Source: Pyrinomonadaceae bacterium
GTDB taxonomy: Bacteria; Acidobacteriota; Blastocatellia; Pyrinomonadales; Pyrinomonadaceae
NCBI GenBank assembly: GCA_045807745.1
Contig: JBJMGT010000015.1
Span: 197,948 to 261,947, forward strand
DNA: 64,000 nucleotides
Direction of reading: 5' to 3'
Shown here: piece by piece, positions 1 through 64,000 of the stretch
Layout: each line of letters opens with the position of its first letter
How positions within the stretch are numbered: the stretch's first letter is position 1
Notes under the pieces: generated by a model
What the model was told of the DNA's origin: nothing
The model's input: only the letters and a program-made list of their open reading frames with translations
Databases searched by the model: none
Translations under genes and position numbers: made by a program

Positions 1-1086
1 GTCAACGAGAGCGCAGCGCGGGCGACGCGTCTGGTCTCAGCGGAATCTGTGCGGGCGGCGGCGGCGCGTGTACTCGCCCGCCGCGCCAGCGTCCCGCAGC
101 CGTGGTTGGGCGCGCGCGGCGATGCGGTGGCCCTGACGCCGCTCAATCTATTCGTGGCGCGCGGCTGGCCCGAGCTTGAAGCGCGCGCGATGGTCAACCG
201 GCATCAGGGGGTGCTGCTCACGGATGTCGCGCCGGGTACGCCGGCCGCAGTCGCGGGCTTGCGCTCCGGCGATATCGTCGCGCGGATCAGCCAGCACGAA
301 GTCCGCAGCGTCGAAGATATGTCGCTGCTCTTGCAGGAACTGGGCAGCAACTCTGTGGCGCGCTTCACGGTGCTGCGCGCCGCCGGCCCGCCGCTCGATC
401 TCTCCGTGCGTTTAAGTGAAGCACAGAACCCCGCGTTGGAGACGGCACAGGCCGAAGCGCGCGCCGCCGAAGCCGAGATTAAATTGGCCGAGAGCGAGGC
501 CCGTCTGGCCGCAGCCGAGACGCGGCTCGCGGAGATCGAGACACGAACGGCACAGGTTGAAGTGCGCACGTGCGAAGCTGAACTACGAGTCGCCGCGACG
601 GACGCGCTCAAGGCCACAGCGCAAAAGCGTCTGCGCGAAGCGCAAGAGCACATGCTGTCTTTACAGACGCGCATGGCGCAAGCGCAAGAGCGCGCCAAAG
701 CTGCCCAACTGCACACGGTTGACGCACAACTGCGTCTCCACGCCGCCGAGGTACGCATGAAGCGGGCGAGCGACGAACACTTCGGCATGCCCGTGATGTG
801 GTTGCTGCCTTACGGTGTCAGAGCCGTCAGCCTGTGGCCGCCGGGCGCGGCCCCTGTGAGCGGGCGCGCGGGTCTGCTGGTCGTTTCGATCAAGCCGGAG
901 AGCAGGGCGGCGCAGGCAGGCTTGCGCCTCGGCGACATCATCGAGACGATCAACGGGCGACGGGCGCACGAACTTGGCGACTTGACGGAAGAGTCGCCCG
1001 CCGAGGCCGACTTCGTCAACCTGCTCGGCATACAGCGCGACGGGCAGAGCCTCACGCTCAAGCTAACGCGCCCGCCGGAGAAGTAA
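1..1086 (+). CDS. 5'-partial CDS encoding PDZ / coiled-coil / PDZ protein. It may be the C-terminal part of an HtrA-like protease.
   Basis: Frame 1 is open from nt 1 with no stop upstream of the annotated Met at 49. There are two PDZ-like segments (GLRSGDIVARI..., GLRLGDIIETINGRRA). Between them is a ~110 aa Ala/Glu/Arg-rich heptad-like stretch (AEAEIKLAESEARLAAAETRLAEIETR...). Confidence 0.55.
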   Translation, partial: VNESAARATRLVSAESVRAAAARVLARRASVPQPWLGARGDAVALTPLNLFVARGWPELEARAMVNRHQGVLLTDVAPGTPAAVAGLRSGDIVARISQHEVRSVEDMSLLLQELGSNSVARFTVLRAAGPPLDLSVRLSEAQNPALETAQAEARAAEAEIKLAESEARLAAAETRLAEIETRTAQVEVRTCEAELRVAATDALKATAQKRLREAQEHMLSLQTRMAQAQERAKAAQLHTVDAQLRLHAAEVRMKRASDEHFGMPVMWLLPYGVRAVSLWPPGAAPVSGRAGLLVVSIKPESRAAQAGLRLGDIIETINGRRAHELGDLTEESPAEADFVNLLGIQRDGQSLTLKLTRPPEK

Positions 1087-1280
1087 AGCAAGACTGCAAT
1101 AATCAATAACAATAGGTAATCGAAGCGCTGGCGTCGCACTCACGCCGTTAACTGTCTTCACAGTTTATCTCTTTCCGTTGTTGCCGTTATCGCCTCCCAT
1201 TCCTGAGCAGTCCGACTTGTGCTAAGCTAACCGGCGTTCAAATCGCTCGTGTCATTAAAAATCATCCAGCGCGTTAGGCA

Positions 1281-2654
1281 GTGAAGGGTCGGACTCTCAT
1301 GCTGCACGAAGCCGTCGCCTATTATCATCAACTGCTAGAAGATCAAGCACTGGCCGAAGCCTCGCGCGTGATGCTCGACGAGGGCTTCGAGCAAGCCAAG
1401 CTGATCTTTGGCGGTCGTCGTCTGTGTCCCTACCTGCGCCCGCATTTCGTCGCGGAGCAGGATTACGCTCGCGTGCGGCGCGTGTGCGAAACCGTCTGGG
1501 GCGCGATCCAGCAGGTGAAAGATGCTGCGGTTGAAGACCCGGCCCTGTTTGACGAGTTGGGACTGACAGACATTGAGCGCGAACTTGTTAGCATCGATCC
1601 CGGCTATCGCGAAGTCTCGCCCACCGCGCGGCTCGACTCGTTTTTGACGGACGATGCTTACAGCTTTGTCGAGTTGAACGGCGAGAGTCCTGCTGGGATA
1701 GCTTATGCGGACGCCGCCTTTGAAATCTTCTCGGCGCTGCCGGTCATGCAGCGCTTCGCCGAACGCTACGAAGTGCGCCCGCAGTTCGGTCGGCACCTGC
1801 TGCTCGAAGTGCTGCTGCGCGCCTATCAAGAGTTTCTCGGACACAAACCGGAACGCGCGCCGCACATCGCCATCGTCGATCTTAAGGGCTTGCCGACGCA
1901 GAAAGAGTTTGAGCTGTTCCGCGAATACTTCGAGCGCGAGGGCTATCCGGCGCAGGTGTGTGCGCCCGACGAGCTTGAGTTTGCGGATGGGCATTTGCGC
2001 GCCGGCGATTTTGAGATCGACATCGTTTACAAGCGCCTGCTCGTCAACGAGTACTTGCCGATCATGCAGGAACAGCCAGCGTTGTTGGACGCGTACCGCG
2101 CCCGCGCGATCTGCATGGTCAACAGCTTCCGTTCCAAGTTGATCCACAAGAAGGCGCTCTTCGCCGTGCTGACGGACGAGCGCCATGCGCATCTGTTTAG
2201 TGATGAGGAGCGCGCGGCCATACGCGCACATGTACCGTGGACGCGCAAAGTACGCGCCGAGCAGACGGAGCACTACGGCGAGCAGATCGATCTGTTGGAG
2301 TTCGCGACGAATAACCGCAATCGTTTGGTGTTGAAGCCTAACGATGATTACGGCGGGCATGGCATCTACATCGGTTGGAACACGGATGAGATCGCATGGA
2401 ACGAGGCGTTGCGCCACGCGCTCGCCAATGGTGATTATTTGTTACAGGAGCGCGTGTCGACCGCCCGCGAAATGTTTCCGGCGCTCAAAGATGACGGCTC
2501 GTTCGCGTTTGAGGAGCAGTTGGTCGATCTCGATCCGTTATTGTTCTACGGCAAGGTCGGTTCGGCCTTTACACGTCTGTCGGCCACTGAACTCGCTAAC
2601 GTAACGGCCGGTGGCGGCATGGTGCCCACGTTCATCATAAACAAAAAGAGTTGA
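1281..2654 (+). CDS. ATP-grasp-like amidoligase, resembling a circularly permuted ATP-grasp or glutathionylspermidine-synthase-like protein
   Basis: 457 aa ORF with good coding composition. The C-terminal half (RLVLKPNDDYGGHGIYIGW...YLLQERV) resembles the nucleotide-binding core of ATP-grasp/GspS-like ligases. It is first in a 4-gene plus-strand operon ending at a terminator at 4741-4779. The family assignment is from motif recognition only. Confidence 0.45.
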   Translation: MKGRTLMLHEAVAYYHQLLEDQALAEASRVMLDEGFEQAKLIFGGRRLCPYLRPHFVAEQDYARVRRVCETVWGAIQQVKDAAVEDPALFDELGLTDIERELVSIDPGYREVSPTARLDSFLTDDAYSFVELNGESPAGIAYADAAFEIFSALPVMQRFAERYEVRPQFGRHLLLEVLLRAYQEFLGHKPERAPHIAIVDLKGLPTQKEFELFREYFEREGYPAQVCAPDELEFADGHLRAGDFEIDIVYKRLLVNEYLPIMQEQPALLDAYRARAICMVNSFRSKLIHKKALFAVLTDERHAHLFSDEERAAIRAHVPWTRKVRAEQTEHYGEQIDLLEFATNNRNRLVLKPNDDYGGHGIYIGWNTDEIAWNEALRHALANGDYLLQERVSTAREMFPALKDDGSFAFEEQLVDLDPLLFYGKVGSAFTRLSATELANVTAGGGMVPTFIINKKS

Positions 2655-2672
2655 GCTAAGCGCCGCGCGCCG

Positions 2673-3041
2673 TTGGTTACTTTTAACTCGGAGAGTGCGC
2701 CCATGAGCAAAGACCCTGAAGTCGATGAATTGGCGTTTGCGGAGCGCCGGCAGCACGATCGCTCGCGCCTGATCGTGGACGTGTTCTTTAACGGCGCGGA
2801 CATAACCGGCGTGGCAAGTTCGAAAGACATCAGTCCGGGCGGGCTGTACATGAACACGCGGACGGAGTTGCCCGAAGGCGGCTTGCTGACCGTGCGCATC
2901 CCGTTTGCTGAAGGCGATGTGGTGGTCAACGCCGAAGTGGTCTATAGCAATCCGGGGCGCGGTGTCGGCGTGCGCTTTCAAGGGCTGGCGGAAAAAGATC
3001 GCGCCTTGATGGAACGCGCGCTCGCGCGGAGCGATGGATGA
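2673..3041 (+). CDS. PilZ-domain protein, a putative c-di-GMP receptor
   Basis: 122 aa. It has an RxxxR-like motif (RRQHDRSR) followed by DISPGG (D/NxSxxG), the two halves of the PilZ c-di-GMP binding signature. It lies 19 bp downstream of the previous gene. Confidence 0.6.
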   Translation: MVTFNSESAPMSKDPEVDELAFAERRQHDRSRLIVDVFFNGADITGVASSKDISPGGLYMNTRTELPEGGLLTVRIPFAEGDVVVNAEVVYSNPGRGVGVRFQGLAEKDRALMERALARSDG

Positions 3042-3580
3042 CGACTGAAGTTGCGGCGGACAAATTGAGTTGGCACAGTCTTCCGCCTGATTTGCGAACC
3101 GCGCTCGCGGGCCGGCTCGCCGGTCTCTGGGGCGCGCCGACGGACGAAGCCTCGTTCGATAGTCTCGCCGTAGACAAGCAACAAGCGTTGCTACTCCTCT
3201 TGCGGCGCATGCTGCAACTGGATTTATGGTTGGTGGTGCGCAAGGTAACGAACATCTATGGCGAGGGCGGCGTCGGGATGGCCTTTGACGCATGGCCTGT
3301 GGTCGTTGCCACGCTTACGCGCCGTCGAGACTTTACCCGCCGCTTCGCCAACCATCGCAACACGACCGGCGGTTTCTACGAACGCGGGCGCGGCACAGGT
3401 GTGTTACATTTTCTGTACGTGGACAAGCCGGGTGAGGCGCGCGCGTGGCAGGTGCATTTCGATCTCTACAGTCCTGTCTATTCGCCCCTGAGCGTGCTGC
3501 GCCATCTCCGGCACGAGTTTATCGCTAAGTACACGCCCGACTGGCGCGCCATCACAACTGCTTTGCGCGACACGGCCTAA
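3038..3580 (+). CDS. hypothetical protein (DUF) in the ligase operon
   Basis: 180 aa ORF. Its ATG overlaps the PilZ stop (ATGA), indicating translational coupling. No recognisable motif. Confidence 0.4.
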   Translation: MTTEVAADKLSWHSLPPDLRTALAGRLAGLWGAPTDEASFDSLAVDKQQALLLLLRRMLQLDLWLVVRKVTNIYGEGGVGMAFDAWPVVVATLTRRRDFTRRFANHRNTTGGFYERGRGTGVLHFLYVDKPGEARAWQVHFDLYSPVYSPLSVLRHLRHEFIAKYTPDWRAITTALRDTA

Positions 3581-3606
3581 ATTTTTCAGGCGCAGGTGAG
3601 AGAGTC

Positions 3607-4713
3607 ATGGAGCCATATACCCTCGGGATTGAAGAAGAATTCCAGATCGTCGATCCGCAGACACGCGAGCTGAAGTCGCACGTCTCGGAGATACTCGAAG
3701 AGGGCCGGATGATCCTCGGCGAGCAGGTCAAACCGGAGATGATCCAGGCGCAGATCGAGGTTGGCACGGGCATCTGCCGCGACATCGCAGAAGCGCGCAA
3801 GGACATCACGAACCTGCGCGCCATCGTCTCGTCGCTCGCGCGCAAGAATGGGCTGAACATCGTCGCGGCTTCGACTCATCCGATCTCACAGTGGCGCGAT
3901 CAGGTGATTTACGACGACCCGCATTACACGCTGCTCATCGAAGAGTTGCAGATGGTCGCGCGCTCGCTGCTCATCTTCGGGCTGCACGTACACGTCGGCA
4001 TCCCCGACCGCGAGCGGCAAATCCACATCATGAATGCGGCGCGCTACTTTCTGCCGCACGTGCTGGCGCTGACCACTTCGTCGCCCTTCTGGCTCGGCAT
4101 CAACTCGGGGCTGAAATCTTATCGCTCGGAAGTCTTCAAGAAGTTCCCGCGCACGGACATCCCCGACCACTTCGACTCCTACGTCTCGTTTCAACGCTAC
4201 ATCGATCTGCTGCTCAAAACGAACTCGATCAGCGGGCCGAAAAAAATCTGGTGGGACGTGCGCCCGCACCCGTTCTTCCCGACACTTGAATTCCGCGTCT
4301 GCGACATCCCGACGCGGGTGGACGACACGGTCGCCATCGCCGCGCTCTTTCAAGCCATCGTCTGCAAACTCGACCGGCTGATCGATAAGAATCTCGGCTT
4401 CCGCCTCTATCGCCGCATGTTGATTCAGGAGAACAAGTGGCGCGCGGTACGCTACGGGCTGGACGGGAAGATGCTCGACCTCGGCAAGCAGAAGGAAGTG
4501 CCCACAGTCGACCTCATCCGCGAGTTGCTCGACTTCGTGGACGACGTGCTCGACGATCTCGGCTCGCGCTCAGAGATTGAGCACATCCACACGATCTTGG
4601 CGCGCGGCACATCCGCCGATGAGCAGTTGCGCGTGTTCAAGGAGACGAACGACCTGAAAGCGGTGGTCGATAGACTGATCGAACTGACGGTCGAGCACGT
4701 GCCGTCGCTCTAA
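3607..4713 (+). CDS. ybdK: carboxylate-amine ligase of the YbdK / GCS2 family (glutamate-cysteine ligase family 2)
   Basis: The N-terminus LGIEEEFQIVD and overall length (368 aa) are characteristic of the YbdK/GCS2 family. It is last in the operon and followed by a strong terminator. Confidence 0.75.
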   Translation: MEPYTLGIEEEFQIVDPQTRELKSHVSEILEEGRMILGEQVKPEMIQAQIEVGTGICRDIAEARKDITNLRAIVSSLARKNGLNIVAASTHPISQWRDQVIYDDPHYTLLIEELQMVARSLLIFGLHVHVGIPDRERQIHIMNAARYFLPHVLALTTSSPFWLGINSGLKSYRSEVFKKFPRTDIPDHFDSYVSFQRYIDLLLKTNSISGPKKIWWDVRPHPFFPTLEFRVCDIPTRVDDTVAIAALFQAIVCKLDRLIDKNLGFRLYRRMLIQENKWRAVRYGLDGKMLDLGKQKEVPTVDLIRELLDFVDDVLDDLGSRSEIEHIHTILARGTSADEQLRVFKETNDLKAVVDRLIELTVEHVPSL

Positions 4714-4740
4714 TAGCTTAGCCGCTAACTACAGCATGAG

Positions 4741-4779
4741 CAAAAGCCCGGTCGATATGAACATCGACCGGGCTTTTCG
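4741..4779. terminator. bidirectional rho-independent terminator
   Basis: caaaa-GCCCGGTCGAT-atgaac-ATCGACCGGGC-ttttcg. An 11-bp perfect stem is flanked by an A-run and a T-run. It lies between the convergent YbdK-like gene (end 4713) and the DyP gene (end 4905). Confidence 0.65.
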
Positions 4780-4904
4780 TGCGCCCTAACAAGCGCATGC
4801 TGCTATCGGAGTTGAGCCGGGACAGTTCCGCCCACCGGCCCTCGCAACCATTGTAGCCGCCTATGGGTGGGGCGACTGCGGAGTTGGCCCTGCCGTCCCT
4901 ATTG

Positions 4905-6356
4905 CTACGTGCCGGCGATATGACGTAACGCCTTGATGCCGGGTAGGAAAAAGTAGGCCCCGCCTTTGACGGTGATAAAGCGGCGGAGATCATGGACCCG
5001 CGTGCGGAGCGGATCGGCTTGCACTGTCATGATCTCATCGCCCTTGTCCAAGTGCCCGATCAGCGGATCGACCTCGCCGTTTAAGCCGCCGAAGACCGGG
5101 TTGTTGATCCACGTCTGCTGGACGAATTCGAACTGGCGTTCGATGTCGCTGTTGAGACAGATAAAGTGCAAGCCGCGCGCGATGCCGTCATCGACCCGCG
5201 GGTCGGCGGCTCTGTGGCCGTAGGAGCGGCCACGGCGCAGAATTCGATGGCGGTTGGCCGAGGTGAGGGCGGTCTGCGGGTCTGGCCCGAGCGAGTCACG
5301 CGGGTTGGCGCGGCGAATGTGCGAACCGATGGGACAGGCAAAGCCACGCGCGTCCGTGTCGTTGTAGCCAAAGTCATCCGCATCACTGAGCGCGGGATCG
5401 TCGGAGGCGGGCGACAGTGTTAACGGTGCGCCGTTCGGCCAGCGGCCGACGAACTTCGCCGCCAGCCGACCACACGCGGCCTGGTCTAACTGCCCATCGA
5501 GGCGGCGTGTCGCTTCGTCAAGATAGTGATAAAAATCGGCGACGTGCTGGGCCAATTGGCGGAAGACGAGGTATGTGCCGTTGTGGCCCAAGTCGCGCAT
5601 AGCGGGTGCGCTGTTCGCTATGTCGGCAAGCGGGGGCGCGTCGGGCAGCAGATGTTGCGGGTCGCTCGCGGCCGGGACTTGCGGGCTGTCGGCTGGCTTG
5701 CCGTAGGCGTTAGAGTGCCCGAGCAGTACCTCGCCATCGTTGACCAGATTGCGCGCGGCCGCTTTGGCGGCCTGCGGACTGCCTGCGAGCGCGGGCTGGC
5801 CCATGCCATCGGCGAACCCGAAATGTTCGTGGCTGTCGGGCTGGCGTCCGGCTTCGAGGGCTAGGAATTCCACGACGCCGCTCGGCGTGAAATTCGCCCG
5901 TTGTCGGGCGCGCAGCGCATCGAGCGTCGTCTCGTCGGCAGCAAAGAGCAGCAGGAGCATGTCCGCGTCCTTGGCCTCTGCGCCGCCCCAGTCCCATTGG
6001 TCTGGCGCGTTGTCGTCGGCATCGCCGAGAATGCGCGAGCGGTGGGGCGTGGCCATGCCTTCGCGGAAGGGGCGCGAGAAGGTGGCGAGCGTTTCCGAGG
6101 TGAAGCCGAGCCGGGCCAGCCCGCGGTGCGTGAACGCCACGTTGAGCGACGTGCCTTCCTGCTTTCCTTCGGCCGTCGTGACCTCAGCCGCGAGTTGCGC
6201 CAGCCAACGGCGCGCGCCCGCCGCGTCGGCGACGCGCAGCAACAGGTAACACACGCAGGACAGATGGGCGTAGCCGCTCATGACGAGGCCCTGTATATCT
6301 TGTCGTTCTAGTTCCGCCACGATCTTGCACCTTTCGCTTAGAAGCGCCAGAGCCAC
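4905..6356 (-). CDS. DyP-type (dye-decolorizing) heme peroxidase
   Basis: N-terminal QDIQGLVMSGY matches the DyP N-terminal motif. EHFGFADGMGQP matches the GxxDG catalytic-Asp motif of DyPs. A proximal-His region HIRRANPRD is present. Its start overlaps the upstream gene by 19 nt. Confidence 0.7.
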   Translation of the reverse strand: MALALLSERCKIVAELERQDIQGLVMSGYAHLSCVCYLLLRVADAAGARRWLAQLAAEVTTAEGKQEGTSLNVAFTHRGLARLGFTSETLATFSRPFREGMATPHRSRILGDADDNAPDQWDWGGAEAKDADMLLLLFAADETTLDALRARQRANFTPSGVVEFLALEAGRQPDSHEHFGFADGMGQPALAGSPQAAKAAARNLVNDGEVLLGHSNAYGKPADSPQVPAASDPQHLLPDAPPLADIANSAPAMRDLGHNGTYLVFRQLAQHVADFYHYLDEATRRLDGQLDQAACGRLAAKFVGRWPNGAPLTLSPASDDPALSDADDFGYNDTDARGFACPIGSHIRRANPRDSLGPDPQTALTSANRHRILRRGRSYGHRAADPRVDDGIARGLHFICLNSDIERQFEFVQQTWINNPVFGGLNGEVDPLIGHLDKGDEIMTVQADPLRTRVHDLRRFITVKGGAYFFLPGIKALRHIAGT

Positions 6357-7600
6357 GCCCGCGTCGCGTTGTCGTCAAGCGACTTGTACAGGTCTTCGCG
6401 GATAGCGCTGTTGTTGTCTATCGTCTGGACGGTTAAGTGTTGATAGGCACTGTACCAGACGTTCGTGTAAGTCTGCTTGGCGCGCGCTTCGGCTTTGAAA
6501 CGCGCCCCGTCGCGCGCGCCTTCGCGCACGAGAAAACTCGCCTTGGGGAAATCGACCGTGTTGCTCCAGATGGCGGTTAGCCCCGTGCTCGCCTTGTCGA
6601 TGAAGTCGTCGAGGTAGTTCTCCCAACTGCCATCGAAGTTGCTGAGAAAGAGCAAGCGCCGGTCGTTGTCGATCAGCGCCCAGTGGGCGAAGTGGATGCT
6701 GGGAATGCCGCTGAGCTTGCCATCGTTGATGGTGCGGGCGATCAGGTTCACGAGCCAGAGCACGCCCCTGAGCGTCTTGCGCCGGAATGCGCCGGGTTTA
6801 ACCACCGTAATGCTCGCCATGTGGTTCTGGACGATGTGCGTGCGATCCTCGCGTTCGACTAACTCCTGCACGTGCGTTATGTCGCCGCGGTCGGCCGGCC
6901 CGGGGTCGCGTTGCTCCTTCCAGCGGAGCACGATCAGCCAGATGATGCCGACCGGAATTAGCATTGGCAGCAGCAGGAACGCGACGACGGCCGCAAGCGC
7001 GACCTTAAGCCGGGGCAGGTAATACTCCGCTGGGGTCTGGCGCGGCGGCACGCTCGCTGCCCATGCATGCGCCGGTTGGCCGCGTACGAAGGCTTGCACT
7101 TTTTGCCTCAGCGCGCCGGCCGGCACGCCGCCCGGCCCTTGCCGCACGACGCCGTCAAGGAACTGCTCGATGTTATCGCGGAGACCATCCTCCTGTTCAA
7201 TGCGCGCGTAGCTCCGCCCTACGTTGCCGACGTGGTAGGCATTCGGCCGGACGACGTGTGCGCGTAGGTAAGCGAGCACCTGCGCGCGGTCGTCTGCGCT
7301 CCGCGCCGGGTAGTCACGACAGCAACTATAGATGCGATGTAGCCCAGCGGCAGCGTGCTGATACAGGTCGGTCAGATATTCGTCGAGCGTGCCGTCGAAG
7401 TTATGCTCGAATATGAGATAGGGGCCGTAGAGGTCATCCTCATGTAGCACCAGGCTCGCGAAGTGGAGAAACTTGAAGGCGGGGAAAGGCAGGTGCGGGT
7501 TGTCGAGCAAGTTCTTCGCGATCTCCTTTAACAACGCATCAAGCTCCGCGACCCGGCTCGGCTCTACTTTGGTGATGAACGTGAGTACTGTGTGCTTCAT
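6338..7600 (-). CDS. hypothetical membrane-anchored protein with an internally duplicated domain
   Basis: 420 aa. It has a central TM helix (LKVALAAVVAFLLLPMLIPVGIIWLIVL). The N- and C-halves share a motif block (LHFASLVL...YLIFEHNFDGTLDEYLTDL versus IHFAHWALIDND..LLFLSNFDGSWENYLDDFIDK). Its start ATG overlaps the P450 stop (ATGA). Confidence 0.5.
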   Translation of the reverse strand: MKHTVLTFITKVEPSRVAELDALLKEIAKNLLDNPHLPFPAFKFLHFASLVLHEDDLYGPYLIFEHNFDGTLDEYLTDLYQHAAAGLHRIYSCCRDYPARSADDRAQVLAYLRAHVVRPNAYHVGNVGRSYARIEQEDGLRDNIEQFLDGVVRQGPGGVPAGALRQKVQAFVRGQPAHAWAASVPPRQTPAEYYLPRLKVALAAVVAFLLLPMLIPVGIIWLIVLRWKEQRDPGPADRGDITHVQELVEREDRTHIVQNHMASITVVKPGAFRRKTLRGVLWLVNLIARTINDGKLSGIPSIHFAHWALIDNDRRLLFLSNFDGSWENYLDDFIDKASTGLTAIWSNTVDFPKASFLVREGARDGARFKAEARAKQTYTNVWYSAYQHLTVQTIDNNSAIREDLYKSLDDNATRAWLWRF

Positions 7601-9657
7601 CCGTGCCGCCCTCCGGCGGTGCTATCACCGTGATCAAAGGCGAGAATCAGACGCGCAGGAAACGGGCCGTCGTATAAGACGCGTCCGGCGCGCCCATCCG
7701 CGCGGCGTAGGTTGGGCAGACGCAACAGCGCGGCTACCAGTTCGGGAATCTGCACGCCGTTGATGGCCAGCCCGAAGCAGCGGTGCAGGCCGTAACCGAA
7801 GTGCAGGTAGTCCGTTTCTCGGTCGACCCGAAACTCTTTGGGTCGGGGAAACGCCTCTGGATCGAACATGGCCGAGAGTGTGCCCACGTAGACGGACGCG
7901 CCGGCCGGGATGCGCTTGGCCCGCGTCGTTCCAGCCGCAAGTTCCGTCGCCCGCCCGCAGTAGCGCGCCTGCACAGGGTGATGCGGATTAAAGCGCACCG
8001 CCTCGTAGGCGTAACGCTTGACCACCTCCACTTCGCCGGCCATGGCTGCGGCCCGCGCCCCGGCCAGCGCCTCGGGGCGGCGCAGCAATTCATCTATGGC
8101 GAGCGTGACGAACTTGGACGTGGTGTCAACCGCGCCGACGATTAGCCCGCCGAGATTGCGCCGCACCGCGTTGTCGTCGAGCCAAGGGTGCGCTTCATCC
8201 TGAAGCGCGAGCAGCCGACCCAGCACGTCGTCAGGCTGAGCGGGTGCGCCGCGCTGCGCCTTGCGCCGCGCGATCACGCCGTCCATGTGTTGCCGCAATT
8301 CCGCGCTGGCGCGCAGGGCGTCGCGGTGTACGAGCGGGTCGGCGGCCGGGTTGGCGAAAATATCGTGAAAGACATCGCGCATCCAACGTAGCATCGTCGG
8401 CTCGTCGGGCGCGGGGATGCCGAAGTACGAGCCGACCAGACGCATCGCTACGACGCGCGCGAAGCCGTTCACGACATTGATCCGGCCATACGGGCGGGCC
8501 GCCTCGGCGAGTTGGGCCGCGCTGTGCGCGACGAAGTTGCGTATCCGGTCAAGATCGTCGCGGCGCACCGCGAGCCGCAGCGCCGCTTCCTCGCGATCGT
8601 ACTGAGGCGAGCGATCCATGCCGAGGATGAAGGGGCCGTCGATGGCGTCGATGCGCGCCTCATTAACTTCGGCAATAGTAAAGTCCGTGTCGCGCGTCAG
8701 CACTTCAAGCACGTCTGGATGACGGGTTACGACCGCGCGCTTGCCGACGATGAGGATCGGGGCGACGCGGCGCAGCAATGTGAAAAGTGGTCGCAACAAG
8801 CGCGGGCTAACCAGACAGTTGAACAACTTATCCTTAAACGTGTCGCCGGGCTGATGCGCACCGGTCGCGACCAAATCAACGGCCGGGCGCGGCCGCTGGT
8901 CACGGTAGACGCGCAGGATGAACTGACCCGCCGGCCGCGCGCGCAGTTGCTCAATGTCGGCCCGCATCGGTGGCGGCAGATCATCGAGCGTCGGCATCGG
9001 GCCGCCGTACTCAGGCGGCAGTACGGCCGGCGCGGCCAAGGCCGCAAAGGCCAGATCGGCCGCCGTGAATTGATCGCCCGTTAGAAAACGTCGGCCGTCG
9101 GCCAAGCGCGCTTCCACTTGAGCAAAAATGGTATCCATAACGGCGCGCTGCTGCGGGATGGTGTCGGGCTTAAGCTCAAGGTTGCGCTGCATCGCCCAGA
9201 CTAATAACGGAAAGACAACCGGCACGGCCAAGCGCTCGAAGCGCGGCGCGCGCTCAGTCCAGACGCGAATGGTGGCCGCGCGGTTGTGCGGGAGCATATA
9301 CGCATACGCCCATGCCCGGACTGCAACGCCGAACTTATCGAAAAAGAGATCGAAGAGGGCCAAGGTGTCCGCGTGTGCGCCGGGGTCTGTGGGGAAGAGT
9401 CGCTGCTGTTCGGGGGCGCGTAGTTCGTAATAGTCTACGACCTGCCGCGCGTCGGTGAGGGCCGCATCCGCAGTGTCCAGCACCGGCACGACGCCGCTGC
9501 CGCCGTGTCTGCGCCCCGCAAGGACGTGAAAGACCGGCGCGTGACATTCTTCGTAGTACGGGATGCGGAGCCGATCCAGCAGCCAGCGCGCCATCTCGCA
9601 GTATGGACTGACGGGGATCGAGATCATGTGCGGATGGAATGAGGAGGTGATAGACAA
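7597..9657 (-). CDS. glutathione S-transferase-like / cytochrome P450 fusion protein
   Basis: The N-terminal ~230 aa has a GST thioredoxin-like start (IPVSPYCEMARWLLDRLRIPYYE) and a GST C-terminal helical region. The C-terminal ~430 aa has P450 signatures: I-helix GAVDTTS, ExxR (EAVRF), and heme-Cys loop HFGYGLHRCFG. Confidence 0.75.
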   Translation of the reverse strand: MSITSSFHPHMISIPVSPYCEMARWLLDRLRIPYYEECHAPVFHVLAGRRHGGSGVVPVLDTADAALTDARQVVDYYELRAPEQQRLFPTDPGAHADTLALFDLFFDKFGVAVRAWAYAYMLPHNRAATIRVWTERAPRFERLAVPVVFPLLVWAMQRNLELKPDTIPQQRAVMDTIFAQVEARLADGRRFLTGDQFTAADLAFAALAAPAVLPPEYGGPMPTLDDLPPPMRADIEQLRARPAGQFILRVYRDQRPRPAVDLVATGAHQPGDTFKDKLFNCLVSPRLLRPLFTLLRRVAPILIVGKRAVVTRHPDVLEVLTRDTDFTIAEVNEARIDAIDGPFILGMDRSPQYDREEAALRLAVRRDDLDRIRNFVAHSAAQLAEAARPYGRINVVNGFARVVAMRLVGSYFGIPAPDEPTMLRWMRDVFHDIFANPAADPLVHRDALRASAELRQHMDGVIARRKAQRGAPAQPDDVLGRLLALQDEAHPWLDDNAVRRNLGGLIVGAVDTTSKFVTLAIDELLRRPEALAGARAAAMAGEVEVVKRYAYEAVRFNPHHPVQARYCGRATELAAGTTRAKRIPAGASVYVGTLSAMFDPEAFPRPKEFRVDRETDYLHFGYGLHRCFGLAINGVQIPELVAALLRLPNLRRADGRAGRVLYDGPFPARLILAFDHGDSTAGGRHG

Positions 9658-10115
9658 AGCAGACTCCGAATTTACTCGCCGAGAGAGAGCTTATGAGGCT
9701 GACGGGAAAGCACGCCTAAGCGCCGCTTCGCTCAATGGCTGAGTCGTTGCCGAATTGACCATACCTAAAGTATGGGGCTGGCAGGCAGTTGCCCGCTAGG
9801 ACTGATAATCGCGGTCAGGAAATCCCAGGCTCGGTTGAGAAGCCGCTTTCGCAAAACCGGAATCTGCCGTGTATCTTCACGCATCCATAATGATCGAGCA
9901 GTGAAGAGTAGTAAGGCCGCCACATAGTGACAAGGCTAAGCGGTCAAAACAGAGCCTGACATTATGCCTGTTCGGGCTGACTGTCAATAACTTTTGGCCC
10001 CGGCCGACGCCCGGCATCAGCGGCGCGCACGGATGATTGAAGATAGCAACAACGCTGATTTGCGCGTCCGCTGCATGCCGTCGTTGGGCCGCGCCTAGGG
10101 ATTAACCACGCGATC

Positions 10116-10307
10116 CTAAGACCTCTTGGGCAGCTTAGGAACGCAGCCGAGTCCTTTGCACACGGTGCAAACGCCTTTGACGCGCCGCCCCATCGGGTTC
10201 ATGTGACGGGGGCCTTCAGAACCGCAAGTAGCACAGTCGCAATCAGTGCTGCCTCCGCAGTGTGGGCATATATCATACCCATCTGGAATCGACACGGAAC
10301 GACCCAT
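10116..10307 (-). CDS. small Cys-rich zinc-ribbon protein with DnaJ-type CxxCxGxG-like repeats
   Basis: 63 aa with CPHCGGS, CDCATCGSEG and CTVCKGLGC motifs. A perfect SD AAAGGAGGAG lies 7 nt upstream of the ATG. It sits in a lower-GC islet. Confidence 0.55.
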   Translation of the reverse strand: MGRSVSIPDGYDICPHCGGSTDCDCATCGSEGPRHMNPMGRRVKGVCTVCKGLGCVPKLPKRS

Positions 10308-10465
10308 TTCTCTCCTCCTTTGTTCGTCGAATTATGTTCGGCCCAACGCTCGAATTGAGCGGGCGGGAAGCATTGCAGCAAGCATCCGAGTCTCGCGATG
10401 AAGGACAGGCTGATTCCGCTCCGCTCGAATGAGTTGTTCGGCTGCCCGTTGCTTGAGCAAGGCCG

Positions 10466-11062
10466 TTATCGCATCTTTCGCAGTCCCTTAGCCTGCCATT
10501 CAGGTAAGCCAACGCGGCCGCCTCCGTTGAACTTGACCTTGAAACCATCAGCGCGCTGCTCTAGCATCCGGTACTCAAAAGGCATGTTTACCCATTTGAG
10601 CTCGGGTGGCGTCTCGTAAGGGATTGGAAAGTACACGTCAACGGTGGACTCGTCAACGTTGGCATTGACCTGAATGGTTCCAGTCTGGACGAGCATGTCA
10701 TTTGGAACAGACTGTTGCCAAGCAGGGCTCAACGTGATCAGTAACCCGACGATTGACGCAGTGCTTCCCCAGACGCCGAACTTCTCGAACGGACCCAGAC
10801 GTTGATACTTTCGATAGAAGTCCAAGACATCATCCCGGCGTCGCCAGTTCGACCACGCTCCGATCGCAATACCTAAAGGTGCGATTACCCCAAAGACAAT
10901 GACCGCCGAGCCAACAATACTTGAGGTCAGGAGCCACAGCAGAAGGATCAATGCCCGCCAAGGCCCTTGAAAGATACTAAAGAATGCCCAGACCGCCAGA
11001 GCGCCGATGGTACATCCAATGACCTCTTTCGACAGAAGGCGATGCCACTCAAATCGATTCAT
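10466..11062 (-). CDS. hypothetical integral membrane protein
   Basis: Start re-placed at the internal Met MNRFEW, which is preceded by SD TTCGGAGGCGC. It has 3-4 predicted TM helices and a soluble C-terminal domain. The ORF-track N-terminal extension covers the palindromic repeats and is rejected. Confidence 0.45.
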   Translation of the reverse strand: MNRFEWHRLLSKEVIGCTIGALAVWAFFSIFQGPWRALILLLWLLTSSIVGSAVIVFGVIAPLGIAIGAWSNWRRRDDVLDFYRKYQRLGPFEKFGVWGSTASIVGLLITLSPAWQQSVPNDMLVQTGTIQVNANVDESTVDVYFPIPYETPPELKWVNMPFEYRMLEQRADGFKVKFNGGGRVGLPEWQAKGLRKMR

Positions 11063-11142
11063 GCGCCTCCGAATGGGAGAAAATTGGCCAAATGAACGCT
11101 CATCGATATGCTCACTTTCGTGAAGAGGCGGCCGAACTACGG

Positions 11143-11229
11143 TATATGCGGAACAGCTTCCGCATAACACCGGAATTTGGGTGTTATACGGAACAGCTTC
11201 CGCATAATACCGTTATAGGCGGAAGCCGG
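11143..11229. promoter_or_regulatory. 2.5 direct copies (40-bp period) of a palindromic site TATGCGGAA-cagc-TTCCGCATA; putative operator array
   Basis: tatatgcggaacagcttccgcataacac at 11143-11170 and gttatacggaacagcttccgcataatac at 11183-11210, plus a partial ataggcggaagc at 11213-11224. They lie 81-167 bp upstream of the membrane-protein start and downstream of the GATase gene. Confidence 0.5.
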
Positions 11230-11275
11230 TAAAGCTATTCTAAGGTTTGAATCAGTAGGTAACCAAAGGGAAGTT

Positions 11276-12238
11276 TCACCCTTTGACTTCCCCGGCGTGC
11301 TTGAGAGATTCGCGCAGGAAGTTCTCGAAGATGATGCGCCCGTCGCGCGACTCGTTTGGATGTGCCCAGCGTGTGGCGCGCGTGCGGTCGTAGTCCTCGA
11401 AAGATTTTTCGAGATGGAATTGCACGGTGTAGATGAGTTGCCCGTCCGTCCGTTTGACCATCATCTGGTTGCGACAGAAGTAGGCGGTCGCGAGTAGCTT
11501 GAAGCCTTCGGGCACGCGGTCGAGTTCGAGGCCGTGGTTCTGCCAGACACGCAGGATGCGCGCCTCGGTTGTGTAATCCTGCCAGAGACCTGTCTGCGGA
11601 TCGTGTATGCCGGCGAAGATCGGGTCGTCCGGGTCGGTGATGCGGATGAAGCGATATTGATACTCGAAAGGCCGCTGCGCACGGTTCTCGTGTTGCTCAC
11701 GTTTGTCGAGCGTCTGGATGCGCGCCCCAAAGCTTAAGCCGATAAGTTGATGACCGCCGCAAATGCCGAGCACGGGCGTGCGCGTTGTGGTAATGAACTC
11801 GGCGAACTTGGCGAGCAGCGCCGGGCTGTAGAGATCAAAGTCGCTGAGCGTACCGCTCAAGACGATAGCATCGGGGCGGAAAGCGTAGGCCGCTGCGGCG
11901 ACCTCCGATAGATGAACTGTCTCCGTCACGGGCTGGCGCACGAGGCGCGAGATGTTATTGCGTATGTTGTTGAGGGCCATGCCGGCGATCTTGCGCTCGC
12001 GTTGCAGGTTAGTGTCCGTCCGCCGGCCCCATTCCGCCAATGCGACTTCAGAGAGATCGCTTCGGTCGCGCAAGAGATCGTCCACGACAAGGACGCGCGC
12101 CGTGTCAATCCGCTGCTCAATCGGTTCAAAGCGACAGTAAGAGCGCTGATTGAAAGGGAACGGTAGCGGTTCAGCTTGATCGATGGGGGTGCGCGGTGTT
12201 TGTTCGAGTTCCTGCATCGTTCTCTTAAAAGTCCACAA
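11276..12238 (-). CDS. class I glutamine amidotransferase-like protein (GATase1 / peptidase C26-like) with an N-terminal extension
   Basis: GICGGHQLIG matches the GxCxGxQ nucleophile elbow. VQFHLE matches the His-Glu triad motif. 320 aa. Confidence 0.7.
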   Translation of the reverse strand: MWTFKRTMQELEQTPRTPIDQAEPLPFPFNQRSYCRFEPIEQRIDTARVLVVDDLLRDRSDLSEVALAEWGRRTDTNLQRERKIAGMALNNIRNNISRLVRQPVTETVHLSEVAAAAYAFRPDAIVLSGTLSDFDLYSPALLAKFAEFITTTRTPVLGICGGHQLIGLSFGARIQTLDKREQHENRAQRPFEYQYRFIRITDPDDPIFAGIHDPQTGLWQDYTTEARILRVWQNHGLELDRVPEGFKLLATAYFCRNQMMVKRTDGQLIYTVQFHLEKSFEDYDRTRATRWAHPNESRDGRIIFENFLRESLKHAGEVKG

Positions 12239-12249
12239 TAGTTAGATGT

Positions 12250-12807
12250 TCACGCCCGGCGCAGCCGTTGTTTCGTATTCTGGTTGAACTGCGGCACGGC
12301 CGCGCCTGCGCCTGCCTCTTCGACCTCGCCCCGCGCCGCGCCGATCAGCGTGCGCCGCAAACGCGCACGCAATGCTGCTGTGCGCTCGCTTGCCCGGTGC
12401 TCTATGAGCAATAACATGTGCTGCCATGAAGATTCAAGCTCGTCCGCAAGCGGGGACGTTCGTGTAATGTCGTATGGGACGGCGACGGCGGCCACACCCA
12501 AGCGCGCGAAGACAGCCAGATAGCGCGCCGTCGCCAGATCGGGACACGACAGGCGCTTACGTCCGACCTTCAACTCCACGCCCAACAACGTGTGCTGCAC
12601 GGACACTTCCGTCCCGGCCTTCGCCGCCGGCAGCGCGTGCGAGCGCGTGCGCATGGGCATGATTTTTTCCCGATAAATGCGCGGCAGCCAAACGTCTGCC
12701 AACTCATCCTTGATCTGGGCCGCCAACTCGTCGGCGCTGCCCAGTCGCGCCTTTTTCTGCGCCACCGCCGGTTGCACCGCAACTGTCTGCCAAGCACACA
12801 TAAGCAC
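12250..12807 (-). CDS. hypothetical protein
   Basis: 185 aa ORF between the nuoN 3' hairpin and the GATase gene. Composition is plausible but it has no recognisable motif. Its annotated start overlaps the hairpin element. Confidence 0.3.
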   Translation of the reverse strand: MLMCAWQTVAVQPAVAQKKARLGSADELAAQIKDELADVWLPRIYREKIMPMRTRSHALPAAKAGTEVSVQHTLLGVELKVGRKRLSCPDLATARYLAVFARLGVAAVAVPYDITRTSPLADELESSWQHMLLLIEHRASERTAALRARLRRTLIGAARGEVEEAGAGAAVPQFNQNTKQRLRRA

Positions 12808-12878
12808 AGTGACAAGTGACGACTGACAAGTTGAGTGTGAATCTTAACTCGTCACTCGGCACTTGTCACTTGTCACTG
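12807..12878. repeat. heptamer-tandem hairpin element (GTGACAA type) at the 3' end of nuoN
   Basis: cagtgacaagtgacgactgacaagttgag - loop - ctcgtcactcggcacttgtcacttgtcactg. The arms are built from tandem GTGACAA-like heptamers. It overlaps the nuoN stop codon. A near-identical copy sits at 63283-63356. Confidence 0.7.
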
Positions 12879-14468
12879 TTTTCTGGCGATTGCTGCTTGG
12901 GTGCTGCGGAAGGCGTCGAGCACTTGGCCGGGGAAGAGGCCGAGGTAAAAGACGCCGAGGACGGTCAAGATGAGCACGATGGTGATGCTTGCGGGCACGC
13001 GCGGCGGCGTCCAAGCGGTCGTGCGTTCGCGGAAGAACATGACGACGACGAGGCGTAGATAGTAATAGACCGAGACGGCCGAGTTGAGCACGCCGACGAC
13101 GACAAGCGCGGTGTACTTCGCGCCGCCGGGCGCGCTCGACAGATTGAGCGCCGCGCGGAAGACCATGACCTTGCCCATGAAGCCCGCCGTCAACGGGATG
13201 CCGATCAGGCTGAGCAGAAAGAGCGTCAGCGTGAAGGCGAGCGCGGGCGCGCGGAAGCCTATGCCGTTGTAATCCTCGATCTCCGTGCGCCGGTCGCCGT
13301 TGCGCGCGATCATGGTCACAACAGCGAACGCGCCGAGGTTCATGACCGCATAGGAGAGCAGATAAAAGACGACGGCCGCGACGGCCTCACGCTGTTGCAC
13401 TTCCTCTAGAGCCGCGCCCGCCGCGACGAACCCGACGAGCGCATAACCCGCGTGCGCGATGGACGAGTAGGCCAGCATGCGCTTGACGTTTGTCTGCACG
13501 AGCGCGGCGAGGTTGCCGACAGACATTGTCAAGATCGCGAGCACATACAGCGTGTTCAGCCATACGTCGTGGATCGGCGCGGCCTGCGCGGTGCTGGCAG
13601 CGATAAAGGGAAAGCCGATGAGAAAGACGCGCATGAACGAGGCAAACCCGGCCGCCTTTGGCCCCGCGGCCATGAACGCGGTCACGGGCGTGGGCGCACC
13701 TTCATAAACATCAGGCGTCCAGACGTGAAACGGCGCGGTCGCGATCTTAAAACCGAAGCCGACGAGCAACAGCGCCGCGCCCGCGTACAGGAGCGCCGGG
13801 TAGGGCAGGCTCACGTCGCCGAGCCGCACGGCCAGCTCACGCAGGTTGGTCGTGCCCGCACCGTTGATGGTGGCCGTGCCGCCGTAGACCAGCGCGATGC
13901 CGTAGAGCAGGAAGGCGGACGAGAATGAGCCGAGGATGAAATACTTGATCGAAGATTCGTTCGAGCGCAGGTCAGTCCGGCGGAAGCCAGCCATCACGTA
14001 GGTCGAGATCGAGAGTAGCTCCAAGCCCAGAAAGATAATGACGAGGTCGCCGCCCGCCGCCATCAACATCATGCCGACGGTGGCGAACAGCAGGAGCGCA
14101 TGAAACTCGCCCGCCGGCAAACGCTCCCACTCAACCCAGATCATCGAGAGCAACACCGTCAGCGCCGCGACGACGATGAAGACGAGCGTAAACGACAGCC
14201 GCATCGGGTCGAGCACGATCATGCCGTTGTAGGCTTCGCGCAAACCCGGCGGCACACGCCACAGCCACACGCACGCGCCAGCCGCCGCCGCGAGACCCGC
14301 AAGCGACAATCCGCCCGTGAGCCAAGGGCGATCCTCGCGGCGCGTGAAAGCGTCGACGAGCATCACGAGCACGCCCGTGATGGAGACGATCAACTCCGGC
14401 AGGAGCAGCGTCAGGCTCACATCCGGGTTCGGTGCTTGCAGTGTCTGTAATGCCAACAAGTAGTTCAT
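12873..14468 (-). CDS. nuoN: NADH-quinone oxidoreductase subunit N
   Basis: 531 aa polytopic antiporter-like subunit, last of the nuo operon. The start ATG overlaps the upstream TlpA-like stop (ATGA). Confidence 0.9.
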   Translation of the reverse strand: MNYLLALQTLQAPNPDVSLTLLLPELIVSITGVLVMLVDAFTRREDRPWLTGGLSLAGLAAAAGACVWLWRVPPGLREAYNGMIVLDPMRLSFTLVFIVVAALTVLLSMIWVEWERLPAGEFHALLLFATVGMMLMAAGGDLVIIFLGLELLSISTYVMAGFRRTDLRSNESSIKYFILGSFSSAFLLYGIALVYGGTATINGAGTTNLRELAVRLGDVSLPYPALLYAGAALLLVGFGFKIATAPFHVWTPDVYEGAPTPVTAFMAAGPKAAGFASFMRVFLIGFPFIAASTAQAAPIHDVWLNTLYVLAILTMSVGNLAALVQTNVKRMLAYSSIAHAGYALVGFVAAGAALEEVQQREAVAAVVFYLLSYAVMNLGAFAVVTMIARNGDRRTEIEDYNGIGFRAPALAFTLTLFLLSLIGIPLTAGFMGKVMVFRAALNLSSAPGGAKYTALVVVGVLNSAVSVYYYLRLVVVMFFRERTTAWTPPRVPASITIVLILTVLGVFYLGLFPGQVLDAFRSTQAAIARKQ

Positions 14469-15034
14469 CAGTTGGTGTTAGTCTCGGCGCGCGCCGCCGT
14501 GCGCGCGAGCAGCGCGTCGAGCCGGGCGCGCACGTTCTTCTTATACTCAATCGGATCAGACGACATGCCCGTCTGTTTGGGCGCGGCGAACGCGCCCGTC
14601 TGGTCGAAGAAAACGATCATCGGCAACCGCAGCCGCTGGCTGAACTGCCCGAACGCCGCGTAGTCCGGATCGCGCAGCACGGGCATCGTCAAGCGATGCA
14701 GCTTTGCGTATTGCCGCACCCACGCGTCCGACGCCTGTTGTTTCGTATCGACGCTGACCCAGAGAAAACGCACGGGCTTGCGGGCGTACTCTTCTTGCAA
14801 CTCTGCGAGCGCCGTCAACTCCCACTCGCAGGGCTTACACCACGTTGCGCCGAATGAGACGAGCACCACCTGACCGCGCATCTCAGTCACGTCATAAATT
14901 TTGCCGTCCACGCCCTTCAGTTTTACGTTGAGCGCACCTGTGCGCGCGGACGCGGCTTGCGCCAAGACAACGCCTGAGCAGATCAGCATAAGCGCAACAA
15001 AGAAGAGCACATTTTTTAATCGTCTTAAGCTCAT
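14468..15034 (-). CDS. TlpA/ResA-like thiol-disulfide oxidoreductase (thioredoxin fold, signal-anchored) inserted in the nuo operon
   Basis: WCKPC CxxC active site. N-terminal hydrophobic anchor MSLRRLKNVLFFVALMLICSGVVLA. Start re-placed at ATG 15034, because the track start is GTG 15061. The stop overlaps the nuoN start. Confidence 0.7.
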   Translation of the reverse strand: MSLRRLKNVLFFVALMLICSGVVLAQAASARTGALNVKLKGVDGKIYDVTEMRGQVVLVSFGATWCKPCEWELTALAELQEEYARKPVRFLWVSVDTKQQASDAWVRQYAKLHRLTMPVLRDPDYAAFGQFSQRLRLPMIVFFDQTGAFAAPKQTGMSSDPIEYKKNVRARLDALLARTAARAETNTN

Positions 15035-15078
15035 TACTTCACAATGGGCCAAATCATGCACAACTTAACTTGCAAACT

Positions 15079-16614
15079 TCACTTGTTCTCCGCGACCGTA
15101 CCGCGACTCTGGGGCGCGACGACGCGCGTGCGCACGTCGTTGACGCTCGCCTGCGAGCGGCTCAGGAACGGGCGCGGGTAAGCGCCCATGTAGAGCATCA
15201 GGAGGAGGAGCGGCAAGAGCAAGCCAAGTTCGCGCCAACTCAGATCGGTCAGCCGCGCGTTCTTCTCGTTCGTCACGCGCCCGAACAGGACGCGCTGCAA
15301 CATCCAGAGCATATAGACCGCCGCCCAGATGACGCCCGTCGCCGCCAGCATCGTGATGATATAAGAGTGGCGCAGTATGCCAACCGTGTCCGATGTCCAA
15401 GTGCCTAGCAGGATCAGAAACTCGCCAATGAAGCCGTTGAGTAGGGGCAAGCCGACGGATGAGAGCGACGTGATCACAAAGACAGTTGCGAACCAGGGCA
15501 TCGGTTGAGCTAAGCCGCCGAACTCGGAGATCAAACGCGTGTGCCGCCGCTCGTAGATCATACCGACGATTAAAAATAGCGCGCCGGTCGAGACGCCATG
15601 ATTGAGCATCTGATAGAGCGCGCCTTGCATGCCCTGTTCCGTGAATGAGAACAGGCCCAACACGATGAAGCCCATGTGACTAACCGACGAGTAAGCGACG
15701 AGTCGCTTCACATCCGGCTGCACCATTGCGACCAACGCGCCGTAGATGATGCCGATGATGGCGAGCGTCACCATCAACCCGGAAAAATACTGCGCGGCCA
15801 CTGGGAAGAGCGTCAGGTTGAAACGCATCAGCCCGTATGTGCCCATCTTCAACAACACGCCCGCGAGGATGACAGAGCCGGCGGTCGGTGCTTCCGTGTG
15901 TGCATCCGGCAGCCACGTGTGGAAGGGAAACAGCGGCACTTTGATCGAGAAGGCGAGCGCAAAGGCGGCGAAGAGCCAGAACTCCCAATGTCCCGGATAC
16001 GGGAGGGCCGTCCCGTCTGCCAGCGCCTTGAGCATCAACGTGTAGTCAAACGTGCCGAAATGATAATAGAGCGCAATGATGCCGACGAGCATCAGCAGAC
16101 TGCCCAGCGCCGTGTAGATGAAAAATTTGACCGCCGCGTATATCCGGCGCTCGCCGCCCCAGACGCCGATCAGGAAATACATCGGCACAAGCGACGCCTC
16201 GAAGAACAGATAGAACAGCAGCAGGTCGAGCGAAACGAAGACGCCGAGCATCGCACCTTCGAGCAGCAGCAGAAACGCGTAGAAGGCTGTGTGTCGTTCT
16301 TCGACCGCATGCCACGTCGAGATGATCGAGATGGGCACGAGCAGAGTGGTCAACAGCACGAGCCACAGGCTGATGCCATCCACGCCGACGTGATAGCGCG
16401 CGCCGATCTGCCCGATCCAAGAGATGTCCTGCACGAAGCGAAACGTGCCGCTCGCACTGTCGCCTCTGAGCAGCAGGAGCGACAGCGCGAAGTTGACAAG
16501 CGAGAATACAAGCGCCAGCCAGCGCGTCTCAGCCGCGCCTCTACGCAGGAGCGCAACGACGACCGCGCCGCCGACCGGCAGCAGGATGAGTATGGTGATC
16601 AGGTAGCGCTCCAT
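15079..16614 (-). CDS. nuoM: NADH-quinone oxidoreductase subunit M
   Basis: 511 aa antiporter-like subunit with conserved nuoM/ND4 order between nuoL and nuoN. Confidence 0.9.
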   Translation of the reverse strand: MERYLITILILLPVGGAVVVALLRRGAAETRWLALVFSLVNFALSLLLLRGDSASGTFRFVQDISWIGQIGARYHVGVDGISLWLVLLTTLLVPISIISTWHAVEERHTAFYAFLLLLEGAMLGVFVSLDLLLFYLFFEASLVPMYFLIGVWGGERRIYAAVKFFIYTALGSLLMLVGIIALYYHFGTFDYTLMLKALADGTALPYPGHWEFWLFAAFALAFSIKVPLFPFHTWLPDAHTEAPTAGSVILAGVLLKMGTYGLMRFNLTLFPVAAQYFSGLMVTLAIIGIIYGALVAMVQPDVKRLVAYSSVSHMGFIVLGLFSFTEQGMQGALYQMLNHGVSTGALFLIVGMIYERRHTRLISEFGGLAQPMPWFATVFVITSLSSVGLPLLNGFIGEFLILLGTWTSDTVGILRHSYIITMLAATGVIWAAVYMLWMLQRVLFGRVTNEKNARLTDLSWRELGLLLPLLLLMLYMGAYPRPFLSRSQASVNDVRTRVVAPQSRGTVAENK

Positions 16615-16620
16615 AAACGT

Positions 16621-18963
<2,343 letters not shown>

Positions 18964-18981
18964 AAATAACTTAACGCGCCG

Positions 18982-19284
18982 CTACAGCTTCAGCACGCTT
19001 GCCTCGTCTACGTCGAGCGATTCGCGGTTGCGGAAGACAGCGATGATGATGCCTAAGCCGACGGCCGCTTCGGCGGCGGCGACGGTCATGACGATAAAGA
19101 CGAACAGTTGCCCCGACACGTCGCGGAAAAAGCTGGAGAACGCCACGAGCGACAGGTTCACGGCGTTGAGCATCAGCTCGATGCACATGAACATGGCAAT
19201 GGCGTTGCGCTTGATGATGACACCCGTGACGCCGATGGTGAACAAGACGGCGGACAGGGCCAGATACCATGACAGCGGGATCAT
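18982..19284 (-). CDS. nuoK: NADH-quinone oxidoreductase subunit K
   Basis: 100 aa protein with three TM helices, in conserved position. Confidence 0.9.
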
Positions 19285-19985
19285 TCGTCGCCCTCCCTTT
19301 CGTGTGCTCTATCCCAGAGACCTGATTGGGCGGCCACCTCCGCCGTCGTGTGCGCAACGACGGGCGAGCCGTCGCCGACGCGGGCCGGATCAAGCGTCTG
19401 CGCCGTGAGTACCTGCGAGCCGGGCACGACCAAGGCCGTTGTGCGTAGGGCTGTGCGCCGTGCCAGCGACATCGCGCCGACGAGCGCCATCAAGATCAAG
19501 ATGGACGTGATCTCAAACGGCAGCAGGTAAGTGGTGAACAACCCAGCACCGATGGACGCAGTCAACCCGACGCTCGATGGATTGAGCGCGACGACGGGGC
19601 TGTCCGGCGCGGCCGGCGCGTTGTTGACGAAGTAGAGTATGAACGCCCCTTCGGCGAAGAGCGCGGCCGCCAGCAGCACCGCGATGGGCACGAGGTAGCT
19701 CAGCCGTACAGGCTTTCTGACCTCGTCCTCAACATTTAATAACATGATGACGAAGACGACGAGCACCATGATCGCGCCCGCGTAGACGATAATCTGCACG
19801 GCGGCGATGAACGGCGCGGCGAGCGTCAGATACAGCCCGGCGAGGGCGGCGAAGACGGCGATCAGAGAGATCGCGCAATAGAGCGGGTTGCGCTGTACGA
19901 CGAGCGCAACGGCAGCGCCAATGGCCAGCCCGGCGAGCAGGAAGAAAATTATGTATGGGGCACTTTGAGTTAACGACTCAAACAT
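19281..19985 (-). CDS. nuoJ: NADH-quinone oxidoreductase subunit J with a C-terminal extension
   Basis: 234 aa with an ND6-like TM core and a ~60 aa hydrophilic tail. It overlaps nuoK by 4 nt. Confidence 0.85.
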
Positions 19986-20021
19986 AGTTACTCGCTGCGG
20001 CCCAACTTAGACGGCGCGCAC

Positions 20022-21086
20022 TCAGGATGCGAAGAAGAACACAATCGTCGCGGTCAGGATCAAATTCAGAATCGCGACGGGCAACAGAAACTTCCAACCG
20101 AAATTCATCAACTGGTCGAAGCGGAAACGCGGCAGCGTCCCGCGCAGCCAGATGTAGAGAAACAGGAAGCAGATAACCTTGGCCAAAAAGTAGACGATGC
20201 CGAGCGCGGGGAACGTCGCCACGCCGGGGCCGTTCCAACCGCCGAAGAACATCGTCGTCGCCAGCATCGAGACAGTGAACATGTTGACGTACTCAGCCAT
20301 GAAGAAGAGCGCGAACTTCAAGGCGCTGTACTCGGTGTGGAAACCCGCGACCAACTCGGTCTCGGCCTCCGGCAGATCGAACGGCACGCGGTTCGTTTCG
20401 GCGATGGCCGAGATTAGATAGATCACAAAGCCGATAATCTGTGGGAAGACGTTCCACTTCGGGATGACATAAAACCAATAGCCTGATTGCAACTCGACAA
20501 TGTGATAAAGATCGAGCGAACTCGACAGCAGCACGACGCCGACGAGACTCAAGCCCAGCGACAGTTCATAAGAGATAAGCTGCGCCGACGCGCGCAAGCC
20601 GCCCATCAAGCTGTACTTGTTATTCGACGACCAACCCGCGAGTGCGATGCCATAGACGCCGACCGACGTGATCGCCAGCACGTACAGCAGCGCCACGTCG
20701 AAGCGCGCGACGACGAGCGGGAAGGTGATACGTGTGAAGGGGATCGTGATCTCAGGCCCGAACGGGTAGACGATGATCGGCATCAGCGCGGCCGTGATCG
20801 CCAGCATCGGCGCGAGCAGATAGATGAAGCGCGTCGACTTGTCGGGGATGATCTCTTCTTTGAAAATAAACTTCAACAGGTCAGCGAAGGGTTGCAGCAC
20901 GCCGCCCGGCCCCACGCGATTCGGGCCGACGCGCCCCTGCATGAAGCCCAGAATCCGTCGCTCGGCGAGCACCGTGTATGCCACGACCATCAACACCGCG
21001 ACGAACGCGACGTTGATGCCGATGAATTGATAAATACCCTGCGCCACCGTCGGCCCGACAAGATGATTCAGCCAGTCCATAGGCAT
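20022..21086 (-). CDS. nuoH: NADH-quinone oxidoreductase subunit H
   Basis: ND1-like polytopic protein. The ATG at 21084-21086 is used, because the track start is TTG 21089. It is followed 36 bp later by nuoJ with no nuoI in between. Confidence 0.9.
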   Translation of the reverse strand: MPMDWLNHLVGPTVAQGIYQFIGINVAFVAVLMVVAYTVLAERRILGFMQGRVGPNRVGPGGVLQPFADLLKFIFKEEIIPDKSTRFIYLLAPMLAITAALMPIIVYPFGPEITIPFTRITFPLVVARFDVALLYVLAITSVGVYGIALAGWSSNNKYSLMGGLRASAQLISYELSLGLSLVGVVLLSSSLDLYHIVELQSGYWFYVIPKWNVFPQIIGFVIYLISAIAETNRVPFDLPEAETELVAGFHTEYSALKFALFFMAEYVNMFTVSMLATTMFFGGWNGPGVATFPALGIVYFLAKVICFLFLYIWLRGTLPRFRFDQLMNFGWKFLLPVAILNLILTATIVFFFAS

Positions 21087-21090
21087 CAAA

Positions 21091-21177
21091 GGATGAAGAA
21101 TGAAGGATGAAGGATGAATAAGTACAAAGCTCGTTCATCCGTCTTGTCTTCATCCCTCATCCTTCATCCTTCATCCT
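21091..21177. repeat. heptamer-tandem hairpin (GGATGAA type) between nuoG and nuoH
   Basis: ggatgaagaatgaaggatgaaggatgaa - loop - ttcatccctcatccttcatccttcatcc. It abuts the nuoH start codon. Confidence 0.75.
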
Positions 21178-21182
21178 TTCTT

Positions 21183-23474
21183 TCAGTCTCCCGCGACCGC
21201 TTCGGCGCGGCGCAATGATGTGTCAACCGTTAGCTGGTAGAGCGGCGAAATGAGCACCGTCGGCGGCTTGGGGTTGCCAGCGTAGAGCAGAGGGAACTGT
21301 GGCGTCTTGCTCGTCAGCGTGCCGGGCTTGAATAACTCGTGCCCGACCTTTGGTGTCTCCGTCTGGCGCGCGCCGGATGCTGGCAGTTGCTGTACTCGTT
21401 GGCGCACCTCGTTCAGCGCGGCAGACACATCGCGCCTGCCCGCGAGTGCGTGCTTAACCTGCACGGGCTGGCTCTCATCTTTCAGCAGCGGAAAGCGCAA
21501 GCCCGCATACGCCGGCACGTGCTCGGCGAGTTCGCGGAAGACGGCGCTTGCGGACATCTGGAAGCCAAAGTCTGCGTTGAGTGCGGCGGCGAGCGCGCTT
21601 GTGATCATCCAGTCGGGGCGCGCCTGATGGACGGGCGGAATAGACTGGCGCACACGCTGTACCTGACCCGCGTTGTTCGTATATGTGCCGTCCGTCTCGG
21701 CGAACGAGGCAGCGGGGAAGACGACATCAGCGAGCGCGGTTGTCTCCGTTTCAAATAGCTCCTGCACTACTATGAAGTCGAGTTGGCTGAGCGCCTCTTC
21801 ACGCCCGCTCAGTTGTTCAGGCAGCAAGCTGCCTGCGACATAGAGCGCGCGCAAACCTTGCCCCGCTTGATCGAGCAACTGCTGGACGCTCAAACGGTTG
21901 TTCATTAAACCGATGTCGTGCACGCCCACGCTGTTGTTGTAGAGCGGCAGCGGGTGGAATAGAAAACGACGACCGGCGCGCTCGCCCAGCGTTTGCGGCA
22001 ACTGCGCGAGCACTGTCTGAGCCGCCGCGCTCAACTCGCCGCCGAAAAGCAAGACGCAATCACCCTGCGTTTCGTCGATCAGACGGCGCACGTCTGCAAG
22101 AGCTTCCGCTTTGACGCCGAGCTTGCCGGCCGCCGTCTCATCATCTTCAGCGCCCGCGAGCGCGAGCACGGCCGCGTCCTCCGCGCCGGGGTTGATGTGG
22201 ATGAACTGCGCAGCCTGCTCTTTCAGGCGAATGGGCACGCTGTTGATGATGACGAGCCGCGCGCCGCCGTTCCTGACCGCTTGCCTGATCTGTCGGCCCG
22301 TCAACGGTTGCAACTCTTCCGGCTCGCCGCCAATCAAGATGATCGTCTTTGCGTGGCGTATCTCAGCATGTGTTGCGATGGGCGCGCCCAAGTGCGCAAA
22401 GAAGGGCGCGAGCGAGAAGGCGTCCGAAGCTGTGAAATTTTCAGTCCCGATGACTTCGCGCGCGAATTTCAACAGCGCGTAGTTCGCCTCGTTCGTCAGG
22501 CGCGGACTGCCGATGATGCCGAAGGCGTCAGCGCCGTGTTGCTCGCCGATGGCGCGCATCTTCTGGGCCGTGAAATCCAGCGCTTCGTCCCACGTCGCCG
22601 GGATCAACTTGCCGCCCTTACGATAGCGAATCAGCGGCGTCTTGATGCGCTCTTCGTGATTGATGAATGGGTGCGCGAAGCGCCCCTTGATGCACAGAAA
22701 CTCGCCGTTGATGCCGTCGACATAACGATCACGCGCGACCGCGCGCATCACTTCACCGGCGCGCGCGCCCAAAGACATCTGGCAGCCGTCCGAACAGAAT
22801 GTGCAAGTCGTGATCGTCTGCGCCAATTCCCAAGGGCGCGCTTGATGTCTGTAGGTCGCATCGAGCAGCGTCCCCGTCGGGCAGACCTCTATGCAGTTGC
22901 CGCATTGCGAGCAGTTGAGCCAACCATCGTATGTGCCGATGACCGTATGCGCGCCGCGCCCGCCCGCTTCGATGGCGTCCTCGCCCATCCACTCGTCGCA
23001 GACGCGCGTGCAGCGTTTGCACAGGATGCAACGCTGCGGATCGTTTGCGACCACGGGCGAGAGGAATTTTTCCGGCGCGTAGTTTTTCTTCTCGCGGAAA
23101 CGCTCTTCGAGGCCACCCCAATCAAAAACCATCTCCTGCAACTCGCACTCGCCGCCGCGATCACAGACCGGACAATCGAGCGGGTGATTGGCGAGCAGGA
23201 ACTCGACCATCGCGCGTTGCGCCTTCTCGATCTCTTCCGATTCGGTTGTGACGATCATGCCGTCCGTGCAAGTGATCGTGCAGGACGTTTGCAACTTGGG
23301 CATCTTCTCGATCCGCACTAGGCACATGCGACACGAGGCTTGCAGCGCGAGATCGGCGTAGTAACAGAAGGACGGGACGGCGTGGCCATTTGTGCGGCAT
23401 ACGTCGATCAGGCGCGCGCCTTTCTCGACTTCGTAAACGTTGCCGTTGATCGTGACTTTGACGAGATCAGCCAT
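21183..23474 (-). CDS. nuoG: NADH-quinone oxidoreductase subunit G (75 kDa Fe-S / molybdopterin-like)
   Basis: 763 aa. N-terminal 2Fe-2S and 4Fe-4S Cys clusters (CRMCLV, CPVCDRGGEC, CILCKRCTRVC) and a molybdopterin-oxidoreductase-like body. Confidence 0.9.
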   Translation of the reverse strand: MADLVKVTINGNVYEVEKGARLIDVCRTNGHAVPSFCYYADLALQASCRMCLVRIEKMPKLQTSCTITCTDGMIVTTESEEIEKAQRAMVEFLLANHPLDCPVCDRGGECELQEMVFDWGGLEERFREKKNYAPEKFLSPVVANDPQRCILCKRCTRVCDEWMGEDAIEAGGRGAHTVIGTYDGWLNCSQCGNCIEVCPTGTLLDATYRHQARPWELAQTITTCTFCSDGCQMSLGARAGEVMRAVARDRYVDGINGEFLCIKGRFAHPFINHEERIKTPLIRYRKGGKLIPATWDEALDFTAQKMRAIGEQHGADAFGIIGSPRLTNEANYALLKFAREVIGTENFTASDAFSLAPFFAHLGAPIATHAEIRHAKTIILIGGEPEELQPLTGRQIRQAVRNGGARLVIINSVPIRLKEQAAQFIHINPGAEDAAVLALAGAEDDETAAGKLGVKAEALADVRRLIDETQGDCVLLFGGELSAAAQTVLAQLPQTLGERAGRRFLFHPLPLYNNSVGVHDIGLMNNRLSVQQLLDQAGQGLRALYVAGSLLPEQLSGREEALSQLDFIVVQELFETETTALADVVFPAASFAETDGTYTNNAGQVQRVRQSIPPVHQARPDWMITSALAAALNADFGFQMSASAVFRELAEHVPAYAGLRFPLLKDESQPVQVKHALAGRRDVSAALNEVRQRVQQLPASGARQTETPKVGHELFKPGTLTSKTPQFPLLYAGNPKPPTVLISPLYQLTVDTSLRRAEAVAGD

Positions 23475-23485
23475 TCGTTACAACC

Positions 23486-24844
23486 TTAGACCGTAGTGAG
23501 CGCGCCCTTTTCCTGTTCAGCTTGCGCGATGAGCGGGAGCAGATGGCGCTTGAAATCTTCCGGAAACTTTTTGAGCGCCGATTGAATGGGCCAAGCCGCG
23601 GCGTCGCCGAGCGGGCAGAACGATTTGCCCTCGATGTTGTCGCAGATGTCCAAGAGCAGTTGCGCGTCTTCGGGTTGGCCTTCGCCTTTGGCGATGCGCT
23701 TGAAGACTTTGACGAGCCAGTCCGTGCCTTCGCGGCAGGGCGTGCACCAGCCGCACGACTCATGTTTGTAGAACTCGGTCAGATTCTTCGTGGACTCGAA
23801 GATGTCCACCGTGTCGTCCATCACGATGAAGCCGCCCGAACCGACCATCGAGCCGGCCGCGACCAAGCCCTCGTAGTCCATCTTCACTTTTTTGCCGACG
23901 ATGTCCGCCGCCGGCATGATGTAAACGCTTGAACCGCCCGGTATGACCGCCTTCAGTTGCCGCCCGCCCGTAATCCCTTGGCAGTCCACCATGATGAACT
24001 TCTCCATGTCGTCATAACCCATCGGCAGTTCATAGACGCCGGGGCGTTTAACGTGACCGGAGACAGACCAGAGCTTTGTGCCGCCGCTCTTTTCCGTGCC
24101 GAGTTTTTGATAAGCCTCGCCGCCCAGCTTGATGATGTCGGGCACGGCCGTCAGCGTCTCGACGTTGTTGACGACGGTCGGCGCGGCGTAGAGACCAGAG
24201 ACGGCGGGGAAGGGCGGTTTCATACGCGGGTGACCGCGCATGCCTTCGAGCGAACTCAAGAGCGCCGTCTCCTCGCCACAGATGTACGCGCCCGCGCCCG
24301 TGTGCGTGTAGATTTCGCACGCGAAGCCAGTGCCTAAAATCTTTTCGCCGAGCAAGCCGGCGGCGCGGGCTTCAGCCAGCGCCTCGTCCATGATGTTGAT
24401 GAGATAGCGATACTCGCCGCGCGTGTAGATGTAATTGGTGCGCGCGCCGAGCGCGTAAGCAGCGATGAGCATGCCCTCGATCAGCATGTGCGGATCGAGT
24501 TCCATCAGATAGCGATCCTTGAATGTGCCCGGCTCGGACTCGTCCGCGTTGCAGACAACGTACTTCGGCTTCGGCGAATCCTTCGGCACAAAGCTCCACT
24601 TCATGCCGGTGGGAAAACCCGCGCCGCCGCGCCCACGCAAAGCGGACTTCTTCACTTCATTAATCACGTCGTCCGGCGACATGCCATTGAGAACTTTTTG
24701 CAACGCCTCGTAACCGCCGTTGCGCCGGTAGACGTCGAGCGAGCGCGAACGTTCGAGATGAACGCGCTTGAGTTGGAGCGGCTCGCAGCCGATAGCACCG
24801 ATAAACATAATCTTTAGCAGGGAAGAGAGCGGCTCGATGAGCAA
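23486..24844 (-). CDS. nuoF: NADH-quinone oxidoreductase subunit F (NADH/FMN-binding 51 kDa)
   Basis: [18 protein letters not shown] region. The C-terminal 4Fe-4S motif region [12 protein letters not shown] is present. Confidence 0.95.
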
Positions 24845-24865
24845 GCGATCAAATCAAACGCTTAC

Positions 24866-25435
24866 TTATCGAACCTTCACGCTAAACACGTACTCGTCAC
24901 GCTCGCAGGCGTCTAGTAGTTCGTCAACCTTCTCGGTCGTCAGATTCTCGTGATAGTCAAACCCAAGCTGCAACATCGGGGCTGTCCCGCACGAGCCGAG
25001 ACATTCAACTTCGGAGAGCGTGAACTTGCCGTCCGGCGTCGTCTCGCCCGGCTTGATGCCAAGCCGCTTAGCACACTGTTCAGTCACACGCCCCGCACCC
25101 ATAATCTTGCACGACAGCGTGCGACAGACCTGTAGGTGGTACTTGCCGACCGGTTGCATGTAGAGCATCGAGTAGAACGTCGCAGTCTCCCACACGTCCG
25201 TGATGCGCACGCCCAATCTATCGGCGAGATAGGCCACGCCCGGCTTGTCGAGCCAACCGCGCTCGCGTTGCACGATGAACATCAACGGCAACATCGCCGA
25301 GCGTCGGCGCTCCGCCGGATACTTGGCCAGATGCCGGTCGATCTCCGCCTCGACCGCGGCCGAGAAGTGCGCGATCTCTTCCGGCACTTTCGCCTCCTGC
25401 GGCAGAGGGTTATGCGGCGTGAATTGCTCACTCAT
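24866..25435 (-). CDS. nuoE: NADH-quinone oxidoreductase subunit E (24 kDa, 2Fe-2S)
   Basis: Thioredoxin-like 2Fe-2S subunit with the cysteine pattern C..C....C..C (CRTLSC, CLGSCG). Confidence 0.9.
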   Translation of the reverse strand: MSEQFTPHNPLPQEAKVPEEIAHFSAAVEAEIDRHLAKYPAERRRSAMLPLMFIVQRERGWLDKPGVAYLADRLGVRITDVWETATFYSMLYMQPVGKYHLQVCRTLSCKIMGAGRVTEQCAKRLGIKPGETTPDGKFTLSEVECLGSCGTAPMLQLGFDYHENLTTEKVDELLDACERDEYVFSVKVR

Positions 25436-25437
25436 AC

Positions 25438-25523
25438 GATTTCGGAATGCGGAATGCGGATTGTGGAATGAAGCGAGCGCGATTGCTGTTTAACCGCAAT
25501 CCGCATTCCGAAATCCGCAATTG
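25438..25523. repeat. heptamer-tandem hairpin (GGAATGC type) between nuoD and nuoE
   Basis: tttcggaatgcggaatgcggattg...gcaatccgcattccgaaatccgc. It lies between the nuoD stop (25526) and the nuoE start (25435). Confidence 0.7.
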
Positions 25524-25525
25524 CT

Positions 25526-26746
25526 TTATCGATCAATCTCACCCAACACGATATCAATCGAGCCAATGATGGCGACCACATCGGCGATCATCTCGCCCTC
25601 ACACATGTGGGGCAGCGCCGAGAGATTGACGAAACTGGGGCCGCGGAAATGCACGCGCGCAGGCTTCGGCCCGCCGTCGGACTTGACGTAGACGCCCAAC
25701 TCGCCCTTCGACGCCTCGATGGCGTGATAGACCTCGCCCGCCGGGACGTTGAAGCCTTCGGCGACGATCAGGAAGTGATGTATGAGCGCGTCCATGTGCG
25801 TCTTCATCGCTTCGCGGTCGGGCAGCACGACCTTGGGCGCGTCCGCTTTGACGGGGCCGGGTTTTAGTTTGCCGAGCGCTTGGCGTGAAATCTTCCACGA
25901 CTCATGCATCTCGCGCATGCGCACCATGTAACGCGACCACACATCGCCGACCGTCTCAACCGGAATCTCAAAGTCGTATTGCTCGTAACCCGAATATGGA
26001 TTGGCCCGGCGGAGGTCAACGGCGACGCCGCTCGCGCGCAAAGACGGCCCAGTCAGGCCCAGATCGATAGCGTCTTCGGCCGAGACGATCCCGATCCCTT
26101 GCGTGCGCCTCTGGAAAATCCGATTGCCGGTGAGCAAGTTGTGAAACTCTTCGAGCGCGGGCGGGAATTTATCAATGAACTGTTGGACGCGGCGATCAAA
26201 CCCGGCCGGCAAGTCCATCATCAATCCGCCGATGCGGAAATAAGACGGCGTCAGCCGCCCGCCCGATGCCGCCTCGATCAAGTTCAGAATCTTCTCGCGC
26301 TCGCGGAAGCAGTAAAAGAAAACCGTCATCGCGCCAAGGTCAAGTGCGTGTGTGCCGAGCCAGACGAGGTGCGAAGCGATGCGTTGCAACTCGCACATCA
26401 TGACGCGTATGACCTGCGCGCGTTCGGGTATCTCAAGCCCCAACAACTTCTCGACCGCCATCACGTAAGCGAGGTTGTTGCCGAGCGGGTTGAGATAGTC
26501 CATCCGGTCGGTGATGACGATGCCTTGCTGATACTTTTTGTACTCGAACAGCTTCTCCATCCCCGTGTGGAGGTAGCCGATGTCGGGCGTACACTTGACG
26601 ACCATCTCCCCGTCCAGCACCAACTCAAGCCGCAACACGCCGTGCGTCGAAGGGTGCTGCGGCCCCATCGAGATCGTCATCTGCGTATCCAGCGGACGAT
26701 CAACTACCTCGAATTGTGGCGGCAAGTTTGTGGTTGTGGCACTCAT
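25526..26746 (-). CDS. nuoD: NADH-quinone oxidoreductase subunit D (49 kDa)
   Basis: Conserved NuoD core. Start re-placed at MSATTTNLPPQFEV (ATG 26744-26746), because the 22 aa N-terminal extension in the track is a translation of the GTGCTGA hairpin. Confidence 0.9.
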   Translation of the reverse strand: MSATTTNLPPQFEVVDRPLDTQMTISMGPQHPSTHGVLRLELVLDGEMVVKCTPDIGYLHTGMEKLFEYKKYQQGIVITDRMDYLNPLGNNLAYVMAVEKLLGLEIPERAQVIRVMMCELQRIASHLVWLGTHALDLGAMTVFFYCFREREKILNLIEAASGGRLTPSYFRIGGLMMDLPAGFDRRVQQFIDKFPPALEEFHNLLTGNRIFQRRTQGIGIVSAEDAIDLGLTGPSLRASGVAVDLRRANPYSGYEQYDFEIPVETVGDVWSRYMVRMREMHESWKISRQALGKLKPGPVKADAPKVVLPDREAMKTHMDALIHHFLIVAEGFNVPAGEVYHAIEASKGELGVYVKSDGGPKPARVHFRGPSFVNLSALPHMCEGEMIADVVAIIGSIDIVLGEIDR

Positions 26747-26754
26747 CGTTAAAA

Positions 26755-26826
26755 GTGCTGAGTGCTGAGTGCTGAGTGCTGAGTCTGAGCTTTGACACTC
26801 AGCACTCAGCACTCAGCACTCAGCAC
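26755..26826. repeat. perfect heptamer-tandem hairpin (GTGCTGA)x4 - loop - (TCAGCAC)x4 between nuoC and nuoD
   Basis: gtgctgagtgctgagtgctgagtgctga gtctgagctttgacac tcagcactcagcactcagcactcagcac. A 28-bp perfect stem that directly abuts the nuoC stop (26827) and the nuoD start (26746). Confidence 0.85.
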
Positions 26827-27372
26827 TTAAGTTAAGCTGTACGGCTCGTAGCCGCGCAGCGGAAAATCTTTGCGGAGCGCATGTCCCTGCCAGTCGTCGG
26901 GCAGGAGAATGCGGCGCAAGTCTGGGTGACCATCAAAGACGATGCCCAGCAGATCGAAGGTCTCGCGTTCGTGCCAGTTGGCCGTGCGCCAGACGCCGGT
27001 GACAGTGGGCACATGCGCGTCGTCTTCGTCTAGTAAAACTTTCAGGCGCAGCCGGTGATATTTCGTTGTCGAGAACAGATGATAGTTGACGGCGAAGCGC
27101 GGCTCTTCTTCCGGGCCATTATCCGTGCCGCAAAGATCGGCGAGCAGGTTAAACTCCAAACCCGGCGTCGTCTTCAAGTATGAACAGATCGTGACGATCT
27201 GCTCGCGCGGCACGATGACTGTGATCTCGCCGAAAGCCTGCATGACATCGGCGACCCATTCGGCGTGCTCCTGTCGCAGCGACTCGATGAGCGGCAGCAG
27301 CGCCGGATATTCCAACGGCGTCCCCGTAGTCTCTTCGGCCAAACTCTGTGCGCGCGCAATATCTTGGCTCAT
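26827..27372 (-). CDS. nuoC: NADH-quinone oxidoreductase subunit C (30 kDa)
   Basis: Conserved NuoC. Start re-placed at MSQDIARAQ (ATG 27370-27372). The track's N-terminal extension translates the TTGTCCG repeat. Confidence 0.88.
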   Translation of the reverse strand: MSQDIARAQSLAEETTGTPLEYPALLPLIESLRQEHAEWVADVMQAFGEITVIVPREQIVTICSYLKTTPGLEFNLLADLCGTDNGPEEEPRFAVNYHLFSTTKYHRLRLKVLLDEDDAHVPTVTGVWRTANWHERETFDLLGIVFDGHPDLRRILLPDDWQGHALRKDFPLRGYEPYSLT

Positions 27373-27475
27373 TGTCCGTTGTCCGTTGTCCGTTGTCCGT
27401 TGCTCAAGCTCATCCGTTGCCGCTAACAACTACAAGCATAACGACGGACAACTGACCACTGACAACGGGCAGTCT
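27373..27475. repeat. heptamer-tandem imperfect hairpin (TTGTCCG/CGGACAA type) between nuoB and nuoC
   Basis: (ttgtccg)x4 at 27373-27400, paired with gacggacaactgaccactgacaacggg at ~27443-27469. On the mRNA the run AACGGACAACGGACAACGGACAACGGACA is directly 5' of the nuoC ATG. Confidence 0.65.
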
Positions 27476-28123
27476 TTACGACGACTTCCGCCGCTCGTGC
27501 CGCGAAGGGATCGTGTAGGGGCGTGAAATCGGCAGTTGCGTAGGGCTATCGGCGGCTGCCTCGTTCGTGGCGGAGACGCCGCCGGCGGGCAACGTACCGG
27601 GCGGTACGGCCTCGCGCGCCTCTTCGCGTTGCACATCATGACGGTCGCGCAAGCTTTCTTTCATCACCTTGTCTTGCAGCATCATGACCGCATGAATCAA
27701 CATTTCGGGGCGCGGCGGGCAACCCGGTATGTACACGTCCACAGGCACGACCTTATCTACGCCCTGCACGATGGCGTAGTTGTCGAACACACCGCCCGAC
27801 GTGGCGCACGCACCCATCGAGATGACCCACTTCGGCTCCGGCATCTGATCGTAGATGCGGCGCAGCACCGGAGCCATCTTGCGCGAGACGCGGCCCGAGA
27901 CGATCATCACGTCCGCTTGGCGCGGGCTGGCGCGAAAGACTTCCGAGCCGAAGCGGGCGAGATCGTTACGCGCGCTCGTCGCGTTCATCATTTCGATGGC
28001 GCAGCAGGCGAGACCGAACGTCGCCGGCCACAGAGAAGACTTGCGTGCCCAGTTGACCAACGAATCAAGCTTCGTCGTCAACACTTCCGGCAACGCTTCG
28101 GCCAGCACATTATCGAGACCCAT
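27476..28123 (-). CDS. nuoB: NADH-quinone oxidoreductase subunit B (20 kDa, N2 cluster) with a C-terminal extension
   Basis: CCAIEM and GCPPRP Fe-S ligand motifs. A ~50 aa C-terminal tail. A canonical SD GGAGG lies 7 nt upstream of the start. Confidence 0.92.
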
Positions 28124-28137
28124 AAAACCTCCGACTT

Positions 28138-28611
28138 TCAGGCGGCGCGTTTCACCGTAACCGCGCGCCCCTCTTGCACAGCCAGCGCCCGCGCTTCCGC
28201 TTCGGCTTCACGCCGCGCCCGCTCGTTCCAATCGAACAGCCCCTTCTTCCACACGTAGACATAGCCGACCAACAAGAGCGCAATGAAGATCATCATCTCG
28301 CCGAAGATGATTGCGCTGGCAGGCCCGCCCGCATGCACAAATTGTCGGAAGACGACCGCCCACGGCATCAGAAAGATCAATTCAATATCGAAGAGGATAA
28401 AGATCATCGCGATCAAGTAGAATTTGACCGAGAAGCGTTCGCGCGCCGAGCCGACCGGGTCTTTGCCGCACTCGTAGGGCATCAACTTTGTGCGCGTCGG
28501 CTTGCGTTGCCCGACGTACTGCGACAAGAGTATGTTGCCGCCCGCAAAGCCGCCAGCCACGCCAAGCATCAAAAGGATCGGCAGGTAATCCATCAAGGCA
28601 AAGTTACGCAC
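28138..28611 (-). CDS. nuoA: NADH-quinone oxidoreductase subunit A with a C-terminal Ala/Glu-rich tail
   Basis: ND3-like protein with three TM helices. First gene of the operon. A divergent intergenic region lies upstream. Confidence 0.88.
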
Positions 28612-28715
28612 ACCGGCCTCCTGTCAGCTTAGGCTGCAACGAGCGCGAATTGAGCTTGAGAATCATGTAACAAGCGCATGGTAGTGCAACGTAGGGGGGC
28701 TGTCAAGCAACTCGT

Positions 28716-29636
28716 ATGAGCGGCGCAAAAGCCTCTGGCGCAAGGAGATTGACCCTCTTCGGAGCGCTGTGTTACTGTTTTTGCCGGCGCACGCGCGAGG
28801 CGTTTTCACACGTATCCGGCGCGGGCCATCTTCAACCGACGAGTTGCTTGCCTGAGAGCGTCGTGATTACCGGATTCAACACAGACATCGAGCATAACGG
28901 CACGATCTATCACGTCCAGACCGAAGATAAGGGTCTGCGCTCGCCCATTATCCTGTCGCTCATCTACGTCGGTGGCGAGATACTCGCGAGCAAGCGTGCA
29001 CCCTATGACGATCTCGTCGCCAATGGTTTCAACGCGCAAGTGCTCGCCGAGCGCCTGCAACGCCAGCACAAACTGATCTGCGCCGCCATCAGCGCCGGCC
29101 GCATCAACGATCTCAAGCGCATGCAACAGCGCGAGACCGTACACGCGCAACCGGAGGTATTAGAGACGCAGCCTGCGTTGGCTGACGTTAAGCAAGTACC
29201 GGCCGGGACGGCTATGGATGAGCCGCCGATTGAGTTGCCCTTCAGCGCGTTGCCACACGCGGAGGCGAACGCTGGCGGCGAGTTGCCGGTTCAGCAAACT
29301 GCAGCACCGGAATTCTTGCACGTCGAAGCGGAACAGGCGCTGCACCTGAGTCTGCTGGAAGAACGGGAGTTTCGCGCGGGTGAAGTGGTAACGATCCGCG
29401 TGCGCGTCGGCACGGGGCCGGTGGAGAACCGCGTGGCCGTCGCCAACGCGGAAGTCACGGTTAAGATTCTCGGCTCGGAATTTCGCCCGCTCATCCTCCG
29501 CAGTAAGACGGATATAGACGGTGTGGCGTTGGTGCACGCGTGGCTGCCGCGTTTCACTACGGGGCGCGCTGCTATTCTGATCCGCGCCGTCTCAGGCGAC
29601 TATGCGGCCGAGTTGCGCCGCGCCATACACCACTGA
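28716..29636 (+). CDS. hypothetical protein; start uncertain
   Basis: 306 aa ORF. The N-terminal 50 aa look non-coding. A plausible start is GTG near 28866 ([24 protein letters not shown]). No recognisable motif. Confidence 0.35.
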
Positions 29637-29658
29637 GCCAGGGAGGGGGGCGGCGTTA

Positions 29659-29901
29659 TTGCATATACAGATCAACGGCGAAGCCCACGAATTACCGGAG
29701 GAGTTGACGCTGAGCGCTTTAATCGCCAAGCTAGGTCTCACGCCGGAGCGGCTGGCGATTGAGCGTAACCGCGAGGTCGTCCGGCGCGCGCGCTGGGCCG
29801 ACACACAGATCACGGATGGCGATCAGATCGAGATCGTCCATTTTGTCGGCGGCGGCACGAGCGTTGTGAGTCCTAAACGCGCGTGCATGGTCGCTAGTTG
29901 A
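29659..29901 (+). CDS. thiS: ThiS/MoaD-like sulfur-carrier protein with a 14 aa extension beyond the diglycine
   Basis: A TTG start at 29659 is preceded by GGGAGGGGGG SD. (M)[11 protein letters not shown]...[10 protein letters not shown] gives 66 aa to GGG, as in ThiS. It then continues [14 protein letters not shown]. Confidence 0.55.
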
Positions 29902-30046
29902 AACATTGCCCCGGAGTTTTATCTTTGCTGCCTCGCCCGCACCGCCCACGATTTTAGAAACCCGACTAGGGCGGATAACGTAATTAATGTCTGACCGTCG
30001 CCCGCATCGCCGCGCCGAACGAAAACGGCCGGCGCGCTGATAGCCG

Positions 30047-30811
30047 GTGCGACAGGCGTGCATCTTGATCGCCACTCTCATCATCATCGTCATCGTCGCC
30101 TTGCTGGCCGCCAGCGCCTTAACCGTCTATCGCCGGCAGCAGAAGCTCTTGGAGGGTCGCGCGCAGCGTGAACTGAAACCCAGAGCACCGCGCAGCCTGT
30201 TCGCCGACACGCAAGAGGCGCTCGATGCCAGCGCCAGCGCCCTGCCGCCGCAATCGACACACAGTTACGTGGAACAGCGCACAGCGTTTTTGGCGCGCGC
30301 CGCGGCCGATGATCTGACGACGCTCGTAGACGCACACCGGACAAATGATGCGGCGCTCTATCGCGTGGTGTTGCATGAGTTGGTTGAGCGTGCGGCCCGG
30401 ACGGACGAGAAGCTGCGCGCGCTCGTCTCGTTTATCAAAGGGCGCACAGACCTGCGCGGGAGCGTCGAACTGGCCGAAGTTTACAGCGCCGTCTGGCAGG
30501 AGACGCCCGACCGCGCGACGACGGCCACGATGCTGCACTTCGCCGCCCTATCCGACGACCCCGACATGTTCCGCAAGGCCGCCGAGATCGCCAGCCTGTT
30601 CTGGCAGAACGGACAGTTGCCGCAACTCACCGGCGCGGAGTTGCGCACGCTGATCGACAGCGAATACTGGGTGCTCTCGTCCGATGCGCGCCGCACCGGC
30701 GCAGGCTTCGTGTTGAAACAGCGCCTTGAAGGACTGCGTCATGAGTTGGCCGACCAGACCGCGCCGGCGACTCAGGCGGATGAGCCTGCGACGCAACCCG
30801 ATGGCATTTAG
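30047..30811 (+). CDS. hypothetical N-terminally membrane-anchored protein
   Basis: 254 aa with a TM anchor ILIATLIIIVIVALLAASAL. The remainder is helical and Ala/Arg-rich. Confidence 0.4.
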   Translation: MRQACILIATLIIIVIVALLAASALTVYRRQQKLLEGRAQRELKPRAPRSLFADTQEALDASASALPPQSTHSYVEQRTAFLARAAADDLTTLVDAHRTNDAALYRVVLHELVERAARTDEKLRALVSFIKGRTDLRGSVELAEVYSAVWQETPDRATTATMLHFAALSDDPDMFRKAAEIASLFWQNGQLPQLTGAELRTLIDSEYWVLSSDARRTGAGFVLKQRLEGLRHELADQTAPATQADEPATQPDGI

Positions 30812-30905
30812 ACCTGTACAGAAACGTTTGCCGTAACTTGTGCGCGTGCATTGTCGGCGCGCTGGCACAGATGCTCAGACTGCTTGTTGGCAAAAGAGGA
30901 GTACC

Positions 30906-33095
30906 ATGAACAACGATCTTTTCTCCTACGTCCCACTGCTAATTGTAGTTGGGATCGCGTTTATCGTCTTGCTCATCATCTTGAGTAAGACGCTCGTCAA
31001 CGTCGGCGCGCGCGAGATCGCGATCAAAGAGCGGCGCTACTTCGGCGCGAAGATGCCGCCCGGTCGCGTGGTCGCCACCGAGGGCGAGGTCGGCATTCAA
31101 GCCGACGTGCTCAAGCCGGGCTTGCATTTCATCAAGTACCCGTTCGAGCGCGTCGTGCGCAAAGTGCCGCTCATCGAGATCGGCTCGGACGAGATGGGCA
31201 TCATCGAAGCCGTGGACGGCGAGCCGATGCAGCCGGGCAGCATCTTCGCGCCCGACCGCGCCGAGAACGCGCACAACAACTTCCAAGACCCGATTGCCTT
31301 TATCAAACGCGGCGGCGTCAAAGGCATTCAACTGCGGACGCTGCCGCCGGGCTTGTGGCCGATTCATCCTTATCTGTTCCGCGTCTCAGTATCGAAGGCG
31401 ACGACGATTCCGCAGGGCAAGGTCGGCGTGATGACAGCGGCCGACGGCGCGCCGCTCGATCCCGGTCGCTTGCTCGGCAAAGCGATTCAAGGGCACGTGA
31501 ACTTTCAGAACGCCGAGCAGTTCATCGCGCACGGCGGGCAAAAAGGTCCACAGGTGGACATTCTGACGCCGGGCACGTATCGCATTCTGACCAACTCGAT
31601 CAGCATCGAAGACGCGAACGTCGTCAAGCCCGGTCTCTTCTTCGTGCGCCTCTACGACGCGACCATGATCAGCGAGAATGGGATCGGTCTCGTCGAAGCG
31701 CTCGACGGTGGCCAACTCGATCCGCGCGATTACGTGGCCACGACCGTTGATGGGCACGACAATTTTCAAGACGGGCATGAGTTCATCGGTCATGGCGGGC
31801 AGCGCGGGCCGCAGAAAGACATACTGCTGCCGGGCACTTACTACATCAACCCGCTACTTTTCAAAGTCATCCCGGAGAGCGCGAAGGAAGTGAAGCCGGG
31901 CGAGGTTGCGGTCGTCGTCTCGAACGTCGGCAAAGACCCCGGCGACGACATCCGCCGCGAGATGGCGAAGAAAGTACGCCAGCGCATGGAGCGCGAAGAG
32001 CAAGAACAGGCCGAGCAGTCAGCCAAGCGCCTCGACAAGATCGAAGACCACAAGACGGCGGAAGAGATCAAAGCCGAGTTGATGACGGGCGACCCGGCCG
32101 ACCGCCGCTTGGACGAAGGCGCGCATGAAGCCTATGTCGTGCCCGAAGGCTATCGCGGCATTCAAGAGACGGTCGTCGGCCCCGGTCGCTACTACGTCAA
32201 CACGTTGGCGATCACGCCGATCATCATCCCGACGACGAACCAGACCGTCGAATGGACGGCGGGCGAAGTCGTCAACACGTTCAACCCGTTCGAGGTCATC
32301 TCGAAAGACGGCTTCACGATGCAGTTGGAAGTGCGCGTCGTCTTCCGCGTCAAGCCGGAAGATGCGCCGTTCATGGTCGCCAAGATCGGCGGCATTGATC
32401 GATTGATCCAGAACGTGATGCATCCGCTGATCGATTCGATCTTCCGCAACCAAGCGTCGGAGTCGTCGGCGATGGCGTACCTGCAAAACCGGCACGAGGA
32501 GCAGGAGCGCGCCGAAGCACGCGTGCGCGCGCACCTGTTGAAGTATCACGTGGACGTGGTGAACGTCTTGATCTGCCACATTCATCTGCCCGAAGAGTTG
32601 ATGAAGACGCAGACCGAGAAGATTCTCGCCGAGCAGCGTCAGAACATGTACGACGCACAGCGCGAGGCTGAAGAGAAGCGCATTCAACTGGCGCGCATCA
32701 GCGCACAGGCCGACAACCAGAAAGACCTGATGGCGGCCACCGTCGGCGTCGAAATCTCTGGCAAGCGCGCCGAGCAGCGCCGCGCCGAAGGCGAGGGCGA
32801 GGCGCACTACATTCTCGCCACAGGTAAAGCCGAAGCCGAGAAGGTGCGTTTGATGGGCGAGGCGCAGGGCGTCGCCTACAAGGAGCAGGTCAACGCGCTT
32901 GGCGCACAGGGCGTCGCGCTCGTCGAGACATTGAAAGTTATCGGCGAGAAGGGCGTCCGCATCACACCCGACGTAATGGCCACGGGCGGCGGCGATGGCG
33001 GCGGCGGCTTAGGCACGCTCTTGCTCTTGAACCTTTTCCGCGACCGCCTCAACCTGCCGGCCGAGAACGGCTCGAAGGCGACAATCAAGAGCTAG
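30906..33095 (+). CDS. SPFH / band-7 flotillin-like (YqiK-like) membrane protein with a triplicated N-terminal module
   Basis: An N-terminal TM is followed by an SPFH-like start (GLHFIKYPFERV). Three ~105 aa repeats each contain NFQ(D/N)...FI.HGG.(K/R)GPQ...L.PGTY. The C-terminus has flotillin-like EA-rich coiled coils. Start taken at MNNDLFSY (30906). Confidence 0.55.
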   Translation: MNNDLFSYVPLLIVVGIAFIVLLIILSKTLVNVGAREIAIKERRYFGAKMPPGRVVATEGEVGIQADVLKPGLHFIKYPFERVVRKVPLIEIGSDEMGIIEAVDGEPMQPGSIFAPDRAENAHNNFQDPIAFIKRGGVKGIQLRTLPPGLWPIHPYLFRVSVSKATTIPQGKVGVMTAADGAPLDPGRLLGKAIQGHVNFQNAEQFIAHGGQKGPQVDILTPGTYRILTNSISIEDANVVKPGLFFVRLYDATMISENGIGLVEALDGGQLDPRDYVATTVDGHDNFQDGHEFIGHGGQRGPQKDILLPGTYYINPLLFKVIPESAKEVKPGEVAVVVSNVGKDPGDDIRREMAKKVRQRMEREEQEQAEQSAKRLDKIEDHKTAEEIKAELMTGDPADRRLDEGAHEAYVVPEGYRGIQETVVGPGRYYVNTLAITPIIIPTTNQTVEWTAGEVVNTFNPFEVISKDGFTMQLEVRVVFRVKPEDAPFMVAKIGGIDRLIQNVMHPLIDSIFRNQASESSAMAYLQNRHEEQERAEARVRAHLLKYHVDVVNVLICHIHLPEELMKTQTEKILAEQRQNMYDAQREAEEKRIQLARISAQADNQKDLMAATVGVEISGKRAEQRRAEGEGEAHYILATGKAEAEKVRLMGEAQGVAYKEQVNALGAQGVALVETLKVIGEKGVRITPDVMATGGGDGGGGLGTLLLLNLFRDRLNLPAENGSKATIKS

Positions 33096-33113
33096 ACATC
33101 GATCAAACGTAGC

Positions 33114-33157
33114 AAAAGGCGGCGGCCGTTCTCGTAACGGTCGCCGCTTGGTTTTTC
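33114..33157 (+). terminator. rho-independent terminator
   Basis: aaaaGGCGGCGGCCGTTctcgtAACGGTCGCCGCttggttttt, located downstream of the flotillin-like gene. Confidence 0.55.
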
Positions 33158-33431
33158 TGCCTTTTTCCCAAGATAAAGACATGTCAGCCGGGATATTTCG
33201 CTTTTTTTTCCGGATTTAGCGGCGTGTTCTGCGCTATACCATCCCGCAAGGCCGAGTCTAATATTGGGGCAGGTAGACTACCCGCCCGCCAACCGCTGCT
33301 CTGACGTTGCCCTGCGCTCTTGCCGTAGAAGGAGATTTGCCCCAGTGCCCTCGAAAATTATAGAAGTGTGTCGGCGACCGAATCTCCCGCCCGTCGTCTT
33401 TATGCTCCGCTCATAAAAGGATGTACCCTCG

Positions 33432-36400
33432 ATGAATATCAAGCATCGCGCGCGAAGACTGTTGGTTCTCGCCCTGTTTTTGGCGAGCGTGCCGTTTTTT
33501 CTCTCTACGCCTAACGTGCCGAAGGCGGACGAGAACCTCGTAGCAAGGGCTGCGGCTACCCTTCTCTCTTCCACGTCATTTACCTCAGATGCCCCGACCA
33601 AGGCGTGGCAGGAGAATCAGAAGCACGGACAAGATGCGCGGCAGAACTCCGCCGATGATGGCGCTGCTGCGGCACGAGTCAGAGATGCACGCAAGGGGCT
33701 GGTGCGGCTTCGAGGCGAGGTGCCGGCCGCGCTCGCCAGTGCCGAGAGACTTCACGGAGCCGCGCGCGACGACAGCCCTCTGGCACTCACCGTCGTGCTC
33801 GACCGGACTGACCAACAGGGCTTCGAGGCCTTCCTGCGCGGTGTGCAAGACTCGCAGTCGCCAACGTACCGTCACTATCTCAGCCCGCGCGAACAGGCCC
33901 GTCGCTTCGGGCCGAGTCCGCAGGCTTATGATGCGGTGCTCGCGTGGCTTCGGCGGAAGGGTTTCAGGCTGTTGGAAGGCTCTGCGAACCGGCTGACGCT
34001 GACCGTGCGTGCGACGCGGGCGCGCGCACAGCAGGCGTTCGGCGTAGAGATCGGCGATTACCAGATCGGTAACAGAACTTTTTACGCCAACGACCGTGAT
34101 CCCGTCGTGCCAGAACAGATCGCCCCATACGTCCAAGCGGTCATTGGCCTCTCGAACTTGGCGGAGCCGGGGGCGAGCGATGAAGAAGTAAACTCCGGCT
34201 ACTGCTCGGCGTATGCGGAGGCCGGGGCCCCCAACGACCCGACCTACCAAGGCTGTTTGCTACGACATCCGTCGATTTGTTTCGAGGGAGAATGTGTGTC
34301 CCAGTGTGACATATTGCTGCATGATATTAAAAAAAATCTCTTCCAAGCTTGCATGAAAAATCATGGGCAAGGGCCGTCTAGCGGCGGAAATGGCCCGAAC
34401 TCCGGTGGCTCGAACTCCTCTTCTTTCTCGGCCCCACAACTGCTCCCGGCACAAGCGGCAGCCGCTCTGCGCTGGCTCGACGTGAATGGCACGGGCCAGA
34501 CCGTTGGCCTGCTGGAGTTCGACACCTTCAACCGCAATGACATCCGCGACTATCTCGCGCTCGCCGGTTACCCGTCGTCGGACATCAACCGCTTGAGCCA
34601 AGTGCATGTTAACGGCGGCGCACCGCTGGGGGCGGAAGAGTCCGAGGTGTTAATTGACATCATCGCCGTGATGGTCAACGCGCGCGGCGCGAATGTAGTC
34701 GTCTATGATGCCCCGTTCACCGGCAATAGCACGAACTTCCAAGCGCTCTTCAATCGGATGATCGGCGACGGCGTTACGGTCATCAGTAATAGCTGGTCGT
34801 ACTGTGAGGATCAGACGACGTTGGCCGACGCGCAGAGTCTTGACGCAATCCTTGCCAGCGCCGCGGCTGCCGGCATCAGCGTCTTTAACGGCAGCGGCGA
34901 CAGCGGTAGCACTTGCCTCGACGGCAGCGCCAACACGATTGGCGTCCCGGCCGATTCACCACACGCGACGGCCGTCGGAGGCACATCGTTAATATTGGGG
35001 CCCGCCCTGACCTATGGTCATGAGACCGCGTGGCTCGGACTGGGCAATATCCCTCCCACCGGGCAAGGCGGCTTCGGCGTCAGCCGGTTCTTCAGCCGGC
35101 CGACTTATCAGAATGGATTCAACAGCTCCCCTATGCGGTCGATACCGGACGTCGGCGTCAACGCCGATCCCGCGAACGGCATCGAAATCTGTCAGGCGGA
35201 CGCAGGCGGCTGCCCGACGGGTTTACGCTACGGCGGCACGAGTTTGTCGGCTCCACTCTGGGCTGCGTTTGCGGCCCTGCTGAATCAGGCGCAAGGGCAG
35301 AATCTCGGCCAGCTTAATCCTTTACTGTACCCGCTCGGCAACACCGACGCCTTCCACTCGGCGACGAGCATGGGCAGCGACTTCCAGCACGTCGGACTCG
35401 GCTCACCGAATCTGAATCTGATGCACCGTACGTTGAGCGGCAAGACGGTTGGGGGCGTGAGTTCCTCGGTCTCCGAGATCAGCGCGGAGCCGCTTAACGT
35501 GGTGGCTGACGGCACTGCGGAATCGTTCGTTGTCGTGCGGCTGCGGGACGCGGATGGGCACACCGTGAGCGGCAAAACGGTGACGCTCGCGGCGGGCGCG
35601 GGCGCGCACGCAACGATTACCCCGGCCAGCGGCGTGTCCAACGTCTCGAACGGCGCGGTCATCTTCTCGCTCAAGGACACAGTCCCAGAGATAGTGACCT
35701 TCACGGCCACGGACACGACAGACAGCGTCGTCTTGCAGAAACAGGTGCAGGTCGCTTTCGTCGCGCGGCCCGCGACGGCCGGCGGCATCAGCGCCAGCCC
35801 ATCAACCGTCAACGCGAACGGCAGCGACATGACGACGATCACGGTGACGTTGCAGGACGCGAACGGCAATCCGTCGCCGGGCAAGGTGGTCAACCTCTCG
35901 CAAGGCAACGGCGCTTCCATCATCACGACGACCACGGCGACCACGGACGCGACGGGCAAGGTGCAGTTCACGGCTGTCTCGAATAAAGCTGAGACCGTGA
36001 CCTACACCGCGGTTGACGTCACCGACCGCAATCTGCCGATTCCGGGCAGCGCCATTGTCAATTTCGTCAACGCTTCAGGTTTCTGCGGCAGGAATGAAGT
36101 TGGTACGGCCGCCCCCGGCTACAGCGTCTCGACCTTTGCGAGCAACTTCCCGCTAGATTGCTTCTCGCCCAAGGCCCCCATCGGTCTCGCCTTTGACGCC
36201 AACGGCAACCTGTTTGTCGGTGACGTTAATAACAACAGCATCTACAGCTTCGGGCCGCAGGGTGGCATCGCCGGCCCGGCGACGCTGGTCGTGACAGTTC
36301 CATCATCGTTCGGCGCGAGCCTTGCTGGGCTGACTTTCGCGAAAGACGGCCGACTCTACGCGGGCCTGAACAATGGCAGCAACATAGTTGAAGTGAATCC

Positions 36401-38753
36401 GGCTACGGGCGCGGTCATTCGCGTCGTCGCTACCCTGCCGGATGGCCCGCTAGACCTGCATGTGGACCCACTGAGCGGAGACCTCTTCGTCTCGGTTTTC
36501 GGCGGCATCTATCGCATCACGAACTTCAATAATGGTCCCGGCACAGTGACGCTTTATTTTCAAGGCGGTTTTATTGATGGATTTGTCTTCGCCCCCGACG
36601 GCACGATCTATCTGAAGGGCGGCACCGAAGGCATCTTCCGCGTGACCGGCACTAACACGCAGAATCCCGGAACGGCGACGCAACTCGCATTCGTTGTCGG
36701 CGGCCCTGACGGCATCGCACTTGAGCAGAACCCGGCCAACCCGGCCAAACCGTTCCTCTACGTGAACCGCAACGACGGCATCATCACGCGGATTGACACA
36801 AGCGCTTTGCCGCCGAACGCGATCAATTGTAATGACGCGGGCGCACCATGCACAAACATCTACACGGGCGGCTCGCGCGGCGATTTCGTCACGGTTGGCC
36901 CGAGCGGCTGCCTCTACGCGACGCAGAGTGACCGGGTCATCAGAGTCACTAAAGCCGACGGGACGTGCAGTCTCTCGCCCACGAACCCCGCCCCGCAGAT
37001 CGTGCTCACGCCTGAAAGCGTGCAGCCTTCGCCGGTGCAAGGCACGACCGTGACCTTGACGGCCACGGTGAAGAACGTCGCCAATCCTGCGGGCATACCG
37101 GTCACCCTGTTCGTGAATGGGGCCAACCCGAGTGCCCATCTGGTCAGAACAGACACGAACGGGAACGTCACCTTCACTTACACCGGGGTCTCGACCGGCA
37201 CGGATCAGTCCTTCGCGGCTGCCGACCTCGGCGGCTCGACGATCTTCTCAAATGACGCGAAGGTGACATGGACACCGGGCAAGCACAGCACGTTCCTGAG
37301 CGTGAATCTAAGCCCGACGAGTGGCACTGTGAATAGACCGCTGACGCTCGCCGCCACGCTCGCTGACATCTCGACCGCGCCCATAGATAAGGTCGGTGGG
37401 GTTCCGCTCAACTTCTCGCTCGCGGGCCAAATCTGCACGGGCACGACTGATGCCAACGGGACGGCCGCCTGTACGATAACGCCTAACGTCGCGGCCGGCT
37501 CCTATCAACTCGAAGTAACTTTCGCGGGGACGAGCGCGCTGTTGGCCAGTTCCGCGAAGAAGACTGTTGACCTGATAGAGACGCCGGTCGTCCTGCCTGC
37601 CATTCGGTTCAGCAACGCTAACTACCAAGTCGGTGAGGGCGACGGGCGCGTAGTGGTTACAGTCAATCGAAGCGGCGACACCTCCGGTGCTGTCTCGGTG
37701 GGCTACCAGACGTTGGATACTGACGCGTTCAGATTCGGGTGTGCAGATACGGTGAATAATCAGGGCGGGGCATACGGGCGCTGCGACTACGCCACCGTGG
37801 TCGGTACGCTAAACTTTGCGGCAGGTGAGACCAGCAAGAACATCACCGTGCCCATCATTGACGACGTGTACGTCGAAGGCAACGAGACATTCCAGATCAC
37901 ACTCGCTAACGCCGTCGCCGCGACCTTAGGAACGCCCGCGAACGCCACCGTCACCATCACAGACAACGACACGGCCGCCGGTGCGCCCAACCCGATCTTC
38001 CGCGGGGACTTCTTCGTCCGCCAGCACTACCTCGACTTCCTCTCACGCGAGCCGGAGGCGGCTGGGCTGGCGGCATGGCTCAACGTCTTGAACAACTGTC
38101 CGGACGTAAACAACACCGACCCGAACAGCCCTTCGGCAACTTGCGACCGCATCCTCGTCTCGCAGTCCTTCTTCGGCTCGCCGGAGTTCCAACTGAAGGG
38201 CACGTTCGTCTTCCGCTTCTACCGGCTGGCATTCAACCGCTTGCCGCGCTACAGCGAGATCGTCTTTGACATGAGCGCGGTGACGGGGCGGACGGCCGCC
38301 GACACCTTCGCGCGCAAGGCGGCCTTCACCGACTCGTTCGCCCAGCGGCAGGAGTTCACCGCCGCCTATGGTGGCCTGTCGAATACTGACTACGTGAATG
38401 CGCTGCTAGGCCGTTACGGGCTGACGCAGATCACTTGCCCCGACCCGGCCGCGCCCGACGGCATGGCGAAGGTGACGCTCACGACGAGCGAGCTGACGGG
38501 CCAACTCAACGCCGGCACGCTGACGCGGGCGCAGGTGCTCAGGGCCGTAGCCGACAGCGATCAAGTAGGCGCGGCGGAGTTCACCCGCGCCTTCGTTGCC
38601 GCCGAGTACTACGGGTATCTGCGGCGCACACCCGACACACCCGGCTACAATGCGTGGCTCAATTACCTGACCACACATCCGACCGATGCGCGCACGATGG
38701 TCAACGGCTTCTTGAACTCCCAAGAGTACAAGTTGAGGTTCGGGCCACCGTAA
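33432..38753 (+). CDS. giant secreted multidomain S53 (sedolisin / kumamolisin-like) peptidase with Big, NHL-like, Calx-beta and DUF4214 modules
   Basis: Signal peptide. Pro-kumamolisin activation-like segment (LTVVLDRTDQQGFEAFLRGVQD...). S53 catalytic Ser motif GGTSLSAPLWAA. Repeated Ig-like domains. NHL-like LAFDANGNLFVGD. A Calx-beta-like block (GTLNFAAGETSKNITVPIIDD). DUF4214-like C-terminus (FVRQHYLDFLSREPEAAGLAAW). Confidence 0.7.
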   Translation: MNIKHRARRLLVLALFLASVPFFLSTPNVPKADENLVARAAATLLSSTSFTSDAPTKAWQENQKHGQDARQNSADDGAAAARVRDARKGLVRLRGEVPAALASAERLHGAARDDSPLALTVVLDRTDQQGFEAFLRGVQDSQSPTYRHYLSPREQARRFGPSPQAYDAVLAWLRRKGFRLLEGSANRLTLTVRATRARAQQAFGVEIGDYQIGNRTFYANDRDPVVPEQIAPYVQAVIGLSNLAEPGASDEEVNSGYCSAYAEAGAPNDPTYQGCLLRHPSICFEGECVSQCDILLHDIKKNLFQACMKNHGQGPSSGGNGPNSGGSNSSSFSAPQLLPAQAAAALRWLDVNGTGQTVGLLEFDTFNRNDIRDYLALAGYPSSDINRLSQVHVNGGAPLGAEESEVLIDIIAVMVNARGANVVVYDAPFTGNSTNFQALFNRMIGDGVTVISNSWSYCEDQTTLADAQSLDAILASAAAAGISVFNGSGDSGSTCLDGSANTIGVPADSPHATAVGGTSLILGPALTYGHETAWLGLGNIPPTGQGGFGVSRFFSRPTYQNGFNSSPMRSIPDVGVNADPANGIEICQADAGGCPTGLRYGGTSLSAPLWAAFAALLNQAQGQNLGQLNPLLYPLGNTDAFHSATSMGSDFQHVGLGSPNLNLMHRTLSGKTVGGVSSSVSEISAEPLNVVADGTAESFVVVRLRDADGHTVSGKTVTLAAGAGAHATITPASGVSNVSNGAVIFSLKDTVPEIVTFTATDTTDSVVLQKQVQVAFVARPATAGGISASPSTVNANGSDMTTITVTLQDANGNPSPGKVVNLSQGNGASIITTTTATTDATGKVQFTAVSNKAETVTYTAVDVTDRNLPIPGSAIVNFVNASGFCGRNEVGTAAPGYSVSTFASNFPLDCFSPKAPIGLAFDANGNLFVGDVNNNSIYSFGPQGGIAGPATLVVTVPSSFGASLAGLTFAKDGRLYAGLNNGSNIVEVNPATGAVIRVVATLPDGPLDLHVDPLSGDLFVSVFGGIYRITNFNNGPGTVTLYFQGGFIDGFVFAPDGTIYLKGGTEGIFRVTGTNTQNPGTATQLAFVVGGPDGIALEQNPANPAKPFLYVNRNDGIITRIDTSALPPNAINCNDAGAPCTNIYTGGSRGDFVTVGPSGCLYATQSDRVIRVTKADGTCSLSPTNPAPQIVLTPESVQPSPVQGTTVTLTATVKNVANPAGIPVTLFVNGANPSAHLVRTDTNGNVTFTYTGVSTGTDQSFAAADLGGSTIFSNDAKVTWTPGKHSTFLSVNLSPTSGTVNRPLTLAATLADISTAPIDKVGGVPLNFSLAGQICTGTTDANGTAACTITPNVAAGSYQLEVTFAGTSALLASSAKKTVDLIETPVVLPAIRFSNANYQVGEGDGRVVVTVNRSGDTSGAVSVGYQTLDTDAFRFGCADTVNNQGGAYGRCDYATVVGTLNFAAGETSKNITVPIIDDVYVEGNETFQITLANAVAATLGTPANATVTITDNDTAAGAPNPIFRGDFFVRQHYLDFLSREPEAAGLAAWLNVLNNCPDVNNTDPNSPSATCDRILVSQSFFGSPEFQLKGTFVFRFYRLAFNRLPRYSEIVFDMSAVTGRTAADTFARKAAFTDSFAQRQEFTAAYGGLSNTDYVNALLGRYGLTQITCPDPAAPDGMAKVTLTTSELTGQLNAGTLTRAQVLRAVADSDQVGAAEFTRAFVAAEYYGYLRRTPDTPGYNAWLNYLTTHPTDARTMVNGFLNSQEYKLRFGPP

Positions 38754-38780
38754 CGGCTATATGGCATCGGAGCGGTGCGC

Positions 38781-38822
38781 CGAAAAGAGCAACAGGGGCC
38801 CGCGTTATAGCCCAACGCGGGC
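38781..38822 (-). terminator. terminator hairpin overlapping the stop of the CadC-like gene
   Basis: GGCCCGCGTT-atagccc-AACGCGGGCC, followed on the minus strand by a CTTTTCG U-run. Confidence 0.4.
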
Positions 38823-40784
38823 CGCGAGTTGGGCGAAACGCTGGTCGGCGCGCAGCGGGTTGAGCAGGGGGTCAAATTTCAGATCGGCGATGTTGGGCGA
38901 GTGTTCGCGGTAAGCCTGTTCGAGGCAGGCGAACGCACGGTCGCGGTCGCCGAGTTGCGCATAAGGCCACGCGAGTTCGTAGGTCGGGACGTAGTCGTGC
39001 CGCGCCCGCTCTAAGTTTAGTTCAAGCCACTTCTGCCAGAAGCCCCGCAGTCCCGCGCCCCGGTACGCTTCCGTGAGCGCATCCGTCGCTGCGGGCGGGT
39101 CGCCGTTGAGCATCGCCGTCCGCACGTACTCCGCGAACGCCTCCGCGTCCGCACCCTGCATCTGAAGGGCCCGCGCCAAATCCCAGTGCGCGTTCGCGCG
39201 ATTCGGGTCCATCTCGACGGCGTGCCGCAAGGCCGCCGCCGCCTCATCGTAGCGGCGCGCATAGAGCAGTACCTCGCCCACGTCCACGTTCATCACGACA
39301 GAGAGCGGATCAAGCGCGCGCGCCTGTTGCATCTCTGCGATGGCCCTGTCCGCCTGCCCGGTCAGCAGCAGGGCGTAGGCGTAATCGTGATGCACCTCGA
39401 CGTTGCCCGGATCAAGCTCCAGCGCGCGCTCGACCTCACGAGCACCGTCCGCCCAAGCCCACTCCAACCGATACGCGCCCGCCAGCGACAGGTGCGCCTC
39501 CGCCAGTCCTTCATCGAGCGCCACCGCCCGCTGCGCCGCCGCCTTCGCTTTCGCCGTCGCCTCCTGCGGCGGCAGAGACAGAAACCAGACGCCCATGTTG
39601 TAGTAGTCGGCCACGCCCGCATAAGCTTGGGCGTAGTTCGGATCGTGTCTGAGCGCCGCTTGGAAATAGCTGAGCGACTGGTTCAGATCGGCCTTCGTCC
39701 GCTTGTACCAATGGTAGCGACCTTTCAGATAAGCCTCATAAGCCTCGACGCTGTCGGTGCGACGCGCGGTCAGTCGCCGCTCCTCGTCTGCGCTTAGCTT
39801 GTACTCAAGCCCGCCGATGACGTTGCGTGTGATCTCGTCTTGCAGCGCGAAGATGTCGCCCAGCTTGCGGTCGTAAGGCGCGCCCGCCCACAGGACGCGC
39901 CCGTCCTCCGTGCTCATCAGCCGCACCTCGACGCGCAGGCGTTCGCCCTCCTTGAACACGCCGCCTTGCAGCAACGTCGCTACTTTGAGTCGCTGGCCCA
40001 GTTCGCGCGGGTCTGCATCGGCCGCTTTGAGACTGAAAGCGGAGCCGCGCGCGATCACCTTCAAGCCGTTGATCTTTGAGAGCGCGTTGATCAAGTTCTC
40101 CGTGATGCCGTCGCACAGGTAGTCGTTCGCCGCGTCGTTCGTCAAGTTCTTCAGCGGCAGCACCGCAACGGAGGAAAGCGGGGCGGCCGCTTCGGTCTTG
40201 CGCGCCGCTGTCGGCACGGCCCGCCCGCGATGAACGATCAACGCGGCCGCAACCACACCCAGCGTGAGGATGCCCGCAAGCAAAGCGAGCGTGCGCAGAT
40301 GCAGCTTCGTGGGCCGAGCGCTGGGCGGTGTAGGAATAGACTGTAGCGCTTCACGCTCGCTGGCGGCCGGCTCTGCTGGTAACTCTGCGGCGGAGCCGAA
40401 GTCCGACGCTTCGTGTGTCGCCGCTGTCTCGCGTGGCTGCGGCGCACACTGAATCATCAGCTCGGCGAAAGGGCCAACGTAGCGATAGCCGTAGCCCCAA
40501 CGCGTCTCGATAAAACGTGGCTCGCCCGAACTATCATCGAGCGCCTTACGCAAAACAGCTACGCATTTGCGCACCGTGTCGTCGTACACATCCTTTCCGT
40601 GCCAGAACTGTTCCAACAGTTCCGCCGTGTTGACAAAGCGATCCCGATGTTCGATCAGGTAGAGCAGAACCAGAAAAGGTTTTTTGGCCAAGTGAACTTG
40701 CTGCTCGCCTGCAAGCAACAGTTGTCTGTCCGGCTCCAACCGGTGTTCCCCCAGCATGTAGGTTTTACTGAGATTGGCCGTCAT
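38805..40784 (-). CDS. CadC/ToxR-like transmembrane winged-helix transcriptional regulator with TolB-N-like and TPR domains
   Basis: N-terminal OmpR/PhoB-type wHTH ([10 protein letters not shown]...RWGYGYRY). A single TM ([19 protein letters not shown]). A periplasmic TolB-N-like segment ([27 protein letters not shown]), then TPR repeats. Start placed at MTANLSK (40784). Confidence 0.65.
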
Positions 40785-40933
40785 ACGCTCTGCTCTGGCC
40801 AGCGCTGCCGCTGTTCCGTCCGTGGTCTGTCTGCGCGTTAATATACTTGATTGGAACGGAATTTGGGGAGGATGCGCCCGCGCGATTTGATTTTCGTCCG
40901 GCGCGTTGTAAAGTTGCGGCGCAAACAGACTCA

Positions 40934-41734
40934 ATGATTACTATGTCCACAGTCGCAACAGCTACTACAGACACGTTCGAGATCGCTGGCCGCGTGTTCA
41001 CGTCGCGCTTGATCATCGGCACGGGAAAGTACCGCAGCTTTGCAGAGATGAAGGCGGCGCATCGCGCGTCGGGCGCGGAGATGGTGACGGTCGCCGTGCG
41101 GCGTGTGCCGCTTGACCGCAGCAGCGAATCATTTCTCGATCATCTTGACCCGGCGCTGGCCATTCTGCCCAACACGGCCGGCTGTTACACGGCCGAAGAC
41201 GCCGTCCGCACCGCGCGGCTTGCGCGCGAAGCGCTCAACACCAATTGGATCAAGCTCGAAGTGATCGGGGATCAGACGACGCTCTTTCCCGACAATGAAC
41301 AGACGCTCGCCGCCGCGCGCACGCTCGTCAGCGAGGGCTTTATTGTGCTGCCGTACTTCAGCGACGATCTGATCATGGCGAAGAAACTGCTCGCCGCAGG
41401 TTGTCCCGCCGTCATGCCGCTGGCCGCGCCCATCGGCTCAGGTCTGGGCGTACAGAATCCGGCGAATCTGGCCATCATGCGTGAGCAACTGCCTGATGCG
41501 ACGATCATCGTCGATGCTGGCGTCGGCACGGCCAGCGACGCTGCAATTGCGATGGAGTTGGGCGCGGACGCCATTCTCATGAACACCGCGATTGCCGAAG
41601 CACGGAACGCCACGCAGATGGCCAACGCCATGCGCCTCGCCATCGAAGCGGGGCGCATGGCTTATATGGCAGGCCGGATGCCGAAGCGTCTTTATGCAAG
41701 CGCGTCGAGTCCACTTGAGGGCGTCATTCGCTGA
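40934..41734 (+). CDS. thiG: thiazole synthase
   Basis: [19 protein letters not shown]...and a conserved ThiG TIM-barrel body. Start taken at MITMST (40934). Confidence 0.85.
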
Positions 41735-41781
41735 AACTCCATTAAGACTTACACCTTGGCCCGTCGCGGCGCGGAGATGCG

Positions 41782-44700
41782 CTACGGCGGGTTTTTCATT
41801 TCAACAGTTTTGGAGTTTAGTGTGGAGAGAAACAGAGCGGGACAGGGAGCAGCAATGAGTCGCGCAGCGCGTCGCGCTGACAAAGCGAAGTCGTCCCAGA
41901 GAGGAGATGCGGAAAATGCGAGCGGGCGCAGAAGATAGTTGAAGCCCTCTAACGAAGGAGCAGGGGATGAGCCGCCGCAGGGGTTCAACGGGGAGCTTGT
42001 GTTGCGTGGGTTCGGGGCGATAGCTGTGAAATCAGCGGAGTTGTTGTCGCTGTCCGTGCAGCCGCCGGACTTACGTAGGGCAGCAGTCGTCGTGCTCGGC
42101 GCGGGCGCGGGCGCAGTCTCCGAGCAGCTAGCCGTCGAACCGTAGCCAGCGAGATCGACGTAGGACGAAGAGAGGGGGCAAGTGCCCGTCAGCCCCGCCG
42201 TCGAATTAACCAGCGCGACCTTGCCCGCCGTCGCGCTCATGGTGGTTGTGCCAGTTGCGTCAGGTGTGGGTAGCAGGTTAACGCCGTTGGCGTTGCCGGA
42301 CTCCTGCACCAAGTAATACTGGCCGGGTTGGAGCATCACGTTTGTTAGCGGTGTGACCTGCCAGCTTGTGCTGGTCGCAGCGGCGTACTGCACCGACCAC
42401 CCGTTCAAAGAGACGGGCGATGTGCCGCGGTTGAACAGTTCGATGTAATCGTTCTTGTACGTCGAGCACCCCGCGGTCGTGCATCCCGCGCCGCCATACA
42501 CCTGACTGATGACGACGGGCGTCGGCGTCGGAGTAGGTGTTGGCGTTGGCGTCGGTGTCGGCGTCGGGGCTGCGACGCTCAGCGTCGCCGGATCGCTCGT
42601 CAGCGTGTGAACTCCATCCGTCGCCATCGCGTTGATCTGCGCCGTGCCAGCGCTAGCGCCGCGAACTGTGGCGACCGCGCTACCGTCAGGGTTGTTATTG
42701 ATGGCTTCGATCTGCGCGACCGGTTGATTGTCAGACGTAAAGCTGTAGGTCGCATTGGCGAACGGTTGGTTGAATTGATCAAAGGCGCGGGCAGTGAACT
42801 GCTGTGCCTGTCCGACGACGATGGTGGCTGTTGTCGGCGTCAACTCGACGCGCGTGAGCACGGGCGGTGGCGGGTTGATCGTCAAAGTCGCAGACGATTG
42901 TTGCGCGCCGGCGCGCGCGCGGATGGTCGTTGGGCCTGCGGCGAGCGCGGTTGCTTCTGTGCTCGCGCCGGTCGTGGGCGCGAGCGTGGCTTTGGTCGCG
43001 TCGCTCGCGTCCCAGATGAACGAGACGTTCAGCACTTCGACCTCAGCGCTGTTGGCATTAGCGAAAGCGCGGGCGGTGTACGATTGGCGCGCGCCGATGT
43101 CGAGTTGGGCAGTCATCGGCGCGACCTCAATGCGCATGAGCGTTGGCGCGCCGAAGGGTGTGCCGTCGGCGCGCGTGCCCGGCGAGAAGCCGCGCCCGTT
43201 CGCGTTCGCGGTGGTTGTGTGCGCGACGAAAGCCCCGCCATTGTCATTCAAGGCCGCGTCGGGCGCGCGCACGAGCGATTGATCGCTCGGCGCTGGCGGC
43301 GCGTTTGGAGCGGTGCTGCCGTAAGCTTGCGTGGCGATGACGATGTCGCCCGCGCCGGTCGGCAGCTTGACGGTGACCGTGTCGCCGCCGTCATTCAGCC
43401 CGAGCGAGCCGGTCGTGGCGATGAGCGCGCCACCAAACGCCGGATCATTTAACGGTGGATTGCCGCCGCCGAAAATGACGACGGCGCGCCCGGCGGCAAG
43501 CGTCGTGTTCGCAGGGAATGTGTAGCGGTTCGCGGTCGCGTCCGCGACGACGATGCCGGAGAGATCGAGCAGCGCGTCTGAAGAGTTGAACAACTCGATG
43601 AACTCATCGTCGTCGCTACTACGCACGCCGTCGCGGTTCGCATCGCCTTCAACATTCTGTGTGCTCGCGTTGTCGGGCGGCACGTCCGCCAGAATTTCAT
43701 TGATGACGAGCGGCGCGCGCACGTTTAGCAGGGCTTGACCTGAGACCGTGCTGCCTGCGCCATCGGCAGCCATTGCGTTAATCGTGACTGCGCCGATGCC
43801 GACGCCGCGCGCGAGGCCGTCAGCTCCAATAGTTGCCGTCTGCGCATCGCTCGTCGTCCAACTGAATGAAGCGTTCGGCACGAGTTGATCGTTTTGATCG
43901 AAGCCTTGCGCGGTGAACTGTTGTGTCTGCCCGCGATTGATATTTGCGCTTGCAGGATTGATGACAACGCGCGTAAGAATCGGCGGCGGTGGGTTGACCG
44001 TGAGCGCGGCCGGGTCGCTCGTGACAACAGTCGCGCCGCTAGTCGCCATCGCGTTGATGTGAGCCGTGCCCGCGCTGAGTCCACGCGCGGTGGCGATGGC
44101 TCTGCCGTCCGTGTTGTTCGACACGGATTCGATCTGCGCGACGTTCGCGTCGTCAGAATTAAAGGTGTAGGTCGCGCCGGTGAACGCATGGTCGAACTGA
44201 TCAAAGGCGCGCGCGGTGAACTGCTGTGTCTGATTGACAATGATCGTGGCCGCTGTGGGCGTCAACTCGACGCGCGTTAAGACAGGCGGCGGCGGGTTGA
44301 TCGTCAAGGTCGCTGTTGCTTGCAGACCGCCAGCTTGCGCGCTGATGTTCGTTGTGCCGGCGGCCACGGCGGTCGCTTCAGTGCCTACACCGGTGGCGGG
44401 CGCAACGTTGGCTTTGGTCGTATCGCTTGCGGCCCAGATGAAAGAGACGTTGGCCACTTCGACCTCGACGCCGCTTGCGCTACTAAAGGCGCGCGCGCTG
44501 AAGCCTTGCCGCGCGCCGATGTCGAGTTGCGCAGCGGCCGGTGTGACCTCTATGCGTGTGAGGGGCGACGAACCAAAAGGTGTGCCGTCGGCGCGCGTGC
44601 CCGGCGAATAGACGCGTCCGCCGGCGCTCGCGGCGCTGGCATGCGCAACGAAACTGCCGCCGCTCATGCCAATCTCTGCATCGGGCGCGCGCGTCAGCGC

Positions 44701-47700
44701 TTGATCGCTTGGCGCGGCCGGAGCACCGGGCGCGGCGTTGCCGTAAGGTTGGGCCGCGATGATGATGTCGCCGCCGCTCGCGGGCAGCTTGACGGTGACG
44801 GTATCGCCGCCGTCGTTCAGACCGAGCGAGCCGGTCGTGAAGATTAGCGCGCCGCCGAACGCGGTGTCGTTCACAGGCGGCGCGCCCCCGCCGAAGACTA
44901 CGACGCTACGCCCCACTTCAAGCGTCGTGTTTGGCGGGAAGGTAAATCGATTACTGGTTGCGTCTGCGAGCACGATGCCCGATAGATCGAGCGGCGCGTT
45001 CGAGTTGTTGAACAACTCGATAAACTCGTCGTCGTCGCTGCTGCGTACACCGTCGCGGTTGGCGTCGCCTTCGACGTTCGTCGTGCCGGCAATATCAGGC
45101 GGTACATCGGCCAGAATCTCGTTGATGACGAGCGGCGCTTGTACGGTCAGCATTGCTTGACCGGAGACTGTGTTGCCCACGCCGTCCGGGGTTGTGGCAA
45201 TGACATTGACTGCGCCGAGACCGACGCCGCGCGCCAAGCCCTCAGTGCTCACGTTTGCGATCTGCGTGTCGCTGGTCGTCCAGCTGAACGAAGCGCCCGG
45301 CACTAATTGATTGTTCTGATCGAACGCCTGCGCGGAGAACTGCTGCGTCTGCCCGCGATTGAGCGCGGCACTCGCGGGGCTGACGACGACACGCTGCACA
45401 ACGGGCGGCGGCACAGAGACCTGCAAGTCCGCCTCATCGCTCATGACGCTGTTTGCACCGTTCGTCGCAGCGGCCCGAATTTGCACCGTGCCCGCATTGC
45501 GGCCAGTGACGGTTGCAACAGCGCGGCCGTTTGCACTGTCAGTTGTGACATCTGTGATCGCGGCGATGCTCGTGTCGCTCGACGTGAAAATGAATGTCGC
45601 ACCGGGTAATGTGCGGTCGAACTGATCGAATGTTTGTGCGGTGAACTGTGTCGCGCCGCCGACGATGATAGAGGCGTTCGCGGGTGTGAGTTGCAGACGT
45701 GTTAAGCGCCCGGCGCGGGGCGCGAAGAACGAGCCGTCGAGTTTTGTGCCGGGCGAGAATTTGCGTCCGCCCGCGCCGGGCGCGAGTGTGTGGCGCAGGA
45801 ACGCGCCCGTTAGATCGGGCGCGCGCGTGATGGACTGATTCACCGAGTCGCCGCCGAAGTCATCGCCCGACGTGCCGTAAGCGAACTGCGCCGCTGGCCG
45901 GCCCGCATTATCACGAATCACAATGGTCAGCCCGCTATTCGTTAACGCCAGCCCGCCGCTTGAAACAGTAAGCACCTGCGCGCCACCAAATGCCGGGTTA
46001 TTCGCGTCGAAGCTCCCGCCCCCGAATACGATGATGGCGTCACCCGCAGGCAACATCGTGCGGGCCGCAAACGTGTGGCGCGTAGTTTCATTCAAGCTTG
46101 TTAGCGCATGTGTGCGGATCGTCCAGCCGCTGAGATCAAGCGGTGCGGAGGATCTGTTGACCAGTTCAATGAACTCATCGTCCGTGCCGCTGCGCGTCCC
46201 ATCGTGATTGGCATCGCCCGCCGCACCGTCCGGCGGATCAGCCAAGACCTCGTTGATGAGCAGTACCGGCACGCTAACGTTGAGCAGCGCCGTGCCCGTC
46301 AGGTTCTGCGCCGACGCCGTGATGTCGGTCGCGCCCTGTGCAATTGTGTTCGCCAAGCCCGTCTGAGCAATCGTTGCGACCTGCGGCTCGCTCGAAGCCC
46401 AAGTGAACGTGATGCCGCTCATCTCTTGGCTACGCTGATCAAAGGCCCGCGCGGTGAACTGCTCCTGCACGCCGGTGGGCAGCGTTACAGAGCCGGGTGT
46501 GATCTCAATCCGCGTCAACACAGGCGGCGCCTCGCGCACGGTCAGTTGTGCAGATGCAGAGCGCACGCCGCGCGCCTGTGCCGTGATCTCGCACATGCCG
46601 GGCGCAAGCGCGCGCGCCAATCCGTTGTTATCAATCGTCGCGACGAGCGGCGCGCTCGTCTGCCATTGAAAGATGATGCCCAGCAACTCGCGCCCGGCTT
46701 GATCGAAGGCGTGCGCGTTGAACTGTTGTTGTGTGCCGGTCTCGATGTTCGCACTTGCAGGCATGACCTCGATGCGAGCGATGGGCGCAGTCGGGGCGAA
46801 AGGCGCGCCGTCGGTGTGCGTGCCCGGTGAGAAGGCGCGCCCGTTGCTGTCGGCGACTTGTTGGTGCGGCGTGAAGTCGCCCGTGATGTCGCGCGCGCGC
46901 GTGAGTGATTGATTGTTGTCGCCGGGCAGGTTCACGTCGTCGCTGTAACTCATCTGCTCGATGAGCGTGCCGCTCGCATCAAGCAGCGTGACCGTGCTGC
47001 CGCCATTTAGGAGCGAGAGGCCGCCGGTCGAAGCCGTGAAGACTTGCGCTGCACCGAAGACGGGATCGTTTGGATTGAACGTGGCCGTCTCTGCGCCGCC
47101 GAAGACGACCAGCGCAGTGCCGGGCGGTAGGATCGTGCCGACGGCGAATAGGTGGCGGAGAGTGTCCGTGCCGCCGCTCGTGCGCGTGAGTAGTTGATAG
47201 CCGCCGAGGTCGTAATCCTGCGCGGCGGCGTTGACGATCTCTATGAACTCGTCTTGCGCGGCGTTGCGTATGCCGTCGTGGTTAGCATCACCGGCCGCGC
47301 CGTCGGGCGGATCGGCCAACACTTCATTGATGACAAGCGTGAGCGGATAAACTTCTAGCTGAGCCGTCGCGCTAACGTCCCCGGCAGCGGCGCGGATGAT
47401 GGCAGTGCCCGCCTGCAAGCCATGCACTGTGCCGTCCGCATCTACGCTTGCAATATCAGGCGCGCTTGAGTTGAAGATAACGGGCGCATCGGCGACCACG
47501 ACACCGGCTTCGTCGCGCACTGTTGCCAAGAGCCGCAGCGAGCGCCCGATGCCGACGCGCGCCGCAGCGGCTGCGAGCGTGATGCTGGCTGCGCGGCGCA
47601 CACCGCTAAATCTGATTGTGGTCGGATTGCTGTCGCGTCCGCCCGCCCTGACAACTAGGGGCACGACACCCGCCGCGCGTAGCGCGCTCGTCAACAAGAC

Positions 47701-49500
47701 GTGAATCTCGTCGAGACCGGACAGATCAGGCGAGGGCGCAACTGTCTCAACTGTCAATTGATGACCGCCGATTGAGACTGTCAGGTCTGTGGCGTGGCGC
47801 ACGCCGGTCGCGAAGATGATCAGACGGCGCGGGTTGTTCTGTGCGTCGACGGGATCGAAGGGTGGGCGCAAAAGCATGGACGCTTCAAGCGCAACGGCTG
47901 CGCCTGTGCCGTCGCCCGGTTCGGTGAAGACGCCGGGTGCGGCGGGCAGGATCATAACGTTGCCGCGCGACTCGTAACCGTCATGATTGCGCACACTGAC
48001 TGTGGCCATGCCGGACTCGATGTCAGGCGGCACGATGAAGTTGATCTGTGTGGGCGACACATAGAGCAACTCGGCAGCGCGGCCGTTGACCGACAGTGTC
48101 ACGTTCGCGACTGTGCGCGGGAAAGAGCCGTCGGCCAGCCGCTCTGTCTGCATTGAGACGAGCGCGAGGTTGCGGCCGGTGGCAATGGCAATCTGATCGG
48201 GCGCGAGCGCCTTAACGGCGGCCGGTTCGTGCCCGAACGCCGCGCCATGCGTGAGTCGTAAGTCGGTGGCAAAGGGCGAGGGCGGGGCAATTTCGGTCAC
48301 GAAAATTTCTGAGTCGTTAGCGAGATCGGCATCTGCGACTGCGCCCGCCAGTACGCGCGGGAAGTTGAAGGCGACGAGCGCGCCGTCATCGTTGAGCGAA
48401 GAGACGACTTCAGCCGCGGCCACTGCGGGTGCGCTCGTCAAACGCGTGAAACGATTGGCCGGTATGTCGTAAGCATAAAGCTCTACGCTGCCGTCGCTGT
48501 TGCCGCCCACGACGTTGCGGCGGGTCGCAAATGCGACGCGCTCGCCGTCGCCGCTGATCGTCGCGTTGAGCGGCACGTCTGTGACGCGTGCGCCCAAGAT
48601 CGTGAGTTGGCGCACGGCGTTGTTGCGCCCGTCGTAGAGATAGACCTGCGTGGTGTTGGCGGCCGTTTCGCTTGCGTAGACGATACGCGTGCCGTCATCG
48701 CTCACAGCCCGACCCGGCGTAAACGTTAACGCGCGCGCGTCTGTGACGAGGACGCGTGTACGCCCCGACGTTACTTCGTAGAACTTTAGATCGCGTGTAA
48801 ACGGCGTGTCATTCACGTGCGCGCGTCTATCTGAAATATAGGCCACACCCGTCCCGTCGCCGCTCAGCTTTGCGTCGCTTGCGCCCACGATGCCGTTTGT
48901 GTTGGTGATTTGTTGGAACGAGTGACGGGTTACGTCATAGATGAAGATTTCGAGATTCGCGTCGGGGTTTGCGCCGGTCAGATCGCGATTGGAGGCGAAG
49001 GCTATTAGCTCGCCATCGTTTGACATTGACGGTGCGAAGTTACCTTGTGCGACACGCAACGTTGGGTTGTCGGGGGCGGTGTTCGTGAGTTGTTGCAGTT
49101 GGTCTGGTGCGGCGAGAAATATCTCCGCGTTGCCGTCGAGGTTGTGACCCGGTATGAGATCGCCTGTACTGGCGAACGCGGTGCGCGCGCCGTCTTGCGA
49201 TAGGGCCGGTGCGACGGCCCGCGACGCGGCTAATTGCGTAAACGCGGGGGCAGCACCGCCGATGTCGGCGCGTAACGCATGGAAGCCCGGCGCGCTCGGT
49301 GCACCGGCCAGATTCTCCGTCGATTCAAAGACGATGTACTGACCGTCGCCGCTCAGTGTGGGGTTCAGATTGAGGGCCTGTTCCGGCGTGTGGGTGATGC
49401 GCCGGAGCGCGCCGGCTTGCGTGTGCGCGCGTCTGCCGGTCAGGTACACGACGAGGGCGACGCAGATGAGGATCGCAAAGAGCCTTGGATGAGGGGACAA
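41782..49500 (-). CDS. giant secreted protein (2572 aa): N-terminal TolB/PD40-like beta-propeller, then alternating lamin-tail (LTD) and Big_2 domains with a C-terminal PT linker
   Basis: Signal peptide MSPHPRLFAILICVALVVYL. PD40-like repeats (DG..IVF.S). Five LTD-like modules (LVINE(V/I)LADPP...DANRDG...DEFIEL(F/V)N), each followed by two Big_2-like modules. (PT)7 linker. Extensive nucleotide-level repetition. Confidence 0.7.
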   Translation of the reverse strand: MSPHPRLFAILICVALVVYLTGRRAHTQAGALRRITHTPEQALNLNPTLSGDGQYIVFESTENLAGAPSAPGFHALRADIGGAAPAFTQLAASRAVAPALSQDGARTAFASTGDLIPGHNLDGNAEIFLAAPDQLQQLTNTAPDNPTLRVAQGNFAPSMSNDGELIAFASNRDLTGANPDANLEIFIYDVTRHSFQQITNTNGIVGASDAKLSGDGTGVAYISDRRAHVNDTPFTRDLKFYEVTSGRTRVLVTDARALTFTPGRAVSDDGTRIVYASETAANTTQVYLYDGRNNAVRQLTILGARVTDVPLNATISGDGERVAFATRRNVVGGNSDGSVELYAYDIPANRFTRLTSAPAVAAAEVVSSLNDDGALVAFNFPRVLAGAVADADLANDSEIFVTEIAPPSPFATDLRLTHGAAFGHEPAAVKALAPDQIAIATGRNLALVSMQTERLADGSFPRTVANVTLSVNGRAAELLYVSPTQINFIVPPDIESGMATVSVRNHDGYESRGNVMILPAAPGVFTEPGDGTGAAVALEASMLLRPPFDPVDAQNNPRRLIIFATGVRHATDLTVSIGGHQLTVETVAPSPDLSGLDEIHVLLTSALRAAGVVPLVVRAGGRDSNPTTIRFSGVRRAASITLAAAAARVGIGRSLRLLATVRDEAGVVVADAPVIFNSSAPDIASVDADGTVHGLQAGTAIIRAAAGDVSATAQLEVYPLTLVINEVLADPPDGAAGDANHDGIRNAAQDEFIEIVNAAAQDYDLGGYQLLTRTSGGTDTLRHLFAVGTILPPGTALVVFGGAETATFNPNDPVFGAAQVFTASTGGLSLLNGGSTVTLLDASGTLIEQMSYSDDVNLPGDNNQSLTRARDITGDFTPHQQVADSNGRAFSPGTHTDGAPFAPTAPIARIEVMPASANIETGTQQQFNAHAFDQAGRELLGIIFQWQTSAPLVATIDNNGLARALAPGMCEITAQARGVRSASAQLTVREAPPVLTRIEITPGSVTLPTGVQEQFTARAFDQRSQEMSGITFTWASSEPQVATIAQTGLANTIAQGATDITASAQNLTGTALLNVSVPVLLINEVLADPPDGAAGDANHDGTRSGTDDEFIELVNRSSAPLDLSGWTIRTHALTSLNETTRHTFAARTMLPAGDAIIVFGGGSFDANNPAFGGAQVLTVSSGGLALTNSGLTIVIRDNAGRPAAQFAYGTSGDDFGGDSVNQSITRAPDLTGAFLRHTLAPGAGGRKFSPGTKLDGSFFAPRAGRLTRLQLTPANASIIVGGATQFTAQTFDQFDRTLPGATFIFTSSDTSIAAITDVTTDSANGRAVATVTGRNAGTVQIRAAATNGANSVMSDEADLQVSVPPPVVQRVVVSPASAALNRGQTQQFSAQAFDQNNQLVPGASFSWTTSDTQIANVSTEGLARGVGLGAVNVIATTPDGVGNTVSGQAMLTVQAPLVINEILADVPPDIAGTTNVEGDANRDGVRSSDDDEFIELFNNSNAPLDLSGIVLADATSNRFTFPPNTTLEVGRSVVVFGGGAPPVNDTAFGGALIFTTGSLGLNDGGDTVTVKLPASGGDIIIAAQPYGNAAPGAPAAPSDQALTRAPDAEIGMSGGSFVAHASAASAGGRVYSPGTRADGTPFGSSPLTRIEVTPAAAQLDIGARQGFSARAFSSASGVEVEVANVSFIWAASDTTKANVAPATGVGTEATAVAAGTTNISAQAGGLQATATLTINPPPPVLTRVELTPTAATIIVNQTQQFTARAFDQFDHAFTGATYTFNSDDANVAQIESVSNNTDGRAIATARGLSAGTAHINAMATSGATVVTSDPAALTVNPPPPILTRVVINPASANINRGQTQQFTAQGFDQNDQLVPNASFSWTTSDAQTATIGADGLARGVGIGAVTINAMAADGAGSTVSGQALLNVRAPLVINEILADVPPDNASTQNVEGDANRDGVRSSDDDEFIELFNSSDALLDLSGIVVADATANRYTFPANTTLAAGRAVVIFGGGNPPLNDPAFGGALIATTGSLGLNDGGDTVTVKLPTGAGDIVIATQAYGSTAPNAPPAPSDQSLVRAPDAALNDNGGAFVAHTTTANANGRGFSPGTRADGTPFGAPTLMRIEVAPMTAQLDIGARQSYTARAFANANSAEVEVLNVSFIWDASDATKATLAPTTGASTEATALAAGPTTIRARAGAQQSSATLTINPPPPVLTRVELTPTTATIVVGQAQQFTARAFDQFNQPFANATYSFTSDNQPVAQIEAINNNPDGSAVATVRGASAGTAQINAMATDGVHTLTSDPATLSVAAPTPTPTPTPTPTPTPTPVVISQVYGGAGCTTAGCSTYKNDYIELFNRGTSPVSLNGWSVQYAAATSTSWQVTPLTNVMLQPGQYYLVQESGNANGVNLLPTPDATGTTTMSATAGKVALVNSTAGLTGTCPLSSSYVDLAGYGSTASCSETAPAPAPSTTTAALRKSGGCTDSDNNSADFTAIAPNPRNTSSPLNPCGGSSPAPSLEGFNYLLRPLAFSASPLWDDFALSARRAARLIAAPCPALFLSTLNSKTVEMKNPP
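42600..47000. repeat. at least 3 intragenic tandem repeats of ~1.42 kb (one LTD plus two Big_2 modules each) inside the giant gene
   Basis: Shadow ORFs in the track recur with a 1419-bp offset (42821 versus 44240, and 45641 roughly 2x1423 from 42794), with near-identical translations (VGVNSTRV.TGGGGLIVKVA). The protein-level LTD units 3 and 4 are nearly identical. Confidence 0.65.
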
Positions 49501-49833
49501 GGCTGACGCTCCAGTTTCCGTCGGGCGCGTGTTTGAGGACGCGGCCGTGAAGAGTTAGATCAAACGAAAGTTGTTAGTCGTCTGTAATGCTGGTTCGTTG
49601 GAAAACGTTTGCTGTCTGCGCGCGATGGTTTGAACAAGTGCATAAGCAGGATGAGGAAACCTAATCGGCGCAAGTGCCCGCGAGGTGGGCGCATTCTACA
49701 CCTTCAGGCCAGAATGGCAAGGAAAATTTTTCCACCACCCGCAAGAATTTTTGCTATAGTGCCCGCGCACACTACACCTGTGCCGCCGCGAGACTCCTCA
49801 CGGCCACTTGAAACTAAGGAAAAACACGCTGTC

Positions 49834-50046
49834 CTAGAACCGGGTCAGCACTTGCAGTAGGTTCAGCTCGATCTCTGTCAGCATGTTTGACGCTCCGGTC
49901 CAGATAATGCCGCTCGTTGACGGCGGTGGCGGTGGCGGTGGCGATGCCACCCCTGTCCAGATGATCCCGTCATCGGCAAATGCTGAAGGCGTAAGTATGA
50001 GCACCAGTACAAATGTTGCCAGAGCTTTTCGGCAGTTCTTCTTCAT
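49834..50046 (-). CDS. small secreted peptide precursor with two GIIWTG repeats flanking a poly-Pro tract
   Basis: Start placed at MKKNCRK (ATG 50046), preceded by GAGAGAGG SD. Sec signal MKKNCRKALATFVLVLILTPSAFA. Predicted mature ~46 aa: DDGIIWTGVASPPPPPPPSTSGIIWTGASNMLTEIELNLLQVLTRF. Local GC ~40% versus ~64% background. Confidence 0.45.
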   Translation of the reverse strand: MKKNCRKALATFVLVLILTPSAFADDGIIWTGVASPPPPPPPSTSGIIWTGASNMLTEIELNLLQVLTRF

Positions 50047-50162
50047 CTTGATTCCTCTCTCTTGAGGTGGTTCAGTGAAACCAGAGCTATCTGGTTTAAT
50101 TCGCGCCTTATCTGCTTGATAAGACGTAGCTTTGCCATGCTTGAAATAATTTTGCAAGCACA

Positions 50163-52103
50163 ATGAAAGGCAACCCTCACATGGAATTAACTAATACATT
50201 ATTGAGGCAATTAGACGATCCTACCTTGACCTATAATGAGCAAGCGCGCCTGCGCTGCTCTCTGGCAGAGGTTTTAGAGCAAGGGGGGCAGTATGAGGCC
50301 GCACGCGACGCGCTCGGAGAACTGTGGCAAGGCATAGGCCAGCGCCCGAATGTCGAAGAGTTAACAGACATGGTAGCCGCAGAATTAATCTTGCGCGCTG
50401 GCTCATTGTCCGGGTGGCTTGGTAGCATCCGGCAGATTGAAGGAGCACAGGAGACGGCGAAAGATTTAATCAGCGAAGGTATCAGTCGCTTCCACACTTT
50501 AGGTGAACCCATAGGAGCAGCTACCGCGCAGTGTGAGTTAGGCTACTGCTATTGGCGAGAGGGCGCATATGACGAGGCACGCGTGATCTACGCCGATGCT
50601 TTAGAGAAAATACCTGATAACAATAATTCAGACCTCAGAGCAAAAATATTAGTACGTAGTGCAATCGTTGAATCATGCAGTGGCCGGCATAACGATGCGC
50701 TTCGTATTCTGACGGACGCAAAGTCATTATTTGTAGCGAGCGATAATCACTCATTAGTAGGTAAATTCCATAATGATCTCGGCAGTGTGCTTACGATATT
50801 AGGCGAGACTGAGCACCGCCCCGATTACATCGACCAAGCAATTCTTGAATATACGGCCGCAGCATATCATTTTGAGGAAGCAGGGCATACAGGCTACCGC
50901 GCGAGTGCTGAAAACAACTTAGGGTTTTTGCTTTACACCATCGGCCGTTATGAGGACTCCCGCCAGCATCTGCATCACGCGCGACGGTTGTTTGCTAGTG
51001 TGAACGATAGCGGCCGGATCGCACAGGTCGATGATGTGCTCGCGCGTGTATTACTGGCTGAGGGCAAACCGCGGATCGCGGCGAGGGTGATCGGTGCGGC
51101 GGTGCGGGCGCTGTCTAAGGGCGGGGAGCAGGGTTTGCTCGCAGAAGCGCTCACGACGCAGGGGCGCGTGCTGGCGCGGCTCAATGATTCAGCCGCGTCG
51201 CAGGACAAGTTTCGCCAAGCGGCTGATCTGGCGGAGCAGGCGGGCGCGGTCGAGGATGCCGGGCGCGCGCTGCTGGCGCTGATCGAGGAGCATGGGGAAT
51301 GGCTTGCAGAGCCGGAGTTGGTGGCCGCATACGAGCGCGCAGATGAATTGCTCAAAGCGACTCAGGACGCGGAGACTATCGCGCGGCTGCGGGCTTGTGC
51401 CCACCGCTTAGTCGCGGCGCGTCGCGTCGCCCTCCCGGCCGAAGTGAAGCGTAGGCGCGCGGACTTCTGGAGCAATTTCTCCCTGCCCAAACGAGTCCGA
51501 GCTTATGAAGCCAGATACATCCGCCGCGCGCTGCTTGAGGCTGGGGGTAGTGTGAGTCGCGCGGCCCGGCTGCTCGGTTTCAAACATCACGCCTCGTTGG
51601 TGGCTTTATTGCAAAGACGGCACAAGAGTCTAGCACATCTGCGCACGACGCCGGAGAAAAGAAAGCAAAGTATTATCCGCCTGCGCGGCCCGCGGCACAC
51701 GCCTGACGTGCGGGCGAAGCTGCCTCTGCGCGTGCGCGCCATCCTACACGTAGAAGACAATCAGTTAGTGGCCGACTTAGTGCGCGATGTATTTGAACTG
51801 GAAGGTTGGCAGGTCAAGACGTTGGTTGAAGGCACACAAGCTTTGAGCCTGTTGGCCGGTAAAGCGCACTTCGACCTGCTGCTGCTTGATAATGATCTGC
51901 CGGGTCTCGGCGGCCTGGAACTCATACGCGAAGTGCGCCGACTCGCCCATCGCCAGCACGTACCGATTATCATGCTGTCCGCCGATGATGTTAAGGCATT
52001 AGCGGAGCGGGCCGGCGCGGACGTGTTTTTACGTAAGCCCGAAGATATTCCTGTGCTCTGCCAGACCGTCCGCCGTCTATTAGACGCGGCCGGCGATGCT
52101 TAG
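50163..52103 (+). CDS. TPR-repeat / Fis-type HTH / C-terminal receiver-domain regulatory protein
   Basis: ~400 aa of TPR-like helical repeats. Fis-family HTH (RAYEARYIRRALLEAGGSVSRAARLLGF). A C-terminal REC domain (ILHVEDNQLVADLV...LLLLDNDLPGLGG...VPIIMLSADD...FLRKP). The likely start is the second ATG at 50181 (MELTN). Mosaic GC content. Confidence 0.6.
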   Translation: MKGNPHMELTNTLLRQLDDPTLTYNEQARLRCSLAEVLEQGGQYEAARDALGELWQGIGQRPNVEELTDMVAAELILRAGSLSGWLGSIRQIEGAQETAKDLISEGISRFHTLGEPIGAATAQCELGYCYWREGAYDEARVIYADALEKIPDNNNSDLRAKILVRSAIVESCSGRHNDALRILTDAKSLFVASDNHSLVGKFHNDLGSVLTILGETEHRPDYIDQAILEYTAAAYHFEEAGHTGYRASAENNLGFLLYTIGRYEDSRQHLHHARRLFASVNDSGRIAQVDDVLARVLLAEGKPRIAARVIGAAVRALSKGGEQGLLAEALTTQGRVLARLNDSAASQDKFRQAADLAEQAGAVEDAGRALLALIEEHGEWLAEPELVAAYERADELLKATQDAETIARLRACAHRLVAARRVALPAEVKRRRADFWSNFSLPKRVRAYEARYIRRALLEAGGSVSRAARLLGFKHHASLVALLQRRHKSLAHLRTTPEKRKQSIIRLRGPRHTPDVRAKLPLRVRAILHVEDNQLVADLVRDVFELEGWQVKTLVEGTQALSLLAGKAHFDLLLLDNDLPGLGGLELIREVRRLAHRQHVPIIMLSADDVKALAERAGADVFLRKPEDIPVLCQTVRRLLDAAGDA

Positions 52104-52148
52104 CGCCGCACGTTAAACTCGCGTATCTTTGTTAACCTCACGAACCTT

Positions 52149-52694
52149 ATGCCTGAAATTGAGACTGCCCGACTGCATCTGCGGTCATTCACCCCAAACG
52201 ATCTGGACGCGCTTGCACGCCTCTTCGCCGACCCGGAAGTCATGCGGCATCTCGGCGTCGAAAGCGGTAAGACGCTGACGCGGGCGGAGACACAATCCGT
52301 CCTCGACAGATATATCGCGGTCTGGGCTGAGCACGGCTTTGGCATCTGCGCGGTGTTGCACAAAGCTACAAAGCAGTTGATCGGTCTGTGTGGGTTGCGT
52401 CTACGGCAGACGCCGCCGGAGTTGCTCTATGTTCTAAGCAAAGAATGGTGGGGGCAGGGCTTGGCCGTCGAAGCCGCACGGGCCTGTCTCCGTTACAGCT
52501 TTGCAGAACTAAAGCTTGAGCGCATCGTGGCGTTGACCAGACCGGATAACGTCGGGTCGCGCCGCGTACTGGAGAAACTCGGCATGCACAACGAACAGGC
52601 AGTAATGGTCTATGGCGTCGCGGCGGTTAGCTACGAACTGACGCGGGCGAAGTTCCAGCCGAGTGCAGTCGACTATTTGATCAAACGGGATTGA
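52149..52694 (+). CDS. GNAT family N-acetyltransferase (RimJ/RimL-like)
   Basis: 181 aa. HLRSFTPNDLDAL...WWGQGLAVEAARACLRYSFAELKLERIVALTRPDNVGSRRVLEKLGM matches the GNAT acetyl-CoA fold motifs. Confidence 0.7.
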   Translation: MPEIETARLHLRSFTPNDLDALARLFADPEVMRHLGVESGKTLTRAETQSVLDRYIAVWAEHGFGICAVLHKATKQLIGLCGLRLRQTPPELLYVLSKEWWGQGLAVEAARACLRYSFAELKLERIVALTRPDNVGSRRVLEKLGMHNEQAVMVYGVAAVSYELTRAKFQPSAVDYLIKRD

Positions 52695-52731
52695 AGGCCA
52701 CCGCGAAACTTAATCTAAGCTTGCATCATGC

Positions 52732-54627
<1,896 letters not shown>

Positions 54628-54806
54628 AAAAAATTCCCGCGCCAAACAACGCGGGACTTCTGAGCGAATCGAAGTTGACGGACTCTTAAAAGCGCCGAGC
54701 TGTTTAGCTGTTTATTTTACGTGGCCGCAAGTCGCCTTAACTCACCACGTTTTTCATCCGCGCTTATACGCCGCGCGGTATGTCCCTGTCAAGTTTGTAT
54801 CGGGTA
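54628..54806 (-). promoter_or_regulatory. leader of the yitJ-like gene with a near-consensus sigma70 promoter and a terminator-like hairpin abutting the start codon; candidate riboswitch or attenuator
   Basis: On the minus strand: TTGACA (54787-54792), an 18-bp spacer, then TATAAG (54763-54768). The leader contains stem-loops (acgtgg...ccacgt). It ends with GAAGTCCCGCG-ttgtttgg-CGCGGGAATTTTTT immediately before the ATG. Confidence 0.45.
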
Positions 54807-55268
54807 CTACTTGCGCAAGGCGTTAATGACTTCAACCTCCTTGTCTGTCGGCAATCTTCCGACCCAAGCTTTCGTCACCACGCCTTGCGCGTTGACGAGC
54901 AAAAGCGTTGGCGTGCCGCTTATGCCAAGTGCGCCGAGCGAGGCTTGCCTAACATCTTTGATTGGCACGCCTAAGCGACTGAGATAGGCGCGACTGTCGG
55001 CCGCAGCGCCGGGCAAAATGGCGGCCAACTTGGTGTCGCTCTGCGCGCCTGGCTCTTTAATCAACTGTTGATAGAACGGGGCGCTGTCCGAACAGAAATG
55101 ACAGCCATCGCGCAGCATAAGTAAGAGGGTCTGTTTATTCTCCGCCCAATTCATTCCAGCAAGTTGGACGGTCGAGCCGACCGTTAGTCCGGTAGGCCTC
55201 GCTTGTGCAGCTAGAATTTTAGTGAAGTTGGTATATGGTAAAGACCATTTGTTGAGCAAACCATACAT
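54807..55268 (-). CDS. thioredoxin-fold protein with a CxxC motif
   Basis: 153 aa with CHFC and a cis-Pro-type loop GTPTLLLVN. TlpA/DsbA-like. Confidence 0.5.
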   Translation of the reverse strand: MYGLLNKWSLPYTNFTKILAAQARPTGLTVGSTVQLAGMNWAENKQTLLLMLRDGCHFCSDSAPFYQQLIKEPGAQSDTKLAAILPGAAADSRAYLSRLGVPIKDVRQASLGALGISGTPTLLLVNAQGVVTKAWVGRLPTDKEVEVINALRK

Positions 55269-55666
55269 TGCGCTGAATTCATTTCAATTTCCCTTCATTC
55301 AGCTTAATTGGAAAGCTGAATTCTGAACTGAACCACAAGGAAATTGGCGAAACCTTATGAGGATTTCGTCAGCGGAGTTTGCGAGATAGGCTGCTTATAC
55401 GCTCGTCGTATTCTGACGTCAAGACTACCTTTTCGTGCATTGCGGACTTATTCGCAACAGGTACTCTATCAACGCAGAAATCGACGCGCCGCCTTAAGAA
55501 CAATTTAGATGAAACACTTGCCTTACCTTGACAGATACAATCGAATTTTGGCTGAATGCTACCGTTAGTTCACCGAACTCTTCCTAGCACGTCCTGCTGT
55601 TCCATGCTTGCGCGCTTGATGCGCGCGCGCCTGACTGCCGCGCTTAATCTGATTGGAGAAACGATT

Positions 55667-57874
55667 GTGCGTAACTCAAGTCTGCTGTTGAAACTAGCCC
55701 TTGTCCTGCTCGTCATCTGCCCGGCGGCGCTCGCACAGGAGCGTTTGCTGACGATTGAAGACATTTACGATCCTGTGAAGAAGGTTGACTTCAGCGGCAC
55801 GCCCGTCAACCCGCGCTGGCTGAAAGATGGCGTCAACTATCTACAGACCAATCCGCCCAACTCCGGCAAGCCGCGCATACTGAAGGTCAACGCGCTGACG
55901 GGCGCGAGCGTGCCATTTTTTGACGCGGCCAAGATGGAAGCAGCGTTTGCCGCCATGCCGGGTCTGAGCGCGCAGGACGCGAAGCGGCTGGCGAATCAAG
56001 GGGTCTATCAAATGAACCCGGCGCAGACGGCCTTTCTCCTCAATCAAGCTAACGATCTCTTCTATTACGAACTTGCCAGCGATAAGGCTGAGCGTCTAAC
56101 GAACAATAAAGATGAAGAGGTCGGCGAGGCGTTTAGTCCCGACGGGCGGATGGTGAGTTTCGTGCGCGGCGGTAATCTCTTTATCCTTGATCTCGGCAGC
56201 AAAAAAGAGCGCAGGTTGACGAGCGACGGCGGCCCGAAAATGTTCAACGGGCGGCTCGATTGGGTCTATCAGGAAGAGGTCTACGGGCGCGGCAACTTCG
56301 AGGCTTACTGGTGGAGTCCCGATTCGACGCGGCTCGCGTTCCTGCGGCTCGACGAGAACCCTGTGCCGAGTTTCACCGTCGTCGATCACATCCCGCTCCA
56401 TCAAGAGTTGGAAGTGACGCCTTATCCAAAGGCCGGCGATCCGAATCCGCTCGTGCGGCTGGGCGTCGCTAATGTGACAGGGGGCGATGTGCGTTGGGTG
56501 GATACGGCGCAGTACAAGCCGGTTGATCTGCTCATCGTCCGCGTCGGGTGGACGCCGGACGGTAAACACGTGGCCTATCAAGCACAGAATCGTGAGCAGA
56601 CGTTTCTCGATCTGAACTTCGCTGATCCAAACGACGGCAAGTCGCAAAATGTCTTGCATGAAACGTCGAAGGCGTGGGTTGAAGTGACGGACGATAATCC
56701 GCGCTGGCTCAAAGACGGCTCGTTTCTGTGGCTCAGCGACCGCACCGGCTTCAAGCACATCTATCACTACGCGCCCGACGGCAAGCTGCTGCACACGGTC
56801 ACCAACGGGCGCTGGGACGTGCGCTCAATCGACGGCGTGGACGAGGCTAAGGGGCTAATCTATTTCAGCGGCACGGAGCACAGCGCCATCGCCAATCAAG
56901 CTTATCGCGTCAAACTCGACGGCACGGGGCAGACGCGTCTGACGCAAGCCGAGGGCAGTCATCGCCTCAGCTTTAATTCAACGCTGACGCACTTCGTGGA
57001 CTCATGGAGCGACATCAACACGCCGACGCAAGTGCGCCTTAACAACGCAGACGGCACACTCGCGCGTGTGCTCGACGAGAACAAGGTCGCGGCGCTCGGA
57101 GCATACCGACTCGGCCAGACGGAGTTCGTGCAGGTAAAGACGCGCGACGGCTTCACGATGGACGCGATGATGATCAAGCCGCCCGATTTCGATCCGGCGA
57201 AAAAGTATCCGGTCTTCGAGTTCACCTATTCAGGGCCGCAAGCGCCGCAGGTACGCAACGCGTGGGGCGGGCAGACCTACATGTGGCATCAGTTACTCGC
57301 ACAGAAGGGCTACATCATCTGGATTTGCGACAACCGCACGGCGTCGAACAAGGGCGTCGAATCCGCTTGGCCGCTCTACAGCAATTTCGGTGAGTTGGAG
57401 CTGCGCGATCTGGAAGACGGCATTACGTGGCTCAAGAGCCAACCCTACGTGGACGGCACACGCATAGGTCTCTGGGGTTGGAGTTACGGCGGCTTCATGA
57501 CCTCATACGCGCTGACGCACAGCCAGAGTTTTAAGCTGGGCATCGCCGGCGGCACGGTCAGCGACTGGCACGACTACGACTCGATCTACACAGAGCGCTA
57601 CATGCGCACGCCGCAGAACAACCCCGAAGGCTATCGCAAATCTTCGCCGCGCTATGCCGCCAAAGACCTGCACGGCAAGCTGCTCTTAATTCACGGCGCG
57701 ATGGACGATAACGTGCACGTGCAGAACACCATCCAGTTCGCTTATGAGCTACAGAAGGCGGACAAGGAGTTTCAGTTGATGCTTTACCCTAAGTCGCGGC
57801 ACGGTGTCACAGACCCGCTACTCGTCAGACACATGCGCCAGATGATGACCGACTTCGTACTCCAGAATCTTTAA
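55667..57874 (+). CDS. S9B family dipeptidyl-peptidase IV-like serine peptidase (beta-propeller plus prolyl-oligopeptidase domain), secreted
   Basis: GTG start at 55667, preceded by GGAGAAA SD and followed by a signal peptide (LLLKLALVLLVICPAALAQ). A DPP-IV-like N-terminal propeller. Catalytic GWSYGG and downstream Asp/His regions. Confidence 0.8.
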   Translation: MRNSSLLLKLALVLLVICPAALAQERLLTIEDIYDPVKKVDFSGTPVNPRWLKDGVNYLQTNPPNSGKPRILKVNALTGASVPFFDAAKMEAAFAAMPGLSAQDAKRLANQGVYQMNPAQTAFLLNQANDLFYYELASDKAERLTNNKDEEVGEAFSPDGRMVSFVRGGNLFILDLGSKKERRLTSDGGPKMFNGRLDWVYQEEVYGRGNFEAYWWSPDSTRLAFLRLDENPVPSFTVVDHIPLHQELEVTPYPKAGDPNPLVRLGVANVTGGDVRWVDTAQYKPVDLLIVRVGWTPDGKHVAYQAQNREQTFLDLNFADPNDGKSQNVLHETSKAWVEVTDDNPRWLKDGSFLWLSDRTGFKHIYHYAPDGKLLHTVTNGRWDVRSIDGVDEAKGLIYFSGTEHSAIANQAYRVKLDGTGQTRLTQAEGSHRLSFNSTLTHFVDSWSDINTPTQVRLNNADGTLARVLDENKVAALGAYRLGQTEFVQVKTRDGFTMDAMMIKPPDFDPAKKYPVFEFTYSGPQAPQVRNAWGGQTYMWHQLLAQKGYIIWICDNRTASNKGVESAWPLYSNFGELELRDLEDGITWLKSQPYVDGTRIGLWGWSYGGFMTSYALTHSQSFKLGIAGGTVSDWHDYDSIYTERYMRTPQNNPEGYRKSSPRYAAKDLHGKLLLIHGAMDDNVHVQNTIQFAYELQKADKEFQLMLYPKSRHGVTDPLLVRHMRQMMTDFVLQNL

Positions 57875-58036
57875 GCTACAGGAATTAGTAATTGCGTGCC
57901 GCCGGGAGCGCGGGCATCCTGCCCGCCAACGAGCCGTCAGGCGAGTAAAGCTATTCGCGCTGATGCGCTCATGGCGGGCTGTAGGGTGCCCCGCGCTCCC
58001 GGCAATGAGTGGTCTTGAGTTATTTTCTAATGATGG

Positions 58037-58702
58037 CTAAGGGCGCGTGGGCGGAAGCTGACGAGCCAAGTCGCGGAACGCGTTCAGAAGTGTGGCGTCT
58101 AGATTAAAAGTCGTTGCGCCGATTTTGACCGCCACGCTGCGCGCGGCCGTGATGCGCGCGAATGTTTGCGGCGTAACGAATGCGCCGACGGACTCCGCGC
58201 AGTCGCCAGCCTCCGTCTCCTGCTGACCCCACCACACGCCCTCTGCAAACGGCGCGTTCTTATAATAGATGTTCTCCCGCGCGGTCGCTTGATATGCAAG
58301 CGGCAGAGGCTTCTCGTCGAGCAGCAGTGTGAGATCGGGTTTGATCTCGCCGTAAGAATCCGGGGCCTTGCCGAAGCGGCATGTGGCCGCGCGCGAGAAG
58401 AAGGTCAACGACACAAAGTTCGGTTGCGCAGGTGGCTGTCCGGTCAAGGTAAAACTGGCAGCCACGTGCGCCAGCGTCTTTGGCTGCGCCGGAGCCGTGG
58501 CCACGGGCAGCGGCTCAAGCTTGACCAGTGCCGTGCTGACTCCGTCTTCATCACGCGGCGCGGTCGTGATAACCCATGTGGGCTTGGCCGTTGAGCGGGT
58601 GGGCACAGCCGCAGTCCGTGTGCGCCGCCTTTGCGCGCTTGCATTTGGCACATAGACAGACAGCAAGGCCAGACAGAGGATGATGTTGATGCGGGTGCTC
58701 AT
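58037..58702 (-). CDS. hypothetical secreted protein
   Basis: 221 aa with signal peptide MSTRINIILCLALLSVYVPNASA. No recognisable motif. Confidence 0.4.
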   Translation of the reverse strand: MSTRINIILCLALLSVYVPNASAQRRRTRTAAVPTRSTAKPTWVITTAPRDEDGVSTALVKLEPLPVATAPAQPKTLAHVAASFTLTGQPPAQPNFVSLTFFSRAATCRFGKAPDSYGEIKPDLTLLLDEKPLPLAYQATARENIYYKNAPFAEGVWWGQQETEAGDCAESVGAFVTPQTFARITAARSVAVKIGATTFNLDATLLNAFRDLARQLPPTRP

Positions 58703-58900
58703 ATGCTAACTCTCCATTTCGTGGGGGCGGGCTGGTCGAGCTATGAACTCCCCGGGCGCGTTCGTTGGCAACTATCTGGGTCTGCGGTTGCCGGAGCATA
58801 GTGGGCGCGCGAATTCTAGCAAATAAACCCGCACCGTTTCTGAAAATGTTTTGCGAAAATGTCTTGGCTGTGCACCGCGCCGGGCTTAGTGCCGACTTGC

Positions 58901-59734
58901 TCAGCGGCGCTGGCAGCGCGGACAGAAGTAGGTTGAGCGCTTGGCCTGTACGATGCGCCGGATCGCCGCGCCGCAGTTGGCGCATGGCTCGCCCGCGCGA
59001 TCATAGACGCGCCAGCGGCCCTGATAGCCGCCTGCGTAATAGCTGCCGTCGATGTCCTCCGGGTCGACGTTCATCGTCGAGCCATGCGCGATTGCTTCAT
59101 GCAAGACTGTGAGGATGGCGCTGTGCAGGCGCGGCAGGCGGCGTGCGCCGACGCGTGCGGCGACCGTCTGCGGGTGGATGCCCGCAAGGAACATCACCTC
59201 GGCAGCATAGATGTTGCCGAGACCAGTCACCTTCGTCTGATCGAGCAACACCTCTTTCAGCGCCCGGCGCGTGCGCGCAAAGACGGCGCGCAAATAAGCG
59301 GGCGTGAACTCAGCCGAGAAAGGCTCCGGCGCAAGCGTGCGCAACTGTCGCAAGTGCGGCAGTTCAGCCGCGCGCACCAGACGCATCCGCCCGAACCGGC
59401 GCTGATCGGAAAAGATCAAACGCCGCTCGTCGTCCAGATAAAAGATCGCGTGCGTGTGTTTCGGCAGCGGCGCTTCGGGCGGCAGCAACAGAAAGCGCCC
59501 GGTCATACGCAGATGCGTCAATAGAAACAGCCCGCGCTCAAACTCAAACACGATCAGCTTGCCGCGCCGCCCGACCTCTTCAATCCGTCGCCCACGCAAA
59601 GTACGCGCGAACGCACGCGGTGTCGTCCCCGACGCGATGTCCGGTTGCAACAGTCTAGCCGTAATAATGCGCCGTTGGCTCACGAGCCGATTCAATGAAC
59701 GCGCGACGAGTTCGACTTCCGGCAGTTCAGGCAT
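58901..59734 (-). CDS. mutM: formamidopyrimidine-DNA glycosylase (Fpg/Nei family)
   Basis: N-terminal (M)PELPEVE catalytic Pro/Glu. A C-terminal zinc finger CANCGAAIRR...YFCPRCQ. Confidence 0.85.
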   Translation of the reverse strand: MPELPEVELVARSLNRLVSQRRIITARLLQPDIASGTTPRAFARTLRGRRIEEVGRRGKLIVFEFERGLFLLTHLRMTGRFLLLPPEAPLPKHTHAIFYLDDERRLIFSDQRRFGRMRLVRAAELPHLRQLRTLAPEPFSAEFTPAYLRAVFARTRRALKEVLLDQTKVTGLGNIYAAEVMFLAGIHPQTVAARVGARRLPRLHSAILTVLHEAIAHGSTMNVDPEDIDGSYYAGGYQGRWRVYDRAGEPCANCGAAIRRIVQAKRSTYFCPRCQRR

Positions 59735-59741
59735 ACGTGAA

Positions 59742-60620
59742 TCAATGTCGTTGCTCTTTAGCCCATGACCATGCTGCGAGCGACATCTGTGCGATCACGG
59801 CTTCGCGCGTCGCCTCGTCGGCCGGCGAATCAGACACGAAGACGGCAATCGCTAGATGGCGGCCGTCCGGCAAGGTGATTAACCCTACATCGTTGGTCGC
59901 GGCCGTCACGCCCTCAACCGTATTCGATGTGCCGGTCTTATGCGCAACCTGTGTGCCCGCTGGCAACAGACCTTTAAGACGATGCGGGCCCGTTGTAGTC
60001 TCTGTCATGAGTTGCAACAGCAGCTTACGACTCGACGCGGACAGCCCACGCCCCTCTTGCACCGCGTACAACAACTCGACATACGCTTTGGGCGTGCCCC
60101 AATTGCGATACTGCGCACGGTCGTCCTGCGCCATCTTTTGCTCTGTGGTCGCAACGACGATCCCTTGCACATTCAGATCATGCAAATACGTATTGACGCG
60201 CTCTGGCCCGCCCGCCAAGCGCAACAACACGTCGGACGCCGTGCCATCGCTTTGCACCAACATGAAGCGCAGCAACTCGCGCACTGTGAATGACACGTCG
60301 CCCTTTGGATGCTGGTCTCGTATCGGGCTATGGGCGCGTGCCGGCACTAGATCGGCCGGCGTCACGCGCACCGTCTGCGTCAGCTTGAGTGTGCCCTCAT
60401 CCACCTCATGCAGGATGGTCATACCGATGGGGAACTTATAGACGCTCTGCATCGGAAAATGATCGTCGCCGTTAAGATCAACAGCCGCGCCGGTCTCAAG
60501 CAACACGACGGCCGCGCCGACGTGTCCGCGCGCCGGCTGCGCCAACTGCTCGAACTGCCCGCGCAGATCGCTGCCGGCCAAGATTGTTGCCGCGATGAGT
60601 AGAAAGATTTGTTTCAGCAT
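59742..60620 (-). CDS. class A beta-lactamase
   Basis: Signal peptide. SVYKF (SxxK), SDG (SDN-loop variant) and KTG (HKTGTS) motifs in the correct order and spacing. 8 bp downstream of fpg on the same strand. Confidence 0.8.
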   Translation of the reverse strand: MLKQIFLLIAATILAGSDLRGQFEQLAQPARGHVGAAVVLLETGAAVDLNGDDHFPMQSVYKFPIGMTILHEVDEGTLKLTQTVRVTPADLVPARAHSPIRDQHPKGDVSFTVRELLRFMLVQSDGTASDVLLRLAGGPERVNTYLHDLNVQGIVVATTEQKMAQDDRAQYRNWGTPKAYVELLYAVQEGRGLSASSRKLLLQLMTETTTGPHRLKGLLPAGTQVAHKTGTSNTVEGVTAATNDVGLITLPDGRHLAIAVFVSDSPADEATREAVIAQMSLAAWSWAKEQRH

Positions 60621-60636
60621 GATGCAATCAAGGCGC

Positions 60637-62079
60637 TTAGCTATGCGCCAACGCCAGCACGGCTCCGTGCTCTAACAGCGCCTCGCGTTTCTCGATTGAA
60701 GTGGCTTCAGCATAGATACGCAAGACCGGCTCTGTGCCGGATTGACGAAAGAGCAGCCACGACTCATCCGCAAAGATGAGCTTTGTGCCGTCAAGCTGCT
60801 GCACATCCGTCACCGGATCATCGGCGACTTTAATGGGTGGTGCAGCGGCGAGTTGTTCAATGAGACTCTGCCCGCGCGCCACTTCAATATGCAGGTCGCG
60901 CCGGTCGTAGTAGAACGCGCCGAACTCGCGATGCAACTCCTTGACCATCTCAGACGGCGGCCGCCCCGCGCTGACGACGGCTTCAAGGAAGAGCAGCGAG
61001 TTGAGTATGCCGTCGCGCTCAGGGATGTGCCCGCGCACGCCGATCCCGCCGGACTCTTCCGCGCCGATTAAAATATCTTCGCTGAGCATCAGGTCGGCGA
61101 CGTACTTGAAGCCGATGGGCGTCTCGTGCAGTGGCAAGCCGAGCGCAGCGGCGATGCGTTTGGTCAGGACGGATTGCGAGAAGGTGCGCACGACGCCGCC
61201 CTTCATGCCGCGCCGCCGCGCGAGGTGCAACAGCACGAGCGGCACAACCTCGTGCATCGTCATCGTCGCGCCCAACTCGTTGACCGCGCCCACGCGGTCT
61301 GCGTCGCCGTCAGTTGCTAAGCCCACAAGCGCGCGCTGTGTGCGCACGCGCTCCTTGAGCAGTGCAAGGTTGCGATCAATCGGTTCAGGATTAACGCCGC
61401 CAAAGAATGCGTCGCGCGCGGCGCGGATCGTTTCGACTTCGAGCGCCCCGCCTTGCAGAAAACTCTCGACCCAACGCCCGCCCGACCCGTGCATGGGATC
61501 GACCACGACCTGCGCGTGAACCGCACGCACGCGCTCAAGATCGACGTAGTCCGCGATCTGTGCTCGATAGCTCTCACTGGCTGCGGCCAAGCGGTCGTGC
61601 GCAGTATCGGGCAGAGTGCTACGTTGCGGCGGGCGCGCGTCAATTAATGATTCGACCGCAGCCGTTGTCTCTGCGGTCGCGCTGCCGCCCCATGGCGCTT
61701 TGATCTTAAAACCGTTGAACTCGGCCGGGTTGTGCGAGGCGGTGATGACGACGCCACCCGCCGCGTTCATATCGCGCACGGCCCAAGAGACCAAAGGCGT
61801 CGGCACATCGCGCTCAAACAGTTGCACGTCGAGTTGATTACCAGCGAACACCTCCGCCGCATGCGCTGCGAAGTGTTCGGAGAGAAAGCGGCGGTCATAG
61901 CCTACGACGACCGTCGGCGGCGACGTTTGTTCAGTTGTACTGTTGCGCTGTTTGGTTAGATAGTCGGCGTAGGCTTGCGCGACGCGCTCAAGATTGGCGT
62001 AGGTGAATTCGTGCGCCATGATGGCGCGCCAGCCGTCAGTGCCAAAGCGTATGGGCGGCGCGGGCGAGCGCTGGCTCAT
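60637..62079 (-). CDS. alpha-D-phosphohexomutase family protein (phosphomannomutase/phosphoglucomutase)
   Basis: FGTDGWRA N-terminal motif. Active-site Ser loop TASHNPAEFNGFK. Confidence 0.85.
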   Translation of the reverse strand: MSQRSPAPPIRFGTDGWRAIMAHEFTYANLERVAQAYADYLTKQRNSTTEQTSPPTVVVGYDRRFLSEHFAAHAAEVFAGNQLDVQLFERDVPTPLVSWAVRDMNAAGGVVITASHNPAEFNGFKIKAPWGGSATAETTAAVESLIDARPPQRSTLPDTAHDRLAAASESYRAQIADYVDLERVRAVHAQVVVDPMHGSGGRWVESFLQGGALEVETIRAARDAFFGGVNPEPIDRNLALLKERVRTQRALVGLATDGDADRVGAVNELGATMTMHEVVPLVLLHLARRRGMKGGVVRTFSQSVLTKRIAAALGLPLHETPIGFKYVADLMLSEDILIGAEESGGIGVRGHIPERDGILNSLLFLEAVVSAGRPPSEMVKELHREFGAFYYDRRDLHIEVARGQSLIEQLAAAPPIKVADDPVTDVQQLDGTKLIFADESWLLFRQSGTEPVLRIYAEATSIEKREALLEHGAVLALAHS

Positions 62080-63122
62080 TGACTGTTACCAGCCTTGGTG
62101 TAGTCGGTCAGAGAGGTCTTGTCGCCGAGCACCGCGCCGAGGCTGACCTGCACGGCGCGCCCTATGTGACAGCCGCGCCCGATGATCGCGCCGTCCAGAT
62201 GTGCGTCGGCATAGATGCGCGTGTGCGCCCACACGACCGAGTTCTCGATCCGCGCGCGCTCGTCCACGTAACAGCCTTGTCCGAGCACGGAGTTGATGAG
62301 CTGCGCGCCGGGTTTGATGATGCAGCCGTCAGCGATCATCGAACGGTCGTCCACCTCGGCCGAGGTGGCGAGATCGAAATCGCCGCGTCGTTCCAACAGG
62401 CGCACGTGCCCGACGCGATCCGCCAACAGATCATGATGCACTTGCAGGTAGCGCGCGGGCGTGCCGATGTCGATCCAGTAAGTCTTATCGGGTACGTGCG
62501 CGTAGAAGGGTTCGCCACGCTTCAGGAGATCGGGAAAGAGATTGTACTCAAACGAATAATCCTCGTTCGCGGGGATGAGATCGAGGAGGCGCGGCTCAAG
62601 AATATATGTGCCGGCGTTAATCGTGTTCACGCTGATCTCGTCAGCCTTTGGCTTCTCCAGAAAACGACGCACGCGACCATCGTCTTCGGTCTCAACTAAC
62701 CCGTAAGCGCTCGGATTCTCGACCGGCGCAAGCACGATGGTCGCCGCCGCCTGCCGCTCTTCATGCTGCCGCAGCACAGCTTCCAACTCAAGGTCGGTCA
62801 GAATGTCGCCGTTGAAGACGACCGTGCGCTCGCGGATCAGTTCTTCGGCGAACTTGTACGCGCCCGCCGTGCCCATCGGCTGCGGCTCGGTCATGTACTT
62901 GATCTTGACGCCGTACTCCGAGCCGTCACCAAGCAGTTGCTCGATCTTGAACGGCTGGTACGAGAGCGAGAGCGTAATGTTGGTAATACCGGCCCGCCGC
63001 AGCGTGTCGATCTGGTAGAGCAGAAATGAGCGATTGCAGATCGGCACAACCGGCTTCGGTGTGTAGACCGTGAGCGGTCTGAGCCGCGTCCCCTTGCCGC
63101 CCGCGAGAATCAGTGCTTGCAT
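62076..63122 (-). CDS. NDP-sugar pyrophosphorylase (mannose-1-phosphate guanylyltransferase-like) with a C-terminal left-handed beta-helix
   Basis: N-terminal MQALILAGGKGTRLRPLT nucleotidyltransferase signature. C-terminal hexapeptide-repeat region. The start overlaps the phosphohexomutase stop by 4 nt. Confidence 0.75.
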   Translation of the reverse strand: MQALILAGGKGTRLRPLTVYTPKPVVPICNRSFLLYQIDTLRRAGITNITLSLSYQPFKIEQLLGDGSEYGVKIKYMTEPQPMGTAGAYKFAEELIRERTVVFNGDILTDLELEAVLRQHEERQAAATIVLAPVENPSAYGLVETEDDGRVRRFLEKPKADEISVNTINAGTYILEPRLLDLIPANEDYSFEYNLFPDLLKRGEPFYAHVPDKTYWIDIGTPARYLQVHHDLLADRVGHVRLLERRGDFDLATSAEVDDRSMIADGCIIKPGAQLINSVLGQGCYVDERARIENSVVWAHTRIYADAHLDGAIIGRGCHIGRAVQVSLGAVLGDKTSLTDYTKAGNSQ

Positions 63123-63240
63123 ATCGAGTTAACGTTTATATCCGAATTGATTTGTCCATGTGTATGTCGAGCTTACATGCGCGCGAGTCTAACACTCGCG
63201 CCGCGCGCTTTCAACGCGCACACAACGGCAAAGCGCTTGC

Positions 63241-63268
63241 TTGACACTCATAGGTGCGAACGTATAAT
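63241..63268 (+). promoter_or_regulatory. near-consensus sigma70 promoter upstream of the thiolase gene
   Basis: TTGACA (63241-63246), a 16-nt spacer, then TATAAT (63263-63268). Confidence 0.55.
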
Positions 63269-63282
63269 CAAATTAACAGTAA

Positions 63283-63356
63283 CGAGTAACAAGTGACGAG
63301 TGACAAGCTAAGGACAAGTCTTTGCCTCGTCATGCGTCACTTGTTACTTGTCACTG
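63283..63356. repeat. second copy of the GTGACAA-type heptamer hairpin element, in the thiolase 5' leader
   Basis: cgagtaacaagtgacgagtgacaag...cctcgtcatgcgtcacttgttacttgtcactg is followed by gcttttat, then SD GAGGTG, then ATG 63375. It is ~85% identical in its arms to the 12807-12878 element. Confidence 0.7.
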
Positions 63357-63374
63357 CTTTTATGAGGTGTGAAC

Positions 63375-64000
63375 ATGGCAGAAAGTAGGGAAGCCGTCAT
63401 CATCAGCGCGGTGCGGACGCCGACGGGGAAATTTTTAGGCGCGTTGAAGAATTTTGCCGCGACTGAACTGGGTGCGCTCGTGGTGCGCGAGAGTGTGCGG
63501 CGCGCGGGCGTCAAGCCGGAAGAGATTGACGAAGTGATCATGGGCTGCGTTGTGCAGGCGGGACTAGGGCAGAACCCTGCGCGCCAGGCGGCGTTGAAAG
63601 GCGGCATCCCGTTTGGCGTCTCGGCCGTGACGATCAACAAAGTCTGCGGCTCAGGGTTGAAGGCGGTGATGATGGCTGCGCAGGGTGTGCAGTTGGGCGA
63701 CTCGGAGATCGTAGTCGCGGGCGGGATGGAGTCGATGTCGAACGCGCCGTACCTACTGCCGAAGGCGCGCGAAGGTTATCGCATGGGCAACGTCCAGATG
63801 ATCGATGCGATGATCCACGATGGGTTGTGGTGCGCGTTCGAGAATTATCACATGGGGCACACGGGCGAAGTCGTTGCGGAACGTTACGGCGTCAACCGGG
63901 CGGAGCAAGACGAGTACGCGTACAACTCGCATCGCAAAGCGGCGGCGGCGATTGCGGCTGGCAAATTCAAAGATGAGATTTTGCCCGTTGAAATACCACA
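63375..64000 (+). CDS. acetyl-CoA C-acetyltransferase (thiolase II), 3'-partial
   Basis: [20 protein letters not shown]...[12 protein letters not shown] matches the thiolase N-terminal domain and the active-site Cys region. The ORF runs off the window end. Confidence 0.85.

Follow-up and report, generated by a model that had tools for sequence, protein, structure and literature searches.

The locus studied here raises the question of what a protein joining TPR repeats, a Fis-type helix-turn-helix and a C-terminal receiver might do, and whether the uneven GC content of its gene betrays assembly from foreign pieces. It lies in a stretch of 64,000 nucleotides from a Pyrinomonadaceae bacterium (the window), and the original prediction saw in it an unusual, inverted response regulator that had arisen by domain shuffling or horizontal acquisition. 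Comparison with related loci indicates instead that the conserved functional unit is made up of two genes, one coding for the TPR protein and the other, divergently oriented, for a precursor of 70-90 aa with a predicted Sec-type secretion signal. We think there is about an even chance that this pair is a peptide-receptor signalling module resembling the RRNPP systems, with the receiver adding a phosphorylation input.

The mechanical open reading frame of the regulator covers 50163..52103 on the plus strand (646 aa). Most homologues start where M7 lies, and the ATG at 50163 is not conserved, so that the true start is probably the ATG at 50181, giving a gene at 50181..52103 (+) and a protein of 640 aa. 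The public annotation of the same organism has a protein of only 438 aa (P0004, MFL6208940.1) that begins at an internal GTG at 50787; this record, short by 208 aa, is a mis-annotation of the regulator, likely due to the odd codon composition of the gene. No paralogue of the regulator is present within the 64-kb window.

The Pfam scan and the AF2 model (mean pLDDT 85.9) agree on the domain order TPR, HTH_8, receiver that had been read from the sequence. TPR_12, TPR_2, TPR_8 and related models match from aa ~24 to 275 (TPR_12 at 66 bits), HTH_8 matches aa 446-472 and Response_reg aa 527-636 (68 bits); the scan revealed no domain beyond these three, and Sigma54_activat gave no match even at E≤1. 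TPR_MalT and AfsR-TPR match weakly. AF2 predicts an unbroken helical-repeat solenoid at aa 5-423 (pLDDT mostly >90), a small helical bundle at aa 432-493 and an α/β receiver at aa 526-645. On the plus strand this corresponds to a TPR-like solenoid of ~20 helices (aa 7-423, 50181..51431), an HTH_8 domain of the DNA-binding Fis/NtrC type (aa 432-493, 51456..51641), a disordered basic linker between HTH and receiver (aa 498-522, 51654..51728, pLDDT 28-31) and the receiver itself (REC, aa 526-645, 51738..52097).

The HTH_8 match is borderline in the window protein (22.8 bits for a cut-off of 22). We nevertheless regard the domain as genuine from its sequence relatives, since these score 25-32 bits, with L074 (31.6) and P0191 (31.5) well placed above the cut-off, and since in L082 the homologous segment follows Sigma54_activat (204 bits) and AAA_lid. 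In PADLOC the HTH_8 segment of the window protein hits an RtcR/PspF-type model over the HTH at the end of that model, and a conserved basic tail, RHKxLxxLRTxPEKRxxSII, comes after the segment. As for the receiver, the Asp in LLLLDNDLPG was correctly singled out as the phospho-acceptor: it is D576 (codon 51888-51890), invariant, like K625, in the 58 REC-bearing members, whose E531, D532 and S/T606 are each retained in 55; the pair K625-P626 is among the positions kept in 55-58 of the 58. The domain superposes in Foldseek on the receivers of PmrA, RstA and BfmR (TMt 0.89), and a PDB profile search returned receivers only, with no sequence relatives of solved structure for the TPR-HTH core. The protein is thus a cytoplasmic three-part regulator, with a TPR input, an HTH_8 DNA-binding output and an appended receiver whose phospho-acceptor site is intact. 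We propose from the model that the solenoid is a ligand- or peptide-binding input domain. Its top Foldseek matches are peptide-binding superhelices, LGN/Pins (E 1e-8) and the degron receptor APPBP2; the Rap-Phr complexes 4gyo and 6t46 come lower, at about rank 48 (TMt 0.61-0.63). These fold matches are generic, the likeness to Rap being no better than that to TPR superhelices at large.

The regulator has many relatives. Near-full-length homologues (~640 aa, E<1e-220) form >120 cluster representatives in Pyrinomonadaceae/Blastocatellia, several paralogues occurring per genome; they are routinely annotated as 'response regulator', 'CheY-like chemotaxis protein' or 'tetratricopeptide repeat protein'. 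The architecture is therefore not rare, and it is the kind of common annotated architecture that the original prediction had itself set against its claim. To speak of an inverted NtrC is misleading as well: the commonest relatives (~490-520 aa) are devoid of REC and keep HTH_8 at the C-terminus as usual, ending in or just past the linker segment, and the receiver is appended after it. No remnant of REC was seen downstream of these shorter genes. The same TPR module is also joined to HTH alone, σ54-AAA+-HTH, HTH-REC, GGDEF-EAL, TIR and histidine-kinase outputs, that is, at least six different C-terminal outputs on one core, intermixed on what is a crude tree of the TPR core. These varied outputs lead us to view the TPR part as a portable input domain and REC as a C-terminal add-on, and the shuffling of domains that had been predicted is borne out to that extent. 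Sigma54_activat and AAA_lid precede the homologous HTH in about 29 of 150 representatives, including L082 and L083, and P0128 retains the lid alone; this relic suggests that the family descended by loss of the ATPase. The family, large and uncharacterised, is limited to Blastocatellia/Pyrinomonadaceae, soil Acidobacteria, and all its traceable members come from MAGs or metagenome contigs, with no cultured host of the module identified. Membership in a defence system, prompted by the TIR-fused relatives, was set aside after PADLOC gave domain-level matches only, and a downstream GNAT gene, present in just 6 of 92 loci, was rejected as a core component.

The sole neighbour conserved family-wide is a small gene at 49834..50046 on the minus strand, whose checked translation is 70 aa long: MKKNCRKALATFVLVLILTPSAFA / DDGIIWTG VASPPPPPPPSTS GIIWTG ASN MLTEIELNLLQVLTRF. 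It comprises a predicted signal peptide, two copies of GIIWTG, a poly-Pro spacer and a conserved C-terminal helix, and an SD-like GAGAGGAA lies 8 nt 5' of its ATG; a longer, 109-aa version starting with TTG (49834..50163), which overlaps the regulator start, is not conserved. Under strict criteria, a homologous divergent ORF is present at 77 of the 82 regulator loci, for regulators 43-100% identical, and L082 adds a further case with a GTG start. The gene is also found beside members without REC, beside the AAA+ members L082 and L083, and at the three TPR-GGDEF-EAL loci (3/3), where the repeats are GDIGGG ×5 (L087), GDLGTD ×5 (L089) and GDISAGG ×4 (L092). It accompanies the TPR input even where the output cannot bind DNA, and so tracks the former rather than the latter. 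No small ORF was seen in the 450 bp upstream of one TIR-fused relative, nor at a distant (35%-identical) hybrid-kinase relative, which has a 635-aa secreted neighbour in its place. Genes for transporters, peptidases or kinases do not recur beside the module, and for histidine kinases (HisKA/HATPase) in particular no conserved neighbour was seen across 80+ loci.

Databases contain 1947 homologues of the precursor, all labelled 'hypothetical' and matching no Pfam or NCBIfam family. Precursors are 61-91 aa long and carry 2-5 copies of a hexapeptide of the pattern G-x-(I/M)-x-T-(G/D). Hallmarks of a signal peptide, called by simple rules and not by SignalP (a positive n-region, an h-region of ≥10 residues and a small-x-small site at positions 18-28), occur in 135 of 135 unique precursors; the cleavage site is mostly AFA followed by G, and the first repeat begins at this predicted site. 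AF2 gives a helix at aa 3-23, disorder at aa 24-49 and a second helix at aa 50-69, this C-terminal helix being the best-conserved part. The best internal match of a hexamer averages 4.60 of 6 positions, whereas matches to other precursors average 3.03 and those in shuffled controls 2.75, and 62 distinct hexamers exist among 81 repeat-bearing precursors, with Cys-containing units such as GETQSPPC and GQTDTPPC in some clades. In the 37 precursors whose copies are identical, 158 of 314 comparable codon pairs (50%) differ synonymously. Orthologues (dS about 0.1-0.9) keep both hexamer copies unchanged, and same-genome paralogues differ. Between L001 and L086, dN/dS is 0.53 in the peptide core, a raised value, still <1, that rests on few codons, 0.17 in the signal peptide and 0.14-0.18 in the TPR part. 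These patterns argue that selection acts on the peptide unit.

The two genes have in common a divergent control region of 134 bp (50047..50180) that aligns with hardly any gaps over 43 loci although the proteins encoded there are merely ~57-60% identical; the ATG-to-ATG spacing has its mode at 133-135 bp. This region contains two palindromes that we take as candidate operators, IR1 (AAACCAG-N6-CTGGTTT, 50078..50097) and IR2 (GCGCCTTATC-TGCTT-GATAAGACG, 50103..50126). At the 43 loci, 88% of positions in the IR1 arms are Watson-Crick paired, and the IR2 arms vary together: CCTATC/GATAGG in 29 loci, CTTATC/GATAAG in 11, the window among them, and a C·A intermediate in three. Wobble-type mismatches in IR1 and IR2 show no strand bias (19 versus 23), which, by a weak test, speaks against reading them as RNA hairpins; for IR2 a DNA operator is accordingly preferred to an RNA stem specific to one strand. 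Both palindromes are confined to the subclade of the window (distant clades and the GGDEF-EAL loci were searched), so that comparison with distant clades could not discriminate. Scans of the control region and gene found no σ70 consensus promoter, terminator or Rfam match, and a regular expression that weak sites could escape found no σ54 -24/-12 motif in the 77 control regions and those of L082 and L083.

The GC mosaic that had drawn attention to the gene is real. GC starts at 0.46-0.55 in about the first 800 bp, reaches 0.65-0.68 at 50950-51550 and comes down to 0.57-0.58 at the 3' end, and the difference holds at synonymous sites, GC3 in the N-terminal bins being 0.38-0.60 versus 0.74-0.79 expected from amino-acid composition and window codon usage. 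Only 0.3% of 339 bins of 40 codons from 19 other window genes have GC3 ≤0.47. Amino-acid composition is rejected as the cause, the expected GC3 remaining at 0.74-0.79 along the whole gene. The trough, however, lies at aa ~87-250, away from domain borders, and recurs in 84-91% of 58 family genes whose synonymous divergence is saturated; this recurrence argues for a trait maintained in the family, and the trough can be read neither as the trace of one recent foreign acquisition nor as the outline of joined domains.

A second, superimposed feature is a tract at about 49800..51170, which runs from the precursor gene through the control region to ~330 codons into the TPR part and which comparison with sister loci marks as a recombinant, multi-allelic cassette. 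Identity to two sister genomes is ~70% within it and about 93% elsewhere. For L001, nucleotide identity is 0.88-0.98 on both flanks and 0.52-0.77 inside, and L085 shows the same right-hand break; mutual identity among the window, L001 and L085 is 0.65-0.79 in the 5' part and 0.89-0.97 in the 3' part. The 5' part of L001 is closest to L086 (0.83-0.90), and their 3' parts are 0.61-0.81 identical. Third-position identity at codons for the same amino acid falls to 0.44-0.76 inside the cassette from 0.79-0.95 outside, and GC is 0.523 inside versus 0.604 in the flanks. Relative to these two sister genomes the window gene is recombinant, on the evidence of three alleles from three contigs, which are not a population sample. 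The tract ends within the TPR solenoid, again off the domain borders, and upstream it covers the small precursor gene, which the original prediction had passed over and which is central to understanding the locus.

How could such a pair work? In the RRNPP-like reading that we prefer, the precursor would be exported and cut after ...AFA, and proteases would free repeated units containing the hexapeptide, the poly-Pro spacers and the C-terminal helix serving as processing or recognition elements. The peptide would build up outside, re-enter the cell and bind the concave groove of its cognate TPR solenoid; binding would alter the occupancy of IR1 and IR2 by an HTH_8 dimer in the common control region, so autoregulating both genes, and further targets would probably be controlled. 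Phosphorylation of D576 by an unlinked kinase would be a further input, which would probably affect how the neighbouring HTH dimerises or binds DNA. The precursor gene and the first ~330 TPR codons would form a specificity ('pherotype') cassette swapped by recombination, whose exchange would yield the identity break observed, which coincides with the low-GC3 segment. The overall logic would be that of an RRNPP-like quorum-sensing pair made from non-homologous parts in a Gram-negative phylum. As no transporter, peptidase or kinase is linked, this scheme has to assume any export beyond Sec as well as the processing of the precursor and the return of the peptide through both membranes. Several points speak for signalling: the linkage of the small gene to the TPR gene, the multi-copy precursor, selection on the peptide unit, a TPR fold resembling peptide-binding ones, the control region, and a recombinant cassette that spans exactly the precursor gene and the N-terminal part of the TPR. 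Against it, one recombination tract co-transfers adjacent genes regardless of any interaction between their products, and the model does not really explain why the C-terminal helix of the precursor is so conserved. Furthermore, Mantel tests, which were dominated by deep phylogeny and uninformative, did not show the peptide core to track the TPR part better than the C-terminal part of the regulator (all r≈0.75-0.80), and its partial Mantel correlation is higher for the C-terminal part.

Mantel values that do not discriminate and the lack of linked import or processing genes leave room for a co-expressed product. In this view the small secreted repeat protein would have a role in the envelope, matrix, adhesion or antimicrobial action, and would not be a ligand; the TPR domain would sense a metabolite or some other protein, and the only thing in common to the two genes would be a bidirectional promoter. 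A conserved divergent control region with palindromes is what one expects of a dedicated regulator and its target, and the C-terminal amphipathic helix could be the functional part of the mature small protein. We nonetheless consider this explanation unlikely. The equal linkage to GGDEF-EAL proteins that have no DNA-binding domain is hard to reconcile with a link between transcription factor and target; identical hexamers encoded by half-divergent codons, changing jointly between paralogues, point to a short released unit that is specifically recognised; and several paralogous pairs per genome with distinct hexamers resemble orthogonal signals and receptors.

The conservation of the C-terminal helix would fit a TPR domain that captures the precursor while it is still in the cell, by way of the signal peptide, repeats or C-terminal helix of the latter, in the manner of a type-III-secretion TPR chaperone that frees a co-activator when its substrate has been secreted. 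The module would then report whether the small protein is being exported or made, and not cell density. TPR proteins often bind extended or helical C-terminal segments, no re-import machinery is necessary, which fits the absence of linked transporters, and outputs that do not bind DNA are compatible too. Sec substrates, however, normally leave quickly, and neither a variable multi-copy hexamer that is identical within each precursor nor a first copy placed exactly at the signal-peptidase site is explained; we hold this to be improbable.

Multi-core RiPP or bacteriocin precursors also come to mind, given the core-like repeats, the Pro-rich spacer, the conserved helix that flanks them like a 'recognition' element and the Cys-containing units of some clades; the TPR protein would then be a pathway-specific regulator or immunity factor. 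But across 80+ loci the neighbourhood has no conserved gene for a modifying enzyme, a dedicated exporter or immunity, the precursors begin with what are (by our rules) ordinary Sec signal peptides in place of RiPP leaders, and they match no precursor family in Pfam or NCBIfam, which makes this idea quite improbable. Finally, a merely chimeric response regulator, born of recent horizontal acquisition or domain shuffling, with GC blocks as the joined pieces and no further system, could invoke the real GC/GC3 mosaic, the recombination tract and the frequent swapping of C-terminal outputs, but this architecture is ancient and widely distributed in the clade, the GC and recombination borders both miss the domain borders, and the family-wide GC3 profile together with the conserved partner gene, which it ignores, have largely overturned it, so that we give it hardly any credence.

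If the two-gene unit does signal, Gram-positive-type communication would extend to diderm bacteria, a natural set of orthogonal peptide-receptor pairs would be at hand, and one sensor domain would have been rewired to transcription, σ54 activation, c-di-GMP and phosphorelay. We can then put forward, more tentatively than the signalling role itself, that this is the first family of cell-cell signalling by peptides with a cytoplasmic receptor in a Gram-negative phylum (Acidobacteriota: Blastocatellia), independent of the RRNPP family of Firmicutes. The same tentative reading includes multi-copy hexapeptides, several orthogonal pairs per genome, recombining pherotype cassettes and a plug-in TPR receptor with varied outputs: transcription (HTH_8), σ54 activation, c-di-GMP turnover (GGDEF-EAL) and, in the window, phosphorelay input via the C-terminal receiver. 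Acidobacteria are among the most abundant bacteria of soil, and we know of almost nothing on their communication; to our knowledge, peptide signalling via intracellular TPR receptors counts as a trait of Gram-positive bacteria and has been found only there so far. In scale the module amounts to about 1,900 unannotated precursor genes, hundreds of receptor clusters and dozens of hexapeptide 'words'. Should it not signal, a portable TPR input tied so closely to a secreted mini-protein of the multi-copy kind would still be a new and testable association.

It remains to compare the module with known systems. RRNPP(A) pairs (we considered Rap-Phr, NprR-NprX, PlcR-PapR, PrgX, Rgg-SHP and AimR-AimP, from Firmicutes and phages) have a signature of five criteria: a propeptide of 10-100 aa, its secretion by Sec (SignalP-positive), a receptor of 250-500 aa, TPRs, and adjacent genes (PMC10075063). 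Here too the gene of a candidate intracellular TPR receptor (TPR_12, AF2 solenoid) adjoins that of a small propeptide (70 aa, 61-91 in the family), divergently and with 134 bp between starts, at 77 of 82 loci; the Sec hallmarks are rule-based, SignalP being the standard of that criterion, and the receptor, at 640 aa, exceeds the size range, its REC-less relatives (~490-520 aa) being borderline. Tandem peptide copies are possible in both, pheromone propeptides being known to be tandemly duplicated (PMC11343458), as are multiple paralogous pairs per genome with distinct peptides, numerous in some species (PMC7425212); the output may bind DNA or do otherwise in both, Rap proteins having no HTH. 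Unlike those of Firmicutes, the present module belongs to diderm Acidobacteriota; its TPR comes first, with a Fis-type HTH_8 at the C-terminus, whereas RRNPP receptors have an N-terminal XRE-type HTH; it has an extra receiver; and its putative signal units are N-terminal and inside the pro-region, with a conserved C-terminal tail, whereas the pheromone is C-terminal in Phr, PapR and AimP. Homology to an RRNPPA receptor subfamily did not appear, there being no RRNPP-type Pfam or NCBIfam match and only receivers in the PDB profile search.

With NtrC-family activators (REC-σ54 AAA+-HTH_8) the regulator has the same type of C-terminal HTH_8 in common, as well as direct relatives that possess a full AAA+. 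The window protein itself has no central σ54 AAA+ domain (Sigma54_activat, GAFTGA loop) and cannot, therefore, remodel the σ54 holoenzyme; TPR replaces REC as input, REC follows the HTH, and a simple scan found no σ54 (-24/-12) promoter at the neighbour gene. As a response regulator, it has the receiver fold with the acidic pair, Asp, Ser/Thr and Lys, but not the canonical layout, REC being last and not N-terminal. CheV (CheW-REC) also has its receiver last. The same holds for PatA-type proteins (PATAN-REC), in which REC comes after the effector part (PMC11181946). As in both, the final REC of the window protein has an intact phospho-acceptor site; the partner domains differ (TPR and HTH_8), no chemosensory or kinase gene is linked, and REC looks optional here, since the commonest relatives lack it altogether. 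MalT/LuxR-STAND and AfsR/SARP proteins likewise combine a large TPR-like sensor region with a DNA-binding domain, but the regulator has no NB-ARC/STAND ATPase and another HTH type, and members of those families are not known to be paired with a gene for a secreted peptide.

Lastly, the polymorphic block of comQXP reportedly takes in comQ and comX together with the 5' part of comP that encodes the sensor, as Tortosa et al. in 2001 and Ansaldi et al. in 2002 are said to have described. In such pherotype loci, comQXP of Bacillus and agrBDC of Staphylococcus (general background in PMC4408185), the peptide is sensed outside the cell by histidine kinases of the membrane, unlike the cytoplasmic receptor here. 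The resemblance lies in the genetics: in all of them the signal gene (here the candidate one) and the receptor's sensor part fall within a polymorphic block, outside which the signalling part and the flanks are conserved, and recombination shuffles the alleles among close relatives.

The main result of this analysis is an unannotated and widespread two-gene module, which we consider weightier than the odd domain order of one of its members, and which most likely pairs a peptide signal with its receptor, in a Gram-negative phylum. The larger gene, an ORF of 646 aa present at 50163-52103 (+), codes for a regulator in which Pfam places TPR models at aa ~24 to 275, HTH_8 at aa 446-472 (22.8 bits, for a gathering score of 22) and Response_reg at aa 527-636 (68 bits), and no σ54-interaction domain; the NCBIfam matches are confined to generic receiver models and to the TPR portion of AfsR. 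The AlphaFold2 model, obtained from 31 homologues (mean pLDDT 85.9, i.e. confident), consists of one uninterrupted solenoid of helical repeats (aa 5-423), a small bundle of helices (aa 432-493), a basic, disordered linker (aa 498-522) and a canonical α/β receiver (aa 526-645), so that the TPR-HTH-REC order announced in the original prediction is borne out by both approaches. The receiver superposes on those of PmrA, RstA and BfmR with a TMt of 0.89. The acceptor aspartate, which had been correctly recognised in LLLLDNDLPG, is D576; it is invariant, as is K625, in the 58 REC-bearing members (58/58), E531, D532 and S/T606 are each conserved in 55 of these 58, and the active site of the receiver is intact. 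The best structural matches of the solenoid are peptide-binding TPR superhelices, with LGN/Pins at rank 1 (E 1e-8), then APPBP2, a degron receptor, and Rap-Phr complexes only near rank 48-50 (TMt 0.61-0.63); these matches of a modelled fold fit peptide binding, but they are not specific evidence for it.

The true start of the regulator is probably at 50181, since M7 marks the position at which its homologues begin, and conservation does not extend to the upstream ATG. In the public record, this protein (P0004 = MFL6208940.1, 438 aa, 'response regulator') is annotated from an internal GTG (50787), which drops 208 N-terminal residues; the segment of low GC3 in which these residues lie probably misled the gene caller.

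It had been proposed that this architecture is unusual, and that its order is "inverted". Neither idea agrees with the distribution of its relatives. The regulator is matched at E<1e-220, with 56-80% identity, by over 120 cluster representatives with a length of ~640 aa. Nearly all come from MAGs of Pyrinomonadaceae or other Acidobacteria and from soil metagenomes, and they are commonly annotated (as 'response regulator', 'CheY-like chemotaxis protein' or 'tetratricopeptide repeat protein'). Species-representative genomes contain 276 stretches with relatives, and the best 80 of these 276 all belong to Pyrinomonadaceae/Blastocatellia, with several paralogues per genome. With so many relatives and paralogues, TPR-HTH_8-REC is therefore a normal and old architecture of this clade.

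A search with the TPR-HTH core (aa 7-505) retrieved 428 clusters at the 50%-identity level (E≤1e-30). Among the best 150 core relatives, TPR-HTH_8 alone (~500 aa) is the commonest form (about 85), followed by TPR-σ54 AAA+-HTH_8 (about 29; Sigma54_activat reaches 204 bits at locus L082), whereas about 17 have the TPR-HTH_8-REC form. Rarer forms among the same 150 are TPR-GGDEF-EAL (P0247, P0268), TPR-TIR (P0142), a hybrid histidine kinase (P0134), a relic TPR-AAA-lid-HTH (P0128) and a TPR-HTH-GNAT fusion (P0121). No remnant of REC was found in the REC-less members, which end in the linker or just past it, and a neighbour-joining tree built from the TPR core, though crude, has the architectures thoroughly intermixed. 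From these counts, the missing remnants and the intermixed tree, we infer that HTH_8 is truly of the NtrC type and sits where such domains usually do, that the receiver is an appendage behind it, and that the TPR solenoid acts like an input module that is portable. Together with P0390, the first five of the rare proteins named here have the TPR input module fused to a relic AAA lid and HTH, TIR, GGDEF-EAL or hybrid histidine kinase, and the TIR fusion adjoins an integrase. At three loci (L030, L069, L078), family genes are interrupted and the receiver runs on in another frame; these are either pseudogenes or assembly errors.

The second gene of the module is a small divergent ORF, found upstream of the regulator at 77 of 82 loci, mostly with 133-135 bp from ATG to ATG (at L082 it is present with a GTG start). 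It is the sole neighbour conserved across the regulator family, any other being common to at most 9 loci, and no conserved kinase, transporter or peptidase was found beside the regulator among the neighbours at these loci. In the window, this gene (49834-50046, minus strand) has an SD-like GAGAGGAA ahead of its start and codes for 70 aa, MKKNCRKALATFVLVLILTPSAFA followed by DDGIIWTGVASPPPPPPPSTSGIIWTGASNMLTEIELNLLQVLTRF, modelled by AlphaFold2 as a helix (aa 3-23), disorder (24-49) and a second helix (50-69). A profile search recovered 1,947 homologues of 71-90 aa, all labelled 'hypothetical', and no Pfam or NCBIfam family among them. The precursors have a common design: a Sec-type signal peptide, predicted by rule and mostly ending in AFA (its hallmarks are present in 135/135 unique precursors examined), then two to five copies of one hexamer, G-x-(I/M)-x-T-(G/D), the first copy being placed directly at the predicted cleavage site, then Pro-rich spacers and a conserved C-terminal helix ...TEIALNLLQSVLSLF. 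In the more distant precursors of the Blastocatellia clade (e.g. those of loci L052, L060 and L068), the unit contains Pro-Pro-Cys (GETQSPPC, GQTDTPPC, GEIQTPPC), and disulfide or thioether chemistry is a possibility in those peptides.

An internal repeat at ≥5/6 matching positions is present in 81 of the 135 unique precursors; these 81 together contain 62 distinct hexamers, and the best internal hexamer match averages 4.60/6, versus 3.03 to other precursors and 2.75 in shuffled controls. In the 37 precursors with protein-identical copies, 158 of 314 comparable codon pairs are synonymously different (in the window, GGG ATC ATC TGG ACA GGG versus GGC ATT ATC TGG ACC GGA); the copies are therefore old as DNA yet held identical as peptide. 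Orthologous pairs separated by a dS of about 0.1-0.9 have both copies unchanged (GIIWTG ×2 in each of L009/L019, GVIYTD ×2 in L012/L013, GIIWTE ×2 in L016/L071), and paralogues within one genome differ (MAG9 has GIIWTG, GIIWTE, GIMWTG and GVLHTD/GVLWTE).

A small ORF built in this way, again divergent, is also present at the three TPR-GGDEF-EAL loci (3/3), with GDIGGG ×5 at L087, GDLGTD ×5 at L089 and GDISAGG ×4 at L092. Since these GGDEF-EAL proteins have no DNA-binding domain, the association is not simply that of a transcription factor with its target; the small gene is linked to the TPR module whatever the output.

At 43 loci with a protein identity of only ~57-60%, the control region between the two genes (50047-50180, ~134 bp) aligns with hardly a gap. 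It contains two palindromes that are candidate operators, IR1 (AAACCAG-N6-CTGGTTT, 50078-50097) and IR2 (GCGCCTTATC-N5-GATAAGACG, 50103-50126), both limited to the subclade of the window. The arms of IR2 change together (C-G at 29 loci, T-A at 11, with the C·A intermediate at 3), and a DNA operator is favoured because mismatches in the palindromes have no strand bias. Searches of this region revealed neither a consensus promoter of the σ70 or σ54 kind nor a terminator or an Rfam family.

The GC mosaic described in the original prediction is genuine: the GC content of the regulator gene, 0.46-0.55 near its 5' end, rises to 0.65-0.68 in the middle and falls back to about 0.57-0.58 towards the 3' end. 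An artefact of composition is out, since GC3 is 0.38-0.47 over aa ~87-250, in the stretch 50181-50950, far under the 0.74-0.76 predicted from amino-acid composition and window codon usage. For comparison, GC3 is 0.60 over the whole gene and 0.73-0.85 in 19 other window genes, in which 0.3% of 339 bins of 40 codons are at 0.47 or below. The trough recurs in 84-91% of 58 family genes, though their synonymous sites are mutually saturated, and because it is found across the family, it is a maintained family trait, not the relic of one transfer. The proposal of domain shuffling or horizontal acquisition is thus retained for the mosaicism and the shuffling, which are real, and abandoned for the GC pattern; the interpretation first given to this gene is, as a whole, partly supported.

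The low-GC3 segment overlaps a recombinant cassette. Two contigs of close relatives, L001 and L085, share the downstream GNAT gene with the window, and L085 additionally shares the MetH-like and S9 peptidase genes. Nucleotide identity between the window and L001 is 0.88-0.98 on both flanks, versus 0.52-0.77 within about 49800-51170, and L085 has the same right-hand break. Besides the precursor gene and the control region, this divergent block takes in ~330 codons at the start of the TPR, and it ends within the solenoid. The window, L001 and L085 have three mutually divergent 5' alleles (0.65-0.79) on near-identical 3' parts (0.89-0.97); the 5' part of L001 and its three-repeat precursor type are nearest to those of another locus, L086 (0.83-0.90), with which L001 has an identity of only 0.61-0.81 in the 3' part. 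Between these two related cassettes, dN/dS is 0.53 in the peptide core, 0.17 in the signal peptide and 0.14-0.18 in the TPR. Since third-position identity at same-amino-acid codons falls within the cassette, the sequences demonstrate recombination and not amino-acid selection alone.

Several neighbours deserve mention. Just past the precursor gene, 41782-49500 (-) codes for a giant secreted protein of 2572 aa with repeated LTD and Big_2 domains; the same arrangement exists at the orthologous locus L002/L005, it is not conserved across the family, and this protein may be one that the regulator controls locally. On the other side, 45 bp 3' of the regulator, lies a GNAT (Acetyltransf_3) gene of 181 aa (52149-52694, +). 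Of 92 loci, 6 have a GNAT gene downstream of the regulator, the distant GGDEF-EAL member L092 among them, and in P0121 the two are fused; this is too rare for a core part of the module, although the recurrence may be other than chance. Then come a 637-aa fusion of homocysteine S-methyltransferase and MTHFR domains (52732-54645, -), which is an ordinary metabolic neighbour, and a secreted S9/DPP-IV-type prolyl peptidase of 772 aa (55556-57874, +), both assigned by Pfam from the syntenic L085 genes. The peptidase is 3.4 kb away from the precursor with its poly-Pro spacer and syntenic only inside the orthologue group; a role in precursor processing is speculation. About 700 bp at ~54825-55525, including a 153-aa ORF (54807-55268, -), are missing from L085 (otherwise 90-97% identical), by insertion or deletion between close relatives.

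Starting from the elements demonstrated here (domain architecture, intact receiver site, two-gene module and its taxonomic distribution, multi-copy precursor under selection, TPR link, recombinant cassette and conserved palindromes), we propose that the precursor would be exported, then cleaved, releasing units that contain the hexapeptide; these would be re-imported and bind the TPR groove, altering the binding of HTH_8 at IR1 and IR2, with phosphorylation of D576 by an unlinked kinase as a possible second input. Taken as a whole, from export to the D576 input, we consider that this scenario has about an even chance of being correct. In the most serious rival, which we think rather unlikely, the small protein would be secreted as a co-expressed product. 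A switch coupled to secretion, with the TPR binding the precursor intracellularly, is in our view improbable, and it is more improbable still that the small gene encodes a RiPP or bacteriocin precursor. That the regulator gene is a plain recent chimera is hardly credible.

Full-text literature searches returned no paper connecting RRNPP-type or peptide-TPR signalling with Acidobacteria. Four of the five features listed for RRNPP pairs, the peptide quorum-sensing systems of Firmicutes (PMC10075063), are found in the present peptide-receptor module, one provisionally: a small propeptide (the precursor), a Sec signal (judged by rule only), a TPR receptor (the regulator) and adjacent genes. The fifth, receptor size, is not found in the regulator, which has 640 aa; its REC-less relatives have ~500 aa. 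The module is analogous to RRNPPA systems and not a member of that family, because no homology to their receptors was detected with Pfam, NCBIfam or a PDB profile search. Firmicutes offer precedents both for pheromones in tandem copies (PMC11343458) and for genomes with many pairs (PMC7425212), and PatA-type regulators offer one for a C-terminal receiver (PMC11181946). Through HTH_8 and its AAA+-bearing relatives, the regulator is related by descent to σ54 enhancer-binding proteins, but it lacks their defining ATPase. At pherotype loci, comQXP for example, polymorphism affects the signal gene and the receptor's sensor part, and the rest is conserved. The pattern of the cassette resembles that of such loci, on which general background is available (PMC4408185).

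Follow-up and report, generated by a model that had tools for sequence, protein, structure and literature searches.

The leader of the yitJ-like gene described here is, as judged from its letters, a member of the known SAM-II riboswitch class (RF00521, SAM_alpha), and it very probably works as an OFF switch that acts via transcription termination. In the window (the whole 64,000-nt stretch of Pyrinomonadaceae DNA that was analysed), RF00521 gave the sole Rfam match at gathering level. The match lies on the minus strand at 54758–54683, scores 44.5 bits against a gathering score of 36, covers the model in full (positions 1–79 of 79) and has E = 9e-7 for the whole 64 kb. A sequence-only reading of this DNA had proposed a SAM-related riboswitch, which a full-length RF00521 match before a methionine gene bears out. 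It had also left the element in an unknown or different SAM-responsive class, which is wrong given a match of full length and above threshold. Its suggested check, an Rfam scan with the SAM models, settles the class as SAM-II. The view that the leader is not SAM-I was sound, since SAM-I (RF00162) is absent from the gathering-level results for the window and, even with the cutoff relaxed to E ≤ 10, from 54500–54900. When the leader was scanned at E ≤ 10, other families were considered as candidates (SAM-I, SAM-II long-loop, SAM-V, the Leu leader and further Rfam families) and RF00521 alone was significant: SAM-V gave no match in the leader at that cutoff, the SAM-II long-loop family (RF01726) reached 14.6 bits against a gathering score of 44, and Leu_leader reached 14.7 bits against 50. 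Both the long-loop family and SAM-V are pseudoknot aptamers too and are grouped with SAM-II in a broader class (PMC5473149).

The intergenic region that holds the riboswitch (54628–54806, minus strand; 182-nt) is bounded by the stop codon of the upstream ORF (TAG, 54809–54807) and by the start codon of the yitJ-like gene (ATG, 54627–54625), and this start agrees with 80 orthologs. The gene (52732–54627, minus strand) encodes 631 aa, with a homocysteine S-methyltransferase domain (Pfam PF02574, 6e-77) fused to an MTHFR domain (PF02219, 5e-33). Since this fusion is the yitJ architecture, the label given to the gene from its translation is correct. The ORF upstream of the riboswitch (54807–55268, minus strand, 153 aa) had no Pfam match at E ≤ 0.001.

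A promoter can be read directly from the minus-strand sequence, as had been claimed: the −35 hexamer TTGACA (54787–54792) is followed, after an 18-nt spacer, by the −10 hexamer TATAAG (54763–54768). The same arrangement, TTGACN-N17-19-TATAAG, is kept in 113 of the 131 yitJ-type leaders with enough upstream sequence, always 11–17 nt upstream of P1, and the promoter-region block GCGTATAAGCG is kept in orthologs. A generic promoter scan did not list the TTGACA-N18-TATAAG site because its rule demands T at position 6, the last base of the −10 element. From the position of these hexamers, transcription would start at ~54757, roughly 8 nt 5′ of P1. The earlier description of a structured leader stands, while its length of ~115 nt does not, the transcribed length being about 130 nt.

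The aptamer occupies 54683–54758 on the minus strand in the RF00521 covariance-model alignment. Its P1 helix is formed by CGUGGU (54744–54749) and GCCACG (54720–54725), which are paired in 99.7% of cells in an alignment of 115 leaders and are invariant, so that P1 offers no covariation within the clade. Next to it, the L1 strand reads GAGUUAA (54737–54743, cmscan alignment), with GUU where the class has UUU. The 5′ strand of the pseudoknot (54727–54736) consists of GGC (P2a), GA and CUUGC (P2b), and its 3′ strand GCUAAACAGCU (54698–54708) contributes GC and AA to P2b, an unpaired U, and GCU to P2a. P2b is paired in 100% of cells of the 115 leaders and P2a in 96%. Both blocks of the ligand-contacting core, CUUGC and GCUAAA with its unpaired U, are present and invariant. 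The structural reference is metX SAM-II from the Sargasso Sea metagenome (2QWY), an H-type pseudoknot in which SAM sits in the P2b triplex. In the solved structure the L1 strand lies as a triplex in the P2b groove. The adenine moiety of SAM is stacked at the U-G step of CUUGC and forms a pair with U44, the base that GCUAAA leaves unpaired; the Us of CUUGC are paired in turn to the As after U44 (PMC3303485). The equivalents of metX U21/G22, U44 and A45/A46 in our leader are CUUGC and GCUAAA; all SAM-contacting bases of these two blocks in the solved structure are also found here, and we infer that the aptamer would bind SAM.

Downstream of the aptamer, the hairpin UCCCGCG-UUGUUUGG-CGCGGGA (54635–54656, minus strand) has 9 pairs, 6 of them G-C, and is separated by one A from a U6 tract (54628–54633) that adjoins the ATG. 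The GC-rich hairpin reported to abut the start codon is therefore present, with its U tract directly before the ATG. In 115 leaders the hairpin is paired in 99.3% of cells, and its loop is conserved as UUGUUUGG or UUGUUUAG in >170 leaders. Shuffled sequence contained a mean of 1.1 terminator-like sites, against one in the 1-kb stretch; as one such site per kb is the chance level, the significance of this hairpin rests on its near-invariance in >170 related leaders. A smaller hairpin, ACUUC-loop-GAAGU with a variable loop (54656–54675, minus strand), stacks on the terminator in the OFF fold and is paired in 92% of cells of the 115 leaders. At its closing pair a change from A-U to G-C was counted in 33 sequences, but in columns where the alignment of the metH-type rows is poor.

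The 3′ strand of the SAM-II pseudoknot is also the 5′ strand of an antiterminator. The switching strand GCUAAACAGCUCGGCGCUUUU (54688–54708, minus strand), which can be held in the pseudoknot or serve as the 5′ side of the antiterminator, has its complement in 54641–54660 (minus strand), a segment made up of GAAGU, CCCGCG from the 5′ half of the terminator, and the loop UUGUUUGGC, and the two would form an antiterminator of roughly 20 nt. The duplex with 54660–54641 has 18 pairs and a predicted energy of −22.5 kcal/mol, compared with −14.4 kcal/mol for the terminator hairpin. RNAfold, which had been proposed for finding alternative terminator and antiterminator pairings, returns P1 plus the antiterminator as the minimum-free-energy fold of the leader (−42.7 kcal/mol), the terminator not being the best fold; in it the tail GCUAAACAGC-U-CGG-C-GCUUUU pairs with GAAGU-C-CCG-C-GUUGUUUGGC. 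The antiterminator pairs are standard in 98.5% of cells in the 115-sequence alignment, against 34–47% when the partner is slid by 1–3 columns. The suspicion that the hairpin is a regulated terminator or attenuator is thus supported by a conserved alternative pairing. For the OFF state as a whole, which comprises P1, P2a, P2b, the terminator and the ACUUC/GAAGU hairpin, the paired fraction in the same alignment is 98.0%. Covariation was sought for P1, terminator and antiterminator in a clade that is near-invariant, with 0 double-sided changes in the antiterminator pairs of the 115-sequence alignment, so these counts measure compatibility, not covariation.

Folding of the related leaders is consistent with a competition between the two structures. 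Of 172 distinct related leaders with the tail left free, 99 have the antiterminator as their minimum-free-energy fold, compared with only 33 of 860 sequences in which the terminator loop alone was shuffled. Once the 10-nt tail is made unavailable, as its capture by the pseudoknot would do, 163 of the 172 fold into the terminator. With the tail free, the terminator is kept in the minimum-free-energy fold of 71 of the 172 leaders, which indicates that little energy separates the two folds and that kinetics must decide the outcome. Conservation of the terminator loop is explained by its second role as the antiterminator partner, a constraint that an ordinary terminator would not have. Two leaders are exceptions to the common loop. 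In one (L031), the terminator 5′ half plus loop contains CGAGCU, complementary to the tail AGCUCG; in the other (L080), it contains GCUGUUU, complementary to the tail AAACAGC. As far as pairing can be read from the letters, complementarity in these two is shifted, not lost.

Based on these features, the following sequence of events is proposed. RNA synthesis would begin about 8 nt 5′ of P1. When SAM is abundant, it would bind the H-type pseudoknot formed between GCUAAACAGCU and the loop strand GGC..CUUGC. With the 3′ strand held in this way, the ACUUC/GAAGU hairpin and the CCCGCG/CGCGGG terminator would fold, and RNA polymerase would halt at the U6 tract, one base short of the yitJ-like ATG. 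When SAM is scarce, the free 3′ strand would pair with the emerging GAAGU-CCCGCG-UUGUUUGGC as the ~20-nt antiterminator, its tail invading the 5′ half and loop of the nascent terminator before the 3′ half is made, and read-through would allow the gene to be transcribed. An arrest of transcription at high SAM is the most likely regulatory outcome, and the layout agrees with what has been published for the class. A promoter a few nt before P1, many intrinsic terminators and downstream genes for methionine and SAM were described for SAM-II in 2005 (PMC1273637), and an order of promoter, aptamer and terminator ahead of methionine genes is the usual one in published descriptions of the class (Corbino et al.; PMC1273637, PMC2258182). 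Barrick and Breaker (2007) found SAM-II to be the class most often linked to terminators in Proteobacteria and wrote that its aptamer “enforces a distal pseudoknot” to communicate with the platform (PMC2258182). The metZ element of S. meliloti is predicted to operate likewise (PMC9373788).

Attenuation by a leader peptide was considered as another route to the same terminator and was rejected, the leader having no conserved uORF. Its only short ORF is a 6-codon MKNVVS frame over P1 (AUG AAA AAC GUG GUG AGU UAA; 54735–54755, minus strand); the AUG is missing in many orthologs and the frame is probably fortuitous.

Well-studied SAM-II elements such as metX act on translation (PMC3326309), and a switch that is mainly translational, in which the SAM-bound fold would bury the ribosome-binding site in the hairpin by the AUG and termination would play a lesser part, should therefore be weighed. 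The window itself would suit such a design: the last base of the hairpin lies 8 nt upstream of the AUG, and no purine-rich stretch other than GGGAA, in the 3′ half of the hairpin, is found close to the start. The abutting layout, with the U tract adjoining the ATG, is also present in four related loci (L001, L005, L006 and L069). In most orthologs, however, the terminator and the ATG are 60–145 nt apart, with aptamer, antiterminator and terminator unchanged, so the conserved function cannot depend on start-site masking, and the hairpin carries a canonical U tract. Whereas metX hides its Shine-Dalgarno sequence in the pseudoknot and thereby controls translation, the pseudoknot strand here is the antiterminator strand, which would place control at transcription. 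We consider a mainly translational switch unlikely, and the spacing in most orthologs identifies termination as the conserved mode. Because the 3′ half of the terminator and the U tract lie directly before the ATG, SAM-bound transcripts that escape termination are probably also translated poorly; a secondary effect on translation initiation is thus plausible in the window genome and in the four loci with the same layout.

The reading as a SAM-II terminator switch draws much of its strength from relatives. The best 80 protein homologues from a species-representative genome collection share 78–94% identity with the window protein and all belong to Pyrinomonadaceae, Blastocatellia or unclassified Acidobacteriota, including Pyrinomonas methylaliphatogenes K22. 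Of the 80 upstream regions extracted (that of the window plus those of 79 of the 80 loci), 76 contain the aptamer sequence pattern. Among the four that lacked it, two are on contigs that end short upstream and two (L003, L038) match RF00521. All 18 orthologous loci that were scanned gave RF00521 above threshold (37.2–51.9 bits), 100–270 nt upstream of the gene, in agreement with the expectation that the leader would be conserved upstream of orthologs. Among orthologs, the stretch joining aptamer to terminator shows unconstrained variation in both sequence and length. The near-invariance of aptamer and terminator must thus be due to selection and not to a lack of divergence, although the apparent invariance is inflated for the metagenome loci, since the pattern used to retrieve them specifies part of the aptamer. 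In one Pyrinomonadaceae metagenome-assembled genome, an Acido-Lenti-1 RNA (RF01687, 40.3 bits, gathering level; L046:1433-1478) lies ~1.5 kb upstream of the yitJ ortholog.

A check of the leaders of other met genes for the same motif had been suggested, and in related metagenome contigs the aptamer and terminator stand before metH. When metagenome contigs were scanned for an exact pattern of the aptamer core, at least 120 loci matched. Among the matches listed, at least 104 have downstream similarity to the window protein: at least 57 with identity ≥60%, i.e., the yitJ-like gene itself, and at least 47 with identity of only about 31–40%, confined to the N-terminal domain. Three genes of the low-identity kind were examined in full and are about 1180 aa each. 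The one run against Pfam, in L093, has the five domains of the cobalamin-dependent methionine synthase MetH. The metH leaders have their own, different promoter, with aptamer and tail as in the yitJ-type leaders; their terminator is CCCCGCG-UUGUUU.AG-CGCGGGG, and GAAAGC takes the place of the yitJ-type GAAGU. The presence of the aptamer before both the yitJ-like gene and metH implies that in these bacteria two or more methyl-transfer genes would be under SAM-II control. These metH leaders represent a paralogous second SAM-II leader, seen in soil metagenome contigs (L081-L200, e.g., L093:4790-8468, L112 and L097). In two further loci the downstream region is different: in L190:2-1353, riboswitch and terminator are followed by an ORF of 405 aa that lacks a Pfam match and begins with a signal-peptide-like segment, and in L100:1-450 there is no clear gene within 400 nt of them.

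The aptamer departs from the class in L1 and in P2a. The first of the three triplex uridines in L1 is a G here (GAGUUAA), and this variant is common to nearly all Pyrinomonadaceae leaders; in the portion of the alignment at hand, GAGUU was not seen in L1 among the 2005 seed alignment rows. P2a at its canonical position is GGC/GCU, 3 bp including one G-U that is unpaired in 13 of 115 leaders, and it has no covariation. Longer versions of P2a (AAGGCG/CGCUUU, or a partner past the variable hairpin) can be drawn in the window and were discarded, since they are not conserved across orthologs. These features, together with the ~20-nt antiterminator, might mark the Pyrinomonadaceae SAM-II as a distinct subtype with altered affinity or ligand preference, or might trace a horizontal transfer of SAM-II from Proteobacteria to Acidobacteriota; we regard either as quite improbable.

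The L1 substitution and the minimal P2a could also mean that specificity has drifted, so that the element senses SAH, another SAM-related compound, or nothing. The first U of L1 contacts the SAM-pairing U44 in the solved structure (PMC3303485), and it is this position that is changed in a form not seen in the seed rows at hand. On the other hand, Pyrinomonas spp. (L040, L061 and L037) have a canonical L1, GAUUUAU, in an aptamer that is otherwise identical and precedes the same gene, and every other core base is canonical. Association with the yitJ-like gene and metH is what would be expected for SAM feedback, and strong purifying selection speaks against a dead element. A drift in specificity is very unlikely in our judgment, and a SAM-responsive SAM-II remains the preferred reading.

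That the Rfam match arose by chance and the hairpin is a constitutive terminator or attenuator, e.g., of the upstream ORF, would accord with the one terminator-like site per kb in shuffled sequence and with a leader folding z-score of only −1.8, but it is extremely unlikely and already effectively refuted by the RF00521 matches in 18 of 18 orthologs and the compatibility of the antiterminator pairs, besides an E-value of 9e-7 in 64 kb for a full-length match above the curated threshold, the aptamer before metH, the conserved promoter between the upstream ORF and the hairpin, and a conserved terminator loop complementary to the aptamer tail. A role of the hairpin as the terminator of the upstream ORF in particular is rejected in view of that intervening conserved promoter and the co-occurrence of the hairpin with the aptamer before metH.

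It is useful to place this SAM-II leader beside systems that are already known. Its closest counterparts are the alpha-proteobacterial SAM-II elements with terminators (A. tumefaciens metA and S. meliloti metZ), which belong to the same RF00521 family. P1 (CGUGGU/GCCACG) and the CUUGC and GCUAAA cores are identical, and both have a sigma-70-like promoter a few nt before P1, a terminator before the ORF and an association with methionine genes. They differ in that the host here is an acidobacterium (Pyrinomonadaceae) and not a proteobacterium or a member of the Bacteroidetes, L1 has GUU rather than UUU, P2a has 3 bp where 4–6 are typical, the terminator of this genome adjoins the ATG, and a yitJ-type fusion is the gene under control. 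In Bacillus subtilis, the yitJ S-box (SAM-I, RF00162) precedes a gene for a homocysteine S-methyltransferase-MTHFR protein and uses terminator/antiterminator logic. The kind of regulated gene, the presumed ligand and this logic are shared with our leader, whereas the aptamer folds are unrelated and no SAM-I match was found here at E ≤ 10.

Since the element passes the Rfam threshold, any Rfam-based annotation pipeline would label it. What appeared to be an unknown riboswitch thus becomes a routine annotation, and no new question is opened. The only mildly new point is the occurrence of SAM-II in an acidobacterium rather than in a proteobacterium. Early surveys of SAM-II name Proteobacteria and Bacteroidetes (PMC1273637, PMC2258182), and the literature searched contained no published report of SAM-II in Acidobacteria, Acidobacteriota or Pyrinomonas, which is not proof of novelty. 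The leader is of some value as a record of SAM-II in Acidobacteriota, and it suggests that SAM feedback on the methionine methyl-transfer step (the yitJ-like gene and metH) in soil Pyrinomonadaceae would use SAM-II. It also provides a clean and strongly conserved case of a SAM-II pseudoknot strand reused as an antiterminator, which could help mechanistic work because SAM-II termination is much less studied than the translational form.

The region between the SAM-II terminator and the ATG contains a further type of element in most yitJ orthologs (e.g., L007, L011, L013, L029, L047 and L064). It is an inverted heptamer array in which a 7-mer repeated 4–5 times, a short spacer and the reverse-complement 7-mer repeated 4–5 times would give long perfect hairpins. 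The heptamer differs between genomes (GTGACAA, CTACTGA, GCTAACA, GATTTTG and others). The yitJ leader of the window itself has no such array. Elsewhere in the window, heptamer arrays are present at 21089–21178, 25443–25521 and 26754–26827, with single arrays at 12847–12877 and 27372–27402, and they lie in short intergenic gaps just upstream of minus-strand genes.
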